From positions 140,724 through 204,723 of the forward strand of contig CAMTXC010000002.1 of assembly GCA_947085635.1 (NCBI GenBank): a stretch of DNA of 64,000 nucleotides, read 5' to 3'. The DNA comes from an uncultured Actinomycetes bacterium (GTDB lineage Bacteria; Actinomycetota; Thermoleophilia; RBG-16-64-13). The notes beneath the pieces were generated by a model, which saw nothing but the letters and a program-made list of their open reading frames with translations, was not told the DNA's origin and did no database searches. Numbering within the stretch: the stretch's first letter is position 1; the number at the start of each line of letters is the position of its first letter. The translations under genes were made by a program, and so were the position numbers. This document shows, piece by piece, positions 1-64,000 of the stretch.

Positions 1-1
1 C

Positions 2-1078
2 GGGAAGACCGCGGTGCTCGAATTCTACGATGTCGACGACTTCGGCCCGCCGTTCGCCACCGAGGAAGAGGCGCTCCAGGCCGCGGGTGTGGAATCCGAG
101 ACGAGATTACCCGCCGACCAACGGATCGTCCGCTGGCCCGCGGACGATCCCACGCGGACGCGATACTACCTGGTGGAGTCCCCGCCGGCCCTGACCGGGT
201 CCGCCCTATCGGGCGCCCAGGTGGGCTTCGACAGCACCAACCAGCCGAAGGTCGACATGCAGTTCAAGGACGACGGCGCCGTGGCCTTCGCCGACGTCAC
301 CGAGCGACTGGCGCAGAGGAACCAGATCACAGGGCAGGACCAACTGCTGGTGATCGTGCTCGACGGGGTGGTGGAGTCGTCACCCCGCGTATCGGAGCGG
401 ATAGCGGGTGGTCGCGCCGAGATCACCGGGCGCTTCACGCTCGACGAAGCCAAGAACCTCGCGTTGGTCCTGCAAACAGGCGCCTTGCCCGTGGAGCTGA
501 AGGTGATCGACCAGCGCAGCATCGGGGCGACTCTCGGCAAGGCCTCGCTCCAGCAGGCGCTGTACGCGGGCCTGGTCGGGCTGGCGATGGTGGCGGTGTT
601 CATGGTGGCCTACTACCGCCTGCTCGGCCTCGTGGCCAACTTGGCGCTTGTGATCTACGGTCTGCTCTTCTGGGGGATCTTGAACGGGATCGATGCGGCG
701 CTCACCCTTCCTGGCGTGGCGGGCATCATCCTCACCTTGGGCATGGCCGTCGATGCGAACGTCATCATCTTCGCCCGCATCCGCGAGGAGATCGAGGCCG
801 GCAAGACGGTACGCACGGCGGTTGACGCCGGCTTCCGGAAAGCATTGAGTGCCATCGTGGACGCCAACGTCACCACCCTGATCACGGCGGCAGTGCTGTT
901 CTGGGCGGCGACCGGGGGCATCCGCGGATTCGCGCTCACCCTGGGTATCGGCGTGGCCTTGTCGATGTTCACCGCCATCGTCGTCACGCGCGCGCTCCTG
1001 GGCCTGCTGGCTGATTGGAGGCCCTTCAAGAACCCGTCGCTCACCGGCCTTCGGGTAAGAGGGGAGAGCAAGGCATGA
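2..1078 (+). CDS. secD: Protein translocase subunit SecD, 5' end cut by the window edge
   Basis: The frame is open from the window start. It has a periplasmic domain followed by a C-terminal multi-TM bundle (GIILTLGMAVDANVIIFARIREE, VTTLITAAVLFW). Its stop overlaps the secF ATG (ATGA at 1075-1078). Confidence 0.9.
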   Translation, partial: GKTAVLEFYDVDDFGPPFATEEEALQAAGVESETRLPADQRIVRWPADDPTRTRYYLVESPPALTGSALSGAQVGFDSTNQPKVDMQFKDDGAVAFADVTERLAQRNQITGQDQLLVIVLDGVVESSPRVSERIAGGRAEITGRFTLDEAKNLALVLQTGALPVELKVIDQRSIGATLGKASLQQALYAGLVGLAMVAVFMVAYYRLLGLVANLALVIYGLLFWGILNGIDAALTLPGVAGIILTLGMAVDANVIIFARIREEIEAGKTVRTAVDAGFRKALSAIVDANVTTLITAAVLFWAATGGIRGFALTLGIGVALSMFTAIVVTRALLGLLADWRPFKNPSLTGLRVRGESKA

Positions 1079-1971
1079 CGGTCTATCCCTTCATGCGGTA
1101 CAAGTGGTACTTCATCGCGCTTGTGGGCGCGGTCACCGTGTTCGCCGTTGCCTCGATGCTCTTCTTCGGTTTGCGCCTCGGCATTGAATTCAACGGAGGC
1201 GTGCGCGTCGAAGTGAAGCTGGAGCGGCCGGCCACGGTGACGCAGGTGCGCGACGCGGTCAGCGCGGTGGGGGTGGACGACAGTGTGATCCAGCCCGTGG
1301 GTGACGACGGCTTCGTGATAACCGCGTCGGAGCTGTCCGACGATCAGTACGACGAGCTCATCGCGACCCTCGCCATGGACTTCGGCGCAGAGCAGGCCGC
1401 GGCCGGCATGGAGCGCGTCGGGCCGAGCTTCGGGGAGGAGACCGGCCGGAAAGCCCTGATCGCGGTGCTCTTCGCAATCGCAGTCATAGTGCTCTACATC
1501 ACGTGGCGCTTCGAATACAAGTTCGCCCTGCCGGCGATCGTGGCCCTCGTGCACGACGTAGCGCTCACGTTGGGCGTGTACGCGGTTACGGGACGTCTGG
1601 TCACCGCGGCCACCGTGGCGGCGGTGCTCACTATCCTGGGATACTCCATCAACGACACCATCATCGTGTTCGACCGCATCAGGGAAAATCAGATCCTGAT
1701 GAAGAAGGAGTCGTACGCCTCCATGGTGGACCTGAGCATACGCCAGACCCTGGCGCGATCGATCAACACCGCGCTCACCACCCTCATGCCCATCGGCACC
1801 ATCCTTCTTTTGGGTGGTGCCACACTGAAAGACTTTGCCTTCGCATTGTTCATTGGCATCGCTGCAGGCGGCTACTCGTCCATGTTCGTCGCGTCGCCCA
1901 TCCTCACTCTCTGGAAGGAACGGGAGCCGCGCTATCGCAAGCGCGCGGTCGTGGAAAGGGCTGGCAGGTAG
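1075..1971 (+). CDS. secF: Protein translocase subunit SecF
   Basis: MTVYPFMRYKWYFIALV... GIEFNGG ... INDTIIVFDRIREN are SecF hallmarks. I chose the ATG at 1075 because it overlaps the secD stop; the track ORF starts at 1015. Confidence 0.9.
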   Translation: MTVYPFMRYKWYFIALVGAVTVFAVASMLFFGLRLGIEFNGGVRVEVKLERPATVTQVRDAVSAVGVDDSVIQPVGDDGFVITASELSDDQYDELIATLAMDFGAEQAAAGMERVGPSFGEETGRKALIAVLFAIAVIVLYITWRFEYKFALPAIVALVHDVALTLGVYAVTGRLVTAATVAAVLTILGYSINDTIIVFDRIRENQILMKKESYASMVDLSIRQTLARSINTALTTLMPIGTILLLGGATLKDFAFALFIGIAAGGYSSMFVASPILTLWKEREPRYRKRAVVERAGR

Positions 1972-2083
1972 CCTCTCTTCACGCCTTCACGCTCCCCCTC
2001 GGGGTGACTTGAGACGTCTTCGTTTCAGTGCTCTCCAGAGCCGGGAAGAGTGTCTGCGAAGTTTGTCCAGGAAGGGAGAGGTC

Positions 2084-2476
2084 ATGAGTGAAGATGTCGA
2101 CACGACTGCCAACAGCACCCCGGAGGAAAGCCCGACTGCCGTACGCGATATCCTCGAACGGGCTCTGCTTGTGGGCCTCGGGGCGGCCGCGCTCACGAAA
2201 GACCGTGTGCAGGCCGTGGCCGACGAGTTCATCCGCAGGGGCCAGCTCTCGGCGGACGAGGGGAAAGACCTGGTCGAGGGCTTGGCGGCCCGAAGTCGGG
2301 ATGAGGCGCGATCGGTTCTTCGTGGCGCGGACTCCTCACTCCAGAGCGTGATGGGGCAGCTCGGCGTCGCCACACAACGCTCGGTCGAAGACGTGGAGTT
2401 CCGCGTTCAGCAGCTGGAGCATCGTCTGGCGCTTCTCGAGAGACAGGCCGACGCCGCCTCCACGGTGGATGAGTGA
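2084..2476 (+). CDS. Phasin-like amphipathic helical protein (COG3937-like), function unknown
   Basis: ATG at 2084 preceded by GGGAGAGG. Pattern ERALLVGLGAAALTKDRVQAVADEFIRRGQLSADEGKDLV ... EDVEFRVQQLEHRLALLERQ resembles polyhydroxyalkanoate-regulator/phasin family proteins. It overlaps the next gene by 8 nt. Confidence 0.55.
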   Translation: MSEDVDTTANSTPEESPTAVRDILERALLVGLGAAALTKDRVQAVADEFIRRGQLSADEGKDLVEGLAARSRDEARSVLRGADSSLQSVMGQLGVATQRSVEDVEFRVQQLEHRLALLERQADAASTVDE

Positions 2477-4211
2477 CCCACTCCGCCGTGCACCAGAGCA
2501 ACTGGACGGTGGTTCCGCGGTGCGTGACATACGCGTGACGCAGACACCGAAAGGCATCGTCGGCCAGGCCCGCAACCTCGACCGCCTTCGCCAGATCTCC
2601 GAAGTCGCGGTGCGTCACGGCTTCGGGTATCTTTTCGAGAGGCACAACCTGTGGACGGTGCTCGCACTCCGTAAGCGCGAGGTGCCCCCGCAGCCCCCGC
2701 AGTTGGGGCGCCATGTGCGGGAGTTCCTCGAGGAACTCGGCCCCACGTTCGTGAAGTTCGGCCAGTTGTTGAGCACGAGACCCGACCTGGTGCCCCACGA
2801 GGTGCTGGAGCAGCTTGTGCGGCTACAGGACCAGGTGCCGCCCTTCCCGTTCGAGGCCGTGCGCGCAGTCGTCGAGGAGGAACTCGGGCTCACCCTGGAG
2901 CGGTTGTTCGTGAGCTTCGACTCCGTCCCTATCGCCGCCGCTTCCATCGGTCAGGTGCACCGCGCGGAACTCCCCGGCGGGACCCAGGTGGTGGTGAAGG
3001 TGCAGCGGCCCGACGCCGCCCGGCAGATCCAGCGCGACATCGAACTGCTCGAACAGGCTGCGCTTCTGATGAAGGAGCACCTGGGCGAGAGGCTCTTCGC
3101 CGATCCGGTCGCCGTGGTGCAGGAGTTCGCGCGATCGATCTCCGCTGAACTCGACTACATGTTGGAGGCACGCAACGCCGAGCGGTTCGCATCCAACTTT
3201 TCAGGATCTCAGTCGGTGAGTATCCCCAGAGTGCATTGGACGCACTCACGACGCCGCGTCCTCGCTCTCGAGTACACGCACGGCACCACGCTGAACCTCC
3301 TCGACCTGGAGGAGATGGGGTACGCCGAGCGTTCCGCCCTCGCAGAGACCATCGCCGACGCCTGGTTCAAACAGATACTCGAAGACGGCTTCTTCCACGC
3401 GGATCCGCACCCGGCGAACATCATGTACATCGATCACGGCCACATCGCCCTCTTGGATTTCGGCATGGCCGGCGCTCTGTCCAGGGAAGACCTGGAGCAA
3501 GGCACCTTCCTCTTCCTCGATGTGATGAGTCGCGATATTGAGGGCGTCAAGCGCCGGCTGGCGCACCTCGGGGTGCGCTGGCCCCGTGAGAAAGACCAAG
3601 AGGTCACCGCGGCCTTGGAGCTGGGGTTCGCCCGCTACTTCGGCCTCAAGCTTGCCGACCTCGACGCCGGAGCGCTTATCCATGAGGTCTTCGACCTCAT
3701 CTACCAGCTGCATCTGAGCCTGCCTTCCCGCTTCCTGCTTCTGGAGAAGTCGCTGCTCACTCTGGAGGGAGTGGCGACCAACATATATCCAGACCTCAAC
3801 GTCTTCCAGATGGCACGGCCGTACGCACGCCGCCTGCTCGTCCGGCGCTACCGACCCGACGTCGCCCTTGCCGGTGCGGGCCGCTCGCTCGAGGCCTATG
3901 CCAGAGTCCTGCGGGACTATCCTTTCCAGGTACACGACCTGCTTGAGGAGATGCGCGACGGCGAGCTCGAGATCAAGTTCGTCCACATGGGACTGAACGA
4001 CTTCGGGCACAAACTCGACGTTCTTACCAATCGTGTGGTCATCGGCCTCATCACCGCATCCCTCGGGCTGGCCAGCTCTATCGTCGCGGTGTTCGTGACC
4101 GGAGGGCCGCACGTTCTCGGTCTCTCCGTCTGGGGGATACCAGGCTTCTTCGGTGCGTTCGTCTTCGGTGTCTGGCTCATGTGGGCGATCGTGCGCTCCG
4201 GTAGGATGTGA
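2469..4211 (+). CDS. ABC1/UbiB-family atypical protein kinase with C-terminal TM helices
   Basis: Family signature FVKFGQLLSTRPDLVPHEVLEQLVRLQDQVPPFPF, then AAASIGQVHRA and FHADPHPANI. The C-terminus is hydrophobic (VVIGLITASLGLASSIVAVFV). Confidence 0.85.
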   Translation: MSDPLRRAPEQLDGGSAVRDIRVTQTPKGIVGQARNLDRLRQISEVAVRHGFGYLFERHNLWTVLALRKREVPPQPPQLGRHVREFLEELGPTFVKFGQLLSTRPDLVPHEVLEQLVRLQDQVPPFPFEAVRAVVEEELGLTLERLFVSFDSVPIAAASIGQVHRAELPGGTQVVVKVQRPDAARQIQRDIELLEQAALLMKEHLGERLFADPVAVVQEFARSISAELDYMLEARNAERFASNFSGSQSVSIPRVHWTHSRRRVLALEYTHGTTLNLLDLEEMGYAERSALAETIADAWFKQILEDGFFHADPHPANIMYIDHGHIALLDFGMAGALSREDLEQGTFLFLDVMSRDIEGVKRRLAHLGVRWPREKDQEVTAALELGFARYFGLKLADLDAGALIHEVFDLIYQLHLSLPSRFLLLEKSLLTLEGVATNIYPDLNVFQMARPYARRLLVRRYRPDVALAGAGRSLEAYARVLRDYPFQVHDLLEEMRDGELEIKFVHMGLNDFGHKLDVLTNRVVIGLITASLGLASSIVAVFVTGGPHVLGLSVWGIPGFFGAFVFGVWLMWAIVRSGRM

Positions 4212-4277
4212 GGCCTTTCGCGCCTCTGAGGTGAGCCCGCCGACTGCCGTCCGTTCCCGCGGTTATACTGTTCCAAC

Positions 4278-6782
4278 ATGGACTCGTACACTTGGAACTG
4301 CACGCCCTTCGAGTGGGATATCGCGGAACGTATCGCGGACGACCTGTGCCTGCCTCTTGTAGCCGGCGTCGTCCTCGCTAGGCGCGGGTTCGCGTCTCCG
4401 GAGGAGGCGCGCGCCTTCCTCGAGGTGTCTGCCGAGGTGCCGAGCCCGTTCCTCTTCTCCGACATGGAGATCGCGGTCGAGAAGATAGTCGCGGCCGCGG
4501 CCGGCGGTATGCGCGTGGTGGTGCACGGTGACTACGACGTCGACGGCATCTCGGCGACGGCGCTGCTCGTGCGGGGCCTCAGGCATTTCGGCATCCACGC
4601 GGAGACGTACCTCCCAAGCCGTTTCGTAGAGGGCTACGGCCTTTCAGAATCCGGCGTCCGCACGATCGCGACCCGGGGTGAGGCCTTGTTGATCACGGTC
4701 GACTGCGGTGTCAATTACCCTGATCAGGTGGCCCTCGCGATGTCTCTCGGTCTCGATGTGATCGTGACCGACCATCACAGCCCCGGCCCCGAGCTCCCTG
4801 CGTGCCCGGTGATACACGCGTCCCGTGGAGAGTACCCGCATGCGCACCTGTGCGGCGTGGGAGTGGCTCTCAAAGTGCTCCACGCCCTCCACGTGCGCGT
4901 CGAGGGGGCGGACGAGCATCGCCTGCCCGAGGCGCTCCTTCGCCAGCTCGACTTGGTCGCACTTGGCACTGTCGCGGATCTCGTGCCCCTCGTCGGCGAG
5001 AACCGCTACTACGTGACCGAGGGCGTCGTGCGTCTCGCGACCTCCGACAAACCCGGCCTGCGGGCTTTGCTCAGCATAATCGGCGAGGGGAGGATCGACG
5101 CCCAGACCATCGGGTACCGGCTGGCCCCGAGATTGAACGCGGCGGGACGCATGAAAGACCCCCAGTCGCCTCTACGACTGCTTCTCACCGACGACCCGGA
5201 GGAAGCCGCCGCCATCAGCGAGGAGCTGGACGTGCTGAACCGCCGGCGGCAGGAGGTGGAGGCGGGTGTGCTCGTGGAGGCTCTGCAGCAGGTGGAAGAA
5301 CTCGCTGTGTTGCCTACGATCTTGGTGCTCGCGGGCGCCGACTGGCACGAAGGGGTACTCGGTATCGTCGCCTCGCGGATCGTCGAGCGTTATCATCGGC
5401 CGGCCGCGGTGCTCTCGATCAGCGACGGTGTAGCGAGAGGGTCCGCCCGCAGCATCCCGTCGTACGACATGATGGCCGGGCTGACCGCCTGCTCCGACCT
5501 ATTCTCGGATTTCGGCGGTCACCGTCAAGCCGCGGGTATGACCCTTCCGGCGGCTTCGTTGGAAGAGTTCCGCTCGAGGATAGAGGCGCACGCCGACGCG
5601 ACCCTCACGGCAGAAGACATGATCCCCACCTATCGACCCGACGCCGTCATCCACGGCGAAGATCTCACGTTAGAGACCGCGGACTCGTTCGCCTGCCTCG
5701 CGCCCTTCGGCATGGGCAATCCTCGTGTGAACCTCATCGCCATCGCGGCGCGGTTCGAGTACCCCGAAACCACACGCAAGGGCGATCATCTGCGCTGCAG
5801 CGTGCTGGTGGACGACATCCGCACCAAGGCGATCGGGTTCGGGCTAGCGTCCAAGATCCCCGCTCTCCTGGATAGCGGTGCCAGAGGGCATGCGGGGCTG
5901 CGTCTGGAGGTGAGCGAGTGGCAGGGCACGAGTCGCGCGGAAGCCCACCTCCACAGCTTGTACCGCGCGACCGATCACGGTCAGGCCGCCCTCGGGTGCA
6001 CGCCGGATTGCCCCTTCCGAGATCCGCTGGATGCACCCGTTCCGTGCGCACAATGCGCAGAGCCGTTCGCCGGTGACGAGCGCCCTCTGACGGGCCGCGA
6101 CCTCCGCGATCGCCGCGGCACCCTGCCCCGAATCGCGGAAGTCCTGTCGTCAGGAGAACCGGTGACCATCGTGGGCTCCTCGGCGAGCCACCATCTCGCG
6201 GCCGTGTGCGGCGGCCTGCCTCTCAGGGAGTTGGGCGTCGCCGGCGTAGATTGCGTGAGCCGATACTGCTGGCGCACGAGAGGGCCCGGCCTGCGGCCGG
6301 ACGCGCTCCTGTTCGCCGACTGGTGGGCCGCGGAGCGTCGCGCCGTACTCCTGAGTTCCCGACGGCACATCATCGTGGCAGACCCCCCGTTCCGGGCTTC
6401 GCACACCCGTCTCGTCGCGGACCTAGCGGCTTCGGGAGCGAGGATCCACCTGATATACGGCAAAGGCGAACGAGACCGCGTCGCGCGGGAACTGCGTCGA
6501 ACCGTACATCCCAGGTACTGGATGGTCGCTCTCTACCGGGAGTGGCAGGCCGGGGGGGCGGAACTGCCTGAGCTGCTCGCCCGCGTGGATCGTGCAGCCT
6601 GGGGGAGAGACGGGGCCCTGGCTTCCTCCGAAGACCTCCACGCCGCCTTGGCTCTTCTGGAAGCCCTCGGCCATGGCCCCGATTCGGACGAAAAGGCTAC
6701 AATGAAGGCCACGGACCACCCTGCGTACCTTGCGGCCGAAGCCGCCTACACGGAGGCCATCAACTTTTGCCGGAGGATGTGA
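4278..6782 (+). CDS. recJ: Single-stranded-DNA-specific exonuclease RecJ with a long C-terminal extension
   Basis: DHH-family motifs VVVHGDYDVDGISA, ITVDCGV, VIVTDHH and a DHHA1 region (GGHRQAAGMTL). At 834 aa, roughly 260 aa lie beyond the usual core. Confidence 0.85.
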   Translation: MDSYTWNCTPFEWDIAERIADDLCLPLVAGVVLARRGFASPEEARAFLEVSAEVPSPFLFSDMEIAVEKIVAAAAGGMRVVVHGDYDVDGISATALLVRGLRHFGIHAETYLPSRFVEGYGLSESGVRTIATRGEALLITVDCGVNYPDQVALAMSLGLDVIVTDHHSPGPELPACPVIHASRGEYPHAHLCGVGVALKVLHALHVRVEGADEHRLPEALLRQLDLVALGTVADLVPLVGENRYYVTEGVVRLATSDKPGLRALLSIIGEGRIDAQTIGYRLAPRLNAAGRMKDPQSPLRLLLTDDPEEAAAISEELDVLNRRRQEVEAGVLVEALQQVEELAVLPTILVLAGADWHEGVLGIVASRIVERYHRPAAVLSISDGVARGSARSIPSYDMMAGLTACSDLFSDFGGHRQAAGMTLPAASLEEFRSRIEAHADATLTAEDMIPTYRPDAVIHGEDLTLETADSFACLAPFGMGNPRVNLIAIAARFEYPETTRKGDHLRCSVLVDDIRTKAIGFGLASKIPALLDSGARGHAGLRLEVSEWQGTSRAEAHLHSLYRATDHGQAALGCTPDCPFRDPLDAPVPCAQCAEPFAGDERPLTGRDLRDRRGTLPRIAEVLSSGEPVTIVGSSASHHLAAVCGGLPLRELGVAGVDCVSRYCWRTRGPGLRPDALLFADWWAAERRAVLLSSRRHIIVADPPFRASHTRLVADLAASGARIHLIYGKGERDRVARELRRTVHPRYWMVALYREWQAGGAELPELLARVDRAAWGRDGALASSEDLHAALALLEALGHGPDSDEKATMKATDHPAYLAAEAAYTEAINFCRRM

Positions 6783-9004
6783 CAAGGCCGGCTGATAGCT
6801 CGGAAGTCATGGAACTCGAGGTGCCCCACCGCGAGTTGCTCGACGATCTGTTCCGCCAGATCGTACGGTACAACCCGACGTTCGATAGAGGCTTGGTCGG
6901 GCGGGCGTTCCAGATAGCCGTGACGCATCACCGGGAGCAGAGGCGCGCCAGCGGCGAAGACTACATCCTCCATCCCGTCGGCACCGCTGCCATCTGCGCC
7001 GATCTTCGGCTCGACTCCGCCACCATCGCCGCCGCGCTCCTGCACGACGTCGTTGAAGACACCGAGGTCTCGGTCGAAGAGGTGCGTAGCGAGTTCGGCG
7101 ATGAGGTGGCGCTTCTCGTCGATGGCGTCACCAAGCTGACTCAGATGTCGTTCCGCAGCGTGGAAGAAGAGCAGGCCGAGAACTTCCGCAAGATGATCAT
7201 CGCGATGGCGAAAGACATCCGGGTGATCCTGATCAAACTCGCCGATCGCCTACACAACATGCGCACCCTCTGCTACCTGGGCAAAGAGAAGCAGATACAA
7301 AAAGCTAAGGAGACCCTCGAGATCTACGCTCCGCTGGCGCACCGCCTGGGTATCGAGTCCGTGCGATGGGAGTTGGAAGACGTCGCATTCGCGACGCTGC
7401 ACCCCCGCAAGTACGCAGAGATCCAGCAGATGGTGGCCCAGCGCCGGGCTGATCGCGAGAACTACCTCGAAGAAGCTCGGGCCTACCTGAAGCGCGAACT
7501 CGACAAGGTGAAGATCGACGCCGAGATCCTCGGGCGGGCGAAGCACTTCTACTCCATCTACGACAAGATGACTCGAAAGGGGAAAGAGTTCAACGAGATC
7601 TACGATCTCACCGCGATGCGCGTGCTGGTGGCCAGCGTCCGCGACTGTTACGCGGCCGTGGGGATCATCCACTCCCTCTGGAAGCCCCTTCCCGGCCGTT
7701 TCAAAGACTACATAGCGATGCCGAAGTTCAACATGTACCAATCGCTACACACAACGGTCATCGGGCCACAGGGCAAACCGCTCGAGATCCAGATTCGTAC
7801 GATGGAGATGCACGAGACCTCCGAATACGGCATCGCGGCGCACTGGGTGTACAAGGACAAGGACAAGGCCCGGGACGGCGCGCGCGACAAGGGCGACCGC
7901 CTGGCCTGGCTCCGGCAGATGATGGAGTGGCAATCGGAGACGAAGGACGCTTCCGAGTTCATGGAGTCGCTTCGGGTCGACCTACTGCAGGACGAAGTCT
8001 ACGTCTTCACCCCGAAGGGCGAGGTCAAGAGCCTGCCGGCCGGCTCCACGCCGGTGGACTTCGCCTACGCCATCCACACCGACGTGGGGCACCGCTGTAT
8101 CGGTGCGAAGGCGAACGGGCGGATAGTGCCGCTCACCTACAACCTGCAGTCCGGCGATATCGTGGAGATCCTCACCACCAAGAACCCCCAGGGCCCGTCG
8201 CGAGACTGGCTGAATTTCGTGCGGAGCTCCGGTGCCCGCAACAAGATCCGGCAGTGGTTCAAGCGCGAGCGGCGCGAGGATTCCGAGCACCTGGGCAAAG
8301 AGGCTTTGCTCGAGATCATGCGCAAGCACGGCCTCCCGGCCCAGAGACTCATGGGCTCAGAGACGCTCTCGCAGGTAGTCAAAGACCTGAACTTCCAGAA
8401 GCGCGAAGACTTCTTCGTGAGCATCGGCGCTGGGAAGACGAGCGCACAGCACGTGCTCACCAAGATCATGCAGCACCTGGACGAGAGCCTCGGCACCGTC
8501 AAAGACCTGCCTCCCGCCATCCAGGTCACACCTCGCCGTCTTCCTTCCTCGGGTGATCTCGGCATACGGGTCGAGGGCGTCGAAGATGTGGCGATCCGCA
8601 TGCCGGAGTGCTGCAGACCGGTGCCCGGCGACGAGATCGTCGGTTACATCTCTCTCGGCAAGGGCATCACGGTGCACCGCCGGGACTGCCCCAACGTAAG
8701 AGCTCTCGAGAAGCGCCCAGAGAGATTCGCGGCAGTCTCATGGGACACCGCGACCAAAGCCCCGTTCCGCGTGGAGATACAGATCGAGGCGTACGATCGC
8801 AGCCGACTCTTGGAGGATATCTCACGCACCTTGAGTGAGAGCGGGGTGAACATACTAGCCGCGCAGCTCCAGATGACCGACGACAACACGGTGAAGGGAA
8901 GGTTCGTGTTCGAAGTGTCCGGGGTTGACTACCTCGAATCGGTCTTGCAGCGCATGCGGATGATCGACACCGTCTACGACGCATATCGCGTCACTCCCCA
9001 TTAG
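6767..9004 (+). CDS. rel: Bifunctional (p)ppGpp synthetase/hydrolase Rel (RelA/SpoT family)
   Basis: HD hydrolase motif (LLHDVVEDT), synthetase region (YSIYDKM, DLTAMRVLV, KDYIAMPK, YQSLHTTV), TGS (VYVFTPKGEV) and a C-terminal ACT-like region. The start is uncertain: TTG 6767, GTG 6779 (GTGA overlap with the recJ stop) or ATG 6809. Confidence 0.9.
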   Translation: MPEDVTRPADSSEVMELEVPHRELLDDLFRQIVRYNPTFDRGLVGRAFQIAVTHHREQRRASGEDYILHPVGTAAICADLRLDSATIAAALLHDVVEDTEVSVEEVRSEFGDEVALLVDGVTKLTQMSFRSVEEEQAENFRKMIIAMAKDIRVILIKLADRLHNMRTLCYLGKEKQIQKAKETLEIYAPLAHRLGIESVRWELEDVAFATLHPRKYAEIQQMVAQRRADRENYLEEARAYLKRELDKVKIDAEILGRAKHFYSIYDKMTRKGKEFNEIYDLTAMRVLVASVRDCYAAVGIIHSLWKPLPGRFKDYIAMPKFNMYQSLHTTVIGPQGKPLEIQIRTMEMHETSEYGIAAHWVYKDKDKARDGARDKGDRLAWLRQMMEWQSETKDASEFMESLRVDLLQDEVYVFTPKGEVKSLPAGSTPVDFAYAIHTDVGHRCIGAKANGRIVPLTYNLQSGDIVEILTTKNPQGPSRDWLNFVRSSGARNKIRQWFKRERREDSEHLGKEALLEIMRKHGLPAQRLMGSETLSQVVKDLNFQKREDFFVSIGAGKTSAQHVLTKIMQHLDESLGTVKDLPPAIQVTPRRLPSSGDLGIRVEGVEDVAIRMPECCRPVPGDEIVGYISLGKGITVHRRDCPNVRALEKRPERFAAVSWDTATKAPFRVEIQIEAYDRSRLLEDISRTLSESGVNILAAQLQMTDDNTVKGRFVFEVSGVDYLESVLQRMRMIDTVYDAYRVTPH

Positions 9005-9011
9005 GGTTGGC

Positions 9012-9977
9012 ATGAGCCGTCGGATCCTCGTAGTCGAAGACGACGCCGACCTGCGCGGGATGCTGCAGAGTCTTCTCGAAGAAGACGGTTACGAGGTGAC
9101 GGTGGCCGAGGATGGGCTCGAAGGACTGCGCCAAGTGGTCGACGCCCCTCCCGAACTCATCATCTCCGATGTCCTGATGCCTCGCATGAGCGGACTCGAG
9201 TTTTGCGCCTTGCTGAAGGACAGCCCACAGACCCACCACATCCCGCTCCTCTTCCTCACCTGCGTCGACGATCCGGTGAACGGCTTCGAAGTGGGCGCCG
9301 ACGACTACCTGGTGAAGCCGTTCCGGCAGCGTGAGCTGCTCGCTCGGCTGAGGGCCATCCTCCGTCGCACCGAGTCGCTGCCCCCGCAGATGGCCACCCA
9401 GGGGCTGAGGGGCAATCTGAGCGAACTGAGCATCGCGGAAGTCCTGCAGACCCTTCACGTCGGGGGGGCTTCGGGGTGCCTCTCCGTGGTCACCGCCGAT
9501 GCCTCCGGCCGGGCCCGTCTATGGTTGGAGCAAGGGGAGCTCGTGGCCGCCAAGGTCGAAGGTGCGGAACTCTTCGACGGCGAAGAGGCCTTCTTCTTCG
9601 CTGCGCGCTGGGAGGAGGGGGCGTTTGCGTTCGACTCGGCCAACCGGGCAGAGCATTGGACCGTCCAGAACACCATTGAGAGCCTGCTGCTAGAGGCCGC
9701 CCGCCGGCTGGATGAGGATGACCCAGAGGAGGGTGGACTGTCGCGTGCCACCTCGCGCTCGTGCCGCATCCGAGCCGAGATGCCCGGGCGCGCAGAGCTC
9801 GAGGCGCGGGTGGTCGAGGTGCGGAACCGCCTGAAACTCAAGGCGTTCGAGGCACTCATGGCCGGGCGGCCCCTGCACCACGGCGAGGCTGTTTCCTTCG
9901 TGCAATTCGTAGACCCCGGCGTCGACCTACCGGAGGAGCTCGACGAGTTGATAGAACGCATGCTGAGCCAGGAGTGA
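9012..9977 (+). CDS. Response regulator: N-terminal receiver domain fused to a PATAN/DUF4388 domain
   Basis: REC motifs ILVVEDDADL, IISDVLMP, DDYLVKPF. These are followed by LRGNLSELSIAEVLQTLHVGGASGCLSV...WEEGAFAFD, typical of DUF4388. Confidence 0.75.
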   Translation: MSRRILVVEDDADLRGMLQSLLEEDGYEVTVAEDGLEGLRQVVDAPPELIISDVLMPRMSGLEFCALLKDSPQTHHIPLLFLTCVDDPVNGFEVGADDYLVKPFRQRELLARLRAILRRTESLPPQMATQGLRGNLSELSIAEVLQTLHVGGASGCLSVVTADASGRARLWLEQGELVAAKVEGAELFDGEEAFFFAARWEEGAFAFDSANRAEHWTVQNTIESLLLEAARRLDEDDPEEGGLSRATSRSCRIRAEMPGRAELEARVVEVRNRLKLKAFEALMAGRPLHHGEAVSFVQFVDPGVDLPEELDELIERMLSQE

Positions 9978-10035
9978 CCGACCGCTCTGTTATCATGACG
10001 CTCGGTCCCGCTCCTACTACGAGGTTTGATTCCGT

Positions 10036-10671
10036 ATGAACATACTGTGTGTGCCCGTGGGCCCGCTGCAGGCGAACTGCTATCTGCTCTCCGACGACGA
10101 AGGCACTACTTGCGCCATCGACCCAGGGGGAGACCACGAGAAACTCGCCGGCCTGTTGTCGGAGCGCGGGCTGGACCTTTCGCACATCCTCCTCACCCAC
10201 GGGCATTTCGACCACCTCGCCGGTGCGTCGCAACTGGCCGAGGGCACCGGGGCCCTCGTGGGCTGCGCGCAAGGCACGGTCCCGATGCTGCGCGATCCCG
10301 ATTCCTACATCCCGTTCCCCGGTTTCGGAGGGATCCCAGGCCGCGAGCCCGACCTGGTGCTTTCCCATGGGGACGTGGTCGAGGTGGGCGCCCTGCGGAT
10401 CGAAGTGGTGTCCACGCCCGGTCATTCCCCCGGAGACGTGACCTTTGCGGCGGGCGCGGCGCTGTTCTGCGGCGACCTCCTCTTCTACCGGTCGGTGGGC
10501 CGCACGGATTTTCCCGGGGGAGACTTCGACACGCTGCTGGCATCGGTGCAGCGACTCGTCGACAGATTCCCCCCGGAGACGCAGGTCTTCCCCGGGCACA
10601 TGCAGGCCACCACCCTGGGTGACGAGCTCAGCTACAACCCCTTCTTGTCGAGGCTCACGTCGCGTGGTTGA
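10036..10671 (+). CDS. MBL-fold metallo-hydrolase (glyoxalase II-like)
   Basis: LLTHGHFDHLAG metal-binding motif, TPGHSPG, and a size of 211 aa. Confidence 0.8.
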   Translation: MNILCVPVGPLQANCYLLSDDEGTTCAIDPGGDHEKLAGLLSERGLDLSHILLTHGHFDHLAGASQLAEGTGALVGCAQGTVPMLRDPDSYIPFPGFGGIPGREPDLVLSHGDVVEVGALRIEVVSTPGHSPGDVTFAAGAALFCGDLLFYRSVGRTDFPGGDFDTLLASVQRLVDRFPPETQVFPGHMQATTLGDELSYNPFLSRLTSRG

Positions 10672-11941
10672 CAAGATCACCGCCCCCAAGGGAACGTACG
10701 ACATCCTGCCCGACGAACAGGCGGTGCGCCGCTGGGTGGTCGCCCGTGCCGAGGACGTCTTCCATCGCTACGGCTACGGACGTCTGGACACTCCGATCTT
10801 CGAGGAGACCGGTCTGTTCGCGCGAGGTGTGGGTGAATCCACAGATATCGTTCGCAAGGAGATGTATACGTTCACCGATCTCGGCGGCCGGAGCATGACC
10901 CTGCGACCCGAAGGGACCGCACCCGCGGCTCGAGCCTATGTCGAGCACGGCATGCACACCCTCCCGCAGCCGGTGAAGTTCTGGTACCACTGGCCGATGT
11001 TCCGCTACGAGAGTCCGCAATCGGGCCGGTATCGTCAGCACTACCAGTTCGGGATCGAGGCATTCGGTTCTACTTCGCCGGCGTTGGACGCGGAGGCGAT
11101 CGGAGTCCTGGCAGCGCTGTATCGCGATATCGGCCTCGCCCAAGTGGATCTCCGCATCAATTCGATGGGCTGCCGGGAGTGCCGCCCCGCCTACTCGGCC
11201 GAACTGCGCACGTTCCTCACCGAACACCGCTCCGACCTCTGCTCGGAGTGCCACGAACGTACGCGCTTGAACCCCCTACGCACCTTCGACTGCAAGGTGC
11301 CGGGTTGCCTGCACGTGATGGAGGCGGCTCCGCGCTTCACGGAGTATCTGTGCGAACAGTGCGAGACACATCACTCCGTTGTCCGCGACCACCTGGCCTT
11401 GCAGAACATCGAATACACAGAGGACCACCGTCTGGTGCGCGGCATGGACTACTACACGCGCACCACCTTCGAGTTCCAGTCGGCCCTCCTCGGAGCCCAG
11501 TCGGGAGTGGGGGGTGGCGGACGCTACGACGATTTGGTGGAGTCCATCGGCGGTCCGCCCACGCCTGGTGTGGGGTTCGGCACCGGGGTGGAACGGATCC
11601 TCCTTGCCCTTTCGCGGTCGCGAGACGATCTGCCGGCAGCCCACGGGCCGCTGGCGTACGTGGTCGCCGTCAACGACGGTACCCGTCGAGAAGCCTTCGC
11701 GCTGGTTCACGTGCTTCGTGCTCGAGGGGTGGCCGCGGAACTCGACTACGCCTCCAGAAGCCTCAAGGGTCAGATGAAGCAGGCGGGGAGAGGAGGAGCG
11801 CGGTTCGCGCTCCTCCTCGGTGACGACGAAGTGGCTGCCGGAGAGGTCACCCTCAAAGACCTATCGACCGGCGAAGCGCGCCGCCTGCCGCGTACCGAGG
11901 CGGTCGACATCGTCGTTAGAGCAGAAGTGAGCGCCGAATGA
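10664..11941 (+). CDS. hisS: Histidine--tRNA ligase
   Basis: VDKITAPKGTYDILP..., MYTFTDLGGRSMTLRPEGT, YRQHYQFGIEAFG, GGGRYDDL. The GTG at 10664 forms a GTGA overlap with the upstream stop. I rejected the track ORF start at 10445 because its N-terminus is Arg/Ser-rich. Confidence 0.9.
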   Translation: MVDKITAPKGTYDILPDEQAVRRWVVARAEDVFHRYGYGRLDTPIFEETGLFARGVGESTDIVRKEMYTFTDLGGRSMTLRPEGTAPAARAYVEHGMHTLPQPVKFWYHWPMFRYESPQSGRYRQHYQFGIEAFGSTSPALDAEAIGVLAALYRDIGLAQVDLRINSMGCRECRPAYSAELRTFLTEHRSDLCSECHERTRLNPLRTFDCKVPGCLHVMEAAPRFTEYLCEQCETHHSVVRDHLALQNIEYTEDHRLVRGMDYYTRTTFEFQSALLGAQSGVGGGGRYDDLVESIGGPPTPGVGFGTGVERILLALSRSRDDLPAAHGPLAYVVAVNDGTRREAFALVHVLRARGVAAELDYASRSLKGQMKQAGRGGARFALLLGDDEVAAGEVTLKDLSTGEARRLPRTEAVDIVVRAEVSAE

Positions 11942-13692
11942 GCTATAGGACACACTGGTGTGCCGATGTCACCGAGGAGAAGGTCGGCGAACGAGTCACG
12001 GTGGCCGGGTGGGTGAACCGCCGCCGGGATCACGGAGGCCTGGTCTTCATCGACCTGAGAGACCGCAGCGGTCTACTACAGCTCGTGTTCGACCCTGAGA
12101 GACACGCAGGCGCCCACGAGGGGGCTCACGAGCTGCGTGGTGAGTTCGTGATCTCGGCAGCCGGGACAGTGGTCGCCCGTGGTGAGGACCACGTGAACCC
12201 CAAGCTGGTCACCGGACGAGTGGAAGTCGTGGTGGAGTCCCTCGACCTGGTGACGGCGGCCAAAACTCCGCCCTTCTCTCCCGAAGACGACGCGGCAATA
12301 GACGAGAACCTTAGGCTGAAGTACAGGTACATCGACCTTCGCCGTAAGCGACTTCAGGACAACCTCAGGCTGAGGGACAGGGTCGCCCAGTCGGTGCGTC
12401 GCTACTTCGAGAGCGAGGGGTTCATCGAGTTCGAGACTCCTATCCTCACGAAATCGACTCCCGAGGGCGCCCGCGACTTCTTGGTGCCGAGCCGGTTGCG
12501 GCGGGGCGAGTTCTACGCTCTACCTCAATCTCCACAGCTCTTCAAGCAGCTGTTGATGATCGCGGGGTTCGAACGCTACTACCAGGTAGCCCGCGCATTC
12601 AGGGATGAGGATCTGCGGGCCGATAGACAGCTCGAGCACACTCAGATCGACCTGGAGCTCAGTTTCGTGCGCGAATCCGACGTGCAAGAAGTAGTCGAGG
12701 GCCTCATGTGCCGCGCATTCAGCGAGGTGCTCGGCGTGGAACTGCCGCGCCCCTTCCCGTGCGTGACCTATCGTGAGAGCATGCGCCGCTTCGGTTCCGA
12801 CAAACCCGATATGCGTTTCGGCATGGAGATCGCAGATGTCTCCGACCTCGTGGCCAATGCCGAGTTTAGGGTGTTCGCCGAGACTCTGGCGCTCGGCGGG
12901 GTCGTGCGCGGGCTACGTGCGCCCGGAGGTGCCCGCTTCTCCCGCAAAGACGTGGATGGCCTCTCGCAGGACGTCGCGGTCTTCGGTGCGCGCGGCCTGG
13001 CCCCCGTCTGGGTCGAGGAGTCCGGGCTCCGCTCTCCGATCGCCAAATTCCTCGACGACGAGGTCATGGCCGGGCTTGTGTCGCGCCTCGAAGCGACACC
13101 GGGCGATCTCCTGCTGTTCGTGGCCGATCGCGAGCAGGTGGTCGAGCCGAGTCTCGCTGCCCTGCGATCGCGGTTGGCCGACCTGCTCCAGATCCCACGC
13201 GAAGGCTGGCGGTTCGTGTGGGTGGTCGATCCACCCATGTTCGAGTTCGATGAGCGTGAAGGTCGTCTGAAGGCGCAGCATCACCCCTTCACGAAGCCTC
13301 GGGTGACATCGCTGAGCGACCTGCGAGACCGGCCTCTCGAGGTCGGGACCGAGGCGTACGACCTCGTGCTAAACGGCGTGGAGTTGGGCAGCGGATCGAT
13401 CAGGATCTCCGATCCCGTGCTGCAACAGGAAGTCTTCCGCGCCCTCGGCCTCGAGGACGACGAGATCCGCGCGAAGTTCGGCTTCCTGGTGGAGGCCATG
13501 GACTTCGGTGTTCCGCCGCACGGCGGGATGGGCATCGGCCTCGACAGGACGGTGATGCTCATGGCCGGGGAATCCTCGATCAGAGAGGTGATCGCCTTTC
13601 CGAAGACCCAAAGCGGCTCGTGTCCGCTCACCGACGCTCCGTCGGAAGTAGCAAAGGCACAACTTCAGGAACTCGGAATCCGAGTGATCTAG
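11938..13692 (+). CDS. aspS: Aspartate--tRNA ligase
   Basis: OB-fold N-terminus (VTVAGWVNRRRDHGGLVFIDLRD), class II motifs (FRDEDLRADRQLEHTQID, GSGSIRI, GIGLDR). ATGA overlap with the hisS stop. Confidence 0.92.
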   Translation: MSYRTHWCADVTEEKVGERVTVAGWVNRRRDHGGLVFIDLRDRSGLLQLVFDPERHAGAHEGAHELRGEFVISAAGTVVARGEDHVNPKLVTGRVEVVVESLDLVTAAKTPPFSPEDDAAIDENLRLKYRYIDLRRKRLQDNLRLRDRVAQSVRRYFESEGFIEFETPILTKSTPEGARDFLVPSRLRRGEFYALPQSPQLFKQLLMIAGFERYYQVARAFRDEDLRADRQLEHTQIDLELSFVRESDVQEVVEGLMCRAFSEVLGVELPRPFPCVTYRESMRRFGSDKPDMRFGMEIADVSDLVANAEFRVFAETLALGGVVRGLRAPGGARFSRKDVDGLSQDVAVFGARGLAPVWVEESGLRSPIAKFLDDEVMAGLVSRLEATPGDLLLFVADREQVVEPSLAALRSRLADLLQIPREGWRFVWVVDPPMFEFDEREGRLKAQHHPFTKPRVTSLSDLRDRPLEVGTEAYDLVLNGVELGSGSIRISDPVLQQEVFRALGLEDDEIRAKFGFLVEAMDFGVPPHGGMGIGLDRTVMLMAGESSIREVIAFPKTQSGSCPLTDAPSEVAKAQLQELGIRVI

Positions 13693-13695
13693 TGG

Positions 13696-13718
13696 CCGGA
13701 AGGGAGGTCTTCGGTTTT
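13696..13718 (+). terminator. Candidate intrinsic terminator downstream of aspS
   Basis: CCGGAAG-GGAGGT-CTTCGG hairpin (one bulged G) directly followed by TTTT, 4 nt after the aspS stop. Confidence 0.5.
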
Positions 13719-13745
13719 GTCGAAATCGGACACCTATGGTAAGGT
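13717..13745 (+). promoter_or_regulatory. Candidate sigma-70-type promoter with extended -10
   Basis: TTGTCG (13717-13722), 17-nt spacer, TGgTAAGGT (13737-13745). It lies in a 229-bp intergenic region that looks less GC-rich than its flanks. Confidence 0.35.
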
Positions 13746-13921
13746 TATTGAGCTCGACCTTGTGCGTGATCCGCTCAAACTTGAGCCAACACATTTTCCT
13801 TGGGAGGCACGTTCTCCCGGCCGGCTCAGCTCGCCGGAGACAGTCGCCCACCTGCATACGCAGGTTCAAGGGAGAAGCGGACACGGCAAGGTGGAGCATT
13901 TCTTTTCTCCGGAGGAAGACG

Positions 13922-14446
13922 ATGCAGCGAAAGCGTAAGACCGTCCAGGTGTTACTCGTAGTCACGCTCGTGCTGGTCAGTCTCTCGCTCGCTGTGGGCT
14001 GTGGGGGCGACGAGACGACCACAGACACTCAGCCACCCGACCCGGGCGCTGTCGTCGCTGAGACCACTACGACCATCGCGGGTCCCCCGAAAGCGTTCAA
14101 GCACCTCATCGGAACCGCACTGGCCCTCACAGATGAGTCGCCTGAGAAGGTGCGGGCCAGCATCGATCGCCGCACGCCGATGGTGATCGCGTTCTACGTG
14201 GCCGGCGGGAACGACGACGCCGTCGTGCTCAAGCATCTCGATGACCTGGCGGTGCGGTTCCCCGAGATCGATTTCTACCGGTTCGACTACAAGCTTCCCG
14301 ATGAATACGGGGACCTGAGTGCGCTCTTGGAGATCGATTATCCTCCGCAAGTGACGTTCGTGGACGACCGTGGGATCATCCAAGCCGTGACCTCCGGATA
14401 CGCCGACGAAGGCACGCTTAACCAGAACCTAACCAATATCCGGTAG
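13922..14446 (+). CDS. Putative lipoprotein, function unknown (possible thioredoxin-like fold without CXXC)
   Basis: ATG at 13922 preceded by GGAGGA. Signal peptide MQRKRKTVQVLLVVTLVLVSLSLAVGC with a lipobox Cys, then a Thr/Pro-rich linker. I rejected the track ORF start at 13736. Confidence 0.6.
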   Translation: MQRKRKTVQVLLVVTLVLVSLSLAVGCGGDETTTDTQPPDPGAVVAETTTTIAGPPKAFKHLIGTALALTDESPEKVRASIDRRTPMVIAFYVAGGNDDAVVLKHLDDLAVRFPEIDFYRFDYKLPDEYGDLSALLEIDYPPQVTFVDDRGIIQAVTSGYADEGTLNQNLTNIR

Positions 14447-14518
14447 ATCTTCTCGCGGATCTTCGCAGGTGATGTGACGGGCCGGCACCAGCCGGCCCGT
14501 GTGTTCGGTGGGTAGAGC

Positions 14519-15988
14519 ATGACGCACGCACAAGACCACGACTCCTTCCCGCGAACGTACGGTCCGCGCGTCCTCGAGCACCTTCGCGCGCCCAGAGGCG
14601 TGGGAACGCTCGAGAGCCCTGACGCGACCGGCTCCGCGGGAAGTCGAACGTGCGGTGACTTGGTCGCGATGCACGCCTGCCTGCGCGAGGGGCGTATCGT
14701 GGAGGCCCGGTTCCAGGCCTTCGGCTGTCCGGCCACCATCGCCTCGGCGGCCGAGATCGTCCGACGGCTCCCCAGCATGACGATAGTCGAGGCGGCCGCC
14801 CTCGGACACGAGTCGATCGCCGATCATCTCGGACTTCCGCCTCACAAGAGGGGCTGTTCGGAGGTGGCCGCCGACGCCCTCCACAACCTTCTCGAGGACT
14901 GGGTGGGCTCGGGGCTCCCCCTGCTGCCCGATGATCACGAGGGCACCGACGGAATCCTGGTGGCCATGAGTGGTGGAGTCGACAGTTCCGTGGCCGCGCT
15001 GCGACTGAAGGAGACCGGACGACCGGTGACTGGTGTCACGTTCCGCCTCTGGGCCGACCCCACGTGCAGTGTCGCAAGCGGGTGCTGTAGCCCCGAGACG
15101 GTTCGGTCGGCTCGACGCACGGCGCACCACCTGGGGCTGCCTCATCTCACCGTCGACATCACAGACCGATTCTTCGACGAAGTCGTCGAGCACTTCGTGG
15201 CCGAATACGCGGGCGGCCGGACGCCGAATCCGTGCGTCAACTGCAACTCCGTGCTCCGTTTCGACGCGTTGATCGAACTGGCCGACCGCCTTGGGGCGAC
15301 CCAAGTCGCCACGGGGCACTACGCCCGCATGATGGGGCGGCCGCCGCGCCTGCACCGCGGGGTCGATATCAGCAAGGACCAATCCTACGTTCTTTCGCGG
15401 GTCGACCCCGACCTACTGGAGCGGGTGGTCTTCCCTCTCGGCGACTTGGCCAAGTCCGAGGTTCGCGCTCTCGCGCGTGAGGCGGGTCTGGAAGCCCACG
15501 GCGCCGAAGAGAGCCAAGAGATCTGCTTCATCCCCGACGACGACTACCGGCGCTTCCTGGCCGAACGCCTGGGCCGCCGGCCGGGCGCGATCGTCGACGG
15601 CCGGGGTCGCGTCCTCGGCTCGCACGACGGCACGTTCCGCTTCACGGTCGGGCAGCGCAAGGGCCTCGGCATCTCTTCTCCGGAGCCCCTGTACGTGACC
15701 GCGATCGCCGCCGCCGACGGCACCGTCGTCGTCGGGACCCGCGACGACCTCAAGGTGACGGAAGTACGTCTCGGGCACGTCGTCGAGCACCGGGAGCGGG
15801 GGAGAGGCCCGTTGACCGCACAATTGCGTTCCAGTGGGGGGGGCGTCGCGGTCGAGATCGAATCCGGAAGCCATGACCCAGTCCTGAAGCTCGCGACTCA
15901 TGGGCTGGGCGTGGCCATGGGGCAGACCGGGGTCGTATACGAAGCCGACGCTGTGTTGCTCGCTGGGTCGATCGAGGAGACGCGCTAG
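14519..15988 (+). CDS. mnmA: Fusion protein: IscU/NifU-N-like Fe-S scaffold domain + tRNA 2-thiouridine synthase MnmA
   Basis: N-terminal ~120 aa carry three scaffold cysteines (SRTCGD, AFGCPA, KRGCSE). The rest is MnmA: PP-loop LVAMSGGVDSSVAA, NPCVNCN, SQEICFI. Confidence 0.8.
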   Translation: MTHAQDHDSFPRTYGPRVLEHLRAPRGVGTLESPDATGSAGSRTCGDLVAMHACLREGRIVEARFQAFGCPATIASAAEIVRRLPSMTIVEAAALGHESIADHLGLPPHKRGCSEVAADALHNLLEDWVGSGLPLLPDDHEGTDGILVAMSGGVDSSVAALRLKETGRPVTGVTFRLWADPTCSVASGCCSPETVRSARRTAHHLGLPHLTVDITDRFFDEVVEHFVAEYAGGRTPNPCVNCNSVLRFDALIELADRLGATQVATGHYARMMGRPPRLHRGVDISKDQSYVLSRVDPDLLERVVFPLGDLAKSEVRALAREAGLEAHGAEESQEICFIPDDDYRRFLAERLGRRPGAIVDGRGRVLGSHDGTFRFTVGQRKGLGISSPEPLYVTAIAAADGTVVVGTRDDLKVTEVRLGHVVEHRERGRGPLTAQLRSSGGGVAVEIESGSHDPVLKLATHGLGVAMGQTGVVYEADAVLLAGSIEETR

Positions 15989-16064
15989 CCTACGATACCC
16001 ATTCGACGGAAACTCTCGCCTGCCGACGCGGGAAACCCCGTGCCGGGGGCGGAAAAGGCCCCTA

Positions 16065-16073
16065 TGGTATAGT
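16065..16073 (+). promoter_or_regulatory. Candidate extended -10 element upstream of the DUF948/YtxH pair
   Basis: TGgTATAGT at 16065-16073, about 70 nt upstream of the ATG at 16143. There is no convincing -35. Confidence 0.3.
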
Positions 16074-16142
16074 TGGACCTGCGCCGAGAGGCATTCCCGG
16101 GGACTTCCGCCCGGCTTTGACGGCCCGATCGAGGAGACGGAT

Positions 16143-16517
16143 ATGGAGTGGGATGCGTCTGCGTTCATGAAGATAGCCATCGGCATCTTCTTCCTCGCCT
16201 TCGCGGGGGGTCTCACACTCGCACTCATACGGTTGGCCGGCGTTCTCAAGGAGTTGACCGTCATCCTCACGGATTCGGCCCGAGAGTTCGTTCCTATCAT
16301 CACCCGCTTCCAAACGACCGTGGACGGCATCAACTCGGAACTCGGAAAGATCGACGAGATCACGGGGTCGGTAGCCCACATGACCGGGACCATCGAGAGC
16401 ACCACTGCCGCGCTCCAGAGCGCGATAACGACCCCCGTGAAGAAGATGGCCGGCTTCTCGGCCGGTGTCGGTGAGGCACTGTCGGCCTTTGTCGCCGGAC
16501 GTCGAAAGGAGTCGTGA
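16143..16517 (+). CDS. DUF948-family membrane-anchored protein (YtxG-like)
   Basis: N-terminal TM helix (IAIGIFFLAFAGGLTLALI) followed by a long helical region (TVDGINSELGKIDEITGSV...), typical of DUF948. GAGGAG lies upstream of the ATG at 16143. Confidence 0.6.
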   Translation: MEWDASAFMKIAIGIFFLAFAGGLTLALIRLAGVLKELTVILTDSAREFVPIITRFQTTVDGINSELGKIDEITGSVAHMTGTIESTTAALQSAITTPVKKMAGFSAGVGEALSAFVAGRRKES

Positions 16518-16765
16518 TGGGTAGGTTCTCCTTCGGGTTCACTGTCGCGTTGACCGCCGCGGCCGGAGCCGCAGCCGCCCTCGCGTATCGCATCTCTCGC
16601 GAGACGGGCAAGAGTTTCACCGAGGCTCTCGCCGAGGTCCCGGCCGAGGCGGAGCGATACTTCGAGGAGATCGTCACACGCGGCCGCGAAGCCCTCGACG
16701 CGGGCCGAGCCGCTGCCGTCGAGAAGCAGGCGGAGATCGAGAAACGTCTCAACGAGCGGGCCTGA
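16517..16765 (+). CDS. YtxH-like small helical protein
   Basis: N-terminal hydrophobic segment with Ala-rich amphipathic helices (GFTVALTAAAGAAAALAY ... EKQAEIEKRL). AGGAG lies 5 nt upstream of ATG 16517; an alternative GTG is at 16514. It is paired with DUF948 as in Firmicute ytxGH. Confidence 0.5.
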   Translation: MGRFSFGFTVALTAAAGAAAALAYRISRETGKSFTEALAEVPAEAERYFEEIVTRGREALDAGRAAAVEKQAEIEKRLNERA

Positions 16766-16788
16766 AAACCGGAGGCCGGGTTATCGCA

Positions 16789-17193
16789 ATGTCCGCCCGC
16801 ACAGACACCGTTTCCCTCACCATCCCGCGTGCTCAGGAGTTCTTCCCCCTGTTCAACATGCTTCTTGGAGGCATCGCGACTCGGCGGGATCTTTCGCTGG
16901 AGGCGCTCGACGATCTGCAGCTGGCCGTCGACAACGTGATCCTGGAGGACCGCGGCTCCACGGACGATCTTTTTCTCGCGGTGACCCTCGAGGAAGACGC
17001 GCTGGAGATAGTCATCTCCCCGCTCTCCGATCCCGACCTTCACAGCACGTTGGTTCATGGCGCTGTTTCGGTCGATGCGGCCGATCGATGCATAGACGTA
17101 TGCCTCCTACTGAGCCCACTCGTCGATCGATACGTGGTGCGCGACCTCGACTCGGGCACCTTCGCTCTCGAGTTGCGGAAACTGCTCCGGTAG
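16789..17193 (+). CDS. Hypothetical protein, possible degenerate RsbW/SpoIIAB-like anti-sigma factor
   Basis: 134 aa, ending 9 nt upstream of a SigB/F-type sigma gene. LQLAVDNVILED resembles the HATPase N-box region, but no DxGxG or G2 ATP-binding boxes are visible. Confidence 0.35.
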   Translation: MSARTDTVSLTIPRAQEFFPLFNMLLGGIATRRDLSLEALDDLQLAVDNVILEDRGSTDDLFLAVTLEEDALEIVISPLSDPDLHSTLVHGAVSVDAADRCIDVCLLLSPLVDRYVVRDLDSGTFALELRKLLR

Positions 17194-17202
17194 GGGGCAT
17201 CC

Positions 17203-18024
17203 GTGGACATCGGCTCCGCTGACGTGAACACCGAACAGATGCCACTGCAGGCACGCATGGGGAACGCCCCCGAGAAGGAACTGCTTCGACGCATCCATCG
17301 CGAAGCGGATACGGCGGCGCGGGAGGAGTTGATCACGCGCTACCTGCCGCTCGTGCGCAGTCTCGCCCGTCGCTTCTCTTCGCGAGGCCAGCCTGTGGAA
17401 GACCTCATCCAGGTGGGGTCCATAGGCTTGATCAAGGCAATCGATCGCTTCGACATAGAGCGAGGCGTGGAGCTCTCCACCTACGCGACTCCCACCATCC
17501 TCGGTGAAATCAAGCGCTACTTCCGCGACAAGGGTTGGGCCGTCAAAGTGCCGCGCGCCCTGCAGGATCTGAACATCCGCCTCAATCGGATCATCGAGCA
17601 GCTCACGGTGGAGTTCAACCGTTCTCCTACCATCGCCGAACTCGCTGAGGCGTGCGATGTGTCGGAGGAAGAGGTACTCGAAGCCCTCGAAAGCGGCAGG
17701 GCCTACAACTCGCTGTCCCTGTTCTCGAGTGGATCACCCGACGATGAGGATTCACTCGAGCTACTCGACTACCTCGGTCGGGAGGACGACGAGTACAAGC
17801 TGGTCGAGCAGCGCAGGTACCTGGCGCCCGCAATGGGACGGCTGGATGAACGAGAGCGCCTCATCCTGCACTTGCGGTTCTTCGAAGGGATGACCCAGAC
17901 CCAGATCGCAGCCCGTGTGGGTATTTCGCAGATGCACGTGTCCAGACTGATCCGCAAGTCGATCGAAGTCCTGCGACACCACATGGTCGATCAGGACGGC
18001 ATCCCGCCCGACACATCCGGCTGA
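17203..18024 (+). CDS. Group-3 RNA polymerase sigma factor, SigB/SigF type
   Basis: Region 2 DLIQVGSIGLIKAIDRFD, STYATPTILGEIKRYFRDKGWAVKVPR; region 4 LDERERLILHLRFFEGMTQTQIAARVGISQMHVSRL. Start is GTG 17203, with ATG 17239 as an alternative. Confidence 0.85.
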   Translation: MDIGSADVNTEQMPLQARMGNAPEKELLRRIHREADTAAREELITRYLPLVRSLARRFSSRGQPVEDLIQVGSIGLIKAIDRFDIERGVELSTYATPTILGEIKRYFRDKGWAVKVPRALQDLNIRLNRIIEQLTVEFNRSPTIAELAEACDVSEEEVLEALESGRAYNSLSLFSSGSPDDEDSLELLDYLGREDDEYKLVEQRRYLAPAMGRLDERERLILHLRFFEGMTQTQIAARVGISQMHVSRLIRKSIEVLRHHMVDQDGIPPDTSG

Positions 18025-18076
18025 TGAAGACCGATCGTGCATCGTCCTCGGGAAAACGAGAACGTGGGAGACATAC

Positions 18077-20695
18077 GTGAAGACGAGTGAACTCCGGAGA
18101 CTTTTCTTGGACTACTTCGCCAGGAACGGTCATCTGTTGGTTCCCAGTGCGTCGCTGGTGCCGTATCGAGATCCGTCGGTGCTGCTCACGACCGCCGGCA
18201 TGCAGCAGTTCAAGCCGTACTTCCTGGGCATGGCGGAGCCGCCCGCACGCCGGCTCACCAGCGTGCAGAAGTGCTTTCGCACCACCGACATCGATCGCGT
18301 CGGGCTCACGGCCAGGCACTGCACCTTCTTCGAGATGCTCGGGAACTTCTCGGTTGGCGACTACTTCAAGGAAGACGCCATCCGGTTCGGCTACGAGCTT
18401 TCCACCACCGAGTTGGGCCTCTCGCCCGACCGCATCTGGGTCTCGGTCTTCGAAGGTGACGATCGCGTGGAGACGGACGAAGAGGCGATGGGGTATTGGG
18501 AGGCCGTGGGAATCCCACGGGCACGGATGGTCGCCTTGCCTCGCAGCGAGAACTTCTGGGGGCCGCCCGGTCCCACGGGCCCTTGCGGGCCCTGCTCGGA
18601 GCTCTACTACGACCGAGGCGCTGCGGTCGGCTGCGGCAATGACGACTGCAAGCCCGGATGCGACTGCGAGCGCTTCCTCGAGTACTGGAACTTGGTGTTC
18701 ATGCAGTACAACCAGGATGAACAAGGGAGGCTCACACCACTGCCGGCCAAGAACATCGACACCGGCATGGGACTGGAGCGCATCGCCGCCCTCATGCAGG
18801 ATGTGGGTTCGGTGTTCCTCACCGATTCGTTCAAGCCCCTCATCGAGTTGGGTGAAGAGATCTCGGGCGTGGAGTTCGGCACATCGGAACGCGCCGACGT
18901 GGTCCTCCGCGTGTTGGCGGACCACTCCAGGGCCATGGCGTTCCTGATCGGCGATGGCGTCCTTCCCGGCAACGAAGGCCGTGGCTATGTTCTGAGACGC
19001 GTGATCAGGCGTGCGGCTCGATTCAGCAGAAGCCTCGACATGAGCCCGCCGTTCCTCGCGCGTTTCGCGGAGCGCACCATCGACCTGCTCTCGGAGGCCT
19101 ACCCGGAATTGTACGCACGGCAGGACACCATCCTTCGCATCGTCGATTCCGAGGAGGAGCGCTTCAATCGCACCTTAGATCAAGGGCTGGTGCTTCTCGA
19201 CGAAGAGATCCGCAAGGCCGAGGAGAAGGGGACAGCCGTCTTCCCAGGAACGGCCGCCTTCGTGTTGCACGACACCTACGGATTCCCGATCGAGGTGACC
19301 AGAGAGATCGTCGAAGAACGCGGGATGGAACTCGACCGAGCGGGTTTCGACAGCGCCATGAGTACGCAACGCGAGCGCGCGCGGGCCACGAGTCGCGGCT
19401 CGGACTCCGTGCAGGAAGCCATCGTGACCTTGGCCAGGGCGGACGGACACCCCACCGAGTTCGTCGGCTACGCTCAAGACGAGGTGTTCACCGTCATCGA
19501 GCGGTTGCAGAAACTCGAGAACGGGCAGGTGATCCTCAGCCTCCGGGAAAGCCCGTTCTACGCCGAAGGGGGCGGGCAGGCGGCCGACATCGGCTGGATC
19601 GAGACCGATTCGGGACGTGCTGAAGTCCGCGACGTCCAACAACACGGCTCCGTGCAGATCGTGATCGCGTACGTCGTCGAAGGTGTTCTCCAGGCCGGTG
19701 TGAGGGCCAAGGCGGTCATCTCCTCGGTACACCGGCACTCCGTCGCGGCGAACCATACGGGCACGCACCTCCTTCACTACGGTCTGCGCACCATGCTGGG
19801 AAAGGACGTGACCCAGGCGGGTTCCGCCGTACGCGCGGACAAGTTTCGGTTCGATTTCGCGTATCACGAGCCCCTGGGGCCGCAGCGCCTGCGCGAACTG
19901 GAGGAGATCGTCAATCGCAAGATCGTAGAGAACCATCCGGTGCGGGCGTTCACCACAAGTCTGGACCACGCGAAAGACCTCGGCGCCGTCGCACTCTTCG
20001 GCGAGAAGTACGGCGACTTCGTGCGGGTCGTCGAGGTCGATGACTTCAGTCGGGAACTGTGTGGCGGCACGCACGTGCACGCGACGAGTGAGATCGGCAT
20101 CTTCAAGATCGTCTCCGAGGGCAGCGTGGGAGCGAACGTCCGGCGGATCGAAGCGCTCACCGGCCGAAGGGCCGTCGAGTTCTATCGCAGGCGCGATACC
20201 TCGGTGTCGGAAGCGGCTCATCTCCTCTCTGTACAGGAGGACGCCCTGGTACCGGCCATACGTAAGCTGGAGGCCCGAGTGGGGAGCCTCGAGCGAGACA
20301 TCAAGGCGCTGATGACCGGCAACGCAGCGGATCTGGCATCTGAGATCCTCAACACCTCCGTGACTGTGGGGGAGACGCGCGTGGCTGTCGCGCCCGTGGC
20401 GGCCCGGGACACCGACCACCTGCTCTCCCTCCTCGACCAAGTCCGAGACCGGCTTGCGCCGGCTGTAGTCGTTCTCGCCGCCGTTTCCGACGGCAAGGTC
20501 CTTGCTGTGGCCGGGGTCTCCACCGGTGTGAAAGGGTTTCACGCAGGCGATCTGATCAAAGAGCTCAGCGCCGTGATCGGGGGCGGGGGCGGGGGCAGCC
20601 CCAGTCTCGGCCGGGGCGGCGGCGGTGATCCGGCTCGACTCGACGCGGGTCTGGACGTCATCCGAGACGCTCTGGTGGCCCGTCTGGGAGCCTGA
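18077..20695 (+). CDS. alaS: Alanine--tRNA ligase
   Basis: FLDYFARNGHLLVPSASLVP, FFEMLGNFSVGDYFK, WGPPGPTGPCGPCSELYYD, editing-domain HTGTHLL...CGGTHV, C-terminal DHHA1-like region. GTG start with GGGAG upstream. Confidence 0.93.
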   Translation: MKTSELRRLFLDYFARNGHLLVPSASLVPYRDPSVLLTTAGMQQFKPYFLGMAEPPARRLTSVQKCFRTTDIDRVGLTARHCTFFEMLGNFSVGDYFKEDAIRFGYELSTTELGLSPDRIWVSVFEGDDRVETDEEAMGYWEAVGIPRARMVALPRSENFWGPPGPTGPCGPCSELYYDRGAAVGCGNDDCKPGCDCERFLEYWNLVFMQYNQDEQGRLTPLPAKNIDTGMGLERIAALMQDVGSVFLTDSFKPLIELGEEISGVEFGTSERADVVLRVLADHSRAMAFLIGDGVLPGNEGRGYVLRRVIRRAARFSRSLDMSPPFLARFAERTIDLLSEAYPELYARQDTILRIVDSEEERFNRTLDQGLVLLDEEIRKAEEKGTAVFPGTAAFVLHDTYGFPIEVTREIVEERGMELDRAGFDSAMSTQRERARATSRGSDSVQEAIVTLARADGHPTEFVGYAQDEVFTVIERLQKLENGQVILSLRESPFYAEGGGQAADIGWIETDSGRAEVRDVQQHGSVQIVIAYVVEGVLQAGVRAKAVISSVHRHSVAANHTGTHLLHYGLRTMLGKDVTQAGSAVRADKFRFDFAYHEPLGPQRLRELEEIVNRKIVENHPVRAFTTSLDHAKDLGAVALFGEKYGDFVRVVEVDDFSRELCGGTHVHATSEIGIFKIVSEGSVGANVRRIEALTGRRAVEFYRRRDTSVSEAAHLLSVQEDALVPAIRKLEARVGSLERDIKALMTGNAADLASEILNTSVTVGETRVAVAPVAARDTDHLLSLLDQVRDRLAPAVVVLAAVSDGKVLAVAGVSTGVKGFHAGDLIKELSAVIGGGGGGSPSLGRGGGGDPARLDAGLDVIRDALVARLGA

Positions 20696-20699
20696 CCGG

Positions 20700-21110
20700 G
20701 TGCGTGCGCTGGGAGTCGACGTAGGGGCGGCCCGAACGGGACTTGCCCTCTCCGATCCCCTCGGGATCACGTGCAGACCCCTCACGATCCTCAGGATCAG
20801 AGACCGGGATGCGCTGGCCGCTGCCGTAGCCGATGTGGCCGAGCGAGAGGGCGCATCGACGATCGTCGTCGGTCTGCCCCGACCACTCTCAGGCGGACTG
20901 AACCAACAGATGCGTGTCGTTGTCGCCTTCATCGACCGGTTGCGGGCCCTCACGTCGCGGCCGGTGACCACGTGGGATGAGCGGTTCACATCGAAACTGG
21001 CCAAACAGAATCGCAGACCCGGGGAACCCGTGGATGATGTGGCGGCCTGCCACCTTCTTCAGAGTTACCTCGACCACTCACCCCTGGTTCGACCGGAGGC
21101 TGCAGAGTGA
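20700..21110 (+). CDS. ruvX: Putative pre-16S rRNA nuclease / Holliday junction resolvase-like YqgF (RuvX)
   Basis: VRALGVDVGAARTGLALSD ... VVGLPRPLSG ... DERFTS. GTG 20700 lies just after the alaS stop; the track ORF start at 20625 overlaps alaS. Confidence 0.8.
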   Translation: MRALGVDVGAARTGLALSDPLGITCRPLTILRIRDRDALAAAVADVAEREGASTIVVGLPRPLSGGLNQQMRVVVAFIDRLRALTSRPVTTWDERFTSKLAKQNRRPGEPVDDVAACHLLQSYLDHSPLVRPEAAE

Positions 21111-22165
21111 GCGCGCCTGCCGGTGTCGCGCGTCGCCGTAGACGACTCCTCGTGGCTGCTGCCTTCCTCCTGCTCGTTCTCGCGGGCGGGGCGGTGGTGG
21201 TCGCGTCCGATTTCGTGGAACCCTTCGGCGCGCCGACATCCACCACCCCGCCTTCCGAGACCCGCACCATCATCATCCCGACCGGCTTGACGGCCTCCGA
21301 TGTAGCCAAGATCCTCGAACGCGAAGGCGTCATCGCGTCGGCCACCGCGTTCCTCGTAGAGCTTCGCCTCAAGGGAGCGGCCGAACGCATACAACCGGGC
21401 ACCTACCAGTTCAAGACCGGACAGGACAGCGGCTCGATCATCGCGCACCTCGAGAGCGGGCCTTCTCCTTCTGACATACGGCTGACCCTGCCCGAGGGAT
21501 TGTCGATCGACCAGGCGGCCGCGCGTCTTGACGGCTTCGAAGCGATCACCGCGGACGATTACGAGGATCTCTCAGGCGATCCCGACAAGTTCACGCTTCC
21601 CAAGGTTGGCGGCACCATAGTGAGCCCCCCCGACCTCGAAGGGCTACTCTTTCCCAGCACCTATTTCGTCGAACTCGGTATCGATGCGGCAGACCTGATC
21701 CAGCTCCAGATGAACACATTCGAGAGCAAGACGGCCGGCCTCGAGTGGGAACGGGCGGGCGAGCTTGGGGTCGATCCATACGAGGTGGTGATCATCGCTT
21801 CGATGATCGAGAAGGAAGCGCGGGTACCCGAAGAGCGCGCGCGCGTCGCGGCTGTCATCTACAATCGACTTGCGCGCAACATGGCGCTCGGCATCGACGC
21901 CACGACCCGGTTCGCGCTCAAGAAGTGGACCGAACCACTCACCAAGAGCGACCTCGCCGTTGATTCACCATATAATACCCGCTTGGTCACCGGCCTTCCG
22001 CCCGGTCCCATCGCGAGCCCTGGCATCCAGGCTCTGGAAGCGGCTCTCTCCCCGGCGGATGTGGATTTCCTCTACTACGTGCTCATCGACGAGGAGGGAC
22101 ACCACTTCTTCACGGCCTCATACGACGAGTTCCTGCGGGCCAAGGCCCAGGCTCCCGGCCGATGA
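21107..22165 (+). CDS. mltG: Endolytic murein transglycosylase MltG (YceG family)
   Basis: N-terminal TM, LysM-like region, and YceG core (EGLLFPSTYF, ASMIEKEA, VIYNRL, LGIDATT, SPYNTR, GLPPGPIASPG). GTGA overlap with ruvX. Confidence 0.88.
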   Translation: MSAPAGVARRRRRLLVAAAFLLLVLAGGAVVVASDFVEPFGAPTSTTPPSETRTIIIPTGLTASDVAKILEREGVIASATAFLVELRLKGAAERIQPGTYQFKTGQDSGSIIAHLESGPSPSDIRLTLPEGLSIDQAAARLDGFEAITADDYEDLSGDPDKFTLPKVGGTIVSPPDLEGLLFPSTYFVELGIDAADLIQLQMNTFESKTAGLEWERAGELGVDPYEVVIIASMIEKEARVPEERARVAAVIYNRLARNMALGIDATTRFALKKWTEPLTKSDLAVDSPYNTRLVTGLPPGPIASPGIQALEAALSPADVDFLYYVLIDEEGHHFFTASYDEFLRAKAQAPGR

Positions 22166-22246
22166 AGCCGCGAGGCCGCCATAGTGCGACCAAAGCAGGA
22201 GTGCGGGCCATGCACCACGTCGATACTCTAGAGCCGACCGTTCGCG

Positions 22247-23131
22247 ATGGCGACGGCAAGAACACGAGCCGCGGGGTGTGATCGGTTGGAAGTAAGGGCG
22301 AGCACAGGGGTAGTCTGCATTCTTGGTCATCCGGTACGCCATTCACGATCGCCGGCGATGCACAACGCCGCCTTCGCCGAAGAGGGCCTCGACCTGGTCT
22401 ACGTGGCCTTCGATGTACCCGAAGCAGGCCTGCCTTCCGCCATCGACGGCCTCCGCAGCCTGGGGTTCGTGGGCGCCAATATCACGGTGCCGCACAAGGA
22501 GAGTGTGGTCCCACTGCTCGACGAGACCGACGAACTCGCCACCAAGATCGGCGCCGTGAACACGATAGTGGCTGATCGCGGGCGGCTGCGCGGCTACAAC
22601 ACAGACGCGGAGGGCTTCCTTCGCGCGCTGGAGCGAGGGTGGGGGAGAGGGCCGGAAGGCGCGCGCTGCCTCGTGCTGGGGGCCGGCGGCGCGGCGCGCG
22701 CGATCGTCGCGGCGCTCGTGCACGCACGGGCGGCCGAGGTCGTGGTGCATAATCGCACCGCGGCGCGCGCCCGTAGACTCTGCTCTGACGCGGTCCTCTG
22801 GTCCAGTGTCCCGGTGCGCGCGATCGAGACCGAGGGGCTCGGGCAGGTCGTCTCGGAGACCGACTTGATCGTGAACGCCACCTCCGTAGGCCTCGACGGT
22901 ACGTTCAAGGCAGTACCGCTTCCTGTCGATATGGTGAAGGAGGGCCACGTTGTGATGGACGTCGTGTATTCTGATTCGATGACACCGCTGTTGGAAGCAG
23001 CCCACGGGAGGGGTGCGACAGTGATCGAAGGCACAGAGATGCTGGTGCAACAAGCCTGCCTCGCCTACAAATTGTGGACAGGGAGGATCGCTCCCGTGCA
23101 TCTGTTCCGAAACAGGGCTTCCAGCGACTGA
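22247..23131 (+). CDS. aroE: Shikimate dehydrogenase
   Basis: ILGHPVRHSRSPAMHNAAF, NITVPHK, GAVNT, GYNTD, LGAGGAARA. The start is uncertain (ATG 22247 or TTG 22286). Confidence 0.85.
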   Translation: MATARTRAAGCDRLEVRASTGVVCILGHPVRHSRSPAMHNAAFAEEGLDLVYVAFDVPEAGLPSAIDGLRSLGFVGANITVPHKESVVPLLDETDELATKIGAVNTIVADRGRLRGYNTDAEGFLRALERGWGRGPEGARCLVLGAGGAARAIVAALVHARAAEVVVHNRTAARARRLCSDAVLWSSVPVRAIETEGLGQVVSETDLIVNATSVGLDGTFKAVPLPVDMVKEGHVVMDVVYSDSMTPLLEAAHGRGATVIEGTEMLVQQACLAYKLWTGRIAPVHLFRNRASSD

Positions 23132-24852
23132 TGCAGCTGCCGAGCGAAGAGATACCCCTGCGCAAGCCGGGGAAGAAGCGCACCGGCGAGATCCTCGTGG
23201 AGATGGGGCTGCTCACACCCCAGCAGCTCGAAGAGGCACTCGAGGAACAGAAGACCTCGCATCTGCGCATCGGCGAAGTGCTCGTAGCGAAGGGGTGGAT
23301 CACGCACACCGAGCTGACCGAGGCCCTTGCCCGTCGTCTGGGTGTGCGGTATCTCGATCTCTCGACCACCAAGGTCGAGCATGCCGCGGCGAACCTGATC
23401 ACCGAGAAGGACGCCAGGCGCTACGCGGCGATCCCCGTGTCGTACCTCAACGACCACACCTTGCTGGTGGCCATGGTCGATCCGGCCAACATCTTCGCGA
23501 TCGACGACCTGCGCATCCTCACCGGGTGCGACGTCGAGCCGGCGATCGCCACCGAAGAAGACATCTTCGGGCAGATCAGCAAGATGCGGCGACTCGAGGA
23601 CAAGGTCGGTCAGAACCTCGAGGACCAGCCCGAATCGATGGAACTCAGCCCCGACGAAGTACGGGACATCAGGGAGCAACTTGATGAGGCTCCCATCGTC
23701 AAGTTGGTCAACAGCATCATGGCTCAAGCGGCCGAGGACGGCGCGTCCGACATCCACTTCGAGCCGCAGGCCAAGGAGATGGTCATCCGCTTCCGCAACG
23801 ACGGGGTGCTGCACGAAGTCATGTCAGTGCCGCGGCGCATGCAATCCGGAGTGCTCTCGCGCATCAAGATCATGGCCGACCTCGACATCGCCGAGCGCCG
23901 CGTGCCTCAGGATGGTCGTATCAGCCTCATGGTCGGAGGAAAGCCCATCGACATGCGGGTGGCCTCGCTGCCGACCGTGTACGGTGAGAAGATAGTGATG
24001 CGACTTCTGGATAGGTCCAACGTCATGCTCCGCCTGCAGGACCTCGGCTTCTCGGAGAAGAGCCTCGCCCGATTCCGCAAGTCGTTCACGAAGCCGTACG
24101 GAGCGATGCTGGTAACGGGTCCGACGGGCTCGGGCAAATCCACAACGCTGTATGCTACGTTGAACATACTGAACACGCCGGAAAAGAACATCATCACAGT
24201 CGAGGATCCTGTGGAGTACCGATTGACCGGCATCAACCAGGTACAGACGAATCTGCGGGCGGGGCTGACCTTCCCTGTCGCCCTCAAGTCGATCCTGCGC
24301 TGCGACCCGGACATCGTCATGATCGGCGAGATCCGGGACAAGGAGACCGCTCAGATAGCCGTGGAGTCCGCTCTCACCGGTCACCTGGTCCTTTCGACTC
24401 TGCACACCAATGACGCTCCCGGCGCCTTGTCACGTCTCACCGAGATGGGCATCGAGCCGTTCCTCACAGCTTCCGCCGTCGATTGCGTTCTCGCTCAGCG
24501 CCTCGCACGCAAGCTGTGTGAAGGGTGCAAGGAACCCTACAAGCCCACGCAGGAAATGCTCCGTCGGAACGACTTCCCCATGGAGGCGTGTGAAGACTGG
24601 GAGAACGTCACCCTCTACAAGCCGGTAGGATGTCCGCGCTGCAACGGAACCGGCTACAAGGGGCGCCTCGGCATCTACGAGGTCATGCTGGTCACCGAGG
24701 CCATCGAGAGACTCACTGTCGAAAGGAAGAGCGCTGACGAGATCAGTCGTGTCGCGCAGGCAGAGGGGATGAAGAGCCTCCGGGAGGACGGTATCGAAAA
24801 AGTGCTGCAGGGCCGTACAGCGATCGAGGAGATCGCCCGTGTCATTGTGTGA
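23131..24852 (+). CDS. pilB: Type IV pilus assembly ATPase PilB (GspE family) with an MshEN-like N-terminus
   Basis: ATG 23131 overlaps the aroE stop (TGATG). N-terminal T2SSE_N repeats, Walker A GPTGSGKSTT, Asp/His boxes, and the tetracysteine CEGC...CPRCNGTG. Confidence 0.9.
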   Translation: MQLPSEEIPLRKPGKKRTGEILVEMGLLTPQQLEEALEEQKTSHLRIGEVLVAKGWITHTELTEALARRLGVRYLDLSTTKVEHAAANLITEKDARRYAAIPVSYLNDHTLLVAMVDPANIFAIDDLRILTGCDVEPAIATEEDIFGQISKMRRLEDKVGQNLEDQPESMELSPDEVRDIREQLDEAPIVKLVNSIMAQAAEDGASDIHFEPQAKEMVIRFRNDGVLHEVMSVPRRMQSGVLSRIKIMADLDIAERRVPQDGRISLMVGGKPIDMRVASLPTVYGEKIVMRLLDRSNVMLRLQDLGFSEKSLARFRKSFTKPYGAMLVTGPTGSGKSTTLYATLNILNTPEKNIITVEDPVEYRLTGINQVQTNLRAGLTFPVALKSILRCDPDIVMIGEIRDKETAQIAVESALTGHLVLSTLHTNDAPGALSRLTEMGIEPFLTASAVDCVLAQRLARKLCEGCKEPYKPTQEMLRRNDFPMEACEDWENVTLYKPVGCPRCNGTGYKGRLGIYEVMLVTEAIERLTVERKSADEISRVAQAEGMKSLREDGIEKVLQGRTAIEEIARVIV

Positions 24853-24911
24853 GCAGACGAGCCTCGGGGCACCAGGACAAGGCCTGCTATTGATCTACCT
24901 GTCCCAGCGTC

Positions 24912-25988
24912 ATGGAGGTGACCGTGGAACTCGTTGAGGTCTTGAAGGAGGTGCTCGAGAGGGGAGCCTCCGACCTCCACATCTCAGTGGGGGTGCCGCC
25001 GACTCTTAGGGTCAGTGGCAGGCTTATACATCTTGATGCCCCGAGGGTCACCACGAACGACGCGCGTTCCCTCATCTACAGCATCCTTACGCAAGATCAG
25101 CGGCAACAACTCGAGAACGACTGGGAGCTTGACTTCTCGTACTCGGTGCCCGGCCGAGCGCGCTTCCGGGTCAACGCGTATTTCCAGCGCAACAGCCTCG
25201 GAGCCGCTTTTCGTCTCATCCCGGTGGACATCAAGTCCATCGACGAGCTGGGGTTGCCGCCGGTTCTGCACGAACTAGCGGCCAAGCCGCGCGGTTTCGT
25301 ACTCGTCACTGGGCCCACGGGCTCGGGCAAGTCCACGACCCTGGCGGCCATGATCGACGCTATCAACAAAGACCGCCACGATCACATCATGACCATCGAG
25401 GATCCGATCGAGTTCCTTCACCGCCACCAGAACTGCATCGTAAACCAACGCGAGGTGGGAACCGACACGAAGTCCTTCGCCAAGGCCCTGAAGTCTGTGC
25501 TGCGGCAAGATCCCGACATCATCCTCGTGGGGGAGCTCCGCGATCTCGAGACGATCACGACCGCTCTGACCGCCGCGGAGACGGGGCACCTGGTCTTCGC
25601 GACGCTTCACACGCAAGACGCACCTCAGACCATCGATCGCCTCATAGACGTGTTCCCGCCGCATCAGCAAGAGCAGATACGTGTGCAGATCGCCGCGACC
25701 ATCCAGGGCATCGTCACGCAGCAATTGCTTGAGCGGCGCGACGGCAAGGGCCGGATCGCCGCCTGCGAGGTCTTGATCCCGACGCCTGCAGTTCGGAACC
25801 TCATCAGGGAAGGGAAGACGCATCAGATCTACACCACCATGCAGACGGGCACCAAGCACGGCATGATGACCATGGACTCCACCTTGGCCGATCTTGTGAG
25901 GCGAGGCTTGATCACAAAGGAACTGGCTGATCGTCGATCGTCGAATCCGGAAGACCTCAAGCGACTTCTAGTATCTGGGGCGGCGTGA
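24912..25988 (+). CDS. pilT: Type IV pilus retraction ATPase PilT
   Basis: GASDLHISVG, Walker A GPTGSGKSTT, HIMTIEDPIEF, ILVGELRD, TGHLVFATLHT, AIRNLIREGK-type motif (AVRNLIREGKTHQI). Confidence 0.9.
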   Translation: MEVTVELVEVLKEVLERGASDLHISVGVPPTLRVSGRLIHLDAPRVTTNDARSLIYSILTQDQRQQLENDWELDFSYSVPGRARFRVNAYFQRNSLGAAFRLIPVDIKSIDELGLPPVLHELAAKPRGFVLVTGPTGSGKSTTLAAMIDAINKDRHDHIMTIEDPIEFLHRHQNCIVNQREVGTDTKSFAKALKSVLRQDPDIILVGELRDLETITTALTAAETGHLVFATLHTQDAPQTIDRLIDVFPPHQQEQIRVQIAATIQGIVTQQLLERRDGKGRIAACEVLIPTPAVRNLIREGKTHQIYTTMQTGTKHGMMTMDSTLADLVRRGLITKELADRRSSNPEDLKRLLVSGAA

Positions 25989-26041
25989 CGCTCGGTTCGA
26001 AGAGCGTTCGCGGGTAGCGCTGTGGGAAAGGAAGGACCACC

Positions 26042-27256
26042 ATGACCACCTTCACATACACGGCCAAGCCGTCAGGCGGCAGCCAGATGGGCGGCGAGAT
26101 ACAGGGGGATTCGAAGGCCGCGGTGGCCGCCGAACTCCGGCGGCGTGGCCTCACCGTGATGTCCCTTGAGGAGAAAAGGGGCCTCCCCAACATCAACGAG
26201 CTGCTCGAGGGAATGAGCAGTGTCAAACTCCGCGACAAGGTCATCTTCTCTCGACAGTTCGCCACCATGATCAACGCGGGTCTTGCGCTGCTCCGGGCGC
26301 TCTTCATCCTGGAAGAGCAGACGGAGAACCCGCGCTTGCGGAAGATCATCCAGGCCGTCCGCCAAGATGTCGAGGCGGGTATGCCCCTCTCGGATTCCTT
26401 CGAGAAGCACCCGATCGCGTTCGACAGACTCTACGTCAGTATGGTCCGGGCGGGCGAGGTCGGCGGGGTGCTCGACCTGACCCTCGAACGCCTGGCGACC
26501 CAGCTCGAGAAAGACGACAGCCTCCGAAGATCGGTCAAGTCGGCCATGACGTACCCGATTCTCATCTTCGTATTCGCGATCGTCGTGCTGTTCGCGCTCA
26601 TTATCTTCGTGATACCTGTGTTCGCCGGCATGTACGACGGATTGGGCGGGCAATTGCCGCTTCTCACCCGGATCATGGTGGGAGCCAGCGACTTCATGCG
26701 CTCGTTCTGGTTCATCGTGTTCCCAGCCGCCTTCCTCCTCTTCTACGGGCTCAAGCGGCTCAAGAACACCAAGACGGGCACCGAGACCTGGGACAAGATC
26801 AAGCTGCGCCTACCCATGAAATTGGGCCCGATCGTGCAGAAAATCGCCGTTTCCCGCTTCAGCCGGACGCTGGCGACGCTGGTGAGTTCCGGTGTGCCGA
26901 TCTTGCAGGCCATCGATATCACTGGAAAGACCTCGGGCAACACGGTCATCGAGTACGCGATGGACGCAGTCAGGGAGAACATCAAGAGCGGAGATTCGAT
27001 CTCACGTCCCCTTGAGAAGATAAAGGTGTTTCCACCGATGGTCACTCAAATGATCGCCATCGGGGAGGAGACAGGTGCTCTCGACACCATGCTCCACAAG
27101 ATCGCCGACTTCTACGAGGACGAGGTCGATTCCGCGGTCAAGTCACTGACGTCGATCATCGAGCCGATCATGATGATCTTCATCGGTGGCATCGTGGGTC
27201 TCGTCGTCGTCTCTATGTACCTGCCGATCTTCAACCTGTTCCAGCTGGTGGAGTAG
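26042..27256 (+). CDS. pilC: Type IV pilus platform protein PilC (GspF family)
   Basis: Two T2SSF repeats (FSRQFATMINAGLALLRAL; FSRTLATLVSSGVPILQAI), three TM segments, 404 aa. GGAAGGA lies upstream of the ATG. Confidence 0.9.
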   Translation: MTTFTYTAKPSGGSQMGGEIQGDSKAAVAAELRRRGLTVMSLEEKRGLPNINELLEGMSSVKLRDKVIFSRQFATMINAGLALLRALFILEEQTENPRLRKIIQAVRQDVEAGMPLSDSFEKHPIAFDRLYVSMVRAGEVGGVLDLTLERLATQLEKDDSLRRSVKSAMTYPILIFVFAIVVLFALIIFVIPVFAGMYDGLGGQLPLLTRIMVGASDFMRSFWFIVFPAAFLLFYGLKRLKNTKTGTETWDKIKLRLPMKLGPIVQKIAVSRFSRTLATLVSSGVPILQAIDITGKTSGNTVIEYAMDAVRENIKSGDSISRPLEKIKVFPPMVTQMIAIGEETGALDTMLHKIADFYEDEVDSAVKSLTSIIEPIMMIFIGGIVGLVVVSMYLPIFNLFQLVE

Positions 27257-27296
27257 GCGCGGACTATCCGACGCCGAAGGCGCACGGGCCGACGGG

Positions 27297-28148
27297 ATGT
27301 ACATGTCTAGATCTTCTAGCTTGGAAGACGATATACAGGCAGCCGCTTCTCTCCGCACGCCGGTTAGGCTGGGAGGCAAAGAACAGCCCGCCGGCGCCCA
27401 ACCGCCACCGTTCGCGGCCAACGAAACCCTTCTGGCGGCGTACCGCCGCGGAGATTTGAGCGCGCTCGATCGACTTCTCGAGAAGAACGAGCCGTTGCTG
27501 CATCATGCTCTGAAGCGGTTCTCGTACTCGTCGGAGCCTTACGAAGATCTGTTCCAGGTCGCACGCCTCGGCTTCATGAAGGCGGTCCACAGGTACGACG
27601 AGACCCGCGGCATCGCCTTCTCCACGTACGCCATCGCAATCGCCGACGGCGAGATCCGTCATCATCTTCGAGACGCCCTGCTGGTACGTCAGCCGCGCTG
27701 GGCGCGAGGCCTCTACACGCAGATCGTCCAAGCGCAGACGGAGTTCTTCCGGGAGCACGGCCGCTCACCGACGATCGCGGAGGTGGCAGACCTCGTCAAC
27801 ATCCAACAGAAGGGTATCCTGGAGATCATCAGGGCACAAGCGAGCCTTAACGTGCATTCCCTAGACGAGCCCTTTGACGGACCCGATGCCCGAGCACCCG
27901 ACAGGACCCTGGTGCGATCCATCCGCGCAGAGTCGTTCTCGCTGCCCATCGAGGATCGTATCCTGTTGTACGAAGCGCTGGGCGCACTCTCCGAACTTCA
28001 GAAGAAGATTATCTACCTGCTGTTCTTCGGCGATCTGACGCAGCAGGAGGTCGCAGACGAGATCGGCCTTACGCAACGCACCGTGTCGCGCGAGCACGTG
28101 AAGGCCTTGGACCGGCTCAAGGCGATCCTGAGCAAGCGCATAATCTGA
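27297..28148 (+). CDS. Group-3 sigma-70 family sigma factor immediately downstream of pilC
   Basis: Region 2 YEDLFQVARLGFMKAVHRYD, FSTYAIAIADGEIRHHLRD; region 3; region 4 LSELQKKIIYLLFFGDLTQQEVADEIGLTQRTVSRE. I chose ATG 27297; the track ORF start at 27186 overlaps pilC. Confidence 0.8.
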   Translation: MYMSRSSSLEDDIQAAASLRTPVRLGGKEQPAGAQPPPFAANETLLAAYRRGDLSALDRLLEKNEPLLHHALKRFSYSSEPYEDLFQVARLGFMKAVHRYDETRGIAFSTYAIAIADGEIRHHLRDALLVRQPRWARGLYTQIVQAQTEFFREHGRSPTIAEVADLVNIQQKGILEIIRAQASLNVHSLDEPFDGPDARAPDRTLVRSIRAESFSLPIEDRILLYEALGALSELQKKIIYLLFFGDLTQQEVADEIGLTQRTVSREHVKALDRLKAILSKRII

Positions 28149-28301
28149 ACCCTCTGCGCCCCTCGGCAGCGACTCGTCGCGGAATCACCCCTACGCCGCG
28201 GCTGTGTTCTCACGCACGATAATGTATGTTATGTAAAGGCGCGAAAACGACAGACCCTCTGTACTCCTACCCACAGGTACTTCTGGAGGCAGTCGCCGGC
28301 G

Positions 28302-28814
28302 TCAGTACCGGATCAGGCTGAAGACATCGTAGCCCTCGAGCCGGTCACGACCACCCAGGAACTCCAACTCGATGACGAAGGCTAGGCCGACCACTACACC
28401 GCCTAACTTTTCCACCAGCTCGATCTTCGCTCTCGCGGTTCCCCCGGTGGCAAGAAGGTCGTCGTGGATGATGACACGCTGACCGGGTTCTATCGCGTCC
28501 ACATGCATCTCGAGGCTGTCCACGCCGTACTCCAGGTCGTAGTCAGCGCGGGCTACGTCCCAAGGCAGCTTCCCCGGCTTCCGCGCCGCCGCGAAGCCCG
28601 CCCCCACCGCATAGGCAAGCGCCGCGCCGAGGATGAACCCTCTGGCCTCCGCTCCCAGAATCACATCGGGGGTTCGCTCCCTGCTGAAATCGGCGAGTCG
28701 ATCCACCGTATGGCGAAGCGCCGAAGGGTCCTGAAGGAGCGGCATAATGTCCTTGAAGATGATGCCCTCTTTCGGGAAATCGGGCACGTCGCGGATGAAG
28801 GCGCTCAGATCCAT
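28302..28814 (-). CDS. apt: Adenine phosphoribosyltransferase
   Basis: IRDVPDFPKEGIIFKDIMPLLQD, PRPP motif VIIHDDLLATGGTA, 170 aa. Confidence 0.92.
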   Translation of the reverse strand: MDLSAFIRDVPDFPKEGIIFKDIMPLLQDPSALRHTVDRLADFSRERTPDVILGAEARGFILGAALAYAVGAGFAAARKPGKLPWDVARADYDLEYGVDSLEMHVDAIEPGQRVIIHDDLLATGGTARAKIELVEKLGGVVVGLAFVIELEFLGGRDRLEGYDVFSLIRY

Positions 28815-28840
28815 AAGGCTCCTCGGGTCATCTTGGGAGG

Positions 28841-29593
28841 TCAGTCGGCGAGCCGCGAGAGCTCTCGGTAGAGAAGCAGGTCGAGCAGACGAGCCATGAG
28901 CGAGCCGAGATCGGCCAACGCCCGCACCCCCTCCTCTCTCCTGTCTTTGTTCGCCGATCTCATCGACGGCGCCACCACCTGTGCCAGCAGGGCGGCCTCA
29001 CGCTCCGCCGACGAACTGAGAACGCGCAGATTGCGGGGTTCGACCCCATGGCGACTCAGGAGGCTGCAGATGCGCACCACCTCCAGGTCCGGTTCCGAGA
29101 GGCGGGTCTCGACCACCGGTGTGGCAGCATCGAAGAGATGGAACTCAGCGAGAGCGCGCAGAAAGGACTCCGAAACGCCGGTTATGCTCAACGCTTGGTC
29201 CCAAGTGTACACGGGCTCGTCTCGCTTGAGGCCGCGAGGAGTGTCGAAAGGTCCGGAGGGTGCCAGCGGCCGACCTACCGCTGAAGCGGTGCCACGCTCG
29301 AGACGTTCCTTGATCACATCGAGGGGCAGGAACTCGTCCCGCTGTAGGGTCAGGATAGTGCGCAGCGTTCGCACGGCCGCCTGGCCGTACTTACGGTAGC
29401 CCCCCGGGGTGCGCTCCGGCGACACGAGCCCTCGATCCTCCAGGTAACGGATCTTGCTAATGGTCAGGTCGGGGAACTCATCGCGGAGCCATGCCACCAC
29501 TCCGCCTATCGCCAAGAGGGTTTCGCCCTGCCCCTCAAGACCTCCCGCAACCTCTCCGCCGGACGTATCATGACGATGGGAGGGATCCGCCAT
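28841..29593 (-). CDS. MerR-family transcriptional regulator with a C-terminal extension
   Basis: HTH region ISKIRYLEDRGLVSPERTPGGYRKYGQAAVRTLRTILTLQRD. Its start overlaps the FHA gene stop (TGATG). The gcvH-FHA-MerR order resembles the mycobacterial gcvH-garA-MerR neighbourhood. Confidence 0.75.
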   Translation of the reverse strand: MADPSHRHDTSGGEVAGGLEGQGETLLAIGGVVAWLRDEFPDLTISKIRYLEDRGLVSPERTPGGYRKYGQAAVRTLRTILTLQRDEFLPLDVIKERLERGTASAVGRPLAPSGPFDTPRGLKRDEPVYTWDQALSITGVSESFLRALAEFHLFDAATPVVETRLSEPDLEVVRICSLLSRHGVEPRNLRVLSSSAEREAALLAQVVAPSMRSANKDRREEGVRALADLGSLMARLLDLLLYRELSRLAD

Positions 29594-30060
29594 CAGTCGA
29601 TCGGTTCCAGGAACGCCAGTTTGAACTTCCCGATCTGCAGTTCGTCACCGTCGGCGAGGTGCTGGCGCTCGACTCTGCCCCGGTTGACGTAGGTGCCGTT
29701 CAGACTGTTCAGATCCTCTACCGCGTACCCGGTGGCATCCCGCACCACGCGGGCGTGATGGCGAGAGACAGTGACATCGTCGAGGAACAGGTGGCTCTCC
29801 GGGTTGCGGCCGATGGTCAGGAGATCGCTGTCGAGGGGGATCTGCTCTCCCTCGCTGCCCCCGCCGGCTCTGATCAGAAGAACGGGGTAGCGACTCGCCT
29901 GTCCGGGGACGTCTGGGCCGGTTCCGACCTCATCCCCGTCGAGGGGCGCATACGTGACCGTGGTCTCGGCGAGGTCGGCGACGACCAGGCGGCTTCCGCA
30001 ACGACTGCAGAAGTTGGCGTCTCCGCTGTTTTCAAAGGAGCACTTGGCGCACGAGGTCAT
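29593..30060 (-). CDS. FHA-domain protein with an N-terminal zinc ribbon
   Basis: CAKCSFENSGDANFCSRCG zinc ribbon; FHA core LTIGRNPESHLFLDDVTVSRHHARV...SLNGTYVN...L..GDELQIGKF. Confidence 0.85.
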   Translation of the reverse strand: MTSCAKCSFENSGDANFCSRCGSRLVVADLAETTVTYAPLDGDEVGTGPDVPGQASRYPVLLIRAGGGSEGEQIPLDSDLLTIGRNPESHLFLDDVTVSRHHARVVRDATGYAVEDLNSLNGTYVNRGRVERQHLADGDELQIGKFKLAFLEPID

Positions 30061-30347
30061 GCCTCGCCCTCTTCTGCGTGGGCGAGTTGCCTCCGGTAGT
30101 CGGTGAACTCGGCTGCCATCTGATCTTCGATGCCCCGCAGTGCTTCCGGGCTCTCCAGTATGCGCGCGCGGTCCTCAGCATCGGTGTTGTTGATGATGTA
30201 TGGGTCGGCCATCACCTCGTCGAACCTCCGACCCTTGCTCAGTTCCGTCACGATGTACCGGAGGATCCTCTCCTCGCGCACACCGACGGCGAGTTCGCGG
30301 AAGAGCCGCTCCATGCCCCTTACGACTCGGTCGATCCTATCCCCCAT
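30057..30347 (-). CDS. Hypothetical 96-aa protein with no recognised family
   Basis: The ORF has an ATGA overlap onto the FHA gene and starts 15 nt after the RsiG-like gene. It is acidic and helical, and I recognise no motif. Confidence 0.5.
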   Translation of the reverse strand: MGDRIDRVVRGMERLFRELAVGVREERILRYIVTELSKGRRFDEVMADPYIINNTDAEDRARILESPEALRGIEDQMAAEFTDYRRQLAHAEEGEA

Positions 30348-30362
30348 GGGAACACCTCCGCC

Positions 30363-30641
30363 TCAGAGTTCGTCTTCGGCCAACCCGCGGGAACTGAGGA
30401 TGCCGCTGAGCTTCTCGACGTCGCCTTCGACGAAGAGGCTCTTGCCGCTCGAATGCTTGTCTCTCAGCCGGCGAACCATCTCTGCGCGAAGGATGTCGAG
30501 TTTCGCGTGGATGATCCGGCGGGCCTTTGAGACCTCTCGCTCCTCCTCCGCCAGTTGCTCGGCGAGGAGCTTGATCTCGTCATCGCCCTTCGACTGTATG
30601 TCGATGAGCAAATCGAACGATGAGGTGTCGTAGTCGTTCAT
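30363..30641 (-). CDS. Small coiled-coil protein with a single RsiG-type c-di-GMP-binding motif (candidate anti-sigma factor)
   Basis: 92 aa from ATG 30641. EEEREVSKARRIIHAKLD matches E-x3-S-x2-R-x3-Q-x3-D with Q replaced by H. The sequence is predicted helical throughout. I rejected the track start at 30677. Confidence 0.55.
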   Translation of the reverse strand: MNDYDTSSFDLLIDIQSKGDDEIKLLAEQLAEEEREVSKARRIIHAKLDILRAEMVRRLRDKHSSGKSLFVEGDVEKLSGILSSRGLAEDEL

Positions 30642-30648
30642 GGCTTCC

Positions 30649-30677
30649 AGTATACCCCCGTGGCTACGAACCATCAA
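30649..30677 (-). promoter_or_regulatory. Candidate sigma-70-type promoter for the RsiG-like operon (probably leaderless)
   Basis: The minus strand reads TTGATG, 17 nt, TATACT, then 7 nt (GGAAGCC) to the ATG. Confidence 0.45.
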
Positions 30678-30721
30678 CCTTGACTAGAGGTTAGCGACCG
30701 GGCCGCCTCCCCCAAGATCGA

Positions 30722-30744
30722 GGGCAGACACCACGCGCCTGCCC
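30722..30744 (-). terminator. Candidate terminator hairpin downstream of gcvH
   Basis: GGGCAG / CTGCCC 6-bp stem with an 11-nt loop, about 40 nt after the gcvH stop. The following U-tract is weak (TCGATCTT). Confidence 0.3.
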
Positions 30745-30784
30745 TTCGTGGTACCTGGTCTTGCCGTACGGGCGAGCCGCAGGT

Positions 30785-31171
30785 TCACTCATCCTGCTCT
30801 GCAAGGATCTGCTCATATTCCTCAGCCGAGATGAGATCCTCGAGTTCGCTCGGGTCGCTCAGCTTGACCTTGATGAGCCAGCCGTCTTCGTAGGGGCTCT
30901 CGTTGATCAGCTCGGGAGCATCGACGACTTCATCGTTAGCCTCGACAATCGTGCCGCTCAGCGGAGCGTAGACGTCGCTCACCGCCTTCACCGATTCGAT
31001 CTCGGCATACGTAGTACCGGCGGTGACTTCCGTGCCTACCTCGGGAAGCTCGATGTAGACGATGTCACCGAGGGCCTCCTGGGCGTAATCGGTCACACCG
31101 AGTGTGGCGATGTCACCATCGATACGGGCCCAATCGTGCTCCTTGTGGTACTTGAGGTTCCTGGGGTTCAC
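30785..31171 (-). CDS. gcvH: Glycine cleavage system protein H
   Basis: YHKEHDWARIDGDIATLGVTDYAQ, lipoyl-lysine motif ESVKAVSD. GTG 31171 is preceded by AAAGGAG. Confidence 0.9.
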   Translation of the reverse strand: MNPRNLKYHKEHDWARIDGDIATLGVTDYAQEALGDIVYIELPEVGTEVTAGTTYAEIESVKAVSDVYAPLSGTIVEANDEVVDAPELINESPYEDGWLIKVKLSDPSELEDLISAEEYEQILAEQDE

Positions 31172-31252
31172 TAGCGCTCCTTTCTCGCCAAGCGTGGCTG
31201 GCCACATGATAGCACAGGCTTCCTGGCCTCCCGACCGTCGAGCAGGCGTTAC

Positions 31253-31588
31253 TCAACTCGCCTGCTGCACGTCGCTCAGACCCTCCAGAAGCAGGCTGTC
31301 GAGGGTCCGATCTATCGTCACTGGGGAGGTGATGGCAGTGAGCTCGGCACTCTCGAAGGCGAAGTGGCCCTCCTCGAGCGCGAGGAGACCCCAGAAGGCC
31401 TCAAGGGCCGAATCGACTCCCACCTGCTCCGCGTGGATGACTCGTCCCCGGGCTATGACGATCATGCCCTCGACCTCGGTCGCATTGGCCGAGCGGCGGA
31501 GTGCCACCTCTCCCGTCCTCTTCCCATGCACGAGTACCTGCAGGATCTCAGGAAGAGCGAAGTCCCTCAGGTCGCCGACAAAGGCCAT
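31253..31588 (-). CDS. Stand-alone PATAN/DUF4388 domain protein
   Basis: GDLRDFALPEILQVLVHGKRTGEVAL...IVIARGRVIHAE...ALEAFWGLLALEEGHFAFE. ATG 31588 is preceded by AGGAGGG. It is transcribed divergently from mglBA. Confidence 0.7.
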   Translation of the reverse strand: MAFVGDLRDFALPEILQVLVHGKRTGEVALRRSANATEVEGMIVIARGRVIHAEQVGVDSALEAFWGLLALEEGHFAFESAELTAITSPVTIDRTLDSLLLEGLSDVQQAS

Positions 31589-31628
31589 CGCCCTCCTATG
31601 CCTCGTCATCCAACGATGATCGCGGAGG

Positions 31629-31656
31629 ATTCTACCAACGCGGACCCGCGTAGCAA
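31629..31656 (-). promoter_or_regulatory. Candidate promoter for the PATAN gene
   Basis: The minus strand reads TTGCTA, 16 nt, TGgTAGAAT (extended -10). Confidence 0.4.
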
Positions 31657-31679
31657 AGGCCACGGGGCCTTGTTATACT
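31651..31679 (+). promoter_or_regulatory. Candidate promoter for mglB-mglA
   Basis: TAGCAA, 17 nt, TGtTATACT (extended -10). Its -35 hexamer is the reverse complement of the PATAN promoter -35. Confidence 0.35.
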
Positions 31680-31735
31680 TCTGCCCGTGCTTCCGGCCGT
31701 ATCGTAGCGGCCCAGCTGCGCACAAGGAGGTGCTC

Positions 31736-32230
31736 TTGGCTCGCCGCAAGGGGCTGGTAATCAACGATCGGCAGATGCAGCTCGTGGATGACATCCTCGA
31801 TAAGCTGCGCCAGGTTTCGGGGTCACGATTCATCGCCCTTGTGTCCACGAGTGGCCAACCGATCACCACATCGTCGGTGGAAGCTCACCCCGACACCCTG
31901 TCCCTCGCCTCCTTGGCCGCCGGCTCGTTCGCCGCGACGCAGCAACTTGCCGAGGTGCTGCACGAGCGCGAGTTCACCCTGTTGTTCCACGAGGGCCGCG
32001 AGAGCAATCTGCACGTGGCGCAGGTCACGGATCAAGTCCTGCTGGTGATCACGTTCGGACGGGAGACTCAGGTGGGCAAGGTGCGGCTCTACACGAACCG
32101 GGCGGTGGAGGTGCTCCGGCCTGTGTTCGATTCGAACGATGAGGACGACCAGACCAACCTCATGATCGACGACGACTACTCGCTGCTCGCGGACGAAGCC
32201 ATAGACGACCTGTTCGCGGACATGGAGTGA
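31736..32230 (+). CDS. mglB: Roadblock/LC7-family protein MglB (GTPase-activating partner of MglA)
   Basis: Similar by eye to Myxococcus MglB (SLASLAAGSFAA..., LFHEGRESNLHV, LLVITF, VRLY), including the acidic C-terminal tail ending DDLFADME. TTG 31736 lies 5 nt after AAGGAGG; an alternative ATG is at 31775. Confidence 0.8.
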   Translation: MARRKGLVINDRQMQLVDDILDKLRQVSGSRFIALVSTSGQPITTSSVEAHPDTLSLASLAAGSFAATQQLAEVLHEREFTLLFHEGRESNLHVAQVTDQVLLVITFGRETQVGKVRLYTNRAVEVLRPVFDSNDEDDQTNLMIDDDYSLLADEAIDDLFADME

Positions 32231-32234
32231 CTTC

Positions 32235-32819
32235 GTGCCCCTGATCAACTTCGCCGCACGTGAGATCAACTACAAGATCGTCTACTACGGATGCGGTCTG
32301 TGCGGCAAGACCACGAACATCCAGTACATCCACAAGAAGGTGAACCCGAACGCCCGCGGCAAGCTTGTCAGTATCGCCACCGAAGAGGAGCGCACCCTCT
32401 ACTTCGACTTCCTTCCGCTTTCCCTCGGAACGGTCAAGGGCATGAAGACGCGTTTCCACCTCTACACCGTGCCGGGCCAGTCCTACTACAACGCTTCGCG
32501 CCGACTCGTGTTGCAGGGAGTCGACGGCATCGTGATGGTTGCCGACAGTCAGATCACTCGGCTGGACGAGAATGTCGAGAGCTATCTGAATCTCTGGGAC
32601 AACCTCCTCGACCAAGGCGACGACTTGTCCCGCCTGGGTTTCGTGATCCAGCTCAACAAGCGGGATCTCACGGACATCTTCTCGGCCGAGGATCTCAAGG
32701 AGCTCCTCAACCACACGAACTCGCCCGTGACGGAAGCGTGCGCACTCACCGGCCAAGGAGTCTTCGAGACCCTCAAGACTGTGTGCAAGCAGGTCATCGC
32801 CAAGACCGGTCAGACCTAG
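32235..32819 (+). CDS. mglA: Ras-like small GTPase MglA
   Basis: Collinear by eye with Myxococcus MglA: REINYKIVYYGCGLCGKTTN, ERTLYFDFLPLSLG, RFHLYTVPGQ (Thr in place of the Ras Asp), NKRDL. GTG start 4 nt after mglB, with GGAG upstream. Confidence 0.88.
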   Translation: MPLINFAAREINYKIVYYGCGLCGKTTNIQYIHKKVNPNARGKLVSIATEEERTLYFDFLPLSLGTVKGMKTRFHLYTVPGQSYYNASRRLVLQGVDGIVMVADSQITRLDENVESYLNLWDNLLDQGDDLSRLGFVIQLNKRDLTDIFSAEDLKELLNHTNSPVTEACALTGQGVFETLKTVCKQVIAKTGQT

Positions 32820-32898
32820 CCGGTCACCTCTCGGCGCCTGCGTGGGTATAGCAGCGACGCCCTCTCCCTGCGGATCCGCATGCACCTTTCGAGCGCGC

Positions 32899-34632
32899 TC
32901 AGCCCCCCACGCGCACCACCCAGTCTTTGGGAGCATAGGTGCTACTGAACTCGTCTTCGAGCACCACCCTGCCTGAAGAATCCCGAACCACACGCCGCAC
33001 CTCCACCGCCCGCCCGGCGACCCCAGCCTCGACAGACGAAGTGGTGCCGCGCGGCATCGCGGGATCGCGGAGTCGTCGAGGGTTCTCCTCAGAGCTACGC
33101 GGATCGACCAGATCGCGGAACGGTGATGTCTCGTACTCCACCGACCGGTCCCACTCCGGCGCAGCCAGAGCCACCTCGACCGACCGATCGGTCGCGGTGA
33201 CCGAAAGCAGCAAGACCGTGTCCGAGTCGTTGGTGAAGCGGACGTCGACGGACCCGTATGAGACAGTCGCGTCCCGGCCGATCGGGTAGTGATCTATGTA
33301 GAACGAGTGCGGTTTGCGCTCCGCGATCGGCAGCCCGGCGAAGAAGGCCGTGTTGAAGAGGGTTGTGGCCACCTGGCAGATGCCGCCACCCACGCCCGGC
33401 GTGAGCACCCCGTCGCGGATCACGGGAGCCTCATCGAAGCCGGCCTCTCTCGTGCGCGGACCAACGGTGTCGTTGAACGAGAAGGTCTCCCCCGGTCTGA
33501 TGACCACGCCGTCGAGCTTCTTCGAGACCTGGACTATGTTGTTCACGCGGGCCGAGTCCGCCGGACTGTAGTAGGTGGTGAACGAAGCTACCTCGCGCCG
33601 CTCTCCGAGTTGGTAGGCGTCCTCCGTGGTCAGGCGGGGAGGCACCTGGGTGGTAGGTATGGGCACGTATCGTCGCCCGCTCTCGAAGGCGACGCGGGTC
33701 ATGGAGCCCAGGAGAGCCGACCATTCCACCAAGGTCCCCTCGCTACTTGGAAGCACGGTGAACCCCTTCTCCCCCTCGGTGGGGATGATAACGGCCTCCA
33801 CCGGAGGATCTTCGACAGCCGCAAGCCGCGGTTGCATGAGTTCTCGGGCGACCTCGGTGTCGAAGCTGAGGGGTAGGCCCGAGGTCATTCCGGAAGGGTT
33901 GAACTCCGCCATGGCTACCAACTCCTCGGGCGAGACCATGATCTCCTTCCCCTGGTACCCCAGGGTCAGCGGCTCGGCGAGCGCGACCTTGACCTCGTCC
34001 AGGGCGGCGCGGGCATCCTCGGTCGTCACGGTGGGTGCCACGACGGTCAGAGGCACCTGCACTTCGCTCTCATCGCTGGACAGGGCAGCCAGGAACGCAG
34101 AAAGCAGCGCGTCACGCTCCAGCACCGCGCCTGCGACGGCGGCTACCGCCTTAGGCCTCCCCGAGTCGAACGCAAGACGACCGTTCTTGCACAGGGCTTC
34201 GAATCGAAGGGCAACACCGTCGGCGAACGAGGTCCACCGCACTTCATCAACCTCATAGGCGACAGGGACCTCGATCGGCTCGACACTCAGGACCGGCACC
34301 AATCTGACAAGGCGATCCACGATACCCTCGCCAGACCCCGTGCCGAGGGCGGCCGAGACGGTCGCGCCCACGTCCAAAGAGATCCCGACATCTTCGGCTG
34401 TCACCGACATGGCGCCTTCGTCGCCCACAAGGTCGATCTCGATCGACGATCGCGGGCCCAGTCGCTGCTCGAGGGCTGCCGCGGCGCTTGCCGCATCGAG
34501 TCCTCCGAGTTCGACTCCCCCGGCCGTCACCCCAGGTGGGATCGTGCCGGGATCGGTGCGCCCCATTGCCAACGCACCCCCGCCGACGAGGGCCACCACA
34601 CACACGATCGCTCCGATGAACACCCTCGACAC
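32899..34632 (-). CDS. VanW-family cell-wall-associated protein with an N-terminal TM and a C-terminal G5-like domain
   Basis: VanW core FSFNDTVGPRT...GGGICQVATTLFNTAFFAGLPI...HSFYIDHYP.GRDATV. The C-terminal portion (about 50 aa) resembles G5. Confidence 0.8.
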   Translation of the reverse strand: MSRVFIGAIVCVVALVGGGALAMGRTDPGTIPPGVTAGGVELGGLDAASAAAALEQRLGPRSSIEIDLVGDEGAMSVTAEDVGISLDVGATVSAALGTGSGEGIVDRLVRLVPVLSVEPIEVPVAYEVDEVRWTSFADGVALRFEALCKNGRLAFDSGRPKAVAAVAGAVLERDALLSAFLAALSSDESEVQVPLTVVAPTVTTEDARAALDEVKVALAEPLTLGYQGKEIMVSPEELVAMAEFNPSGMTSGLPLSFDTEVARELMQPRLAAVEDPPVEAVIIPTEGEKGFTVLPSSEGTLVEWSALLGSMTRVAFESGRRYVPIPTTQVPPRLTTEDAYQLGERREVASFTTYYSPADSARVNNIVQVSKKLDGVVIRPGETFSFNDTVGPRTREAGFDEAPVIRDGVLTPGVGGGICQVATTLFNTAFFAGLPIAERKPHSFYIDHYPIGRDATVSYGSVDVRFTNDSDTVLLLSVTATDRSVEVALAAPEWDRSVEYETSPFRDLVDPRSSEENPRRLRDPAMPRGTTSSVEAGVAGRAVEVRRVVRDSSGRVVLEDEFSSTYAPKDWVVRVGG

Positions 34633-34644
34633 GCGCCTCAGACC

Positions 34645-37164
34645 CTAGCCTTCCTCGTCGCTTCGAAGCTCCTCTATGATCCGTCGGATGGTGTCAGCGT
34701 GCGTGCTCAGCAGCGCTTCCGCCGCTTCCTCCGTATCGGCTTCCGCGTAGATGTGGAACACCGGGTCTCCGGCGTCGGGCAGGTATTGCACCCAATCATC
34801 GCGCCCTGCGGCCACCTTTATGCCGTCGAGCAGGGACACCCGTTCGTGCTTGAACTCCTCCACCAACTGGCGCATGACCGCGCCCTTCACCCCCCACGGG
34901 CACGGCACGACCGCGTGAGCCATGACTACCTTCGGCAGATCGGCCACCAGCACCGACACAGGCTCATCGCCCATGGCGATGGTCTCCAGTATCAGAACAA
35001 GGGTCAGCAGGGAATCCGGGGCGGGAAGGAAGGACGGCAGGATGAATCTGCCCTCTGTCGTCGCCGCGAAGATGGTGTGAGCGCGGGTCGCCTCCGCAAA
35101 CAGCGCAGAGTCGGCCGCGCGGGTGCGAATCACGTTGGCGCCGCACTCGGCGGCCACCTCGTCGGCGTGGCGCGTCATGTGCACGGGTAGAGCCAGGTTG
35201 CCCGGACCGTGTCGTTCGCACACGTGTCGCATGAGCAGGAGCAGCAGAGCTTCGTCGCTCACGCGGTTGCCGTTCTCATCCAAGACGTAGACACCTTCGG
35301 CCGCCGGGTCCACGCACACGCCCAGGTCGGCTCCCATGGCGGCCACCAACTTTCGCAACCGCTCACCTTCTGGATCTGCCACTCCCCGCGCCCGCTGGCT
35401 CTGATCGGGGCCGGCGGCCGCATTGATGCTCACCACTTCCAGATCCAGCGAGTGCAGTATGTTGGGCAGGACGATCGACGAGGCGGAGAACCCATGGTCC
35501 AGCACCAGTCGGAACTCGCGGGCACGGATGCGATCGACGTCGCATGACGCAAGCAGAGCGCCGAGGTAGCCTTCGAGCAATCTTGCGGGAAAGGTGATCG
35601 TGCCCATCTCTTCGGGGGACGCCCTGCGGTAGTCCTCCCGGTAGAAGATATTCTCGATGGAGCGCTCCGCCGACGGACCGATGGGGATACCCGGAGGGGT
35701 GGAAAAGAGGATCTCGACCTCTTCCGGACTGTCCCGACACACCCGAAGATGTACTCCGCCCGCGGAGTTGCCGCTGCGCAGGTCGAAGCGGTTGAGCGAA
35801 CCCGGAGCCACGCGCAGGTCGCGCACCGAGACGCCCGTGGCGTTGAGCCCCGCCACAAGAGCCCGGTTGAACACGCGAGTGGCCGGATGCCAGTCACGGC
35901 TCGCCGTGATGACGTCCCCCGGGTTCAGCACGGTGCCGTACGACATGGCCAGGCGCATCACGAGCTCGGGAGTCACGTCGACATTGATGAGGCCGCGCAC
36001 GCCGTTTTTCCCGAACAGGGCGCTGAGGCCACGCGACTCCCAGATCACACTGGCCCGCACCGAAGCGCCCGCTTCGATCACCTTGTCGGGATAGATCTTG
36101 ATGTCGCTGCCGATCACCGCACTCTCGCCCACCGAACAGCCGTCGCCAACCACGGCCCCGGCGGAGACATCGGCGTTGGCGCGAAGATCCACGTTGGAGC
36201 CGACCACCGCTCCCGTGAGGCGCACCCCCGGACCCACGTATACCCGGTCGCCCACGACCGAACCGGAGATGGACGCCCCATCGCGAACCACCACGTTGTT
36301 GCCCAGAACGGTGTGTGCTCCGATGGTAGCGTTCGCGGATACGCGCGCGAAGTCACCGATGAGAGCCGGGCCCTCGACCCGGTCGATACTCTCGAGGTCG
36401 ACCCCGTGACCCAGCCAGACGTTCCCGCGAAGCCTCACGCCGGGCATCTGGACGCGCACCTTGCCGTCGAGGGCGTCCCTGTTCGCCTGGAGGAACTGGG
36501 CGAGGGTCCCAATGTCTTGCCAGTAACCGTCGCACAGCAGCCCATACAGGGGCTTCCTCAGTTCGTGCAGCCGCGGGAAGAGCTCGTGGCTGAAGTCGAA
36601 CGGCTGTCCTGGAGGGATATGGTCGAAGACCTCCGGCTCGAGCACGTAGACGCCCGTGTTGATCGTGTCGGAGAACACCTGACCCCACCCCGGTTTCTCC
36701 AGGAACCTCTCGATCCTCCCCTCTTCGTCCACTATGACCACACCGAACTCCAGCGGGTTGTCCACGCTCTTGAGGGCGATGGTCACAAGGGCCTCTCGTT
36801 CGTGGTGGAAGGCCACGATCTCACTCAAGTCGAAATCGGTAAGCGCATCTCCACTGATCACGAGGAAGGTGTCGTCGAGCGACGATTCGGCGTTCTTCAC
36901 CGAGCCCGCGGTGCCGAGAGGGCTCTCCTCGACGCTGTACTCGATGCGCATGTCGAAGGCCGAGCCGTCGCGGAAGTAGTTCTGGATCAACTGCGGCATG
37001 AAGGCCACCGTCATCACGACGTCGCGAATACCGTGTCTCGCGAGAAGCTCGAGGATGTGCAGAGCCGTGGGCTTGTTCACCACCGACACCATCGGCTTCG
37101 GCTGGTTGGACGTGAGTGGTCGAAGTCGCGTGCCTTGCCCGCCGGCCATGACGACCGCTTTCAC
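34645..37164 (-). CDS. Sugar-1-phosphate nucleotidyltransferase (ManC/GlmU-like, with a left-handed beta-helix) fused to a phosphohexomutase-like domain with degenerate catalytic motifs
   Basis: N-terminus [21 protein letters not shown]; hexapeptide repeats at aa ~250-370. The C-terminal PGM/PMM fold is recognisable ([22 protein letters not shown]), but TASHNP aligns to RVCRDS and DGDGDR to DPAAEG. Confidence 0.75.
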
Positions 37165-37180
37165 GGTGCTCCCCTCTCGT

Positions 37181-37720
37181 TCACGCGCCCGCCCTCCCGA
37201 CCACCCCCGGGCGTGGACGCCGGAACTGACGCACGCCTTGATGCGTGTAGACGGCGGCCGATGTCAGCGACAACGCCGCACCCCCCCAGAAGAGAGACTC
37301 GGCCACCTCGGCGCCCAACACTGCCAGGAAGAGAGCCAGCATCAAGACCGCCGTGCTGACCTTACCCAGGAGGTTCACCGGCACCTGCGTGCCCCTACGA
37401 TTCAGGACGTAGTACCCCGCCATGACATATGCATCTCGCACCAGCACCGCCATCAGGGGCGCTGTGGGAAGGCGGTGTGTCACCAAGAGGATGACCAGAG
37501 CGCTGCCGATGAGCAGGCGGTCCGCGAGCGGGTCCGCGAAACGCCCGAAGTCGGTGACTGTATCGGTGCGTCTGGCGATCTGACCATCGAGCCAGTCGGT
37601 GATCGACGCCACCGCGAACAGGACCCCCGCGACGAGAGAGCCACCACCGTCATCAACGGCCAGAAAGTAGATGAACACGGGGATGATCAGCAGCCGGAAC
37701 ATGGTCAACACGTTCGCCAC
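37181..37720 (-). CDS. pgsA: CDP-alcohol phosphatidyltransferase (PgsA-like)
   Basis: Motif DWLDGQIAR...G...DPLADRLL, multi-TM, 179 aa. Confidence 0.85.
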
Positions 37721-37821
37721 TGCGCACCTCCCTCACCGTGTCCACGTACGGTGGTCGCCACGTGTACCGCTCCGCGCGGGACTCCGTCGACCCCGATCGG
37801 AACCCACAAGGAAAGATGAAG

Positions 37822-37895
37822 TCGGGACGGCCAGATTCGAACTGGCGACCTCCCGGCCCCCAGCCGGATGCGCTACCAGACTGCGCCACGTCCCG
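37822..37895 (-). tRNA. tRNA-Pro (anticodon GGG), no encoded CCA
   Basis: Manual cloverleaf: acceptor CGGGACG/CGTCCCG, D arm GCGC-AGTCTGGTA-GCGC, anticodon arm TCCGG-CTGGGGG-CCGGG, variable AGGTC, T arm GCCAG-TTCGAAT-CTGGC, discriminator A. 74 nt. Confidence 0.9.
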
Positions 37896-37929
37896 ACGCA
37901 GGGGTCAGTATACCAAACGCTCGGGGCGG

Positions 37930-38970
37930 CTAGTGACGCTCGGGGCGCCGCTCTCGCAACATGAGATCGCGCACGCTGTCGCGCACGTCCTTGCCCTCGT
38001 AGACGACAGCGACGACATTCTCGGTGATGGGCATCTCGACGCCTTTCGATCGTGCGAGGCGCAGGATCGCGGGGGCGGCCGTGAGCCCCTCGGCCACCAT
38101 GCCGATCTCGGATTCGATTTCCGCGGGGGAGTGCCCGTGGGCTATCAGTTCGCCCGCCAGGCGGTTGCGACTATGGCGCGAAGTGCACGTGGCCACCAGA
38201 TCGCCCAGGCCGGCCAAGCCGGCGAACGTCAGCGGCTCCGCACCCAGCGCGATGCCCAGACGCGCCATCTCGGCGATGCCTCGCGTCATGAGGGCCGCCC
38301 TCGCATTGTCACCGTACCCCACCCCGTCACCCATGCCCGTGGCGACTGCGATGATGTTCTTCACGGCGCTCGCCAGCTCGACACCGATCAGATCGTGGTT
38401 GACGTAGGCTCTGAATGTCTCAGTGGAGAGCAATTCCTGCAGAGCCTCGGCGAACTCCACGTCGTCCGATGCGATCACGGTGGCCGTGGGCTGGTCGAGG
38501 GTGACCTCTTCGGCGTGATTCGGCCCGGAGAGCACGGCCACTCGTGGATTCGCAGCCTGCCACGCTTCTTGCAGGAGCTCGGAAAAACGGCGCAGAGTCG
38601 CCGGCTCGACGCCCTTCGTGAGGCTGAGTACGCCGACGTTCTTCGGTATGCGGGCCGCGAGGGACTCGGCGACCTCGGCGTACACCTTGCTCGGTACCGC
38701 CATCACGATCAGATCGACATCGAAGAGATCACCCTCGGTGTAGACCCCGGCGTCGAGCGTGTGAGGAAGGGCGGTCTTCGTGAGGTACTCCGGGTTGTGC
38801 CTCGACTCCAAGATGGCCGCGGCCTGCTCCGGGCGCCTGCCTAGAAGCCTGGTGCGAGCGCCGACCAGCGCCAAGTGCCGCGCCATGGCCGTTCCCCAGC
38901 TGCCCGCGCCGATGACGGCGACGACAAGGGTCTCTCCCTCACGCGGGACGAATACCGTCCCTCGGCTCAC
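37930..38970 (-). CDS. gpsA: NAD(P)H-dependent glycerol-3-phosphate dehydrogenase
   Basis: VAVIGAGSWGTAMA, LTKGVE, NHAEEV, GLGDLVATCTS..SRN. GTG 38970 forms a GTGA overlap with the plsY stop. Confidence 0.9.
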   Translation of the reverse strand: MSRGTVFVPREGETLVVAVIGAGSWGTAMARHLALVGARTRLLGRRPEQAAAILESRHNPEYLTKTALPHTLDAGVYTEGDLFDVDLIVMAVPSKVYAEVAESLAARIPKNVGVLSLTKGVEPATLRRFSELLQEAWQAANPRVAVLSGPNHAEEVTLDQPTATVIASDDVEFAEALQELLSTETFRAYVNHDLIGVELASAVKNIIAVATGMGDGVGYGDNARAALMTRGIAEMARLGIALGAEPLTFAGLAGLGDLVATCTSRHSRNRLAGELIAHGHSPAEIESEIGMVAEGLTAAPAILRLARSKGVEMPITENVVAVVYEGKDVRDSVRDLMLRERRPERH

Positions 38971-39668
38971 GACGTACCCCCTTCGTCGGGATCCCGGTGG
39001 AGGTCGGAGGGCGCTTCCTGCTGCGCTTTCGCCGTTTTGCCCCTCCCCCACTCGCGTCGAACAAGGAACGCCCCCACCCGCGACCACGTGAGACCGCTCT
39101 TCGGCTCCGTCCCCCGGAACAAGCGGCGCAGGTTCCCACGGTGCGCCCAGACGACGATACCAGAAGCCGCGAGCGAGAACAGCAGATAGGCCGTGGGCTG
39201 CTCCCCGAGGAACGCGAGCACCGGCAAACCGACGGCAGCCGTGACCGAAGCCGCCGACACGAAAGACGTCGACAGAAGCACCACCGCGAACACGCCGAGA
39301 AGCATCACGAGCGAGATGGGCATCATCGCGAGCAGCACACCGGCTCCCGTGGCCACGCCCTTGCCCCCGCGTCCTCGCAAGAAGATCGAGTAGTTGTGGC
39401 CGGCGATCGCTGCCAGCGCCACGAGTACGGTCCAGTCGGGTTCAACGAGGAATCGCGCAGCCATCACCGGCGCGAATCCCTTGGCCACGTCGAGCAGCAA
39501 GACCACCACTCCGAGCGGAGTACCGAGTACTCGGAACGCGTTCGTCGCGCCGGCGTTGCCGCTGCCGTGGTCTCGGATGTCGATGCCCCGGACGGCCCTT
39601 CCCAGCAGCAGGCTGGGAGACAACGAACCGATCAAGTAGGCCCCCACGACAAGGGCGACGACCGTCAC
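38967..39668 (-). CDS. plsY: Glycerol-3-phosphate acyltransferase PlsY
   Basis: YLIGSLSPSLLLGR..GIDIRDHGSGNAGATNAFRVLG, GGKGVATGAG. GTG 39668 forms a GTGA overlap with the der stop. Confidence 0.88.
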   Translation of the reverse strand: MTVVALVVGAYLIGSLSPSLLLGRAVRGIDIRDHGSGNAGATNAFRVLGTPLGVVVLLLDVAKGFAPVMAARFLVEPDWTVLVALAAIAGHNYSIFLRGRGGKGVATGAGVLLAMMPISLVMLLGVFAVVLLSTSFVSAASVTAAVGLPVLAFLGEQPTAYLLFSLAASGIVVWAHRGNLRRLFRGTEPKSGLTWSRVGAFLVRREWGRGKTAKAQQEAPSDLHRDPDEGGTS

Positions 39669-40990
39669 GAGTAGCGCTCTTCCTTCCCCTCGAAGTCGAT
39701 CACCAGCGGGATCCCCCATAGGGCGAAGGCGTCGCGCAACCTATTCTCCAGGAAGTAGCCGTAGCTGCGCGTGATCAAAGCCTTCGAGTTCACCATGACC
39801 TTGAAGCGAGGCGGCGAATCCTCGTACTGCACCACGTAGAAGAGCTTCAGCGCCTTTCCACGTCGCTGCGGTGGGTCCTTGCGAGCCCGAAGTCCCTCGA
39901 GCCACGTATTGAGCGCCGGGGTTGGGATGCGGGCCGCGTACCGGCTGTGAAGATCGAGAGCCAGCGGAAGGATCCTCCCGAGATTGCGACCGGTGAGGGC
40001 CGAGATCGTCACCCAGGGCGGTCTCATCTGCACCTTGGCGTTGAGGCGCGCGGTTACCATGTCGAGGTCCATGGTGGACTCGTCCCACTTGTTGAACAGC
40101 ACCGCCGTCGCGCAGCGGGCGCGCTGAGCTTCATACGCCACCTGCAGATCGAGATCCACCAATCCCTCGGACGCATCGACGACCACCAGCGCTACGTCAC
40201 TCCGTTCGAGAGCCTTGATGGTCCGCAGGGAGCTGTAGAATTCGACGTCGTCTTCGCTGCGCTTGCCCCGCCGACGTAGCCCGGCCGTGTCGACGAGATT
40301 CACGAGAGTGCCCTCATGCTCCACGAGTGTGTCGATGGCATCACGCGTCGTGCCGGGGATCGGGGACACGATGGTGCGCTCGTGCCCGAGCAGAGCGTTC
40401 AGTATCGAGCTCTTGCCCACGTTCGGGCGCCCCACGATGGCAACGTTCACCGGGGCCAAGCTTTTCTCCTCGACGGCGGGCTCGGGAAGCGCCCCGATTA
40501 TGGCGTCGAGGATGTCGCCGATGCCCAAGCCGTGCTCGGCCGACACGCCGTGCGGCGTACCCAGACCGAGTGCCCAAAACTCGTTCAGCCGTTCCTCGGC
40601 CGGGCGCAAGTCGATCTTGTTGACCGCCAGCACCACGGGTACGTCACTCCGCCGCAGAATCTCGGCGATCTCGTGTTCCTGAGGGCCCACGCCCGTCTTC
40701 CCGTCCGTGAGGAACACGACCACGGCCGCGAGGTCCACCGCCTGCCGAGCCTGCGCCCGCACTTGGTCGGACAAGGGCTCTTTCGCCTTGAGGTCGATCC
40801 CTCCGGTGTCCACCAGCACGAACGATCGGTGGAGCCATTCCGCAAACCCCTCCTTCCGGTCGCGGGTGACGCCCGCCTCAGGAGCAACCACCGCTTCGCG
40901 GGTCTCTGTGATCCGGTTGAAGAAAGTGGACTTGCCCACGTTCGGATAGCCCACGATGGCCACACGGGGCAGTGAAGCCGATAGGCTCAT
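39665..40990 (-). CDS. der: Ribosome-associated GTPase Der (EngA)
   Basis: Two G domains (GYPNVGKSTFFN ... DTGG; GRPNVGKSSILN ... DTAG ... NKWD) and a KH-like C-terminus. ATG 40990 forms an ATGA overlap with the ispH stop. Confidence 0.92.
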   Translation of the reverse strand: MSLSASLPRVAIVGYPNVGKSTFFNRITETREAVVAPEAGVTRDRKEGFAEWLHRSFVLVDTGGIDLKAKEPLSDQVRAQARQAVDLAAVVVFLTDGKTGVGPQEHEIAEILRRSDVPVVLAVNKIDLRPAEERLNEFWALGLGTPHGVSAEHGLGIGDILDAIIGALPEPAVEEKSLAPVNVAIVGRPNVGKSSILNALLGHERTIVSPIPGTTRDAIDTLVEHEGTLVNLVDTAGLRRRGKRSEDDVEFYSSLRTIKALERSDVALVVVDASEGLVDLDLQVAYEAQRARCATAVLFNKWDESTMDLDMVTARLNAKVQMRPPWVTISALTGRNLGRILPLALDLHSRYAARIPTPALNTWLEGLRARKDPPQRRGKALKLFYVVQYEDSPPRFKVMVNSKALITRSYGYFLENRLRDAFALWGIPLVIDFEGKEERYS

Positions 40991-41835
40991 GACGACAACT
41001 CCCGCACTCGCGCCACCACAGCTTCGATTTGGGCGGGGGGCGTCGAGGCTCCGGCCGTGATCCCCACAGAGTCGACACCCTCCAACCACTCCCGATGGAC
41101 CTCCTCAGCACCTTCGACGTGGAACGAACGAGGCTGCACGGCCGAGCTCAGCTGCACGAGTCGCGCGGTGTTTCCGGAGTCCCTCCCCCCCACCACGATC
41201 ACGAGATCCACCTCTTCGGCCAGTTCCACAGTCTCCCGCTGCCGTCGTTCCGTTGCACTGCAGATGGTGTTGAACACGCGAAGCTCGCGCACCATCGGAG
41301 CAAGAGCCGATGCCAGCGCGGAGAGACGCGCCTGTGATTGAGTCGTCTGAACCACGAGGCCCACTCTCCGTCCGTCGAGCCACTCCGGTATCTCCTCCGG
41401 CCCCTCGAGCACCACCGCGTCGGGGCCGGCGTGAGATCGGATGCCCAGTACCTCCGGATGCTCAGGCTCCCCCAATATAACCACTTTGTATCCTTCGGCT
41501 CGAAGTCGCGCCGCCTTGTCCTGGGCCGCTTTGACGAAAGTGCAGGTGGCGTCGACCACCTGGATATCGCTCTCTGCCAACAAATCTTTCACCTCGATCG
41601 GGATTCCATGCGAACGTATGATGACAGTGCCCTCCGTCTTGGCGCTGAGGTCATCGACCCGACCGATGCCCTCTGCTTCCAACTCCGCGATCACGCCGGG
41701 GTTGTGAATGAGAGGTCCCAAGGTATCGACGGGCGCTTGGCATGTCGACACTGCGTCGCGGGCGATCTCGAGGGCACGCTCGACACCCCAACAGAAGCCG
41801 GCAGAGGCCGGCACGACGATGCGCAGATCGCTCAC
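40987..41835 (-). CDS. ispH: 4-hydroxy-3-methylbut-2-enyl diphosphate reductase
   Basis: AGFCWGVERAL, GPLIHN, IIRSHG, DATCTFV, NTICSAT. GTG 41835 forms a GTGA overlap with the plsC stop. I rejected the 104-aa Arg/Gly-rich extension in the track ORF. Confidence 0.9.
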   Translation of the reverse strand: MSDLRIVVPASAGFCWGVERALEIARDAVSTCQAPVDTLGPLIHNPGVIAELEAEGIGRVDDLSAKTEGTVIIRSHGIPIEVKDLLAESDIQVVDATCTFVKAAQDKAARLRAEGYKVVILGEPEHPEVLGIRSHAGPDAVVLEGPEEIPEWLDGRRVGLVVQTTQSQARLSALASALAPMVRELRVFNTICSATERRQRETVELAEEVDLVIVVGGRDSGNTARLVQLSSAVQPRSFHVEGAEEVHREWLEGVDSVGITAGASTPPAQIEAVVARVRELSS

Positions 41836-42482
41836 TCGACGGACTCCGAAGACGCGGGGACATGTCCCAGCATGGCGCCCAGCCGCGTCATCAAGCGGCC
41901 GCCGATCTCCTGGTGACGCTCCCCCCGCGGGAGCCCCTCGACGCCAACATCCAAAGGGGCGCCGAAGGTCACGGACACACGAGGAAGCCTCGGGACGCCG
42001 CCGCGCACGATGCGGTCCGTACCCGAAAGCGCCACCGGGATCGTAGTGACCCCCTCGCGGAGAGCCAACAGTGCGAACCCCGGCAACGCGGTTCCCAGGC
42101 GACCGGCTCGCTGCCTCGTCCCCTCGGGGAATATCCCCACCACACACCCGTCGTTAAGGTAGCCCACCGCCATCCGGATCGCCTCCCTGTCGGCCTCGCC
42201 CCGCCGCACGGGAAAGGCGCCCAGTCCATCGACGAGACGGCCGAGGGCCGACGACTTCCACAGCTCCGACTTCGCCATGAAGTGGGCTTGGCGCGGAGCC
42301 GCCACCCCGATGAACACCGGATCGATGTTCGAGACGTGGTTCACCGCCAACACGACGGCACCTTGGGTAGGCACGTTCTCGATACCTTCGATTCGCATGC
42401 GGAAGAGCAACCGAAAGGGGTTTCTGATGAGCAATCTGACCAGCTTGTACACCGGCTCGTCGCGCGGACCGGGAATCAGCAT
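41832..42482 (-). CDS. plsC: 1-acyl-sn-glycerol-3-phosphate acyltransferase
   Basis: HX4D motif NHVSNIDP, FPEGTR. ATG 42482 overlaps the cmk stop by 7 nt. Confidence 0.85.
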   Translation of the reverse strand: MLIPGPRDEPVYKLVRLLIRNPFRLLFRMRIEGIENVPTQGAVVLAVNHVSNIDPVFIGVAAPRQAHFMAKSELWKSSALGRLVDGLGAFPVRRGEADREAIRMAVGYLNDGCVVGIFPEGTRQRAGRLGTALPGFALLALREGVTTIPVALSGTDRIVRGGVPRLPRVSVTFGAPLDVGVEGLPRGERHQEIGGRLMTRLGAMLGHVPASSESVE

Positions 42483-43162
42483 GATCCGCTCCCATCGCCC
42501 CTGACGGCGGCCGCCTCGGCGGCGATTCGATCGACCACCTCCTCGATGCTCAGCTCCGTGGTGTCGATCTCGACGGCGTCGCGCGGCTTCTTGAGCGGCG
42601 CGACCGACCGGGCGGAGTCGTGGCTGTCGCGCAAGAGTATCTCCCTCTCCAGCGTCTTTGCGGAGATGCAGATGCCCTGTTCCTCGAGTTGGCGCTTCCG
42701 GCGCATGGCGCGAACGCCCACCGATGCGGTCAAGAATACTTTGAGATCCGCGCGCGGACACACCACCGTACCGATGTCCCGGCCCTCGAGCACCACGTCT
42801 CCCGCCTCGGCGGCCATTCCACGCTGGCGCAGCTTCAAAGCCTCGCGCACTTTACGGTGAGCGGCCACGTACGACACCTTCTGGCTCACCAGCGGCTCAC
42901 GTATGGCGTTGGTCACGTCGCGACCGGCCACGCGCACCTGTGGCACCCCCTGGGCGGATTCCGAAAGGTCGATTTCCATTTCGAGCGCCAGGGACCCTAA
43001 GGCGTCGTCGTCCTCGAGCGAGACGCCCTTCTCGAGGGCAAGGAGGGTCACGGCGCGGTACATCGCCCCGGTGTCCACGTAGGTGAGGCCGAGGCGCTCT
43101 CCGACCGCCTTGGCGATCGTGCTCTTGCCGGAGCCTGCGGGCCCGTCGATGGCGATGATCAT
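42476..43162 (-). CDS. cmk: Cytidylate kinase
   Basis: IIAIDGPAGSGKSTIAKAV...YVDTGAMYRA, EGRDIGTVV. ATGA overlap with the aroA stop. Confidence 0.9.
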   Translation of the reverse strand: MIIAIDGPAGSGKSTIAKAVGERLGLTYVDTGAMYRAVTLLALEKGVSLEDDDALGSLALEMEIDLSESAQGVPQVRVAGRDVTNAIREPLVSQKVSYVAAHRKVREALKLRQRGMAAEAGDVVLEGRDIGTVVCPRADLKVFLTASVGVRAMRRKRQLEEQGICISAKTLEREILLRDSHDSARSVAPLKKPRDAVEIDTTELSIEEVVDRIAAEAAAVRGDGSGSC

Positions 43163-44487
43163 CTGTCGCCCCCCGGCGATCTCAACCCGTCTATCGTAGC
43201 AGCGAACCCAGGGAACGACACGTCGATGCACGCTACGTCGTCCACGTGCACCCCCTCGCTCGAGGCAAGGCCCGCCGTAGCTCCCACCATCGCAAGTCGA
43301 TGGTCGCCACGGGCGCGGATCGCGGCGCCCGTCCACCCTTCAGGGCGGCCGACGATATCAAGGCCGTCTTCATACTCGGTCACCCCCACTCCGAGGCCCC
43401 TCAGGACTTCGGCGACCGCCGCCAAGCGGTCGCTCTCCTTCACCCGCAGCTCCGCCGCTCCGCGAAGGCGCGACGTGCCGCTCGCCCTGGCCGCGGCAAG
43501 GGCCCATACCGGCAGTTCGTCGATCAGCAGGGGTACTTCCTCAGGAGTCACATCCGTAGCCGACAGCGCACGATGCTCCGCGTGGATGGCGCCCGTCGGC
43601 TCGGGGGCTCCAGCGTCGTCGGGCCGGACCGACAGCCCCGCCCCCATCCTGTTGAGCACGGCGAGCAGGCCATTCCTCGTGGGGTTCAGGCCCACCTTCT
43701 CCACAGTCACTGCCGAACCCGGGACGATAAGGGCGGCCACGATCAAGAACGCCGCCGAACTGAGGTCGCCGGGCACCGTGATCTCGCTGAAGCTGAGGGC
43801 TTCGACCGGCTCGACGGTGATCCGCACCGAGCCGCCGGGCTCGGCGATCCGTTGGATGCGCGCACCGCCTGAGCGGAGCAGTCGCTCCGTGTGGTCTCGA
43901 GAAACGCCCGGCTCCACCACCAGCGTGGCGCCCGCCGCCCTCAGACCCGCCAGGAGCAGGCACGATTTCACCTGTGCGGAAGCCACCGGCAGGTGGTGCT
44001 CGCAGGCGCGGAGAGGTCCGCCGACGATACCCACAGGAGGTAAGGTGTTCCCCATGCGACCCCACACCCGGGCCCCCATCGCCTCGAGCGGCTGCAACAC
44101 GCGCGACATGGGCCGACGACGGATGCTCGCGTCCCCCGTGAGCACAGTGAGGAACGGCGACGCGGCCACTAACCCAGGCAGCAGGCGCATCAGCGTGCCC
44201 GCGTTCCGAACATCGATCACGTCCTCCGGCTCGCGCAGGCCGTCCCAGCCGCCCCCATGCACGACCACACGCCCCGATTCGGCGATCTCGACGGAGACTC
44301 CGAGTGCGCGCACCGCTTCCACGGTCGCCAGAGTGTCCGCCGACCGGAGGAAGCCGTTCACCACCACCGATCCATCCGAGACCGCCGCGAAGAGGATGGA
44401 CCGATGCGAGATCGACTTGTCGCCGGGCACCTCGACGATGCCCCGGAGCCCTTCAACAGCCGGTGGGAAGAAGCTACCGAAGCTCAT
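43159..44487 (-). CDS. aroA: 3-phosphoshikimate 1-carboxyvinyltransferase (EPSP synthase)
   Basis: VPGDKSISHRSILFAA, NAGTLMRLL, GDASIRRRPM, KESDRL, DHRLAM. Confidence 0.92.
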   Translation of the reverse strand: MSFGSFFPPAVEGLRGIVEVPGDKSISHRSILFAAVSDGSVVVNGFLRSADTLATVEAVRALGVSVEIAESGRVVVHGGGWDGLREPEDVIDVRNAGTLMRLLPGLVAASPFLTVLTGDASIRRRPMSRVLQPLEAMGARVWGRMGNTLPPVGIVGGPLRACEHHLPVASAQVKSCLLLAGLRAAGATLVVEPGVSRDHTERLLRSGGARIQRIAEPGGSVRITVEPVEALSFSEITVPGDLSSAAFLIVAALIVPGSAVTVEKVGLNPTRNGLLAVLNRMGAGLSVRPDDAGAPEPTGAIHAEHRALSATDVTPEEVPLLIDELPVWALAAARASGTSRLRGAAELRVKESDRLAAVAEVLRGLGVGVTEYEDGLDIVGRPEGWTGAAIRARGDHRLAMVGATAGLASSEGVHVDDVACIDVSFPGFAATIDGLRSPGGDR

Positions 44488-45620
44488 CCTGCGGGCGTTC
44501 CCACGAAGGAGACGACGGCCGGATAGCCGAGCGCTTCAGCAAGCGAGCACGCCGACGCGGCCTCTTCTTCCCCGTTCACGAACAGTACAAGGTCTCCGCC
44601 CACGGCTCGGCTGAAATGGTGCAGGGTCAGGTCCTCGATGTTGATGTTGGCGTTGCCGAGAGATGTCATGACCCGCGACAGCACGCCGGGCTCGTCGGGG
44701 ATCCGAACTGTCACGCGGTACAGCGTATCGAGGACGATGTCCTCGTGCTGGAGTAGTTCCCGGCGATAGGAGGCCGCCGTGTTGATACCCCGAAGCACCG
44801 CCTCTTCGTCGCCGTCGCGCAGATACTCACAGAGCATCATGATGTCGGCGGCGACGCTCTTCAGTGCCAGGATCAGTGCTTCTCGATTGTCGAAGAAGAT
44901 GTCGCGCCACATCGGCGGGTTCGCGCCGGCCACCCGCGTGAGGTCCTTGAAGCTCGGGCCCACAGAGAACATCGCCCGGCGCCCGGACGCCTCGAATCCC
45001 CCCACTTCGCTCATAAGGACGTTCGCGAGCACGTGGGGCACGTGGCTCACCAGAGCCATGATCCGGTCGTGGGCATCGGCGCCCAAGGCGATGGGACGAG
45101 CACCCAGTGAGGCCACGAACGCATGCAACCCCTCGTGGAGCTCCGCCGGTGAATCGTCGGATGGGCACAGGAAGTAGATGGCTCGGTCGAACAGGTCGGC
45201 GCGCGCGAAACGCACGCCGCTGGTCTCGGCTCCGCAGATAGGGTGCCCTGCGATGAAGCGGGCGCGGGCACCGCTCGAGAGCCCCGAGACCAGCGCGCTC
45301 TTGGTGCTCCCGATGTCGGTGATCAAGCGCGGCGGCGGTTGGGCGCCTGCCGCCTCCTCTACCAGGGCGGGAATACTTCGGACCGGTGTGCACACCACGA
45401 CAAGATCGGCGCCGGCAGCCGCTTCCGCGACGGAGGCGCAGCGCCGGGTGATCACTCCGGCCGCCAGAGCCTCGTCCAACGCGCGCGGATCGGCGTCGTA
45501 TCCCCGCACTTCGGGAACGTCCGCCCTTCTCCGTGCCGCAAGAGCGAGGCTTCCCCCCATCATCCCGACGCCGAGAAGAGCGAGAGTCTGGACGGACAGT
45601 GTCTCGCTGGTGGGCGCCAA
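44484..45620 (-). CDS. tyrA: Prephenate dehydrogenase with a C-terminal ACT domain
   Basis: LLGVGMMGGSLA Rossmann motif, GHPICG, and a C-terminal ACT-like region (VRIPDEPGVLSRVMTSLGNANINIEDL). Confidence 0.85.
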   Translation of the reverse strand: MAPTSETLSVQTLALLGVGMMGGSLALAARRRADVPEVRGYDADPRALDEALAAGVITRRCASVAEAAAGADLVVVCTPVRSIPALVEEAAGAQPPPRLITDIGSTKSALVSGLSSGARARFIAGHPICGAETSGVRFARADLFDRAIYFLCPSDDSPAELHEGLHAFVASLGARPIALGADAHDRIMALVSHVPHVLANVLMSEVGGFEASGRRAMFSVGPSFKDLTRVAGANPPMWRDIFFDNREALILALKSVAADIMMLCEYLRDGDEEAVLRGINTAASYRRELLQHEDIVLDTLYRVTVRIPDEPGVLSRVMTSLGNANINIEDLTLHHFSRAVGGDLVLFVNGEEEAASACSLAEALGYPAVVSFVGTPAG

Positions 45621-45623
45621 CCT

Positions 45624-46670
45624 CTAGCCCACTGTCTTCCCGAACCAGTGGATCAATTCCGCGATACGCTTGGCGGTGCGCGCGAACTCGCGCGGATTGA
45701 GCGACTGTCCGCCGTCGCAGAGTGCCGCCTCCGGGGCGGGATGCGCTTCGATCATGACGCCGTCGGCGCCGGCGGCGATCGCCGCCAAGGAGAGCGGCTC
45801 GATAAGGTCCACCTTCCCCGTGGCATGGCTGGGGTCGACGATCACAGGCAAGTGAGACCGTTGCTTGATGATGGGGACCGCGGAAAGGTCGAGGGTGTTG
45901 CGGGTGGCGGTCTCGAACGTCCTGATGCCCCTCTCGCAGAGGATCACGCGGTTGTTGCCCTCTTTCACGATGTACTCGGCCGCCATGAGTAGCTCGTCCA
46001 CCGTCGCCGAGAGGCCACGCTTGAGCAGCACGGGCTTCTCGACCTGACCCACCGCCGAAAGGAGATAGAAGTTCTGCATGTTTCGGGCGCCTATCTGGAT
46101 GACGTCGGCGTACTCCGCCAGGGCGTCGAGATGCCGGGGATCCATAAGCTCGGTGACCACGGGAAGGCCTGTGCGTTCGCGCGCCTCCGCGAGGATCTCG
46201 AGCGCTTCCACACCCAGCCCTTGGAACGCATAGGGCGACGTGCGCGGCTTGTACGCCCCGCCCCGCAGCATCGAGGCGCCGGCTTCCTTCATGGAGTCGG
46301 CCGCCGAGAGAAGTTGCTCTCTGCTCTCAACGGAGCACGGTCCGGCGATCAAGGCCACGTGGCCACCGCCGATCTTGGTGCCTCCCACCTCGATGACGGT
46401 ATCGCTGGTGCGGAACTCGCGACTCACGAGCTTATACGGACGCAGGATCGGCAGGATCTTCTCGACCCCGGGGTATGCTTCCAACGGGATGCCGGCGATC
46501 ACCTCGCGGTCACCCATGACGCCGATCACCGTGATCGTGTCTCCCGTGGAGACGTGGCCCCGCGCCCCGGCTTCCGCCAGCCGTTCGAGCACGTGCTCCA
46601 CCTCCACCGGAGTCGTGCCTTCCCGCATGACGATCATGATCTCGATGCTGCCGCCTTCGAAAAGGCTCAT
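45624..46670 (-). CDS. aroF: 3-deoxy-7-phosphoheptulonate (DAHP) synthase, type I-beta, with an N-terminal ferredoxin-like regulatory domain
   Basis: Core [32 protein letters not shown]. The N-terminal ~75 aa form an ACT/FL-like domain, as in Thermotoga-type enzymes. Confidence 0.85.
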
Positions 46671-47779
46671 GTGGATCCCTCCTCACCTACCAGGTCGCTG
46701 AGCGCGCTCAGGAACAGGTCGTTCTCCTCGTTCGTGCCAACTGTCGCTCGAACCCAACCGGGGTAACCGATCCCCCATCCCGATCGCACCAGCACACCTC
46801 GCTCGAGCAGCGCGTTCGGCACCTCAGCGGCAGCTGTGGGCAGCCCCTCTACCCCCACGAGCATGAAGTTCGCCTCGGAAGGCACCCAAGGCCGGCGGAG
46901 CGCTGTGAGCATCTCGCCGATGCGGACCCGCTCCCCGGCCACGTGATCTCGCCGTTCCGCGACCCGCTCGGGGTGGCGCAGCGCCTCCAACGCCGCCACC
47001 TGGGCAAGGGTCGACACATTGTACGGCTGCCGCACTTTGTCGATGGCGTCGATGACACTCGGATGCGCGACGCCGTAGCCGATGCGAAGGCCGGCCAGTC
47101 CGTAGATTTTGGAGAACGTCCTCAGGATCACCAGGTTCTCGTAGTCCTGCAGCCACGGCACGGTATCCTCGAGATCGGGGCGGGTTGCGTACTCTGTGTA
47201 GGCCTCGTCGAACACCACCAGCGTCTCCGAAGGGACCGCCGCCATCAGGTCACGTAGCGCGGCCGGACCCACACAGGTGCCACTAGGGTTGTTTGGTTCG
47301 CATACTATAAGCAGGCGGGTGTCCTCGCGCACCGCCCGCTTCATGGCATCCAGGTCGTGCCGGTGGTCGCGGAGGGGGACGGCATCGAACTCGGCCTGCC
47401 GAACCAGGGCGATGCTCTCGTACACGACGAAGGAGGGGTCGGCGTACACCATGTGCGTCCCAGGGCCCAGCACCGCTTCGCCGAGCAGCATGAGAAGGTC
47501 GCACGACCCGTTCCCGAACATCATGGCCCCTGGCGCGACGCCCAGCCTGTCGGAGAGAGAGATCCTCAGCTCATCGCAGTCACCGGACGGGTATCGGTTG
47601 AGCACGCTCAGGGACGCCGTCAGCGCCTCCACCACCTCCGGGAAGGGTCCGTCGGCACACTCGTTCGCCCCAAGCTCGGCCACTCGATCGAGCCCATATC
47701 GCCGGCGAATATCGGACATCGCTGGACCGGCCTTGTACGGCACCAGCCCCTCCAGAGCCTTGTTGAACTTCGCGCTCAA
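46667..47779 (-). CDS. hisC: Histidinol-phosphate / aromatic aminotransferase (class II)
   Basis: [30 protein letters not shown] (PLP lysine). It is embedded in an aromatic amino-acid gene run, as with hisC in the Bacillus aro supraoperon. Confidence 0.8.
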
Positions 47780-48519
47780 GCCTCGTTCCCTTTCGCATGC
47801 GGGTCGTCGCCCCCGTAGACTGCCCGCTTCAGCTTCTCGATCTCAGGCCGTCGAAGACGTCGCACCGCACCGACGGCCATCCCGTCATCGGTGAGGGGCC
47901 CGAATCGCCCGCGATGAAGGCTCACCACGGGGTGCCCCACGGCTTCCAACATGCGTCTGACCTGTCGATTGCGGCCCTCGTGCAGAGTCAGACGCAGGAC
48001 GCTGTTCCGCCCGATTGAGACGATATGGACGTCGGCCGGCGCGGTGACGCCGTCCTCCAATTCTACTCCCTCCGATAACCGCCGAGCCGTCGCCTGCGTC
48101 ATCCGTCCCTGCGCGATGACCTCGTACTCCTTCTCGACTCCGTACGACGGGTGCAGAAGACGGTGGGGGAGAGCGCCGTCGTTAGTGATCAGGAGCAGGC
48201 CCGTGGTCGCCGCGTCCAGGCGACCCACCGGAAACACGCGCGTTTCCGTAGGCACGCAGTCTACCACCGTTCGCCGCCCTTGGGGGTCGTCAGCCGTGGA
48301 CACGACGCCGGCGGGCTTGTTCAGGAGCCAGTACTCGGCCACCTCGATCACGATCTCGCGCTTGTCCACGGTGACCGTCTGGGCGATGGGATCGACAGAC
48401 ATGCCCAGCGTGGCCGGCACGCCATCCACGGCCACACGCCCGGCGCGAATCAGCTCCTCACACGACCTTCGCGAGCCGAAGCCCGCCGAGGCCAGTACCC
48501 GCTGGAGGCGCTCGCTCAT
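47776..48519 (-). CDS. rluB: Pseudouridine synthase, RsuA/RluB family
   Basis: S4 domain (RLQRVLASAGFGSRRSCEELIRAGRV.VDG), catalytic GRLDAATTGLLLITNDG, REY-type motif (EKEYEV). Confidence 0.85.
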   Translation of the reverse strand: MSERLQRVLASAGFGSRRSCEELIRAGRVAVDGVPATLGMSVDPIAQTVTVDKREIVIEVAEYWLLNKPAGVVSTADDPQGRRTVVDCVPTETRVFPVGRLDAATTGLLLITNDGALPHRLLHPSYGVEKEYEVIAQGRMTQATARRLSEGVELEDGVTAPADVHIVSIGRNSVLRLTLHEGRNRQVRRMLEAVGHPVVSLHRGRFGPLTDDGMAVGAVRRLRRPEIEKLKRAVYGGDDPHAKGNEA

Positions 48520-49238
48520 TCAGGCGCAACCGCGACGCCCAGCCGCCTCCTGAGTTCCTCTCGCTGTTCCTCGCCCACTTCGAACTGCGCAAGGGGGGGC
48601 AACCGGTCGAGTCCGGGAAGGTCGAAGGCGATCAGGAATCGCTCCGTGGTGCCGTACAACACGGCCGCGCCGGGTCCATCGCGGCGACCCACTTCCTGTA
48701 CCATCTCCCGGTCGAGCAGGGTGTGGAGCGCTGAGTCGGAGTTCACGCCGCGGATCTCGGCGATCTCGGGGCGAGACACCGGCTGCAGGTAGGCCACGAT
48801 CGCCAGCGTCTCTAACGCGGCGGGCGACAAGCGGGGGTCCTCGGACACGTCGAAGAGGCGGGAGAGCGCGGCTTCGGCAACCGCGTTCGTACGGAAGAGC
48901 CAGCCGCCTGCCACGCAGGCCAGCTCGAATCCGCGGAGACCGCCCACAGCATACTCCTTTTGCAGCGCCTCCAGGCACTCCACGACCGCTCCCGCCGATA
49001 CGGGCTCAGCGTACGACACGGCCACCGCGAGCCTCTCTACCGATAGCGAGCGCCCCGAGGCGAAGAGCACCGCCTCAACATCGCGCCGAACGCGAAGCCG
49101 GTCGCCCAGGTGTGGCGGCACGGCCGAGTGCGACTGAGGGTCGGGCGATGTGTCGATAGGCCCAGAGGTGGGGTCCACCACGCGCGCCTCCCTAGGCGAT
49201 GCGGCGGGCACGCGCTGCCGCCACCGTGATGTCGCCAA
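48516..49238 (-). CDS. scpB: Segregation and condensation protein B
   Basis: VEAVLFASGRSLSVERLA ..., PEIAEIRGVNSDSALHTLLDREMV, LYGTTERFL. The start is uncertain (ATG 49238 overlapping scpA, or GTG 49181/49178). Confidence 0.8.
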   Translation of the reverse strand: MATSRWRQRVPAASPREARVVDPTSGPIDTSPDPQSHSAVPPHLGDRLRVRRDVEAVLFASGRSLSVERLAVAVSYAEPVSAGAVVECLEALQKEYAVGGLRGFELACVAGGWLFRTNAVAEAALSRLFDVSEDPRLSPAALETLAIVAYLQPVSRPEIAEIRGVNSDSALHTLLDREMVQEVGRRDGPGAAVLYGTTERFLIAFDLPGLDRLPPLAQFEVGEEQREELRRRLGVAVAPE

Positions 49239-49926
49239 AATGATCGCGCTGGACCACCCGCACGTCTCCTCGGGCCATAAGGCCCAGAAGGGCGAGTAGG
49301 CTTACGGCCTGCACCATGGGGTCATCCGCGCCGAACTCCTCTTCGAAGGAGAACGTCCCGCGGCTCCGCAGCATCCGGCGGATGGCGGCGATCTGGCGGT
49401 TCAAGCCGACACGAAGAGCCGCCACGTGACTCGTGTCGGGCGGCCTTCGGACTTCGACGAGCCTCTCGAGCGCGATCGTCAAGGCTCTGGGCTGCTGACT
49501 CCCCGCGATGTCCGCCGGCGTGGCCAAGACACGACGAGACTCGCGGCACGGCCGGCGCACGATCCTTCCGCGCTGAGCTTCCCGTATCTGAGCGAACGCC
49601 GCCGCGGCCATCTTGAAGCGACGATAGGCGACCAGCCGGGCGAGCAGCATCTCGCGGGACATCTCGAGATCCTGGTCTTCCTCTCCCGCCCGCTCCTCGG
49701 GTAGCAGCACGCGGGACTTCAACTCCAACAACGAACTGATCAACACCAGGAACTCGGTGAGGCCTTCCCAATCCGCCGGCTCTTCCTCAGCCAGGCCCTC
49801 CACGTAGGCGAGGATCACCTCCACGATGGGCACTTCGAAGATGTCCACTTCCTCGCGCAGGATCAGAGTGAAGAGGAGATCGAAGGGGCCTTGATAGACC
49901 TCCAGGTCGAGGTCGAGGAGCCTCAT
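49192..49926 (-). CDS. scpA: Segregation and condensation protein A
   Basis: LEVYQGPFDLLFTLILREEVDIFEVPI, a kleisin-like N-terminus and winged-helix C-terminus. Synteny with scpB. Confidence 0.85.
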   Translation of the reverse strand: MRLLDLDLEVYQGPFDLLFTLILREEVDIFEVPIVEVILAYVEGLAEEEPADWEGLTEFLVLISSLLELKSRVLLPEERAGEEDQDLEMSREMLLARLVAYRRFKMAAAAFAQIREAQRGRIVRRPCRESRRVLATPADIAGSQQPRALTIALERLVEVRRPPDTSHVAALRVGLNRQIAAIRRMLRSRGTFSFEEEFGADDPMVQAVSLLALLGLMARGDVRVVQRDHFGDITVAAARARRIA

Positions 49927-50066
49927 GACCGGTGGCGGGACTCGGCGCCCAGTGGGCGCCCGAGGACCGACTGCGAGCGGGCGTTAGCGATCATAGTCGG
50001 GATACCATGATACGTGACCGATGCAGCGAAGGCAAAGGCGGATTCGTAACATGGCCGGAACTGGGA

Positions 50067-50165
50067 CCTTGTGGCTGCGGCCTTGTGGCGGCCATCCCGA
50101 CGGCCCGCCTTCGCGCCACCGTGGGAGACCGCTCGCGCGCCACCATTCGAGACCGCTCGCGCGGC
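50067..50165. repeat. Short imperfect tandem repeats in the scpA-upstream intergenic region
   Basis: CCTTGTGGCTGCGG / CCTTGTGGCGGCC (50067-50093), and about 2.5 copies of TCGCG(CG)CCACC-nnn-GAGACCGC (50111-50165). Confidence 0.6.
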
Positions 50166-50168
50166 GCC

Positions 50169-50819
50169 TCAGAAGTACGCGGGCAGGAGCACCCGGCTGA
50201 TCAGCTCGAAGGCTCCTCCGAGGACTGTGTGGAACGGCCCGGGGAGCACGAAGAAGATCGCCATGATGATCATGATCCCGTAGCGGTCGAGACCAGACCA
50301 ACGCTCGTACATGTCGCGAGACATGAAGCCGGCGATCACCCGAGAGCCGTCGAGGGGTGGGATGGGAATGAGGTTGAAGATCCCCAGCACGATGTTCACC
50401 CGGTACGCCAAGAAGAGAGCCTCGAACAATGTAGAGCCTCCACTTATCGCGGCGATAGTCGAAGAGGCCGGGGCGAGCGCGTTGAGTAGCGCGGCGATCA
50501 TGATGGCAATGATGAAGTTGGTCATCGGCCCGGCGAGCCCCACGATCATCATGCCGCGCTGATGGTCTTTGAAATACCAGGGGTTCACGGGCACCGGCTT
50601 CGCCCACCCGAAGATGAAACCACCCCACAAGTAGGTGATCACGAACATGAAGGTGCCGAGAGGATCGAGGTGCTTCAGCGGATTGGCTGTGAGCCGCCCG
50701 TGCTCCTTGGCTGTAGGGTCGCCCAGACGGTTGGCCACGGCGCCGTGAGCGAGTTCGTGGGCGGCCATCGAGATGAGCAGTATCGGGAGAAGGAAAATGA
50801 GACCTACGATGCCGGACAT
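50169..50819 (-). CDS. Site-2 protease family (M50) membrane metalloprotease
   Basis: HELAHG zinc motif, NLIPIPPLDG motif, multi-TM. I chose ATG 50819; the track start at 50921 overlaps the upstream gene. Confidence 0.8.
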   Translation of the reverse strand: MSGIVGLIFLLPILLISMAAHELAHGAVANRLGDPTAKEHGRLTANPLKHLDPLGTFMFVITYLWGGFIFGWAKPVPVNPWYFKDHQRGMMIVGLAGPMTNFIIAIMIAALLNALAPASSTIAAISGGSTLFEALFLAYRVNIVLGIFNLIPIPPLDGSRVIAGFMSRDMYERWSGLDRYGIMIIMAIFFVLPGPFHTVLGGAFELISRVLLPAYF

Positions 50820-50856
50820 CAGGCGCACTTCCGGGGACGTGGTCGCGGGCTCCGGT

Positions 50857-53565
50857 TCATGCCGCTCCCCCGATGTGGGCGCGCGCCGCCGCGAGCTGTT
50901 CGGCCCGAGTCTCCACGCCACCTTCGACGCGCATACGTGTCAGCACCTGCAAGATGTGGCCCACCCGCGGTCCCTCGCGGACACCAAGCGCGATGATGTC
51001 GGCGCCGGATATCTCCAGCGTGCGCGCCCGCAGCACCTCGAGGAAACGCTCGAATTGCGCATGGGCCCTTCCGGCCCCCGCCCGGCCCATGCAGAAGACC
51101 ACCGCCTCGACGGGCACCTTCCGCAGCAGCCGGAAGAGCTCCCAATCGCCGAGTTCCTCATCGTCCAACTGTTGGGTGAGACGGGAGCCCAGGGTCACGC
51201 TCGCGCGCAGCACGTGCCTGTCGGCGTGCTTCAGTCTCAACTTCTCCAGCCACATGAACAGCTCCTCATGAGTCATGTTGCGCGTGACGGCTGCAAGCCG
51301 CAGTCGCCAGGGTACCACTTCAGCGTGCAGGCCGAGGCGTACGACCACCTCGTCCAAGGCGTGGATGAGGGCCACGGTCCGCGTGCCGGTAGCCAACTTC
51401 GGGTGCACCTGCCGTGCCACGCCCAGGTCGAACAGCCGAGCCAGCGTGTACGATACGTCGGCCTCCCCAAGGAGGGCCACCAGTTCGTCGCGCAAACGCG
51501 CGCTCGAGAGGTCGCCCACCAGATGCATGTCGACACAGGCACGCGCCAAAGATCTCGTCTGCTCGTCCATGCGGAATCCATAGCGGTTCTCGTATCGCAC
51601 GGCACGGAAGATGCGCGTGGGGTCTTCGATGAAGCTCAGGTTGTGCAACACTTTGATCGCGCCGGCGTCAAGATCTTCCAATCCCCCGAAGAAATCGATC
51701 ACCGCGCCCAGATCGTCGCCTTTGAGAGAGACCGCCATGGCATTGATCGTGAAATCCCGGCGGAAGAGGTCTTGACGGATCGATGCATGCTCCACGCTGG
51801 GCAGCGCAGCGGGATAGTCGTAGAACTCGGTACGTGTCGTGGCGACGTCTACGTGGAACGGCTCGGCCCTCCTGTGCGGCGGAAGGGGCTCGTCGCCCAC
51901 GGAATCCGGCGGAAGCAGCACCACAGCGGTCTGGAATTTCTGGTGCGCCCGCACGCGTCCGCCGAGCTTCCGGGCCAGGCGTCGGGCGAAGTCGATGCCG
52001 TCGCCCTCGACGGCGATGTCGATATCGGAGTTCTGCCGCCCCAGGAGGAGGTCGCGAACGAAGCCTCCCACGAGGTACACGCCGGCGAACTCCTCCGACA
52101 CCGCGGATACCGCCTTGAAGAGACGTCCGAACGTGGGTAGATCGCCAAGGTACTCCAACGTACAGGCGGTCACCCCCTCGCGCGGACCGGAGGGAGACAT
52201 GCCGTGCTGCGCCGCCAACACGTCGGTGCGGGTGGCTATGCCTATGACGTCGGCCACCTCGACGACGCCGCTTCTGTCGGCTCGGGCATACGCCTCGTCG
52301 GCGAGCACGGGCAGGCGGCCAATATTCGTGGCCGCCATGAGTCGCCGCAGCTCGTCGAGAGTCGCGGAGGCAGGCGCGAACACCACGTTCCGCGTCATGA
52401 CTCCCTTCACCGGCGCGTGGCCCAGCCCATGGCGCACCGCCTTGTCCAGGTCGCGCCTGGCCACGATACCCACGACCCGCCCGCCCTCCTTCACCGATAT
52501 TCCGGAATGGCCGTAGCGCTGCGCGGTGAAGAGCGCTTCCTCGACGGAGGTGTCCGAGGCGATGAAGCGTACGGGCCGGCTCATGACATCGGCGGCGGTG
52601 GGGACGGGCGGCGCCGCCGCCTCCATCTCCTCGAGCAGACGACGGACTATCTCTTCCGACGTCAGTTCGCGAAGGACGGCCGATCCCGCCTGCGGATGGC
52701 CCCCACCCCCAAGCCCCCGCAGAAGAGCCCCGACATCGACCATCTTGGAGCGAGAACGAGCAGTCACGAACTGGCGCTCCTCCATCTCGACCACCTGGAG
52801 CAGCACATCCGAGTTCAGTAGATCCATAGCCTTGTGGGCGATCACGCTCAGCCCGTCGACATACGCCGGGTTGTCGAGTACTGCTACGTGCACCTCCTGG
52901 CCCTTCACGTACTCCACCCTCACGTGATCCACAACCCTCAGGAGCAGCTCCCGTTGCTCCGCGGTGAGAGGGTTATGCAGGTAGCGTTCGATCAGCGCCT
53001 GGGATGCCCCCAGCCTCATACAGACAGCCAGCATCTCGGCGTCGCGTACGGTGGTTCGGGGATAGGTGAGCGACCCCGTGTCTTCGTGGATACCGAGAGC
53101 GAAGATAGTAGCCTCCAATGGCGAGATCGCGAACTCTCGCTCCCGAAGGATGTACACCATCGCCGTGACCAGGGCGCCGTCGTCCGACACGACCCAGTTC
53201 TCGCCGCGCACGAACGAGGGGCGCTCCTCCGGCTCGCCTCCATGGTGGTCGAACACGACCACCTCCACGTCTTCGCTCCCGCACAGCACCCCAAGTTCAG
53301 CCAAGCGGGCGCAGTCGGAGGTGTCCACGACCACCAGTCGGCGGACGGAGTCAAGATCGAGTGACCGGAACGGCAGAAGCGGCAACTCCTCGCCGTGCAG
53401 GCTCACGAAATCCCTCACGTTGCGGTTCAAGGATCCCGCGAACACGATGCGTGCGTCAGGATACAGACGGGACGCGCCGACGGCCGCGGCGAACGCGTCG
53501 AAGTCGGCGTTCTGATGCGTCGTGATGACAGAGACTACCCTGATATCCGCCGAGGGGGCCGGCAT
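50857..53565 (-). CDS. cca: Multidomain tRNA nucleotidyltransferase: DHH/DHHA1 + tandem CBS + poly(A) polymerase/CCA-adding head and probe domains
   Basis: N-terminus HQNADFDAFAA..., DHHGG, GGGGHPQAGSA (DHHA1); two CBS (VMSRPVRFI..., VMTRNVVF...); YLVGGFVRDLLLGR..SDIDIAVEGD nucleotidyltransferase head; RDFTINAMA. Confidence 0.8.
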   Translation of the reverse strand: MPAPSADIRVVSVITTHQNADFDAFAAAVGASRLYPDARIVFAGSLNRNVRDFVSLHGEELPLLPFRSLDLDSVRRLVVVDTSDCARLAELGVLCGSEDVEVVVFDHHGGEPEERPSFVRGENWVVSDDGALVTAMVYILREREFAISPLEATIFALGIHEDTGSLTYPRTTVRDAEMLAVCMRLGASQALIERYLHNPLTAEQRELLLRVVDHVRVEYVKGQEVHVAVLDNPAYVDGLSVIAHKAMDLLNSDVLLQVVEMEERQFVTARSRSKMVDVGALLRGLGGGGHPQAGSAVLRELTSEEIVRRLLEEMEAAAPPVPTAADVMSRPVRFIASDTSVEEALFTAQRYGHSGISVKEGGRVVGIVARRDLDKAVRHGLGHAPVKGVMTRNVVFAPASATLDELRRLMAATNIGRLPVLADEAYARADRSGVVEVADVIGIATRTDVLAAQHGMSPSGPREGVTACTLEYLGDLPTFGRLFKAVSAVSEEFAGVYLVGGFVRDLLLGRQNSDIDIAVEGDGIDFARRLARKLGGRVRAHQKFQTAVVLLPPDSVGDEPLPPHRRAEPFHVDVATTRTEFYDYPAALPSVEHASIRQDLFRRDFTINAMAVSLKGDDLGAVIDFFGGLEDLDAGAIKVLHNLSFIEDPTRIFRAVRYENRYGFRMDEQTRSLARACVDMHLVGDLSSARLRDELVALLGEADVSYTLARLFDLGVARQVHPKLATGTRTVALIHALDEVVVRLGLHAEVVPWRLRLAAVTRNMTHEELFMWLEKLRLKHADRHVLRASVTLGSRLTQQLDDEELGDWELFRLLRKVPVEAVVFCMGRAGAGRAHAQFERFLEVLRARTLEISGADIIALGVREGPRVGHILQVLTRMRVEGGVETRAEQLAAARAHIGGAA

Positions 53566-53577
53566 GGCTGAGGCGTG

Positions 53578-54354
53578 TTACTGCCGGTCGATGTAGGCTT
53601 TCAGGTTCACCGCCGCGATCGCCAGCTGCTCCCGCATCAGGGGGCCTTCCAAGTCGGTGATACCCGGTTGGATCGCGGTCCCCTCCAGGATATCCGCGTC
53701 GAGCAGACGCTGGAACGCTTCCTTCTCGTCGGGGGAGAGCTCGAGGTCGTCGATCGCCTGGGTGATCGCGCCCGCCTCCGGGAGTTGCTCGGAGGCGGAG
53801 CGTCCCATGACGAGGAGCATCAATCGCACGGAGGCGGATGCGTTGGGAGAGAACACCAGCGGGTCGTCCCCGGTGCCGGACATCGCGTCTTGCCCGAAGA
53901 TCGCAGCTATGTAGTCCGAGTCGTCGATGACGGTCGCGTCGCCCTCGACGTCGGTGAAGACCTCGGTCGAATCCTCGTCCACAGGCCAGCCCATGGCCAA
54001 GACCACCGACTTGGCCAATTGTGCTCGATCCATGGGGTCCGTCAGCCCGAAGCGGGTGCCTGCGGCAGCCGGTACGAGCCCGGTCTCGACGCCCGTCCTG
54101 ATCCGCTCCACCTGCACGTAGTTCTCGGGGATATCATCGAAGACAAGCTGCGCCTGGACTTCCACCGGGTCGAGTATCCCTGATTTCTCGACCAGAGTGT
54201 ACAGCGTGTAGACGGCACCGACGAAGGCCGCCAGCACGAACAAGTTCAGCACGATCCTCTTCACCAGCCGGAAGGGGAAGCGCTGTTTCTTCGGCTTCTC
54301 GGCTGACTCACTCAGAATAGGGACATCCCAGTCCTGACGCACTCTACCCTCCAT
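53578..54354 (-). CDS. Membrane-anchored protein with SLH-like repeats
   Basis: N-terminal TM (IVLNLFVLAAFVGAVYTLYTL) followed by three segments resembling S-layer homology repeats (FDDIPENYVQVERI..G...FGLTDPMDRAQLAKSVVLAMG; FTDVEG...YIAAI...FSPNASASVRLMLLVM; ...GPLMREQLAIAAVNL). Confidence 0.45.
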   Translation of the reverse strand: MEGRVRQDWDVPILSESAEKPKKQRFPFRLVKRIVLNLFVLAAFVGAVYTLYTLVEKSGILDPVEVQAQLVFDDIPENYVQVERIRTGVETGLVPAAAGTRFGLTDPMDRAQLAKSVVLAMGWPVDEDSTEVFTDVEGDATVIDDSDYIAAIFGQDAMSGTGDDPLVFSPNASASVRLMLLVMGRSASEQLPEAGAITQAIDDLELSPDEKEAFQRLLDADILEGTAIQPGITDLEGPLMREQLAIAAVNLKAYIDRQ

Positions 54355-54374
54355 CCGCGGTCAGATTGCGGTCA

Positions 54375-55673
54375 TCATACCTCGTCGATCACGCTTTCTC
54401 GAAGCGGAGGAACATCTGGTCCCATCCTGAAAGCGGCGCTCACAAGTTCCGCCGCCGCGCGCCCCCGTTGCTCGTCGTCTGCATGGATCCATGCGACGAC
54501 TTCCCCACGTTCCACCCGGGTCCCCGTCGGCGCCGCCAACACCACGCCGACCGAGTGGTCTACCTCTGCATCTTTGGTTTCCCGGCCCGCGCCCAGCAGT
54601 AAACCCGCTCTGGCCACCGTCGTCGCCCTCACGGAGTGCACCCAGCCGGCCTCGGCGGCCCTTACCGGCAGGACGACACTCGCAGCCGGAAGTCCTTTCC
54701 CATCGACGGCATCCGCATCTCCGCCCTGCCCTCTCACCCATTCCCGGGCTTTCCGGAGGGCGCTCCCGTCTCGCAGATGGTGCAGAGCGAGCGCCCGACT
54801 CTCCGACGGGTCCCCGGCGCGCCCCGCCATGAGAAGCAGATGCGCAGCCAAGGTGACCACCACGTGCTGCAGATCGGACGGCCCCCTTCCGTGGAGCACC
54901 TCGAAAGCCTCGCGCACCTCGAGAGCGTTCCCCACGGCCAGTCCGAGGGGCTCGTCCATGGCGGTCAACACAGCCCGCACCGACCGACCCGCGTCTTCCC
55001 CGAGTTCGATCATCGTGCGCGCCACGCGGCGCGCCTGGTCCCGTTCCCGCAAGAACGCGCCCTCGCCTACCTTCACGTCCAGCACGATCGCAGTCGCTCC
55101 CGCGGCGATCTTCTTACTCATGACACTCGAAGCGATCAGAGACTCTTGCTCCACCGTGCCCGTGACGTCACGAAGTGCATAGAGCAGGCGATCGGCCGGC
55201 ACGAGGGTGGGGCTCTGCCCCGCGATCACGACGCCCGTGCGGATCACCTGGCTCCGGAACTCAGCGGGCGTAAGGGCGGTACGGAACCCCGGGATCGACT
55301 CGAGCTTGTCTATGGTGCCCCCGGTGTGACCCAAGCCGCGTCCGCTCATCTTCGCGAAGGGGACGCCGCACGCAGCCACCAGCGGACCCAACGCGATCGA
55401 CACCTTATCGCCCACGCCTCCGGTGGAGTGCTTGTCGGCGATCACGGGGGCGATATCGCTGAGATCGACGATTTCCCCACTCTCGACCATGGCCTGCGTG
55501 AGCGCGAAGGTCTCCTCGCGATCCAGACCCCGGAAACAGACGGCCATCAACCAGGCCGCCATCTGGTAGTCGGCCACGCGCCCGGCGACGTACTCAGCGA
55601 TCAGCCAGTGGAGTTCGGCGGGTGTGTGTGCCACCCCAGAACGCTTGGCCTCAATCAGGTCGACCGCTCTCAC
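54375..55673 (-). CDS. pdp: Pyrimidine-nucleoside (thymidine) phosphorylase
   Basis: VDLIEAKRSG, ADYQMAAWLMAV, DKHSTGGVGDK, SGRGLGHTGGTIDKLE. GTG 55673 forms a GTGA overlap with the upstream stop; the track start at 55691 is also GTG. Confidence 0.9.
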   Translation of the reverse strand: MRAVDLIEAKRSGVAHTPAELHWLIAEYVAGRVADYQMAAWLMAVCFRGLDREETFALTQAMVESGEIVDLSDIAPVIADKHSTGGVGDKVSIALGPLVAACGVPFAKMSGRGLGHTGGTIDKLESIPGFRTALTPAEFRSQVIRTGVVIAGQSPTLVPADRLLYALRDVTGTVEQESLIASSVMSKKIAAGATAIVLDVKVGEGAFLRERDQARRVARTMIELGEDAGRSVRAVLTAMDEPLGLAVGNALEVREAFEVLHGRGPSDLQHVVVTLAAHLLLMAGRAGDPSESRALALHHLRDGSALRKAREWVRGQGGDADAVDGKGLPAASVVLPVRAAEAGWVHSVRATTVARAGLLLGAGRETKDAEVDHSVGVVLAAPTGTRVERGEVVAWIHADDEQRGRAAAELVSAAFRMGPDVPPLRESVIDEV

Positions 55674-57730
55674 CCGGACTCCTCCGGCCACTCACGGCCG
55701 ATCAGGCTCTTCACGAGGTCTCCGACCTGCTCCGAGGCCCTGGTGGACATCTGCACCACGTCCTTGTGGGCCTCAAGGCCGGATTTGCCCGTCTCCGCGG
55801 CCACGTTGGTCACCACGCTCAACACGGCGACTCCGAGGCCCGTGTCCCGCGCGGCCCGCACTTCCGCGGCGGTAGACATGCCCACGGTCTGAGCGCCGAG
55901 CTCGCGGAGCACACGCACCTCGGCTTCAGTCTCGTACTGTGGGCCCGGCAGAGCGGCGTACCGCACGCACCGCACTCCCGCATCCTCCAGGATACGTAGA
56001 GCTCCAGAATCGGTGCCTTCCACACGGTCGGGCTCTCCGTCGGGCATGGTCAGTTGCAGATCGATGACCGACTCGACCGCGGTCACCTCGCCGGGCCGTA
56101 ACGTCGGGTCCAAGCCTCCACTCGCATTGGTGACGATCAGGCGCCGCACACCCCAGCACGCCAAAGTACGTACCGGTGCCTGGGTCTGCCCAAGATCGTG
56201 ACCCTCGTAGCTATGTGCCCTGCCGCGTAGGACGCCGACGCGTACGCCCCTCACCTCCCCCACGGCGATCCGGCCCCTGTGTCCGGGCACGGCACCCCGG
56301 ATCCAGCCCGGTACCGCCGCGTAGTCCAGCTCCATCGGAGCCTCGAGGATCGTGGCGACCTCATCGAGTCCAGATCCGAGGATCACGGCGGAGTCAGGAG
56401 GATCGCCGAGTGCGCCTCGCAGCGCCTCGGCGGCCGCGTTCAGGTCGCCCGCACAGACCCCTGACGGCTCACCCTCGACGCCACCATCGGCGCCACCATC
56501 GGCGCCACGATACCCCGCGAGCGAGACCGCTCGTCCATACACGGTTGGGTAGTCACGCCACCCGTGAGCGGGTCGCCCCTCCTCCAGGGGCGTGCCGCCC
56601 AAGCCGGGCCGTCTGGCGGTGAGGCGCTGATAGGCCGTCGCCCCAGTGTCGGCCATGTTCCCCACGTACGCGCGCGCAGGCAACCCGGCGGGGCGAGGGT
56701 AGTACAGCAAGGGCACGTATTCCCGACTGTGATCGGTGCTCACCGTGGTCGGGTCCACACCGTGATCGGCGGTGATCAGCAGCCGGTCTTCCGGGCCCAG
56801 AAGAGCGAGGATAGAGGGAAGGGCGCGGTCCGCGGCCTCCAGGCCGGCGGCGAAGCCGTCGACGTCGTTCCGATGGCCCCAAACCATGTCGAAATCGACT
56901 AAGTTCGTAAAGATGAGGCCCTCGACGCCGCCTTCCAAACGGGCGGCGAGTGTAGCGAGGTTGTCCTCGTTGGACTCCACCTTCACCTGCTCGGTCACGC
57001 CTCGGCCCGCGAAAATCTGGTAGATCTTGCCGATGCCCAACACGGGGACTCCCGCCTGGGTGAGCAGGTCGAGATAGGTGGGGCTCGGAGGCTCGAGCGA
57101 GAAGTCCTTGCGGTCTTTCGTACGCACGAACGAGCCCGGAGTCCCGCTGAACGGACGCGCGATGACCCGGCCCACTCCATGGGGTCCGGTCAGCATGCCG
57201 CGCGCGATCTCGCAGTAGCGGTAGAGCTCTTCCAAGGGGATCACGTCGATGTGGCAGGCGATCTGGAAGACGCTATCGGCCGACGTGTAAACGATCGGCC
57301 TGGCGGTCTCCAGGTGTCGCTCGCCCAACTCCGCGATGATCTCCGTGCCCGAGGCCGCCTTGTTGCCGAGTACCTTCCGGCCTACGGCTTCCTCGAAGCT
57401 CGAGATCACCTCCGGCGGGAACCCATCCGGGAAGGTGGGTTGCGCCTGCGCGGTTACCACCCCCATGTGCTCCCAGTGGCCTGCCGTGGTGTCTTTGCCC
57501 GCAGAGAGCTCCGCCAAGACGCCCGGAAGAGCGAGGGGTTCCGCCACCGGAGGAACCCCCCGGAGCGGCAGGATGTTCCCCAAGCCGAGAGCGCGGAGGT
57601 TCGGCAGTTCGAGTGTTACAAGCGCCGCGAGGTTGCCCAAGGTGTTCGCATCGCTGTCGCCATAGCCGGCCGCATCCGGGAGCGCTCCCGCGCCCACTCC
57701 GTCGAGGATCATGATCACGAACCGTGGCAT
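55670..57730 (-). CDS. Fusion protein: phosphopentomutase (DeoB) + purine nucleoside phosphorylase (PunA/PNP family)
   Basis: N-terminus MPRFVIMILDGVGAG...DSDANTLGN, DFDMVWGHRND, ITADHG. A Gly/Ala/Asp-rich linker (GADGGADGG) follows. C-terminus ILGSGL, GRAHSYEG, TNASGGL, GPQYETEAE, VGMSTAAE, SVVTN. I prefer ATG 57730 (1-nt overlap with the xerD stop); an alternative is at 57736. Confidence 0.85.
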   Translation of the reverse strand: MPRFVIMILDGVGAGALPDAAGYGDSDANTLGNLAALVTLELPNLRALGLGNILPLRGVPPVAEPLALPGVLAELSAGKDTTAGHWEHMGVVTAQAQPTFPDGFPPEVISSFEEAVGRKVLGNKAASGTEIIAELGERHLETARPIVYTSADSVFQIACHIDVIPLEELYRYCEIARGMLTGPHGVGRVIARPFSGTPGSFVRTKDRKDFSLEPPSPTYLDLLTQAGVPVLGIGKIYQIFAGRGVTEQVKVESNEDNLATLAARLEGGVEGLIFTNLVDFDMVWGHRNDVDGFAAGLEAADRALPSILALLGPEDRLLITADHGVDPTTVSTDHSREYVPLLYYPRPAGLPARAYVGNMADTGATAYQRLTARRPGLGGTPLEEGRPAHGWRDYPTVYGRAVSLAGYRGADGGADGGVEGEPSGVCAGDLNAAAEALRGALGDPPDSAVILGSGLDEVATILEAPMELDYAAVPGWIRGAVPGHRGRIAVGEVRGVRVGVLRGRAHSYEGHDLGQTQAPVRTLACWGVRRLIVTNASGGLDPTLRPGEVTAVESVIDLQLTMPDGEPDRVEGTDSGALRILEDAGVRCVRYAALPGPQYETEAEVRVLRELGAQTVGMSTAAEVRAARDTGLGVAVLSVVTNVAAETGKSGLEAHKDVVQMSTRASEQVGDLVKSLIGREWPEESG

Positions 57731-58650
57731 CAGCATTCTTCCCGGTGGCGGGCGCGTGGGTGCGCCTCGTCGTAGACGCGCCGAAGGTGTGCGGCGCTGA
57801 CGTGCGTGTACACCTGGGTCGTAGAAAGGTCCGCGTGGCCCAGCATCTCCTGCACGGCGCGGAGGTCCGCACCTCCCTCGACGAGGTGGGTGGCGAAGGA
57901 GTGGCGCAGGGTGTGAGCCGACACCTCGTCGCTGAGGCCCGCCAGCCGCGCGTACTTCTTCACTATCAGGTGAAGTCCCTGCCGAGATAAGCCGCCTCCG
58001 CGAACGTTGAGGAACACCTCCGGCGGCTTGAGCGCCCCCGCGCGGCCGAGCCGCGGGCGCCCGCGCGCGAGATACGCGGTAACCGCCTCCACGGCCTTCC
58101 GGCCCAGCGGGACGACCCGCTCCTTCGACCCCTTACCCATGGTCCGCACGAACCCCACTTCAAGGTCAATGTCCTGGAGGCGCAGGGAGACCGCCTCAGA
58201 TGCCCTCAGACCGGCCCCATACAACACTTCGAGCAGTGCTCTGTCGCGGTGGCCCGGGGGCGTCGCCGGAGGCCGGGAGAGTAGTCGATCGACTTGAGAC
58301 ACCGTAAGCGGTTTCGGGAGCCCCGCAGGCGACCTCGGCGCCAAGAGCGCCTCGCTCGGGTCTCTCTCGATGCGGGAGATCGACGCGAGATAGCCGTAGA
58401 AGGAACGGATCGCAGCTGTCTTCCTCGCCCGCGTGGAAGGCTTCCACGTACCCTCGGCGAGGAACGAGCGCAGTTCCTCGGTGGAGGCTCCCTCGAGAGA
58501 AAAGGCCCGCTGCTCGAGGTACGCGCTCAATTGGAGCAGGTCTCGGCGATACGAGGCCACGGTGAGTTCAGCGAGGCCACGTTCCGACCTCAGCGAGGCG
58601 AGGTACTCCGCCACCGCTTCCGGCGATCTCTTCGGATGCGCGACATGCAC
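57730..58650 (-). CDS. xerD: Tyrosine recombinase XerD (chromosome dimer resolution)
   Basis: Phage-integrase N- and C-terminal domains, catalytic R...HTLRHSFATHL...GHADLSTTQVYTH. The xerD call follows its position in the actinobacterial pyrG-nudix-xerD synteny. Confidence 0.8.
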   Translation of the reverse strand: MHVAHPKRSPEAVAEYLASLRSERGLAELTVASYRRDLLQLSAYLEQRAFSLEGASTEELRSFLAEGTWKPSTRARKTAAIRSFYGYLASISRIERDPSEALLAPRSPAGLPKPLTVSQVDRLLSRPPATPPGHRDRALLEVLYGAGLRASEAVSLRLQDIDLEVGFVRTMGKGSKERVVPLGRKAVEAVTAYLARGRPRLGRAGALKPPEVFLNVRGGGLSRQGLHLIVKKYARLAGLSDEVSAHTLRHSFATHLVEGGADLRAVQEMLGHADLSTTQVYTHVSAAHLRRVYDEAHPRARHREEC

Positions 58651-58670
58651 GTGGGCGCCCGCTGCGATGA

Positions 58671-59795
58671 CTACATGTACTCGATCGGGAGCAGACTATC
58701 CAACGGGAAGTATTGGTTGCCGGTGGCTTCCGCCACCCGCGAGTTGGTGACCTTGCCCTCCATCACGTTGATGCCACGGGCGAGAGCCGGGTCGGCTCGC
58801 GCCGCCGACGACAGCCCGAGATCGGCAACGTACATGACGTACGGCAGCGTCGCGTTCGTGAGGGCGAGCGTCGAGGTGATGGGCACCACCCCGGCCATGT
58901 TCCCCACGCAGTAGTGCACCACCCCGTGCTCCAGAAAAGTGGGATCCCTGTGTGTGGTCATGCGAGAGGTCGCGAAACACCCGCCCTGGTCGATGCTCAT
59001 GTCCACCACGACCGAGCCGGGCTGCATGGTGGCCACCACTTCCTCCGACACCAGCAGAGGAGCGCGCGCGCCCGGCACATGCACCGCCCCGATCACGAGA
59101 TCGGCGGAGGCGACTTCCTGTTGGATCGTGAGCTGGTTGCTCATGAGCGTCTCTACGCTGGGCACCATGCGCTCAACCTCGGCGAGACGTTCGGTGTTGA
59201 TGTCGATCAAAGTGACGCGCGCGCGCATGCCCGAGGCCACGAGGGCGGCGTTCCTCCCCGCGATACCGGCACCAAGGACCACGACACTGGCGGCCGCCAC
59301 GCCCGTGACGCCGCCGAGCAGCTTGCCCTTGCCGCCGTTCATGCGCTCGAGAAGATGGGCTCCCGCGTGCGGAGCCAGCCTCCCGGCGACCTCACTCATC
59401 GGAGCGAGCAGAGGCAGATGACCGTCGGCGGTCTCCACGGTCTCGTACGCTATGTAGGTGGCTCCGCTCTCGAGGAGCTCCCGTGTCAGATCTGGATTCG
59501 GGGCGAGGTGGAGGTAGGTGAACATCACCTGCCCCGCCCGCATGCGCATGCACTCGTCTCTCAAGGGCTCTTTGACCTTGAGCAGGAGCTCGGCTCGGTC
59601 GAACACCGCTTGGGAGCCCTCCACCACCTGTGCGCCGGCGGAGGAGTACGCCTCGTCCGAGAGCGCCGACGACTCCCCCGCTCCGCGCTCCACGAGGACG
59701 ATGTGACCACGCCGGGTCAGCTCCAGCGCCCCCGCGGGGGTCAACGACACTCTGTGCTCGTCGGCCTTGATCTCCTTGAGAACCCCTATTCGCAC
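58671..59795 (-). CDS. ald: Alanine dehydrogenase
   Basis: MRIGVLKEIKADEHRVSLTP, VVVLGAGIAGRNAA, 374 aa. Confidence 0.92.
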   Translation of the reverse strand: MRIGVLKEIKADEHRVSLTPAGALELTRRGHIVLVERGAGESSALSDEAYSSAGAQVVEGSQAVFDRAELLLKVKEPLRDECMRMRAGQVMFTYLHLAPNPDLTRELLESGATYIAYETVETADGHLPLLAPMSEVAGRLAPHAGAHLLERMNGGKGKLLGGVTGVAAASVVVLGAGIAGRNAALVASGMRARVTLIDINTERLAEVERMVPSVETLMSNQLTIQQEVASADLVIGAVHVPGARAPLLVSEEVVATMQPGSVVVDMSIDQGGCFATSRMTTHRDPTFLEHGVVHYCVGNMAGVVPITSTLALTNATLPYVMYVADLGLSSAARADPALARGINVMEGKVTNSRVAEATGNQYFPLDSLLPIEYM

Positions 59796-60477
59796 TCGTT
59801 CACCCCTCTTGTCTCCGCCGCCTCGCTCCCGCCGACGGCCCCACTCCCACCGACGGCCCCACTCCCACCGACGGCCCTCAGCCCCCGCGGGGTTGCCGCC
59901 GCGTGCTGTTCCACAAGCAGGAGAGTAGCCAGAGTCTTCGCGTCTCTCAATTCCTCCGCTCCCCCTATCACGTCGGCCAGAGGTTTCCAGGTCAGCTCGA
60001 TGAATTCGTCTTCATCGGGGTCGGACGGCACCGAGTCCAGGCCGGTGGCCAGGAAAGCGTGCAGCCGCTCCCTGAGAAACCCAGGCGAGGCGAAGAACGA
60101 CCCGAGATGCACCCATTCAGCGGCGACGAGGCCGGTCTCCTCTCTCAACTCCCGGCGGGCCGCCTCCAGCGGTGCCTCCCCGGGGTCGAGGCCTCCCGCG
60201 GGGAGCTCCAGCAGATAGTCTCCCACAGGATGCCTATATTGGCGCACGAGTACTATATTCCCCGCTGCGTCCACAGCGGCCACCACGACGGCCCCGGGAT
60301 GTTCTATGACCTCGCGAGAAAAGACCCCGTCGCCGGTGTCTATCTCATCCACTCTCAGACTTACGACGCGCCCGGAGAAGACGCGCCGGGACGACACCAC
60401 CCGCGGCAGCTCTTCGGCGTTCGAAGAACCGCCCGAAGGAGGCGCCCCCACAGGCACGGTGTGCCCGACGTCTTCGA

Positions 60478-60481
<4 letters not shown>
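59786..60481 (-). CDS. NUDIX hydrolase (ADP-ribose pyrophosphatase-like) with a repeat-bearing C-terminal tail
   Basis: Nudix box GGLDPGEAPLEAARRELREETGL. GTG 60481 forms a GTGA overlap with the upstream stop. The C-terminal tail is AVGGSGAVGGSGAVGGS. Confidence 0.8.
59835..59888. repeat. Three tandem copies of an 18-bp repeat inside the NUDIX gene 3' end
   Basis: GCTCCCGCCGACGGCCCC / ACTCCCACCGACGGCCCC / ACTCCCACCGACGGCCCT. The repeats are in frame and encode the G-A-V-G-G-S hexapeptide on the minus strand. Confidence 0.85.

Positions 60482-64000
<3,519 letters not shown>

Follow-up and report, generated by a model that had tools for sequence, protein, structure and literature searches.

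Three adjoining gene blocks around a type IV pilus motor in an uncultured Thermoleophilia lineage: a synteny mosaic with predicted c-di-GMP inputs

Contents of the locus

The question raised by this locus is whether genes for a type IV pilus motor, for sigma and anti-sigma factors and for a polarity switch, lying side by side within about 10 kb, act as one control unit. A first-pass annotation of the 64 kb stretch of DNA analysed here (the window) had proposed such a multi-input locus from five sets of elements at 23131-32819. Profile and structure matches recovered all five sets, and the stretch additionally carries the housekeeping genes apt (adenine phosphoribosyltransferase, 28302-28814, minus strand) and gcvH (glycine cleavage H protein, profile match, 30785-31207, minus strand). 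Gene identities, motifs, operon junctions, promoter-like elements with their conservation and the distribution of gene blocks were read directly, and from these we infer every protein-protein and protein-DNA interaction at the locus. The locus is a synteny mosaic of three blocks whose adjacency is limited to one uncultured Thermoleophilia lineage. Block A (alaS-ruvX-mltG-aroE-pilB-pilT-pilC-sigP) forms the end of a long housekeeping operon, Block B has the order rsiG-orf96-ZnFHA-ftsR-apt, and Block C consists of PATAN and, divergently oriented, mglB-mglA.

The pilus motor and its sigma factor

The motor consists of the extension ATPase PilB (23131-24852, plus strand), the retraction ATPase PilT (24912-25988, plus strand) and the platform protein PilC (26042-27256, plus strand), which were identified by T2SSE and T2SSF profile matches. 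On the PilB model TIGR02538, PilB scored 657 bits, just under the cut-off of 675.65 bits. No genes for pilins, prepilin peptidase or pilMNO were found in the window. Because the stop codon of aroE overlaps the start codon of pilB (TGATG), pilBTC-sigP should be reached by read-through from the housekeeping operon.

The N-terminus of PilB carries an MshEN domain, as had been claimed (Pfam MshEN, 65.6 bits; NCBIfam MshE-related c-di-GMP motif NF053729, 68.5 bits with a cut-off of 38, residues 19-68), and PDB matches included the c-di-GMP domains of Thermus PilF and V. cholerae MshE (5htl, E 2e-19). MshEN on PilB has been published before (PMC5013675). The domain comprises two motifs of 24 residues each (residues 17-40 and 46-69, nt 23179-23337) with a 5-residue spacer between them, and this 24+5+24 layout at the N-terminus of a T2SSE protein is shared with V. 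cholerae MshE, T. thermophilus PilF and the PilB proteins of M. xanthus and Chloracidobacterium (PMC5013675, PMC11731258, PMC6957770). Although the domain, above the NCBIfam cut-off, is likewise an MshEN, it differs from those receptors in that Thr replaces the Leu of the first RLG, a substitution conserved in the clade, and Arg replaces the last Gln of motif 2; binding of c-di-GMP is a prediction. PilB would thus sense c-di-GMP directly through MshEN, as a post-translational input. In agreement with the first-pass annotation, the identified ORFs of the window include no diguanylate cyclase or phosphodiesterase: none of its open frames contains a GGDEF motif, and their sole EAL-like matches fall within other identified proteins.

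A divergent group-3 sigma factor with regions 2, 3 and 4, here called SigP (27297-28148, plus strand), is encoded by the last gene of the pilBTC operon, 40 nt past pilC, which bears out the predicted pilus-adjacent sigma factor. Wherever its gene occurs, it stands immediately after pilC. We rejected SigP as a WhiG/FliA-type factor, since it scored 83.4 bits on the FliA/WhiG model (cut-off 189.6) versus 179.6 bits on the SigB/F/G model, to which it is closest, and lacks the DWxPRSVR signature; its second-best NCBIfam match was the SigF model PRK07408 (NF005644). No anti-sigma gene lies beside it. Synechocystis SigF, which is needed for pilA1 transcription (PMC2532724), is likewise a non-sigma-28 group-3 factor tied to type IV pili, whereas SigP is physically joined to the pilBTC operon. 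Relatives encode SigP within full pilus clusters, where the pilins lie downstream of c-di-GMP-I riboswitches.

The rsiG-FHA-ftsR operon

The rsiG gene (30363-30641, minus strand) encodes a predicted single-motif c-di-GMP-dependent anti-sigma factor of 92 aa, with M13 as its true start. The RsiG-like candidate of the first-pass annotation was substantiated: it matched Pfam PF22802 (48.9 bits, cut-off 27) and the RsiG structures 6pfj and 7lq2-4 (PMC8325347), and its motif E34-S38-R41-H45-D49 is present once and kept in 120/120 homologs. RsiG is near-universal in Thermoleophilia. Single-motif RsiGs of this class, including the His variant, have been described, and single-motif RsiGs bind their cognate WhiG; that of Conexibacter woesei, a His variant, binds c-di-GMP with a Kd of 25 uM (1.7 uM with WhiG) and self-interacts (PMC8325347). 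The protein studied here shares with it the class and the E(X)3S(X)2R(X)3H(X)3D motif and is about 50% identical to Conexibacter-type proteins. No WhiG gene adjoins rsiG, and a search of the window and of 1.9 Mb from related loci recovered none. We infer that the expected partner sigma is encoded outside the window, and its presence in the organism is assumed from relatives.

Downstream of rsiG follow orf96 (30057-30347, minus strand), a clade-restricted gene for a conserved small helical protein without family or fold match, a Zn-ribbon-FHA gene in the odhI/garA position (29593-30060, minus strand), and a MerR-family gene (28841-29593, minus strand), with junctions of 15, -4 and -1 nt; apt is the last gene of the unit. 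By its match to NF050798 (194.8 bits, cut-off 150) and the Rv1828_C domain in its homologs, the MerR protein is the cell-division regulator FtsR, the Rv1828/cg1631 equivalog (PMC6683498). In Thermoleophilia, the pan-actinobacterial odhI/garA-ftsR cluster takes the form rsiG-FHA-ftsR and begins with rsiG. The chain of RsiG with FHA and MerR proteins was therefore real, but as a conserved actinobacterial odhI/garA-ftsR block (PMC6683498) and not as a pilus module. As in Corynebacterium and Mycobacterium, the FHA gene lies directly upstream of the FtsR equivalog (PMC6683498). In contrast to those clusters, rsiG and orf96 are inserted promoter-proximally, the FHA protein carries a Zn ribbon at its N-terminus and stays below the OdhI cut-off (106.6 of 200 bits), and apt follows instead of a nuclease and a second MerR gene. 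In locus L001, gcvH, pgsA and DUF881/DUF1290 genes lie further upstream of FHA-ftsR, as they also do in the M. tuberculosis gene order Rv1822-Rv1828.

The rsiG promoter (30649-30692, minus strand) has a -35 TTGATG (30677-30672) and a -10 TATACT (30654-30649), with the ATG 7 nt past the -10, which implies a leaderless mRNA; from these elements the operon appears to be leaderless and of sigma-A type. Promoter and spacing are conserved in 7 lineages. A palindrome (30692-30670) overlapping the -35 resembles the published C. glutamicum FtsR box at 15/18 specified positions in register (PMC6683498), although it lies on the operon's own promoter and not on ftsZ. Of 95 loci, 49 have its form CTCAA-N7-TTGA upstream of rsiG without mismatch and 80 with at most one, and exact matches number only 75 in all 3.39 Mb.

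MglA/MglB and PATAN

The module of MglA/MglB with a PATAN protein was also present as annotated. The genes mglB (31736-32230, plus strand, TTG start), for a Roadblock/LC7 GAP, and mglA (32235-32819, plus strand), for a small GTPase, matched their M. xanthus counterparts (E 1e-19 and 3e-73), and MglA keeps the Arg finger and the catalytic Gln. Divergently oriented, a stand-alone PATAN/DUF4388 gene (31253-31588, minus strand) has its own extended -10 promoter (31656-31629), conserved like that of mglB (TGtTATACT, 31671-31679). Block C is a polarity switch, and its link to pili is predicted. The M. xanthus and T. thermophilus modules share with it about 62% identity (to M. xanthus MglA), the C-terminal helix of MglB and the adjoining PATAN gene, an arrangement already published (PMC4316618); here the host is an actinobacterium and the PATAN domain stands alone. 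PATAN regulators bind the pilus motor in Synechocystis (bioRxiv 10.1101/2021.06.11.447907). A second PATAN protein, of REC-PATAN type, is encoded 22 kb from the stand-alone gene.

Conservation of the locus among Thermoleophilia

With RsiG as the anchor, co-occurrence was counted in 51 Thermoleophilia species loci, all of them fully flanked. FHA lay near RsiG in 51/51 and FtsR in 48/51, so that rsiG-FHA-ftsR was present in 48-51 of the 51, with tight or overlapping junctions, and apt followed ftsR in 40. By comparison, pilB/C occurred near RsiG in 3, mglA in 5 and SigP in none. All five elements co-occurred in one clade only, represented by about 10 independent contigs. Outside it, co-conservation in related genomes was largely absent, which argues against the idea of one integrated locus; parts for several inputs into pilus control exist, but their integration as a unit was not borne out. 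A locus of C. arvalis (L039), a relative of C. woesei, has rsiG-FHA-ftsR-apt without pil or mgl genes.

A sigma-28-like element within aroE

A sigma-28/WhiG-like promoter element, TCAAGG-N-GTCGATAT (22905-22932, plus strand), is embedded in the 3' part of aroE, roughly 200 nt before pilB. With three mismatches to TAAA-N15/16-GCCGATAA and a weak -35 it was not recovered by a scan allowing two mismatches, and with a relaxed sigma-28 pattern it was the only match in 64 kb. The homologous aroE codons of two relatives hold a perfect TAAA-N15-GCCGATAA site (L007) and a site with two mismatches (L006). The third positions of its GTC and GAT codons are two of only five that are invariant in 256 aroE codons across 15 loci, for which mean pairwise third-position identity is 0.39, and GAT encodes the Asp of the element in 15/15 loci versus 32% of Asp codons overall. 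The element is also kept in loci without SigP, which argues that another sigma factor reads it. Judged by this pattern, a sigma-28/WhiG-type promoter in aroE probably drives pilBTC-sigP, besides read-through. WhiG promoters within the pilus clusters of Rubrobacter have been published (PMC8325347), and the element supports a link, as far as sequence can tell, between the pilus motor and the kind of sigma factor that RsiG is known to sequester.

The conservation could stem from another DNA or RNA function, and we regard it as unlikely that the conserved GTCGATAT is no promoter but a regulator site, an element of the RNA or a constraint at protein or codon level, with pilBTC-sigP transcribed by read-through only. 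Its position in coding sequence, where a conserved P-V-D motif is encoded, the poor -35 in the clade of the window and the overlap of aroE and pilB would fit this explanation. However, protein constraint leaves the invariant synonymous GAT and GTC unexplained, and in L006 and L007, which are distantly related, full and nearly perfect sigma-28 promoters occupy the same codons although the amino acids differ (K-V-P-A-P-L-T-D in L006 and, read directly from the sequence, K-V-P-A-A-L-A-D in L007, versus K-A-V-P-L-P-V-D in the window).

Possible regulation of the pilus genes

With modest confidence we favour the explanation that the three blocks are separately inherited and transcribed neighbours, not a co-evolved control locus, and that c-di-GMP acts on the pili as follows. 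Most likely, by analogy with Rubrobacter, RsiG controls pilBTC-sigP via an unlinked WhiG. When c-di-GMP is high, an RsiG homodimer with two c-di-GMP dimers bound would sequester this WhiG-type sigma from outside the window, the aroE-internal promoter would be less active, and PilB, PilT and PilC would become scarcer together with SigP, the second-tier sigma, while MglA/MglB/PATAN would determine where pili form. The parts needed for inputs by c-di-GMP on PilB, a c-di-GMP-dependent anti-sigma factor, an extra sigma factor in the pilBTC operon and MglA/MglB/PATAN are present. Against this explanation count the failure to recover WhiG in the loci searched, the weak form of the aroE element in the window and the absence of pilin, prepilin peptidase and pilMNO genes there. 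In addition, the RsiG route would lower pil transcription at high c-di-GMP, whereas c-di-GMP binding to MshEN usually stimulates the ATPase.

That the neighbouring RsiG is instead the c-di-GMP-dependent anti-sigma factor of SigP, and that FHA/MerR and MglAB/PATAN feed additional signals into the same output, seems distinctly unlikely to us. It would explain why SigP has no adjoining anti-sigma gene and RsiG no adjoining WhiG, and SigP is always joined to the pilBTC operon. The 2.2 kb spacing of RsiG and SigP is kept in the roughly 10 clade contigs at RsiG identities of 59-94%, but alaS, ruvX, mltG, aroE, apt, gcvH and pgsA hold their order equally well, so that gene order within the clade says nothing specific on function. 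Against it stand the SigB/F/G-like character of SigP, its absence beside the near-universal RsiG in the species loci, and its occurrence in full pilus clusters without RsiG nearby (L006, L007), as well as loci in which pilBTC adjoins the RsiG block without a SigP gene (L008, L009, L012). Furthermore, rsiG, PATAN and mglBA are each preceded by a sigma-A-type promoter of their own and show no common regulatory signal, and FHA-FtsR is a pan-actinobacterial pair of cell division and metabolism.

It is possible, though rather doubtful, that RsiG serves its own FHA-FtsR operon, as a c-di-GMP/sigma switch towards division, Ser/Thr phospho-signalling or central metabolism, and that the pilus and mgl genes are accidental, independently regulated neighbours. 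The nearly invariable and tight rsiG-FHA-ftsR unit, the FtsR-box-like operator conserved across the class, the rarity of pilus genes beside it and the wide variation of WhiG regulons across actinobacteria (PMC12871210) all agree with such a role. Yet operon membership alone does not define an anti-sigma target, and the sigma-28-like element that two clades have conserved ahead of pilB, as well as the published WhiG-pili link in the sister class Rubrobacteria, make some RsiG-pilus connection likely.

Our preferred explanation, separate blocks with RsiG acting via WhiG, follows a main regulatory logic, c-di-GMP acting via RsiG and PilB on type IV pili, that is already known in related actinobacteria. 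RsiG-c-di-GMP-WhiG control of type IV pili was described in Rubrobacter radiotolerans (Schumacher et al. 2021, PMC8325347; PDB 7lq2-7lq4), so that the supposed novelty of the combination holds in part only, as single-motif RsiGs, MshEN-PilB and PATAN-mgl were also on record. In both systems RsiG is small and carries a single c-di-GMP motif on one long helix, sigma-28-type promoters are associated with pil genes, and the host belongs to a basal actinobacterial lineage. They differ in that the RsiGs share only about 27 bits of sequence similarity, and in that the window has its promoter inside aroE, a SigF-like sigma joined to pilBTC, and neither a linked cyclase or phosphodiesterase gene nor WhiG. 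In the window 3 kb separate rsiG from pilC, whereas in Rubrobacter the locus tags of RsiG (1442) and a pilus-cluster-linked gene (0872) are far apart in number.

Gene content of the region

Open reading frames were called from length and codon-position G+C (G+C of the window ~65%) and then scanned against Pfam and NCBIfam. The first-pass annotation had proposed positions 23131-32819 as an integrated, multi-input control locus for type IV pili made up of five elements, all of which are real and lie where it had placed them. On the forward strand aroE (22247-23131) is followed by pilB (23131-24852), pilT (24912-25988), pilC (26042-27256) and, no more than 40 nt after pilC, a sigma factor gene (27297-28148) whose product we call SigP. 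The reverse strand then carries apt (28302-28814), a MerR regulator gene (28841-29593), a gene for a Zn-ribbon-FHA protein (29593-30060), orf96 (30057-30347, 96 aa), the anti-sigma gene rsiG (30363-30641), gcvH (30785-31207) and a gene for a PATAN protein (31253-31588). Forward-strand mglB (31736-32230) and mglA (32235-32819) follow, and after them a VanW-like gene and others. Upstream, also on the forward strand, we found a gene with a weak RsbW-like match (16789-17193), a first sigma gene (17203-18024) passing the SigB/F/G model TIGR02980 (298.5 bits, cut-off 234.35), and alaS, ruvX and mltG between 18024 and aroE. A sigma gene just upstream of alaS is likewise present in the related loci L006 and L007 and in loci of the clade to which the window belongs.

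The earlier statement that the window encodes no cyclase or phosphodiesterase for c-di-GMP was borne out, as no GGDEF was present in any open frame, EAL-like matches sat inside other identified proteins, and no c-di-GMP enzyme was among the identified ORFs. A six-frame search of the window for GGDEF, EAL, HD-GYP, PilZ and prepilin motifs returned nothing credible, and no pilin was found in it. The Rfam scan of the window gave no riboswitch, just a 6S RNA (13749-13901, forward strand; RF00013, 64.9 bits, gathering score 46.4) and one tRNA gene (37822-37895, reverse strand; 62.3 bits) between pgsA and gpsA. The 6S RNA overlaps the 5' part of an ORF called at 13736-14446, which is therefore probably over-called.

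Three conserved blocks adjoin in one lineage

Genomic contexts anchored on RsiG were collected from metagenome contigs and by scanning GTDB species representatives (the closest 80 of 579 relatives, all Thermoleophilia). The window proteins served as tblastn queries against every locus, and counts were taken from the 51 loci whose flanks on both sides of RsiG reach the full 10 kb. In this span FHA was present in all 51 loci, FtsR in 48, pgsA in 47 and apt in 40; mglA was present in five, pilB/pilC in three and SigP in none (0/51). In L008, L009 and L012, where pilBTC is present, the gap between apt and pilC is just 216-315 bp, so that no sigma gene lies between them. Contexts anchored on SigP split into two groups, and all five elements occur together in just one of them, a single uncultured clade (L001-L003, L088, L090, L094, L096, L098-L102 and the window; SigP 56-85% and RsiG 59-94% identity), which keeps the whole gene order including every housekeeping gene, PATAN being undetectable in some members. 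L006 and L007 (SigP 55%), which form the other, more distant group, show the order alaS-ruvX-mltG-aroE-pilBTC-SigP and then genes for pilins, a prepilin peptidase, minor pilins and PilM; no RsiG block was found near SigP in either.

These distributions indicate three separable blocks, namely aroE-pilBTC-SigP, rsiG-FHA-ftsR and PATAN/mglBA. The proposed co-localisation was thus found in one lineage only, and even there the order of the five elements is kept no better than that of the interleaved housekeeping genes. In one clade member (L101/L102, 10730-14616) an insertion of ~3.9 kb separates sigP from apt, which shows that the boundary between the pilus and rsiG blocks is prone to rearrangement.

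rsiG heads a predicted FHA-FtsR operon

The MerR regulator is an FtsR equivalog (NF050798, 194.8 bits, cut-off 150), and FtsR homologs carry the Rv1828_C domain. The FHA gene, whose stop codon overlaps the ftsR start, lies directly upstream of ftsR and thereby occupies the odhI/garA position. Its product begins with a Zn ribbon and did not qualify as an OdhI/GarA equivalog (NF041660, 106.6 bits against 200, with the FHA domain alone matched). The neighbourhood in the clade member L001 also contains pgsA, DUF881-DUF1290-DUF881 and gcvH, an arrangement that corresponds to the Rv1822-Rv1828 order of M. tuberculosis. The chain of RsiG, FHA and MerR proteins read earlier as part of the pilus locus does exist, but because the MerR protein is FtsR and the FHA gene stands at the odhI/garA position, it represents an old housekeeping and regulatory block headed by an added rsiG, and not a pilus module. 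The odhI/garA-ftsR pairing was described as 'strongly conserved' across Actinobacteria, and FtsR as an activator of ftsZ (PMC6683498).

The junctions of rsiG-orf96-FHA-ftsR-apt (15 nt, -4 nt, -1 nt and 26 nt) point to one operon, with translational coupling of orf96 to the FHA gene. Orf96 is helical and highly conserved, with 40 invariant positions in 13 homologs, and is confined to the clade in which gcvH, too, adjoins rsiG. No family or fold was found for it with Pfam, NCBIfam, AlphaFold2 (pLDDT 68) or Foldseek (best PDB match E 2.4).

A sigma-70-type promoter (TTGATG-17-TATACT, 30677-30649) precedes rsiG and is conserved in seven lineages with the start codon always 6-7 nt past the -10, which suggests a leaderless rsiG mRNA. 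The -35 is overlapped by a palindrome with the Thermoleophilia consensus A-s-CCTCAAsCT-N3-sTTGA. Its core, CTCAA-N7-TTGA, was found 20-160 nt upstream of rsiG exactly in 49 of 95 loci and with at most one mismatch in 80 of 95, the exact form having 75 matches in all 3.39 Mb searched. The palindrome agrees in the same register at 15 of 18 specified positions with the FtsR box AACCCTAAAGTAAAGGTTGAGGGTA, which was defined experimentally in C. glutamicum (PMC6683498); the left arm of the window copy (30692-30670) is degenerate. We infer that FtsR may autoregulate the operon beginning with rsiG. No paper mentioning both RsiG and FtsR was found in the literature searched.

PATAN and mglBA point away from each other, each preceded by a conserved extended -10 promoter (TGtTATACT for mglB, 31671-31679; TGgTAGAAT for PATAN, ending at 31629). 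No WhiG- or SigF-type signal was found at the rsiG, mglBA or PATAN promoters. SigB/F-type promoters (GTTT-N13-17-GGGTAT) were discarded as candidates, since matches in the window were at or under shuffle expectation (4 against 8.7 at one mismatch) and the single attractive match, upstream of rsiG, is in fact the sigma-70-type TTGATG-17-TATACT.

RsiG and the sigma factors

RsiG scored above the curated threshold of PF22802 (48.9 bits, threshold 27) and matched the solved RsiG structures of S. venezuelae and R. radiotolerans (PDB 6pfj, 7lq2-4; E ~4e-5). The c-di-GMP motif E(X)3S(X)2R(X)3[Q/H](X)3D is present as E34, S38, R41, H45 and D49, in one copy per protein, and was invariant in 120 of the 120 homologs listed. 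The AlphaFold2 model places it on a long helix (residues 20-64, pLDDT >90) that is followed by a short C-terminal helix; with a single long helix as query, Foldseek was uninformative. The identical RsiG protein and close relatives of it came from MAGs labelled Thermoleophilia or Actinobacteria. An RsiG with His in place of Gln has been measured in Conexibacter woesei, with a Kd of 25 uM alone and 1.7 uM with WhiG (PMC8325347). No WhiG-like gene was found in the 64-kb window nor in 118 related loci (1.9 Mb).

We rejected the possibility that SigP is a disguised WhiG, as it reached only 83.4 bits with TIGR02479 (FliA_WhiG; cut-off 189.6). SigP reads LRDALLVRQPRWARG in region 2.4/3.0, where FliA/WhiG have LR..DW.PRSVR, and it thus lacks the DWxPRSVR signature common to E. 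coli FliA and WhiG. Its closest solved relative is SigF (1l0o, 4.6e-29, versus 1e-13 for S. venezuelae WhiG), and the best-scoring family was SigB/F/G (TIGR02980, 179.6 bits, under the cut-off of 234.35), with a SigF model also among the best. Judged from its sequence, SigP is a divergent member of the SigB/SigF/SigG group.

A likely sigma-28-type promoter inside aroE

The aroE stop and pilB start codons overlap in TGATG (23129-23133) in all clade members, which indicates translational coupling of pilB to this shikimate-pathway gene. A candidate promoter for the pilus genes surfaced solely through comparison with L006 and L007. L007 carries a perfect TAAAGTCC-N11-GCCGATAA inside aroE, ~200 nt before pilB, and the L006 version has two mismatches; further sites lie before the pilin leader in L006 and before pilM in L007. 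In these relatives with full pilus clusters the sites are upstream of pilB, pilM and a pilin riboswitch. Sites with 0-2 mismatches to the sigma-28/WhiG consensus are located at 5189-5215 and 18546-18573 in L007 and at 5456-5482 and 14070-14097 in L006.

The homologous aroE codons in the window clade and in L008, L009 and L012 read (T)cAAGG-N-GTCGATAT. Only 5 of 256 third positions were invariant in an aroE codon alignment of 15 sequences (mean pairwise third-position identity 0.39), and two of these belong to the adjacent GTC-GAT of the element, where GAT was used in 15/15 sequences versus 32% of Asp codons. A relaxed sigma-28 pattern matched the 64-kb window once, at 22905-22932 inside aroE. 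With three mismatches to the strict consensus this element is missed by a standard scan; the strict WhiG scan (TAAA-N14-16-GCCGATAA, up to two mismatches) gave one match against 3.4 expected, in secD, outside the region. The invariant synonymous GTC-GAT, the GAT bias and the sole relaxed match make an internal sigma-28/WhiG-type promoter for pilBTC(-sigP) likely. Since the element is retained in loci without SigP, the sigma factor reading it is probably not SigP. WhiG promoters mapped within pilus clusters of Rubrobacter offer a parallel (PMC8325347).

A sigma-28-like TAACGGTCGAGCGCAAGAGTGCCGATGA (two mismatches) also recurs in five loci immediately ahead of pilT, within the 3' end of pilB, with the consensus TAAyGGTnGAnCGCAAnAGyGCCGATGA (L002 16107-16080, L098 7473-7500, L100 7478-7505, L101 7353-7380, L008 15569-15542). 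We do not claim it as a promoter, because it encodes the conserved TVERKSADE and promoter and coding constraint are inseparable here. A SigF-type (TAGGC/GGTAA, PMC2532724) or sigma-G-type interpretation of the sequences upstream of pilins in L006 and L007 was dropped owing to too few sequences.

PilB, MglA/MglB and PATAN

PilB scored 657 bits with the PilB model TIGR02538 (cut-off 675.65). Its N-terminus resembles the GSPII domains with which Thermus PilF and V. cholerae MshE (5htl) bind c-di-GMP, and residues 19-68 matched the 'MshE-related c-di-GMP motif' (NF053729) with 68.5 bits against 38. The published MshEN pattern consists of two RLGxx(L/V/I)(L/V/I)xxG(L/V/I)(L/V/I)xxxxLxxxLxxQ motifs with a 5-residue spacer between (PMC5013675). 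PilB reads RTGEILVEMGLLTPQQLEEALEEQ - KTSHL - RIGEVLVAKGWITHTELTEALARR, i.e. two 24-residue motifs and a 5-residue spacer, with L to T in the RLG of motif 1 throughout the clade. Motif 2 deviates by a W and by an R at its end, and the relaxed motif permits both (PMC5013675).

MglA (~62% aligned identity to M. xanthus MglA, E 3e-73) has retained both its intrinsic Arg finger and the catalytic Gln (EERTLYFDF, VPGQ), and MglB matched its M. xanthus and Thermus counterparts (E 1e-19); encoded 4 nt apart, they form a GTPase-GAP pair. The PATAN protein scored 59.7 bits with Pfam DUF4388/PatA_N (threshold 25). A second PATAN/DUF4388 domain (67 bits) is fused to a response-regulator receiver (87 bits) in a forward-strand gene at 9012-9977, which begins 8 nt past the relA/spoT gene (6767-9004) and is a candidate for connecting the pilus/Mgl system to two-component or (p)ppGpp signalling.

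A model for c-di-GMP control of the pilus genes

We propose that c-di-GMP made elsewhere would arm a homodimer of RsiG, which would then sequester a WhiG-type sigma factor also encoded elsewhere. WhiG would drive pilB-pilT-pilC-sigP from the promoter inside aroE, besides read-through, and SigP would act as a second-tier sigma factor, for which Synechocystis SigF acting on pilA1 is a precedent (PMC2532724). Additionally, c-di-GMP might bind PilB directly, MglA/MglB and PATAN might set polarity in analogy to Myxococcus, Thermus and cyanobacterial PATAN regulators, and rsiG expression might be tied to FtsR. We lean towards this model as a whole, from RsiG through an unlinked WhiG to pilBTC-sigP with PilB, Mgl and FtsR inputs.

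An integrated locus, as first suggested, could instead pair RsiG with SigP. The two genes lie near each other throughout the clade, whereas SigP was near RsiG in none of the 51 flanked loci and stands apart from any RsiG block in L006 and L007; we consider this pairing improbable. RsiG might also serve the FtsR/FHA circuit here, the pilus neighbours being accidental. Its nearly constant company of FHA and FtsR and the rarity of pilB/pilC nearby fit this explanation, whereas the pilus control by RsiG and WhiG on record from Rubrobacter speaks against it; we give it a limited chance. Similarly tentative is the idea that c-di-GMP/sigma switching is wired via rsiG-FHA-FtsR to cell division and Ser/Thr phospho-signalling, and that the position of this operon beside pilBTC in one lineage creates either a WhiG-to-SigP cascade or an RsiG-SigP pairing. 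A ten-kb 'combination' can be three conserved blocks abutting by chance in one lineage.

Should the favoured model of RsiG acting through an unlinked WhiG be true, the c-di-GMP anti-sigma control of type IV pili in Rubrobacter would reach the sister class Thermoleophilia, which comprises mostly uncultured soil and sediment bacteria. The model would add a sigma-28-type promoter hidden in a housekeeping gene, a SigF-like sigma factor carried by the pilus motor operon, and a class-wide physical, probably regulatory, tie of rsiG to the FHA-FtsR cell-division pair. The first-pass annotation regarded the combination as undescribed, which applies only in part. Single-motif His-type RsiG in Thermoleophilia, RsiG-c-di-GMP-WhiG pilus control and pil clusters containing WhiG promoters (PMC8325347; PMC12871210), MshEN on PilB (PMC5013675) and PATAN beside mglA/mglB (PMC4316618) were already published. 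Three features predicted from sequence, all of them variants on known systems, are apparently new: the SigF-like sigma factor fused to pilBTC, the sigma-28-like promoter inside aroE, and the class-wide rsiG-FHA-ftsR operon, in which rsiG appears leaderless and is preceded by an FtsR-like operator.

Riboswitches in related pilus loci

c-di-GMP-I riboswitches (RF01051/RF03167, above gathering) were detected at 14139-14214 and 14934-15008 in L006 and at 10815-10889 in L007. Each lies directly upstream of prepilin genes following SigP, and these riboswitches are a third c-di-GMP route into pili in this class.

Follow-up and report, generated by a model that had tools for sequence, protein, structure and literature searches.

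The PilB pilus motor of a Thermoleophilia lineage carries an MshE-type c-di-GMP-receptor motif with conserved changes at two ligand-contact positions

The 64,000 nt stretch analyzed here (the window) encodes PilB, the extension ATPase of a type IV pilus, with a tandem MshE-type motif at its N-terminus. The preliminary description of this DNA had claimed that the extension ATPase senses c-di-GMP. The part of that claim that now stands is membership of the PilB N-terminus in the MshEN_N c-di-GMP-receptor family, which is supported by a curated profile, by how PilB aligns with MshE, by its predicted fold and conservation, and by the c-di-GMP enzymes of the genome; from these observations and the motif itself, we infer sensing, that is, ligand binding, its affinity and an effect on pilus extension. 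Our preferred reading, with a probability of about 0.65, is that the MshEN module fused to PilB clamps one c-di-GMP and modulates the N-terminal ring of the motor, with two clade-specific residues, T18 and R69, shifting the affinity. The features of the gene are as follows.

23131..24852, + strand: pilB, type IV pilus extension ATPase, 573 aa (Pfam T2SSE; TIGR02538)
23179..23250, + strand: MshEN motif I, R17-Q40, RTGEILVEMGLLTPQQLEEALEEQ, with T18 for the consensus Leu
23251..23265, + strand: 5-residue spacer, K41-L45, KTSHL
23266..23337, + strand: MshEN motif II, R46-R69, RIGEVLVAKGWITHTELTEALARR, with R69 for the consensus Gln
23338..23598, + strand: MshEN_C (T2SSE_N) subdomain, residues 70-156 (PF05157, 65.6 bits)
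23674..24840, + strand: T2SSE ATPase core, N2D and C-terminal domain, residues 182-570 (Pfam)

Two 24-residue motifs separated by a 5-residue spacer had been proposed at nt 23179-23337, and the translation reproduced this 24+5+24 layout exactly over the 53 residues 17-69. The substitutions pointed out at the same time, T for L at position 2 of the first copy and R for Q at position 24 of the second, were confirmed as well. Motif II departs from the consensus conservatively at two more positions: position 2 holds I instead of L, and position 11 holds W. Altogether 19 of the 22 specified motif positions are kept or conservatively replaced in PilB, and the glycines at positions 3 and 10 are all intact (G19, G48, G26 and G55).

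We compared the protein with the MshEN profile and with V. cholerae MshE, the two alignments suggested in the preliminary description. The curated NCBIfam model NF053729 (c-di-GMP_motif; 'cyclic di-GMP-binding domain, MshE-related', 53 positions) matched PilB residues 19-68 over profile positions 3-52 with 68.5 bits (cut-off 38, E 3.1e-19), and the match reached 72.8 bits in a six-frame search of the genome. In a phmmer search of PDB sequences, residues 7-69 of V. cholerae MshE (5HTL) gave an alignment free of gaps to this part of PilB; motif I, spacer and motif II lie ungapped against MshE 9-61, and R17/T18/G19 and R46/I47/G48 correspond to R9/L10/G11 and R38/L39/G40, respectively. A six-frame scan of the 64-kb window with a relaxed 24-residue pattern returned two matches only, both in PilB and at the right spacing; in 50 shuffled versions of the window, single matches averaged 0.12 per version and tandem matches did not occur. 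The PF05157 'MshEN' match was rejected as motif evidence; it is uninformative on the binding motif because it is limited to the MshEN_C/T2SSE_N part, residues 70-156.

The fold was predicted with an AlphaFold2 model that covers PilB residues 1-175 and draws on 54 sequences of related loci. The model has pLDDT values of 91-97 over residues 20-150 and places helices at residues 18-24, 30-43, 47-53 and 59-70, a predicted four-helix bundle, followed by an alpha/beta subdomain. The top Foldseek matches were chains B and A of 5HTL (E 6e-12, TM 0.78 on target, rmsd 2.8 Å), with 35-36% identity to MshE over ~138 residues, so that the predicted N-domain fold is best matched by the MshE–c-di-GMP structure. 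The c-di-GMP-bound structures of PilF GSPII-B came next. In the alignment to GSPII-B, PilB D117-P118 falls on PilF D266-P267, and PilF D266 is the equivalent of MshE D108 and touches the guanine amino group (PMC11731258). The orienting Arg of PilF, R268, is absent from PilB of the window, which has A119 there.

Both consensus-breaking residues lie at positions that contact the ligand in characterized receptors. In MshE, a triangle of L10, L54 and L58 stacks on one guanine and a second triangle, L25/L29/L39, also lies on guanine; L10A raises the KD 36-fold and weakens complementation in vivo, the motif-terminal Gln residues Q32 and Q61 hydrogen-bond a ribose OH and a phosphate oxygen, and binding is lost when a bulky residue takes the place of G11 or G40 (Wang et al. 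2016, PMC5013675). The L25/L29/L39-type cluster is kept in PilB as L33/L37/I47, and the other reads T18/L62/L66; Q40 is retained at the end of motif I and motif II ends in R69. Against the relaxed pattern [RKPN]hGxxhhxx[GAS]hhxxxxhxxxhxx[QNKRYWST] (Wang et al. 2016, PMC5013675), motif II passes and motif I fails at T18 alone: R is permitted at the last motif position, and T at position 2 is outside the hydrophobic set. In PilF GSPII-B, Q190E costs ~80-fold in affinity and a double Q-to-E mutant does not bind, non-consensus K and L at position 1 raise affinity, and at motif positions 2 and 3 it is the backbone amides that contact the phosphate and N7 (PMC11731258). Because these contacts come from the backbone, T18 would keep them and offer a smaller stacking surface. 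As read from the sequence, the Q-to-R change at residue 69 removes one of the two Gln residues that hydrogen-bond the ribose-phosphate, and R69 could still act as a hydrogen-bond donor to the phosphate.

To follow these residues across orthologs, as the preliminary description had suggested, we collected 120 homologues with 53-100% identity in the N-domain from a search of 5.8 billion proteins. At position 18, 88 of them have T, 18 have L, 10 have I and 2 have V; at position 69, R predominates with 114 sequences, followed by K with 5 and Q with 1. The key motif positions are near-invariant: Q40 and G48 occur in all 120, G19 in 119, L62 in 118, R17 and R46 in 114 each, and L66 in 113. The relaxed pattern of Wang et al. 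is passed by 10 of the 120, or by 82 if T is allowed at position 2. In the nearest genomes, Thr18 is encoded by ACC, ACG and ACA and Arg69 by CGT, CGA, CGG, CGC and AGA (10 of 11 genomes readable in register; L009 was left out of the comparison for an N-terminal indel). As the codons change synonymously with both residues fixed, selection acts on the residues. This result points to T18 and R69 being held by purifying selection in the PilB clade and to a pocket that is tuned rather than decayed, and RTG…R can thus be regarded as a variant that is specific to this lineage and maintained there, in a pocket that is intact in other respects. The terminal R (…ALAERLGV) recurs in a sister PilB clade of the class, whose position 2 is I or L, whereas the class's paralogous PilB/GspE-type ATPases carry fully canonical RLG…Q/RLG…Q motifs. 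We also looked among the 120 homologues for compensating changes that co-vary with T18 versus L/I/V18. The differences found, including more K/R at positions 41, 54 and 59 in the T18 group, were rejected as inseparable from shared ancestry. Of 201 genomes sampled across the class, 148 have a match over the NF053729 cut-off and 163 have one at E 0.001 or better.

Outside the N-domain, PilB is a complete PilB-type ATPase as judged by its motifs: the translation contains Walker A (GPTGSGKS), Walker B (DPDIVMIGEIRD), the His box (GHLVLSTLHTND), the Asp box and a tetracysteine zinc site (CxxC...CxxC), and Pfam T2SSE scores 475 bits across residues 182-570. TIGR02538 is the best NCBIfam model, with 657 bits, below its equivalog cut-off of 675.65, and the GspE model scores 610 bits against a cut-off of 630; the name PilB rests on the best match and gene context, not on the equivalog threshold. 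We took the ATG at 23131, which overlaps the stop codon of the upstream shikimate dehydrogenase gene aroE (TGATG), as the start of pilB because the closest relatives align from that residue. A GTG at 23074 would add 19 residues and overlap aroE, and was rejected for the same reason. The MshEN motif is the same with either start.

The window comes from an uncultured soil actinobacterium, represented by a Thermoleophilia metagenome-assembled genome of 2.09 Mb that is 75% complete, and its nearest loci belong to Thermoleophilia/Actinomycetota MAGs, the two closest being 96-98% identical. At least eight GGDEF and at least two EAL domain genes score over cut-off in this 75%-complete genome, so c-di-GMP should be both made and degraded in the organism. 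A prepilin peptidase is encoded on the same contig as pilB, and no second PilB/GspE-type ATPase was found in the 75%-complete assembly. The pilB gene lies in a conserved array, alaS-ruvX-mltG-aroE-pilB-pilT-pilC(-sigma), and is predicted to be translationally coupled to the housekeeping gene aroE. Downstream, the window contains the following genes.

24912..25988, + strand: pilT, retraction ATPase, 358 aa (Pfam T2SSE)
26042..27256, + strand: pilC, platform protein (Pfam T2SSF, two repeats)
27297..28148, + strand: group-3 sigma factor directly 3′ of pilC, SigB/F/G-like (NCBIfam scores)
30363..30641, - strand: RsiG-like protein, 92 aa, with a single ExxxSxxRxxxHxxxD signature (sequence)

Sensing by PilB had been placed on top of a putative RsiG-type transcriptional input. 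The RsiG-like gene with its signature is present, 5.5 kb from pilB, and its 92-aa product had no NCBIfam match. Its link to pilus transcription stays putative: the sigma factor next to the pilus genes, in an order relative to pilC that is conserved in loci L001-L011, scores 180 bits as SigB/F/G-like and only 83 bits as FliA/WhiG against a cut-off of 189.6, so that these scores do not support its identity as WhiG, and pilB is coupled to aroE.

V. cholerae MshE (MshEN, 5HTL; PMC5013675) is among the closest known systems, with the 24+5+24 arrangement at the N-terminus of a PilB/GspE-type ATPase and the best fold match. PilB shares with it the four glycines, both motif-initial Arg residues, the terminal Q of motif I and the LxxxL pairs, and differs in T18 for L10, I47 for L39, W56 for F48 and R69 for Q61. 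Unlike MshE, its host is a monoderm actinobacterium and its motor belongs to a pilB-pilT-pilC set, not to an MSHA system. GSPII-B of T. thermophilus PilF (8PDK; Neissner et al. 2024, PMC11731258) is also an MshEN-type domain on a pilus ATPase and has the Asp of the C-terminal subdomain in common with PilB. This domain binds c-di-GMP, and departures at contact positions can retain or raise its affinity (PMC11731258). PilF has three GSPII domains in tandem, in contrast to one in PilB of the window, and its deviations are at position 1, whereas those of PilB are at positions 2 (motif I) and 24 (motif II). Two proteins given as PilB–PATAN fusions in a precomputed Pfam listing (P0031 and P0077; PF14332) are actually PilF-like with three MshEN repeats and were set aside; their 'DUF4388' match covers profile positions about 46-84 only, a helical insertion resembling MshEN_N.

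M. xanthus and C. thermophilum PilB and C. perfringens PilB2 are likewise type IVa extension ATPases with one MshEN at the N-terminus (PMC6957770, PMC5544727, PMC11656802). All three bind c-di-GMP, and PilB2 provides a Gram-positive precedent (PMC6957770, PMC5544727; review PMC11656802). Their motifs are canonical, R/K-L-G ... Q, unlike those of PilB in the window. The outputs of these motors differ, ranging over EPS signalling, protein stability and no effect on the ATPase rate, the last in PilB2, whose rate was unchanged by c-di-GMP binding (PMC6957770, PMC5544727; review PMC11656802). Because the outputs differ, that of PilB here is not readable from homology.

Earlier publications already cover the receptor class, its fusion to PilB and its occurrence in actinobacteria, and the gain is incremental; the only unusual point is the pair of lineage-specific changes at ligand-contact positions. 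More than 10,000 MshEN proteins have been reported, and MshEN is listed as the sole known protein receptor in Rubrobacter xylanophilus, Cellulomonas flavigena, Arthrobacter and Eggerthella (Supplementary Table 5; Wang et al. 2016, PMC5013675). This actinobacterial list contains no Thermoleophilia, and the RTG...R variant is not described in the accessible part of the text of Wang et al. 2016. The RsiG papers bring in MshE only as a Vibrio analogy and report no MshEN motif on an actinobacterial PilB.

The same domain might instead be a structural or partner-docking module without useful c-di-GMP affinity, in which T18 and R69 are conserved for, e.g., a PilZ-, PATAN- or PilM-type partner and control by c-di-GMP is indirect, as in Xanthomonas and Pseudomonas PilB with PilZ and FimX. 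Two ligand-contact positions are indeed off consensus, and complexes of the X. citri PilB N-domain with PilZ match the fold well too (7LKM, E about 3e-9), but the X. citri protein is 19% identical, compared with 35-36% for MshE. Potential partners are encoded nearby and elsewhere in the genome in the form of PATAN-domain proteins and an MglA/MglB pair, whereas the sole PilZ match is marginal and lies inside a 695-aa frame. PilF GSPII-A carries the motif yet does not bind (PMC11731258); this non-binder and XpsE, however, have many altered key residues including glycines, in contrast to the 19 of 22 positions kept or conservatively replaced here, and the NF053729 score is well over its curated cut-off. 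On balance, we consider a silent domain rather unlikely.

The clade-wide change of two contact residues, kept under selection, could also mean that the pocket favors another cyclic dinucleotide, such as 3'3'-cGAMP or c-di-AMP. This has a very slight chance of being correct in view of the guanine-reading parts that are kept (the amides of G19/E20 and G48/E49, and D117) and the abundance of GGDEF enzymes in the genome. Finally, a chance likeness in a helical, Leu/Glu-rich N-terminus, in favor of which there is the low complexity of the EEALEEQ segment and nothing else, is refuted by the profile E-value of 3e-19, the zero tandem matches in the 50 shuffled windows, the 5HTL fold and the class-wide conservation.

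Under the preferred reading of PilB as a c-di-GMP-binding motor, MshEN_N and MshEN_C would together form a receptor fused to the pilus extension ATPase, and a single c-di-GMP would be clamped between both 24-residue motifs of the N-terminal bundle. The backbone amides of residues 18-20 and 47-49 would meet the phosphates and the Hoogsteen edges of the guanines, base stacking would come from R17 and R46, the L33/L37/I47 and T18/L62/L66 clusters would cover the other base faces, and Q40 and R69 would contact the ribose-phosphate. Occupancy may stabilize the N-terminal ring of the PilB hexamer, or shift its orientation, and thereby tune pilus extension post-translationally, for which V. cholerae MshE, M. 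xanthus and C. thermophilum PilB and T. thermophilus PilF would be the precedents. T18 and R69, conserved in the clade, probably give the pocket a different affinity without abolishing binding. The sign of the effect is unreadable from homology: MshE is activated, and the ATPase rate of PilB2 is unaffected.

The T18/R69 pair might further define a distinct MshEN sub-type with altered affinity or specificity, through which PilB reads another c-di-GMP threshold than the RsiG-type anti-sigma factor 5.5 kb away; we regard this extension as quite improbable, and if true, it would mean that early-branching actinobacteria control one pilus at two thresholds, possibly of opposite sign. In a bolder and speculative version, the conserved Thr of the pocket would be a Ser/Thr-kinase target that gates ligand binding.

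These results add a Thermoleophilia lineage to the pilus motors carrying an MshE-type c-di-GMP-receptor module. The natural L-to-T and Q-to-R variant, apparently maintained by selection, offers a test case for sequence-based affinity rules. If binding is true, c-di-GMP would act on pili at the motor and, perhaps, via RsiG in early-branching actinobacteria.

The Pfam family named 'MshEN' (PF05157) matches only residues 70-156 of the window's PilB (23338-23598), which correspond to the C-terminal T2SSE_N subdomain. The 53-residue binding motif (residues 17-69) lies outside this match, and therefore binders and non-binders cannot be distinguished by Pfam annotation alone. The motifs of this PilB are of a variant form, RTG...R, whereas genomes of the same genus carry an additional PilB/GspE-type ATPase in which both motifs are fully canonical (RLG...Q/RLG...Q). 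This second ATPase was not found in the window's own assembly, which is 75% complete.

L075:1324-3150 (locus in same-genus genome G168), second PilB/GspE-type ATPase, 608 aa
G100:C21 (contig) and L087 (locus in genome G188), second PilB/GspE-type ATPase

The PilF-like homologues P0031, P0032 and P0077 (884-995 aa) contain three MshEN repeats. Their precomputed 'DUF4388' label does not denote a real PATAN domain but arises from MshEN_N helices cross-matching the PATAN insertion region, as verified by re-scanning P0031 and P0077.

In the window, the housekeeping array alaS-ruvX-mltG-aroE is directly followed by pilB-pilT-pilC (18077-28148), and the start of pilB overlaps the aroE stop. This gene order is kept across the Thermoleophilia loci compared (L001-L027), and a sigma gene trails pilC in L001-L009 and L011.

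27297-28148 (window), sigma factor directly after pilC, best score SigB/SigF/SigG-like

The SigB/SigF/SigG-like score of this sigma factor is 180 bits, under the cut-off, and the FliA/WhiG model, whose cut-off is 189.6, gave no more than 83 bits. The profile scores thus do not support the view that the RsiG-like protein has its WhiG partner in this sigma factor. At a distance of 4 kb from the genes for the pilus motor lies a gene pair (31364-32819) in which a Roadblock/LC7 (MglB-like) gene precedes one for a small Ras/Arf-like GTPase (MglA-like).

The window also encodes a response regulator composed of REC and PATAN (DUF4388) domains without a helical insertion (9012-9977). In cyanobacteria, PATAN response regulators bind PilB. 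Two other PATAN/DUF4388 proteins of the same genome (G000) carry an alpha-helical insertion resembling the MshE c-di-GMP motif.

L069:1333-2553 (locus on contig C6), PATAN/DUF4388 protein, 406 aa; match to the MshE c-di-GMP motif model at C6 77393-77557
L070:1303-2157 (locus on contig C25), PATAN/DUF4388 protein, 284 aa; match to the same model at C25 4024-4176

Both matches are sub-threshold, the insertions of the 406 and 284 aa proteins scoring 32 and 24 bits, respectively, against a cut-off of 38. The MshE-like stretch in one of the two reads PIGERLVRAGKLRGSELQAVLAEQ-RASEKPR-LLGALLKELGLVSQEALEQYVREQ. No published link between the PATAN insertion and MshEN was found in the literature searched. 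A GGDEF gene is located ~2.5 kb from each of the two genes, and their products may be c-di-GMP-binding PATAN regulators.

Follow-up and report, generated by a model that had tools for sequence, protein, structure and literature searches.

The locus comprises three genes within a 64-kb stretch of DNA (64,000 nucleotides, referred to below as the window) from an uncultured actinobacterium of soil and sediment, a monoderm of the class Thermoleophilia. Two of the genes, mglB and mglA, lie in series on the plus strand, and the third, a PATAN gene, is transcribed away from them. In Myxococcus the MglA/MglB GTPase switch sets cell polarity for pilus-driven movement. The mglA gene of the window (32235..32819, plus strand) encodes a Ras-like GTPase of 194 amino acids. 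In phmmer searches this protein matches MglA of M. xanthus (6hjh, E=3e-73) and of T. thermophilus (3t12, E=1.5e-65), with Arf as the next family at only 1e-5, and BLASTP aligns it to M. xanthus MglA at 59% identity with 0 gaps (E=1e-86). The P-loop reads GCGLCGKTT (GPGLCGKTT in M. xanthus), and the G2 region, EERTLYFDF, aligns to TDRTLFFDF of the M. xanthus protein, with an intrinsic arginine (arginine finger) before the conserved threonine. G3 is LYTVPGQ and G4 is NKRD. Group 1 of the MglA family is defined by R-T in G2 and TVPGQ in G3; in Groups 2–5 a threonine replaces the G2 arginine and G3 is GTPGQ, and Ras carries DxxGQ (PMC4316618). Judged by its motifs and full-length similarity, the window GTPase is a textbook Group 1 MglA. 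A first-pass annotation, made from the sequence alone, had named GCGLCGKTT, the arginine of ERT and LYTVPGQ as MglA-specific features and placed the protein in the MglA family. All three align with M. xanthus MglA, and the Group 1 motifs and the distance between the MglA and Arf matches agree with that placement.

The mglB gene (31736..32230, plus strand) encodes a predicted Roadblock/LC7 GTPase-activating protein of 164 amino acids with an acidic C-terminal helix (…AIDDLFADME). It starts at a TTG codon 5 nt after AAGGAGG, and 164 amino acids is the commonest length in its 90%-identity cluster, NCBI MAG records included. A mechanically derived ORF of 288 amino acids beginning at 31364 is an over-extension. 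MglB scores 42.7 bits against Robl_LC7 (PF03259, cutoff 23) and matches M. xanthus MglB (6izw_B and 6h5b_B, E~4e-19 by phmmer) over residues 5–159 of chain 6izw_B, its tail AIDDLFAD aligned to DIDNLFSE. The profile score and this whole-protein match bear out the Roadblock core and DDLF tail proposed earlier. The match to T. thermophilus MglB (1j3w) reaches 7e-14, and the narrow NCBIfam equivalog NF052242 for Thermus-type MglB scores 77.9 bits, below its cutoff of 200, which weakens a designation as equivalog of Thermus MglB but not membership in the MglB family. The two genes are 4 nt apart in the window. They form a genuine MglA/MglB module of Group 1, carried by an actinobacterial lineage.

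The third gene (31253..31588, minus strand) encodes a stand-alone, single-domain PATAN protein (DUF4388/PatA_N) of 111 amino acids and is divergent from mglBA, as had been described. Its ORF reaches 31663; the ATG at 31588, with GGAGG 4 nt upstream, is the start in outside gene calls. The protein matches PF14332 at E=3.7e-16 (59.7 bits, cutoff 25) over profile positions 2–120 of 122 and consists of the minimal core, without a REC hit. An AF2 model of the 111-residue protein, based on homologues collected by protein search, is compact (pLDDT 88.8, pTM 0.83) with the element order b-a-b-b-b-a-b-a, and contains neither an alpha-helical (alpha-clip) insertion nor inserted helical hairpins. A Roadblock-like or other known fold was considered and rejected; Foldseek against the PDB returned nothing below E=0.1, with TM ≤0.45. 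Neither phmmer nor a family profile found a solved chain, and a single-sequence word search yielded 5 close relatives only. Its neighbour on the other side, gcvH, shares its strand and is 45 bp away. It may head a long minus-strand string, PATAN-gcvH-rsiG-hyp-FHA-ftsR-apt, and its function could therefore lie with those genes.

MglA at 84–99% identity occurs in at least 80 species-level MAGs, in a neighbourhood like that of the window. The counts given here refer to the 80 nearest loci listed, which come from a single class and whose hosts are all uncultured MAGs; they include a near clade and a larger, more distant one (the far clade). The P-loop, G2, G3 and G4 motifs of MglA are invariant in 80/80 of these genomes, and across the same MAGs the identity of neighbouring proteins falls to 35–50%. 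The gap between mglB and mglA is ≤11 nt, or the genes overlap, in 78 of 79 measured loci (45 nt in the remaining one), and the commonest MglB tails keep (I/M)DDLF, with IEDLF in two of the tails listed. The PATAN gene is head-to-head with mglB in 64 of the 77 assessable loci. It is missing from beside mglB in 13 of the 77, all of which keep mglBA, and is frameshifted in three more. Because of its absence from these 13 loci, PATAN is to be seen as an accessory of the module and not as obligate. On the side away from mglB the PATAN gene adjoins gcvH in near-clade loci and rsiG in far-clade loci, and the junction with mglB survives this change. All 80 loci belong to one class, and part of the PATAN-mglB adjacency is therefore inherited and not independently selected. 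A long form of PATAN from the far clade is modelled at pLDDT 89.3, and carries a C-terminal extension that matches a winged helix only weakly (2yu3, E=1.3).

The divergent control region between the PATAN gene and mglB (31589..31735, 147 bp) contains two back-to-back extended -10 promoter-like elements. A promoter scan places TTGCTA-16-TGgTAGAAT on the minus strand at 31656..31629, facing the PATAN gene; the plus-strand element, TGtTATACT, has its -10 at 31674–31679 and faces mglB. In seven near-clade loci the blocks GATTCTACCAAC and TTGTTATACTT persist with minor changes as the remaining spacer diverges, and the most divergent of the seven has partial versions only. The two elements are putative promoters.

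The assignment of the locus to an actinobacterial context is sustained by several features. FtsR_Actino scores 194.8 in the window against an equivalog cutoff of 150, RsiG and the gene order gcvH-FHA-ftsR are present, and each of the 80 nearest genomes bears a Thermoleophilia, Gaiellales or Actinomycetota label (80/80). As regards horizontal transfer, no composition anomaly was seen at the mgl locus, and its synteny is deep. In their 2015 survey of small GTPases in prokaryotes, Wuichet & Sogaard-Andersen recorded no Group 1 MglA from Actinobacteria and reported Groups 2 and 5 as the only MglA groups there (PMC4316618). The literature searched yielded no paper covering Group 1 MglAB in an actinobacterial lineage, in agreement with the earlier remark that MglAB is not known to be characterised in this lineage. 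The locus extends the Myxococcus-type (Group 1) switch to Actinomycetota, where earlier lists held conservon-type and Group 5 relatives only. What is new is the host lineage of a known system, and not a new type of system.

A type IVa pilus motor block, pilB-pilT-pilC (23131..27256, plus strand), lies 4.5 kb upstream of mglBA. The first gene, pilB (23131–24852, plus strand), has an MshEN N-terminus with a c-di-GMP motif (NF053729, 68 bits, cutoff 38) and scores 656.9 bits against the PilB model TIGR02538 (cutoff 675.65). It is followed by pilT (24912–25988, plus strand; PilT family model 504 bits, cutoff 319) and pilC (26042–27256, plus strand; PilC models ~435 bits). The genes of the block are also assigned to Pfam T2SSE/T2SSF. 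Of the 80 related loci listed, 11 have the block adjacent, all of them in the near clade. In the far clade pilBTC is not found within 10 kb of mglBA, which counts against a pilus function; miaA-dapF-hflX takes its place, the neighbours are housekeeping genes and gcvH is absent. Also counting against it, no pilin, pilM/N/O or prepilin peptidase gene is present among the window ORFs scanned. MglA homologues, moreover, govern non-pilus processes such as gliding and prey invasion by Bdellovibrio, which weighs in the same direction.

A pilus-polarity function nevertheless appears plausible for the window MglAB, by analogy with precedents elsewhere. In Synechocystis PixE's PATAN domain binds the N-terminal domains of PilB1 and PilC, and PATAN alone suffices to reverse phototaxis; in M. 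xanthus the PATAN protein SgnC is required for S-motility (bioRxiv 10.1101/2021.06.11.447907). The connection between PATAN and motility, which the first-pass annotation had described as computational, therefore has an experimental basis in this PilB1/PilC binding. The same annotation's pilus-polarity switch is partly borne out: the nearby pilBTC and the PATAN precedent give the link to type IV pili more backing than that annotation was aware of, but adjacency of pilBTC in just 11 of the 80 loci does not favour it. The annotation left pilBTC, the RsiG-like protein and the second PATAN protein of the window unmentioned.

The pilC gene is followed in every near-clade locus by a SigB/F-like sigma factor gene (27297..28148, plus strand). 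Its product scores 179.6 bits as SigBFG against 83 bits as FliA_WhiG, and its best PDB match is sigma-F (1l0o_C, 5e-29; WhiG 6pfv, 1e-13). Nearer to mglBA, two genes from the PATAN gene, lies a gene for a single-motif RsiG-like protein of 92 amino acids (30363..30641, minus strand), which lies near mglBA in almost every related locus. The protein matches RsiG (PF22802) at E=5e-13 and R. radiotolerans RsiG (7lq2/7lq4) at E~3e-5. Its motif is E-x3-S-x2-R-x3-H-x3-D, with histidine for the glutamine of the consensus E-x3-S-x2-R-x3-Q-x3-D. Single-motif RsiG proteins are already known in Thermoleophilia. In Rubrobacter a (RsiG)2-(c-di-GMP)2-WhiG switch governs type IV pili (PMC8325347), and the window resembles that arrangement in having a single-motif RsiG homologue and a pilus motor block near mglBA. 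It differs in the histidine of the c-di-GMP motif, and in that no WhiG-type sigma factor was found at the mgl locus, although one could be encoded elsewhere in the genome; both sigma factors of the window are SigB/F-like, and the one after pilC was rejected as a WhiG partner of RsiG for this reason. The control region 31589..31735 likewise contains no FliA/WhiG-type promoter (TAAA..GCCGATAA). WhiG control of the locus was discarded, the sole near match by the locus, GCCGACAA at 31574, lying inside the PATAN coding sequence with no TAAA upstream. Across the window, matches to WhiG-type promoters are at chance level (36, 33 expected). Papers on the RsiG-WhiG switch, PMC8325347 among them, make no mention of MglA.

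Compared with M. xanthus MglA/MglB (6hjh, 6izw, 6h5b), the window pair has the same mglB-mglA order, intrinsic arginine, TVPGQ, NKRD, Roadblock core and C-terminal helix. It differs in its P-loop, where GCG is invariant in the clade in place of GPG, in its monoderm host and in the PATAN gene head-to-head with mglB. The T. thermophilus pair (3t12, 1j3w) belongs to the same Group 1 family and matches both proteins at the E-values given above, but the window MglB is closer to the Myxococcus protein, as the score against the Thermus equivalog model also indicates. The window has no recognised homologue of RomR, RomX, RomY, MglC or Frz, and it had been proposed that PATAN acts in place of RomR/RomX-type partners. 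In Myxococcus and Bdellovibrio, too, mglA does not have the genes of its known partners beside it (PMC4316618). The absence of RomR and RomX from the window is therefore uninformative, and the idea that PATAN replaces such partners is speculative. An association between PATAN and mgl genes is not itself new. PATAN genes 'occasionally' adjoin Group 1 and Group 5 mglA, and mglB homologues occur near PATAN genes (PMC4316618); such neighbourhoods had already been reported by Makarova 2006, as cited in later work. The loci of these surveys show the same association, and the surveys list no Group 1 MglA in Actinobacteria. Here, by comparison, the junction is kept in most assessable loci of a class-level clade.

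The identities of the genes, their catalytic motifs, the layout of the operon, and conservation and synteny are direct observations, and a mechanism can be outlined by extending established family knowledge of the GTPase and its GAP to this pair. MglA would switch between GDP and GTP forms, and the MglB dimer would act as the GAP, positioning the arginine (ERT) and glutamine (TVPGQ) of MglA itself, a mechanism established on the Thermus pair (PMC4316618). The C-terminal DDLF helix of MglB may tune the interaction between the two proteins. If the pair behaves as in Myxococcus and Thermus, one pole of the cell would be marked through the separation of MglA-GTP from MglB. The likeliest output would be to place or activate the motor of the type IVa pilus, PilB/PilT/PilC, encoded 4.5 kb away. 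PATAN, expressed from the shared divergent control region, would not be core to the GTPase cycle; most likely it is an accessory adaptor that links the switch to the pilus base through the N-terminal region of PilB or through PilC, as cyanobacterial PATAN does. A coupling of PATAN to the switch is favoured by the head-to-head junction in 64 of 77 loci, by the rearrangement of the flanks between the clades and by the promoter-like footprints that the near clade keeps in the control region. We infer both the pilus output and the role of PATAN from these comparisons. Taken as a whole, a functional Group 1 switch in Thermoleophilia, with the pilus motor as likeliest output and PATAN as accessory adaptor, is on balance probable.

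A real switch could instead polarise a target other than pili, with the pilBTC of the near clade a coincidental neighbour. The target might be polar growth or cell division, remodelling of the envelope, or some other surface machine, and the outputs of MglA-family proteins are varied (PMC4316618). The stable neighbours in most loci are not pilus genes: they encode FtsR (an actinobacterial cell-division regulator), an OdhI/FhaB-like FHA protein, a VanW/PG-binding protein and a GDP-mannose enzyme. However, both partners with experimental precedent, PATAN and PilB/PilC, point to pili, and pilBTC is directly beside the block in the near clade; a non-pilus target seems rather improbable. The order gcvH-FHA-ftsR is reminiscent of the mycobacterial gcvH-garA-Rv1828, and adjacency to these genes may therefore mean little functionally. 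The PATAN gene, for its part, could be a neighbour of mglB by descent only, its product working with those of the minus-strand genes (gcvH, rsiG and others) or alone, with no tie to MglAB. Its transcription away from mglBA, its short distance from gcvH on the same strand, its absence from the 13 mglBA loci noted above and the single class of all loci are consistent with this. Against it, the head-to-head junction with mglB outlasts the rearrangements described above on the other side of the gene, and PATAN occurs near mglA or mglB in other phyla in independent surveys (PMC4316618; Makarova 2006, as cited). An adjacency by descent only is on this evidence distinctly unlikely.

There is practically no likelihood that the pair represents an MglA system of the conservon type (Group 2) or of Group 5 and not a Myxococcus-type switch, even though these were the only groups reported for Actinobacteria in 2015 (PMC4316618). 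A small Ras-like GTPase and a Roadblock protein likewise occur together in the actinobacterial conservon (CvnA-D; Group 2), but the conservon has T-T and GTPGQ where the window protein has R-T and TVPGQ, the former being typical of Groups 2–5 (Thr in G2, GTPGQ). Neither a CvnA-type histidine kinase nor a CvnC-type gene was found nearby, the neighbours being PATAN, gcvH and VanW, and the identity to M. xanthus MglA contradicts the assignment as well. The window module is not a conservon.

The probable reading, a Group 1 switch with PATAN as an accessory adaptor, can be carried further. PATAN, MglB and MglA might form a compact, self-contained polarity module in which PATAN directly bridges MglA-GTP (or MglB) to PilB/PilC, with a tie to c-di-GMP through the RsiG-like neighbour and the MshEN-type PilB. 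This extension is tentative and seems doubtful. If true, a Ras-like polarity system would be described for the first time in a monoderm actinobacterium, and the PATAN-mgl pairing noted since 2006 would gain its first biochemical role. The limits are practical ones, in that the hosts among the 80 loci are uncultured, the PATAN-mgl association was already known and the GTPase had already been named automatically; MBU2602165.1, in the same 90%-identity cluster as the window MglA, is a 'gliding-motility protein MglA' at NCBI. The module nonetheless occurs widely, and is strongly conserved, across a large class of uncultured bacteria from soil, sediment and digesters. With its PATAN gene stably head-to-head, it offers a simple three-gene system for probing a long-noted association, and could reveal whether a small GTPase is connected to the pilus motor through PATAN.

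The PATAN protein shares the PF14332 domain with cyanobacterial PatA-type proteins (PATAN-REC: PixG, PixE, PilG/TaxP), in which PATAN is the output that redirects pilus assembly (bioRxiv 10.1101/2021.06.11.447907). It differs from them in being a bare core of ~100 amino acids, with no C-terminal REC and no alpha-clip insertion. A second PATAN protein is encoded in the window directly after relA/spoT (9012..9977, plus strand). It is a response regulator (Response_reg E=1e-24, DUF4388 E=2e-18) with the reverse order, REC-PATAN, and this arrangement is repeated on independent contigs.

The stretch 31253–32819 consists of three genes, PATAN, mglB and mglA. The MglA/MglB pair and divergent PATAN gene described in the first-pass annotation are confirmed, and the sequence details quoted there are all correct. 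The PATAN gene (31253..31588, minus strand) encodes 111 aa and matches Pfam DUF4388/PatA_N (PATAN) with E=3.7e-16, covering nearly the entire model. The mechanical open reading frame extends to 31663; the ATG at 31588 is preceded by GGAGG at 4 nt and is also the start in independent gene calls. mglB is best placed at 31736..32230 (plus strand), with a TTG start 5 nt 3' of AAGGAGG. Members of its cluster, NCBI records included, most often have this same length of 164 aa. A 288-aa mglB frame from 31364 would run into the PATAN gene and was rejected as over-extended. mglA (32235..32819, plus strand, 194 aa) begins 4 nt past mglB.

That the pair is MglA/MglB is nearly certain. MglA matches the solved proteins of M. 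xanthus (E=3e-73) and T. thermophilus (E=1.5e-65), with Arf the next family at only E=1e-5, and BLASTP gives an ungapped 190-residue alignment to M. xanthus MglA at 59% identity. Group 1 MglA proteins are marked by an Arg adjoining the G2 Thr and by TVPGQ at G3, while Groups 2–5 carry Thr and GTPGQ at those places (PMC4316618). The window protein contains E-R-T and TVPGQ, together with GCGLCGKTT and NKRD, and therefore belongs to Group 1; these motifs rule out a conservon (Group 2) or Group 5 assignment. MglB contains a Roadblock domain, and its alignment to the M. xanthus protein (E=4e-19) spans the full length, the C-terminal helix reading AIDDLFAD versus DIDNLFSE. It scores 77.9 against a cutoff of 200 on the NCBIfam equivalog, a narrow model built on a Thermus protein.

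Gene order was compared by tblastn of the window proteins against 80 related loci. The arrangement apt-ftsR-FHA-rsiG-[gcvH]-[PATAN]<>mglB-mglA-vanW-GMPP is preserved in nearly all of them. MglA is 84–99% identical across these loci, versus values down to 35–50% for FtsR or VanW. All four MglA motifs, including the unusual Cys of the P-loop, are invariant in 80/80, and the commonest MglB tails retain (I/M)DDLF. Conservation of this degree reflects strong purifying selection, acting on two proteins that work as a pair.

The PATAN gene was sought beside mglB with an HMM built on open reading frames upstream of mglB, in the 77 loci with enough upstream sequence. It lies head-to-head with mglB in 64 and is missing in 13. 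Three of the 64 (L025, L035 and L065, all metagenome-assembled) have an apparent frameshift in the PATAN gene upstream of mglB, which may stem from gene decay or from faulty assembly. Beyond PATAN, the next gene is gcvH in one group of related loci (the near clade) and rsiG in the other (the far clade); the junction of PATAN with mglB has therefore survived one rearrangement or more. Near-clade PATAN proteins are short (106–120 aa), and a long form of ~199 aa stands beside mglB in loci L014 and L026 and in most far-clade loci (e.g. L026, 8683–9399). Its C-terminal extension ends in a strongly conserved PPQPELER.

The AlphaFold2 model of the 111-aa protein (51 homologues) is confident and compact, with pLDDT 88.8 and pTM 0.83. 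Its elements run b-a-b-b-b-a-b-a, and the helical insertion is absent. Foldseek against the PDB returned nothing better than E=0.1 and TM 0.45, and no solved chain was matched by the sequence or by the family profile; the fold is thus without a solved analogue. A Roadblock-like fold was rejected, as the structure and sequence searches gave no match. The long form gives a good model as well (pLDDT 89.3), with an extra C-terminal domain that is weakly winged-helix-like.

The PATAN and mglB starts are separated by 147 bp. On its minus strand this region has a sigma-70-like site, TTGCTA-16-TGgTAGAAT, and on its plus strand a second -10 element, TGtTATACT. The -10-like blocks GATTCTACCAAC and TTGTTATACTT (31629–31679) recur with minor changes in seven loci of the near clade, where PATAN identity is only 35–86%, while the remainder of the 114–172-bp spacer diverges; the most divergent of the seven (L084) keeps the blocks only partially. 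Judging from this conservation, we read them as two putative back-to-back promoters of the housekeeping type. In the closest relatives a small GC-rich hairpin (31656–31671) lies between the two blocks.

A scan of one genome per species with MglA as query identified 159 relatives. Each of the best 80 of the 159 (84–99% identity) is a MAG with the label Thermoleophilia, Gaiellales or Actinomycetota, and sample names point to bogs, lake sediments and anaerobic reactors as sources. Short metagenome contigs carry exact copies of window proteins. The host assignment agrees with an FtsR_Actino equivalog match above cutoff, with a gcvH-FHA-ftsR order that we take to recall the mycobacterial gcvH-garA-Rv1828 arrangement, and with an RsiG of the single-motif kind, reported so far only from Rubrobacteria and Thermoleophilia.

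The 2015 survey found Group 1 in a dozen phyla, Actinobacteria not among them, and Groups 2 and 5 in Actinobacteria (PMC4316618). MglA goes unmentioned in the RsiG/WhiG papers on actinobacterial pili. Among recent papers that contain MglA, MglB, Actinobacteria and type IV pili together, the only one dealing with an actinobacterial system treats conservons, and MglA occurs in none of the 15 papers ranked highest for MglA in combination with Thermoleophilia-related terms. Relative to the literature searched, Group 1 MglAB in Actinomycetota is new. An NCBI record in the 90%-identity cluster of the window MglA, MBU2602165.1, already carries the pipeline name 'gliding-motility protein MglA [Actinomycetota bacterium]'. 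That PATAN genes associate with mglA and mglB has been published before: Wuichet & Sogaard-Andersen describe mglA of Groups 1 and 5 as occasionally adjoining PATAN genes (PMC4316618) and cite Makarova et al. 2006 for mglB, and Han et al. restate the association (bioRxiv 10.1101/2021.06.11.447907). The find is solid and widely conserved in uncultured hosts, and its newness is taxonomic rather than mechanistic.

In characterised homologues, MglA-GTP is bound by a dimer of MglB, which brings the Arg and Gln of MglA itself into place for hydrolysis (PMC4316618), and the window pair would follow the same GTPase cycle. Its output may be a type IVa pilus motor, which we consider somewhat probable given the family's known role, the adjacent pilBTC genes and PATAN binding in Synechocystis. 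There the PATAN domain alone binds the N-terminal domains of PilB1 and PilC and reverses phototaxis (bioRxiv 10.1101/2021.06.11.447907). The first-pass interpretation is partly supported. It stands for an MglA/MglB pair in an actinobacterial lineage, here of Group 1; the PATAN link to motility, given there as computational, also has experimental precedent. The first-pass annotation mentions neither the pilus motor genes nor the RsiG-like and second PATAN genes of the window. In the window, pilB-pilT-pilC followed by a SigB/F-like sigma factor (23131–28148, plus strand) lie 4.5 kb upstream of the mgl region, and the MshEN N-terminus of PilB passes the NCBIfam c-di-GMP-motif model (68 bits versus 38). 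The motor block adjoins mgl in 11 of the related loci, each belonging to the near clade; in one far-clade locus its place is taken by miaA, dapF, an aminotransferase, hflX, dut and a Nudix gene. A scan of window frames gave neither pilin nor pilMNO genes. A rival reading, suggested by the FtsR, FHA and VanW neighbours, is another polar output, such as division or envelope. For PATAN we prefer the role of an accessory adaptor from the switch to the pilus base, although taken by itself this role is less likely than not; the gene may alternatively be an inherited neighbour only. The picture as a whole, an MglA/MglB switch with pilus motor output and a PATAN adaptor, is one towards which we lean slightly.

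Two genes from PATAN lies an RsiG-like gene (30363–30641, minus strand, 92 aa) matching R. radiotolerans RsiG. Its c-di-GMP motif, E-x3-S-x2-R-x3-H-x3-D, is intact but for His in place of the published Gln, and the gene is at most two genes from mglBA in nearly all 80 loci. Neither a WhiG-type sigma factor in the window nor a WhiG-type promoter was found. The minus-strand interval 29593–30347, between rsiG and ftsR, encodes an OdhI/FhaB-like FHA protein whose N-terminus forms a zinc ribbon, and an overlapping conserved 96-aa protein with no family match. A second PATAN protein, a REC-PATAN response regulator (9012–9977, plus strand), directly follows relA/spoT, an arrangement that recurs on independent metagenome contigs; its domain order is the reverse of that in PatA. 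A second sigma-factor module of the partner-switching type in the window (16789–18024, plus strand) consists of an RsbW-like anti-sigma kinase (weak match) and a SigB/F-family sigma factor (298.5 bits, above the subfamily cutoff). The remainder of the window is housekeeping. Fused enzymes join NifU-N to MnmA (14519–15988, plus strand), a GMPP-like nucleotidyltransferase to a phosphomannomutase (34645–37164, minus strand), DHH-DHHA1-CBS to a poly(A)/CCA polymerase head (50857–53565, minus strand), and a metalloenzyme-superfamily domain to a nucleoside phosphorylase (55670–57736, minus strand).
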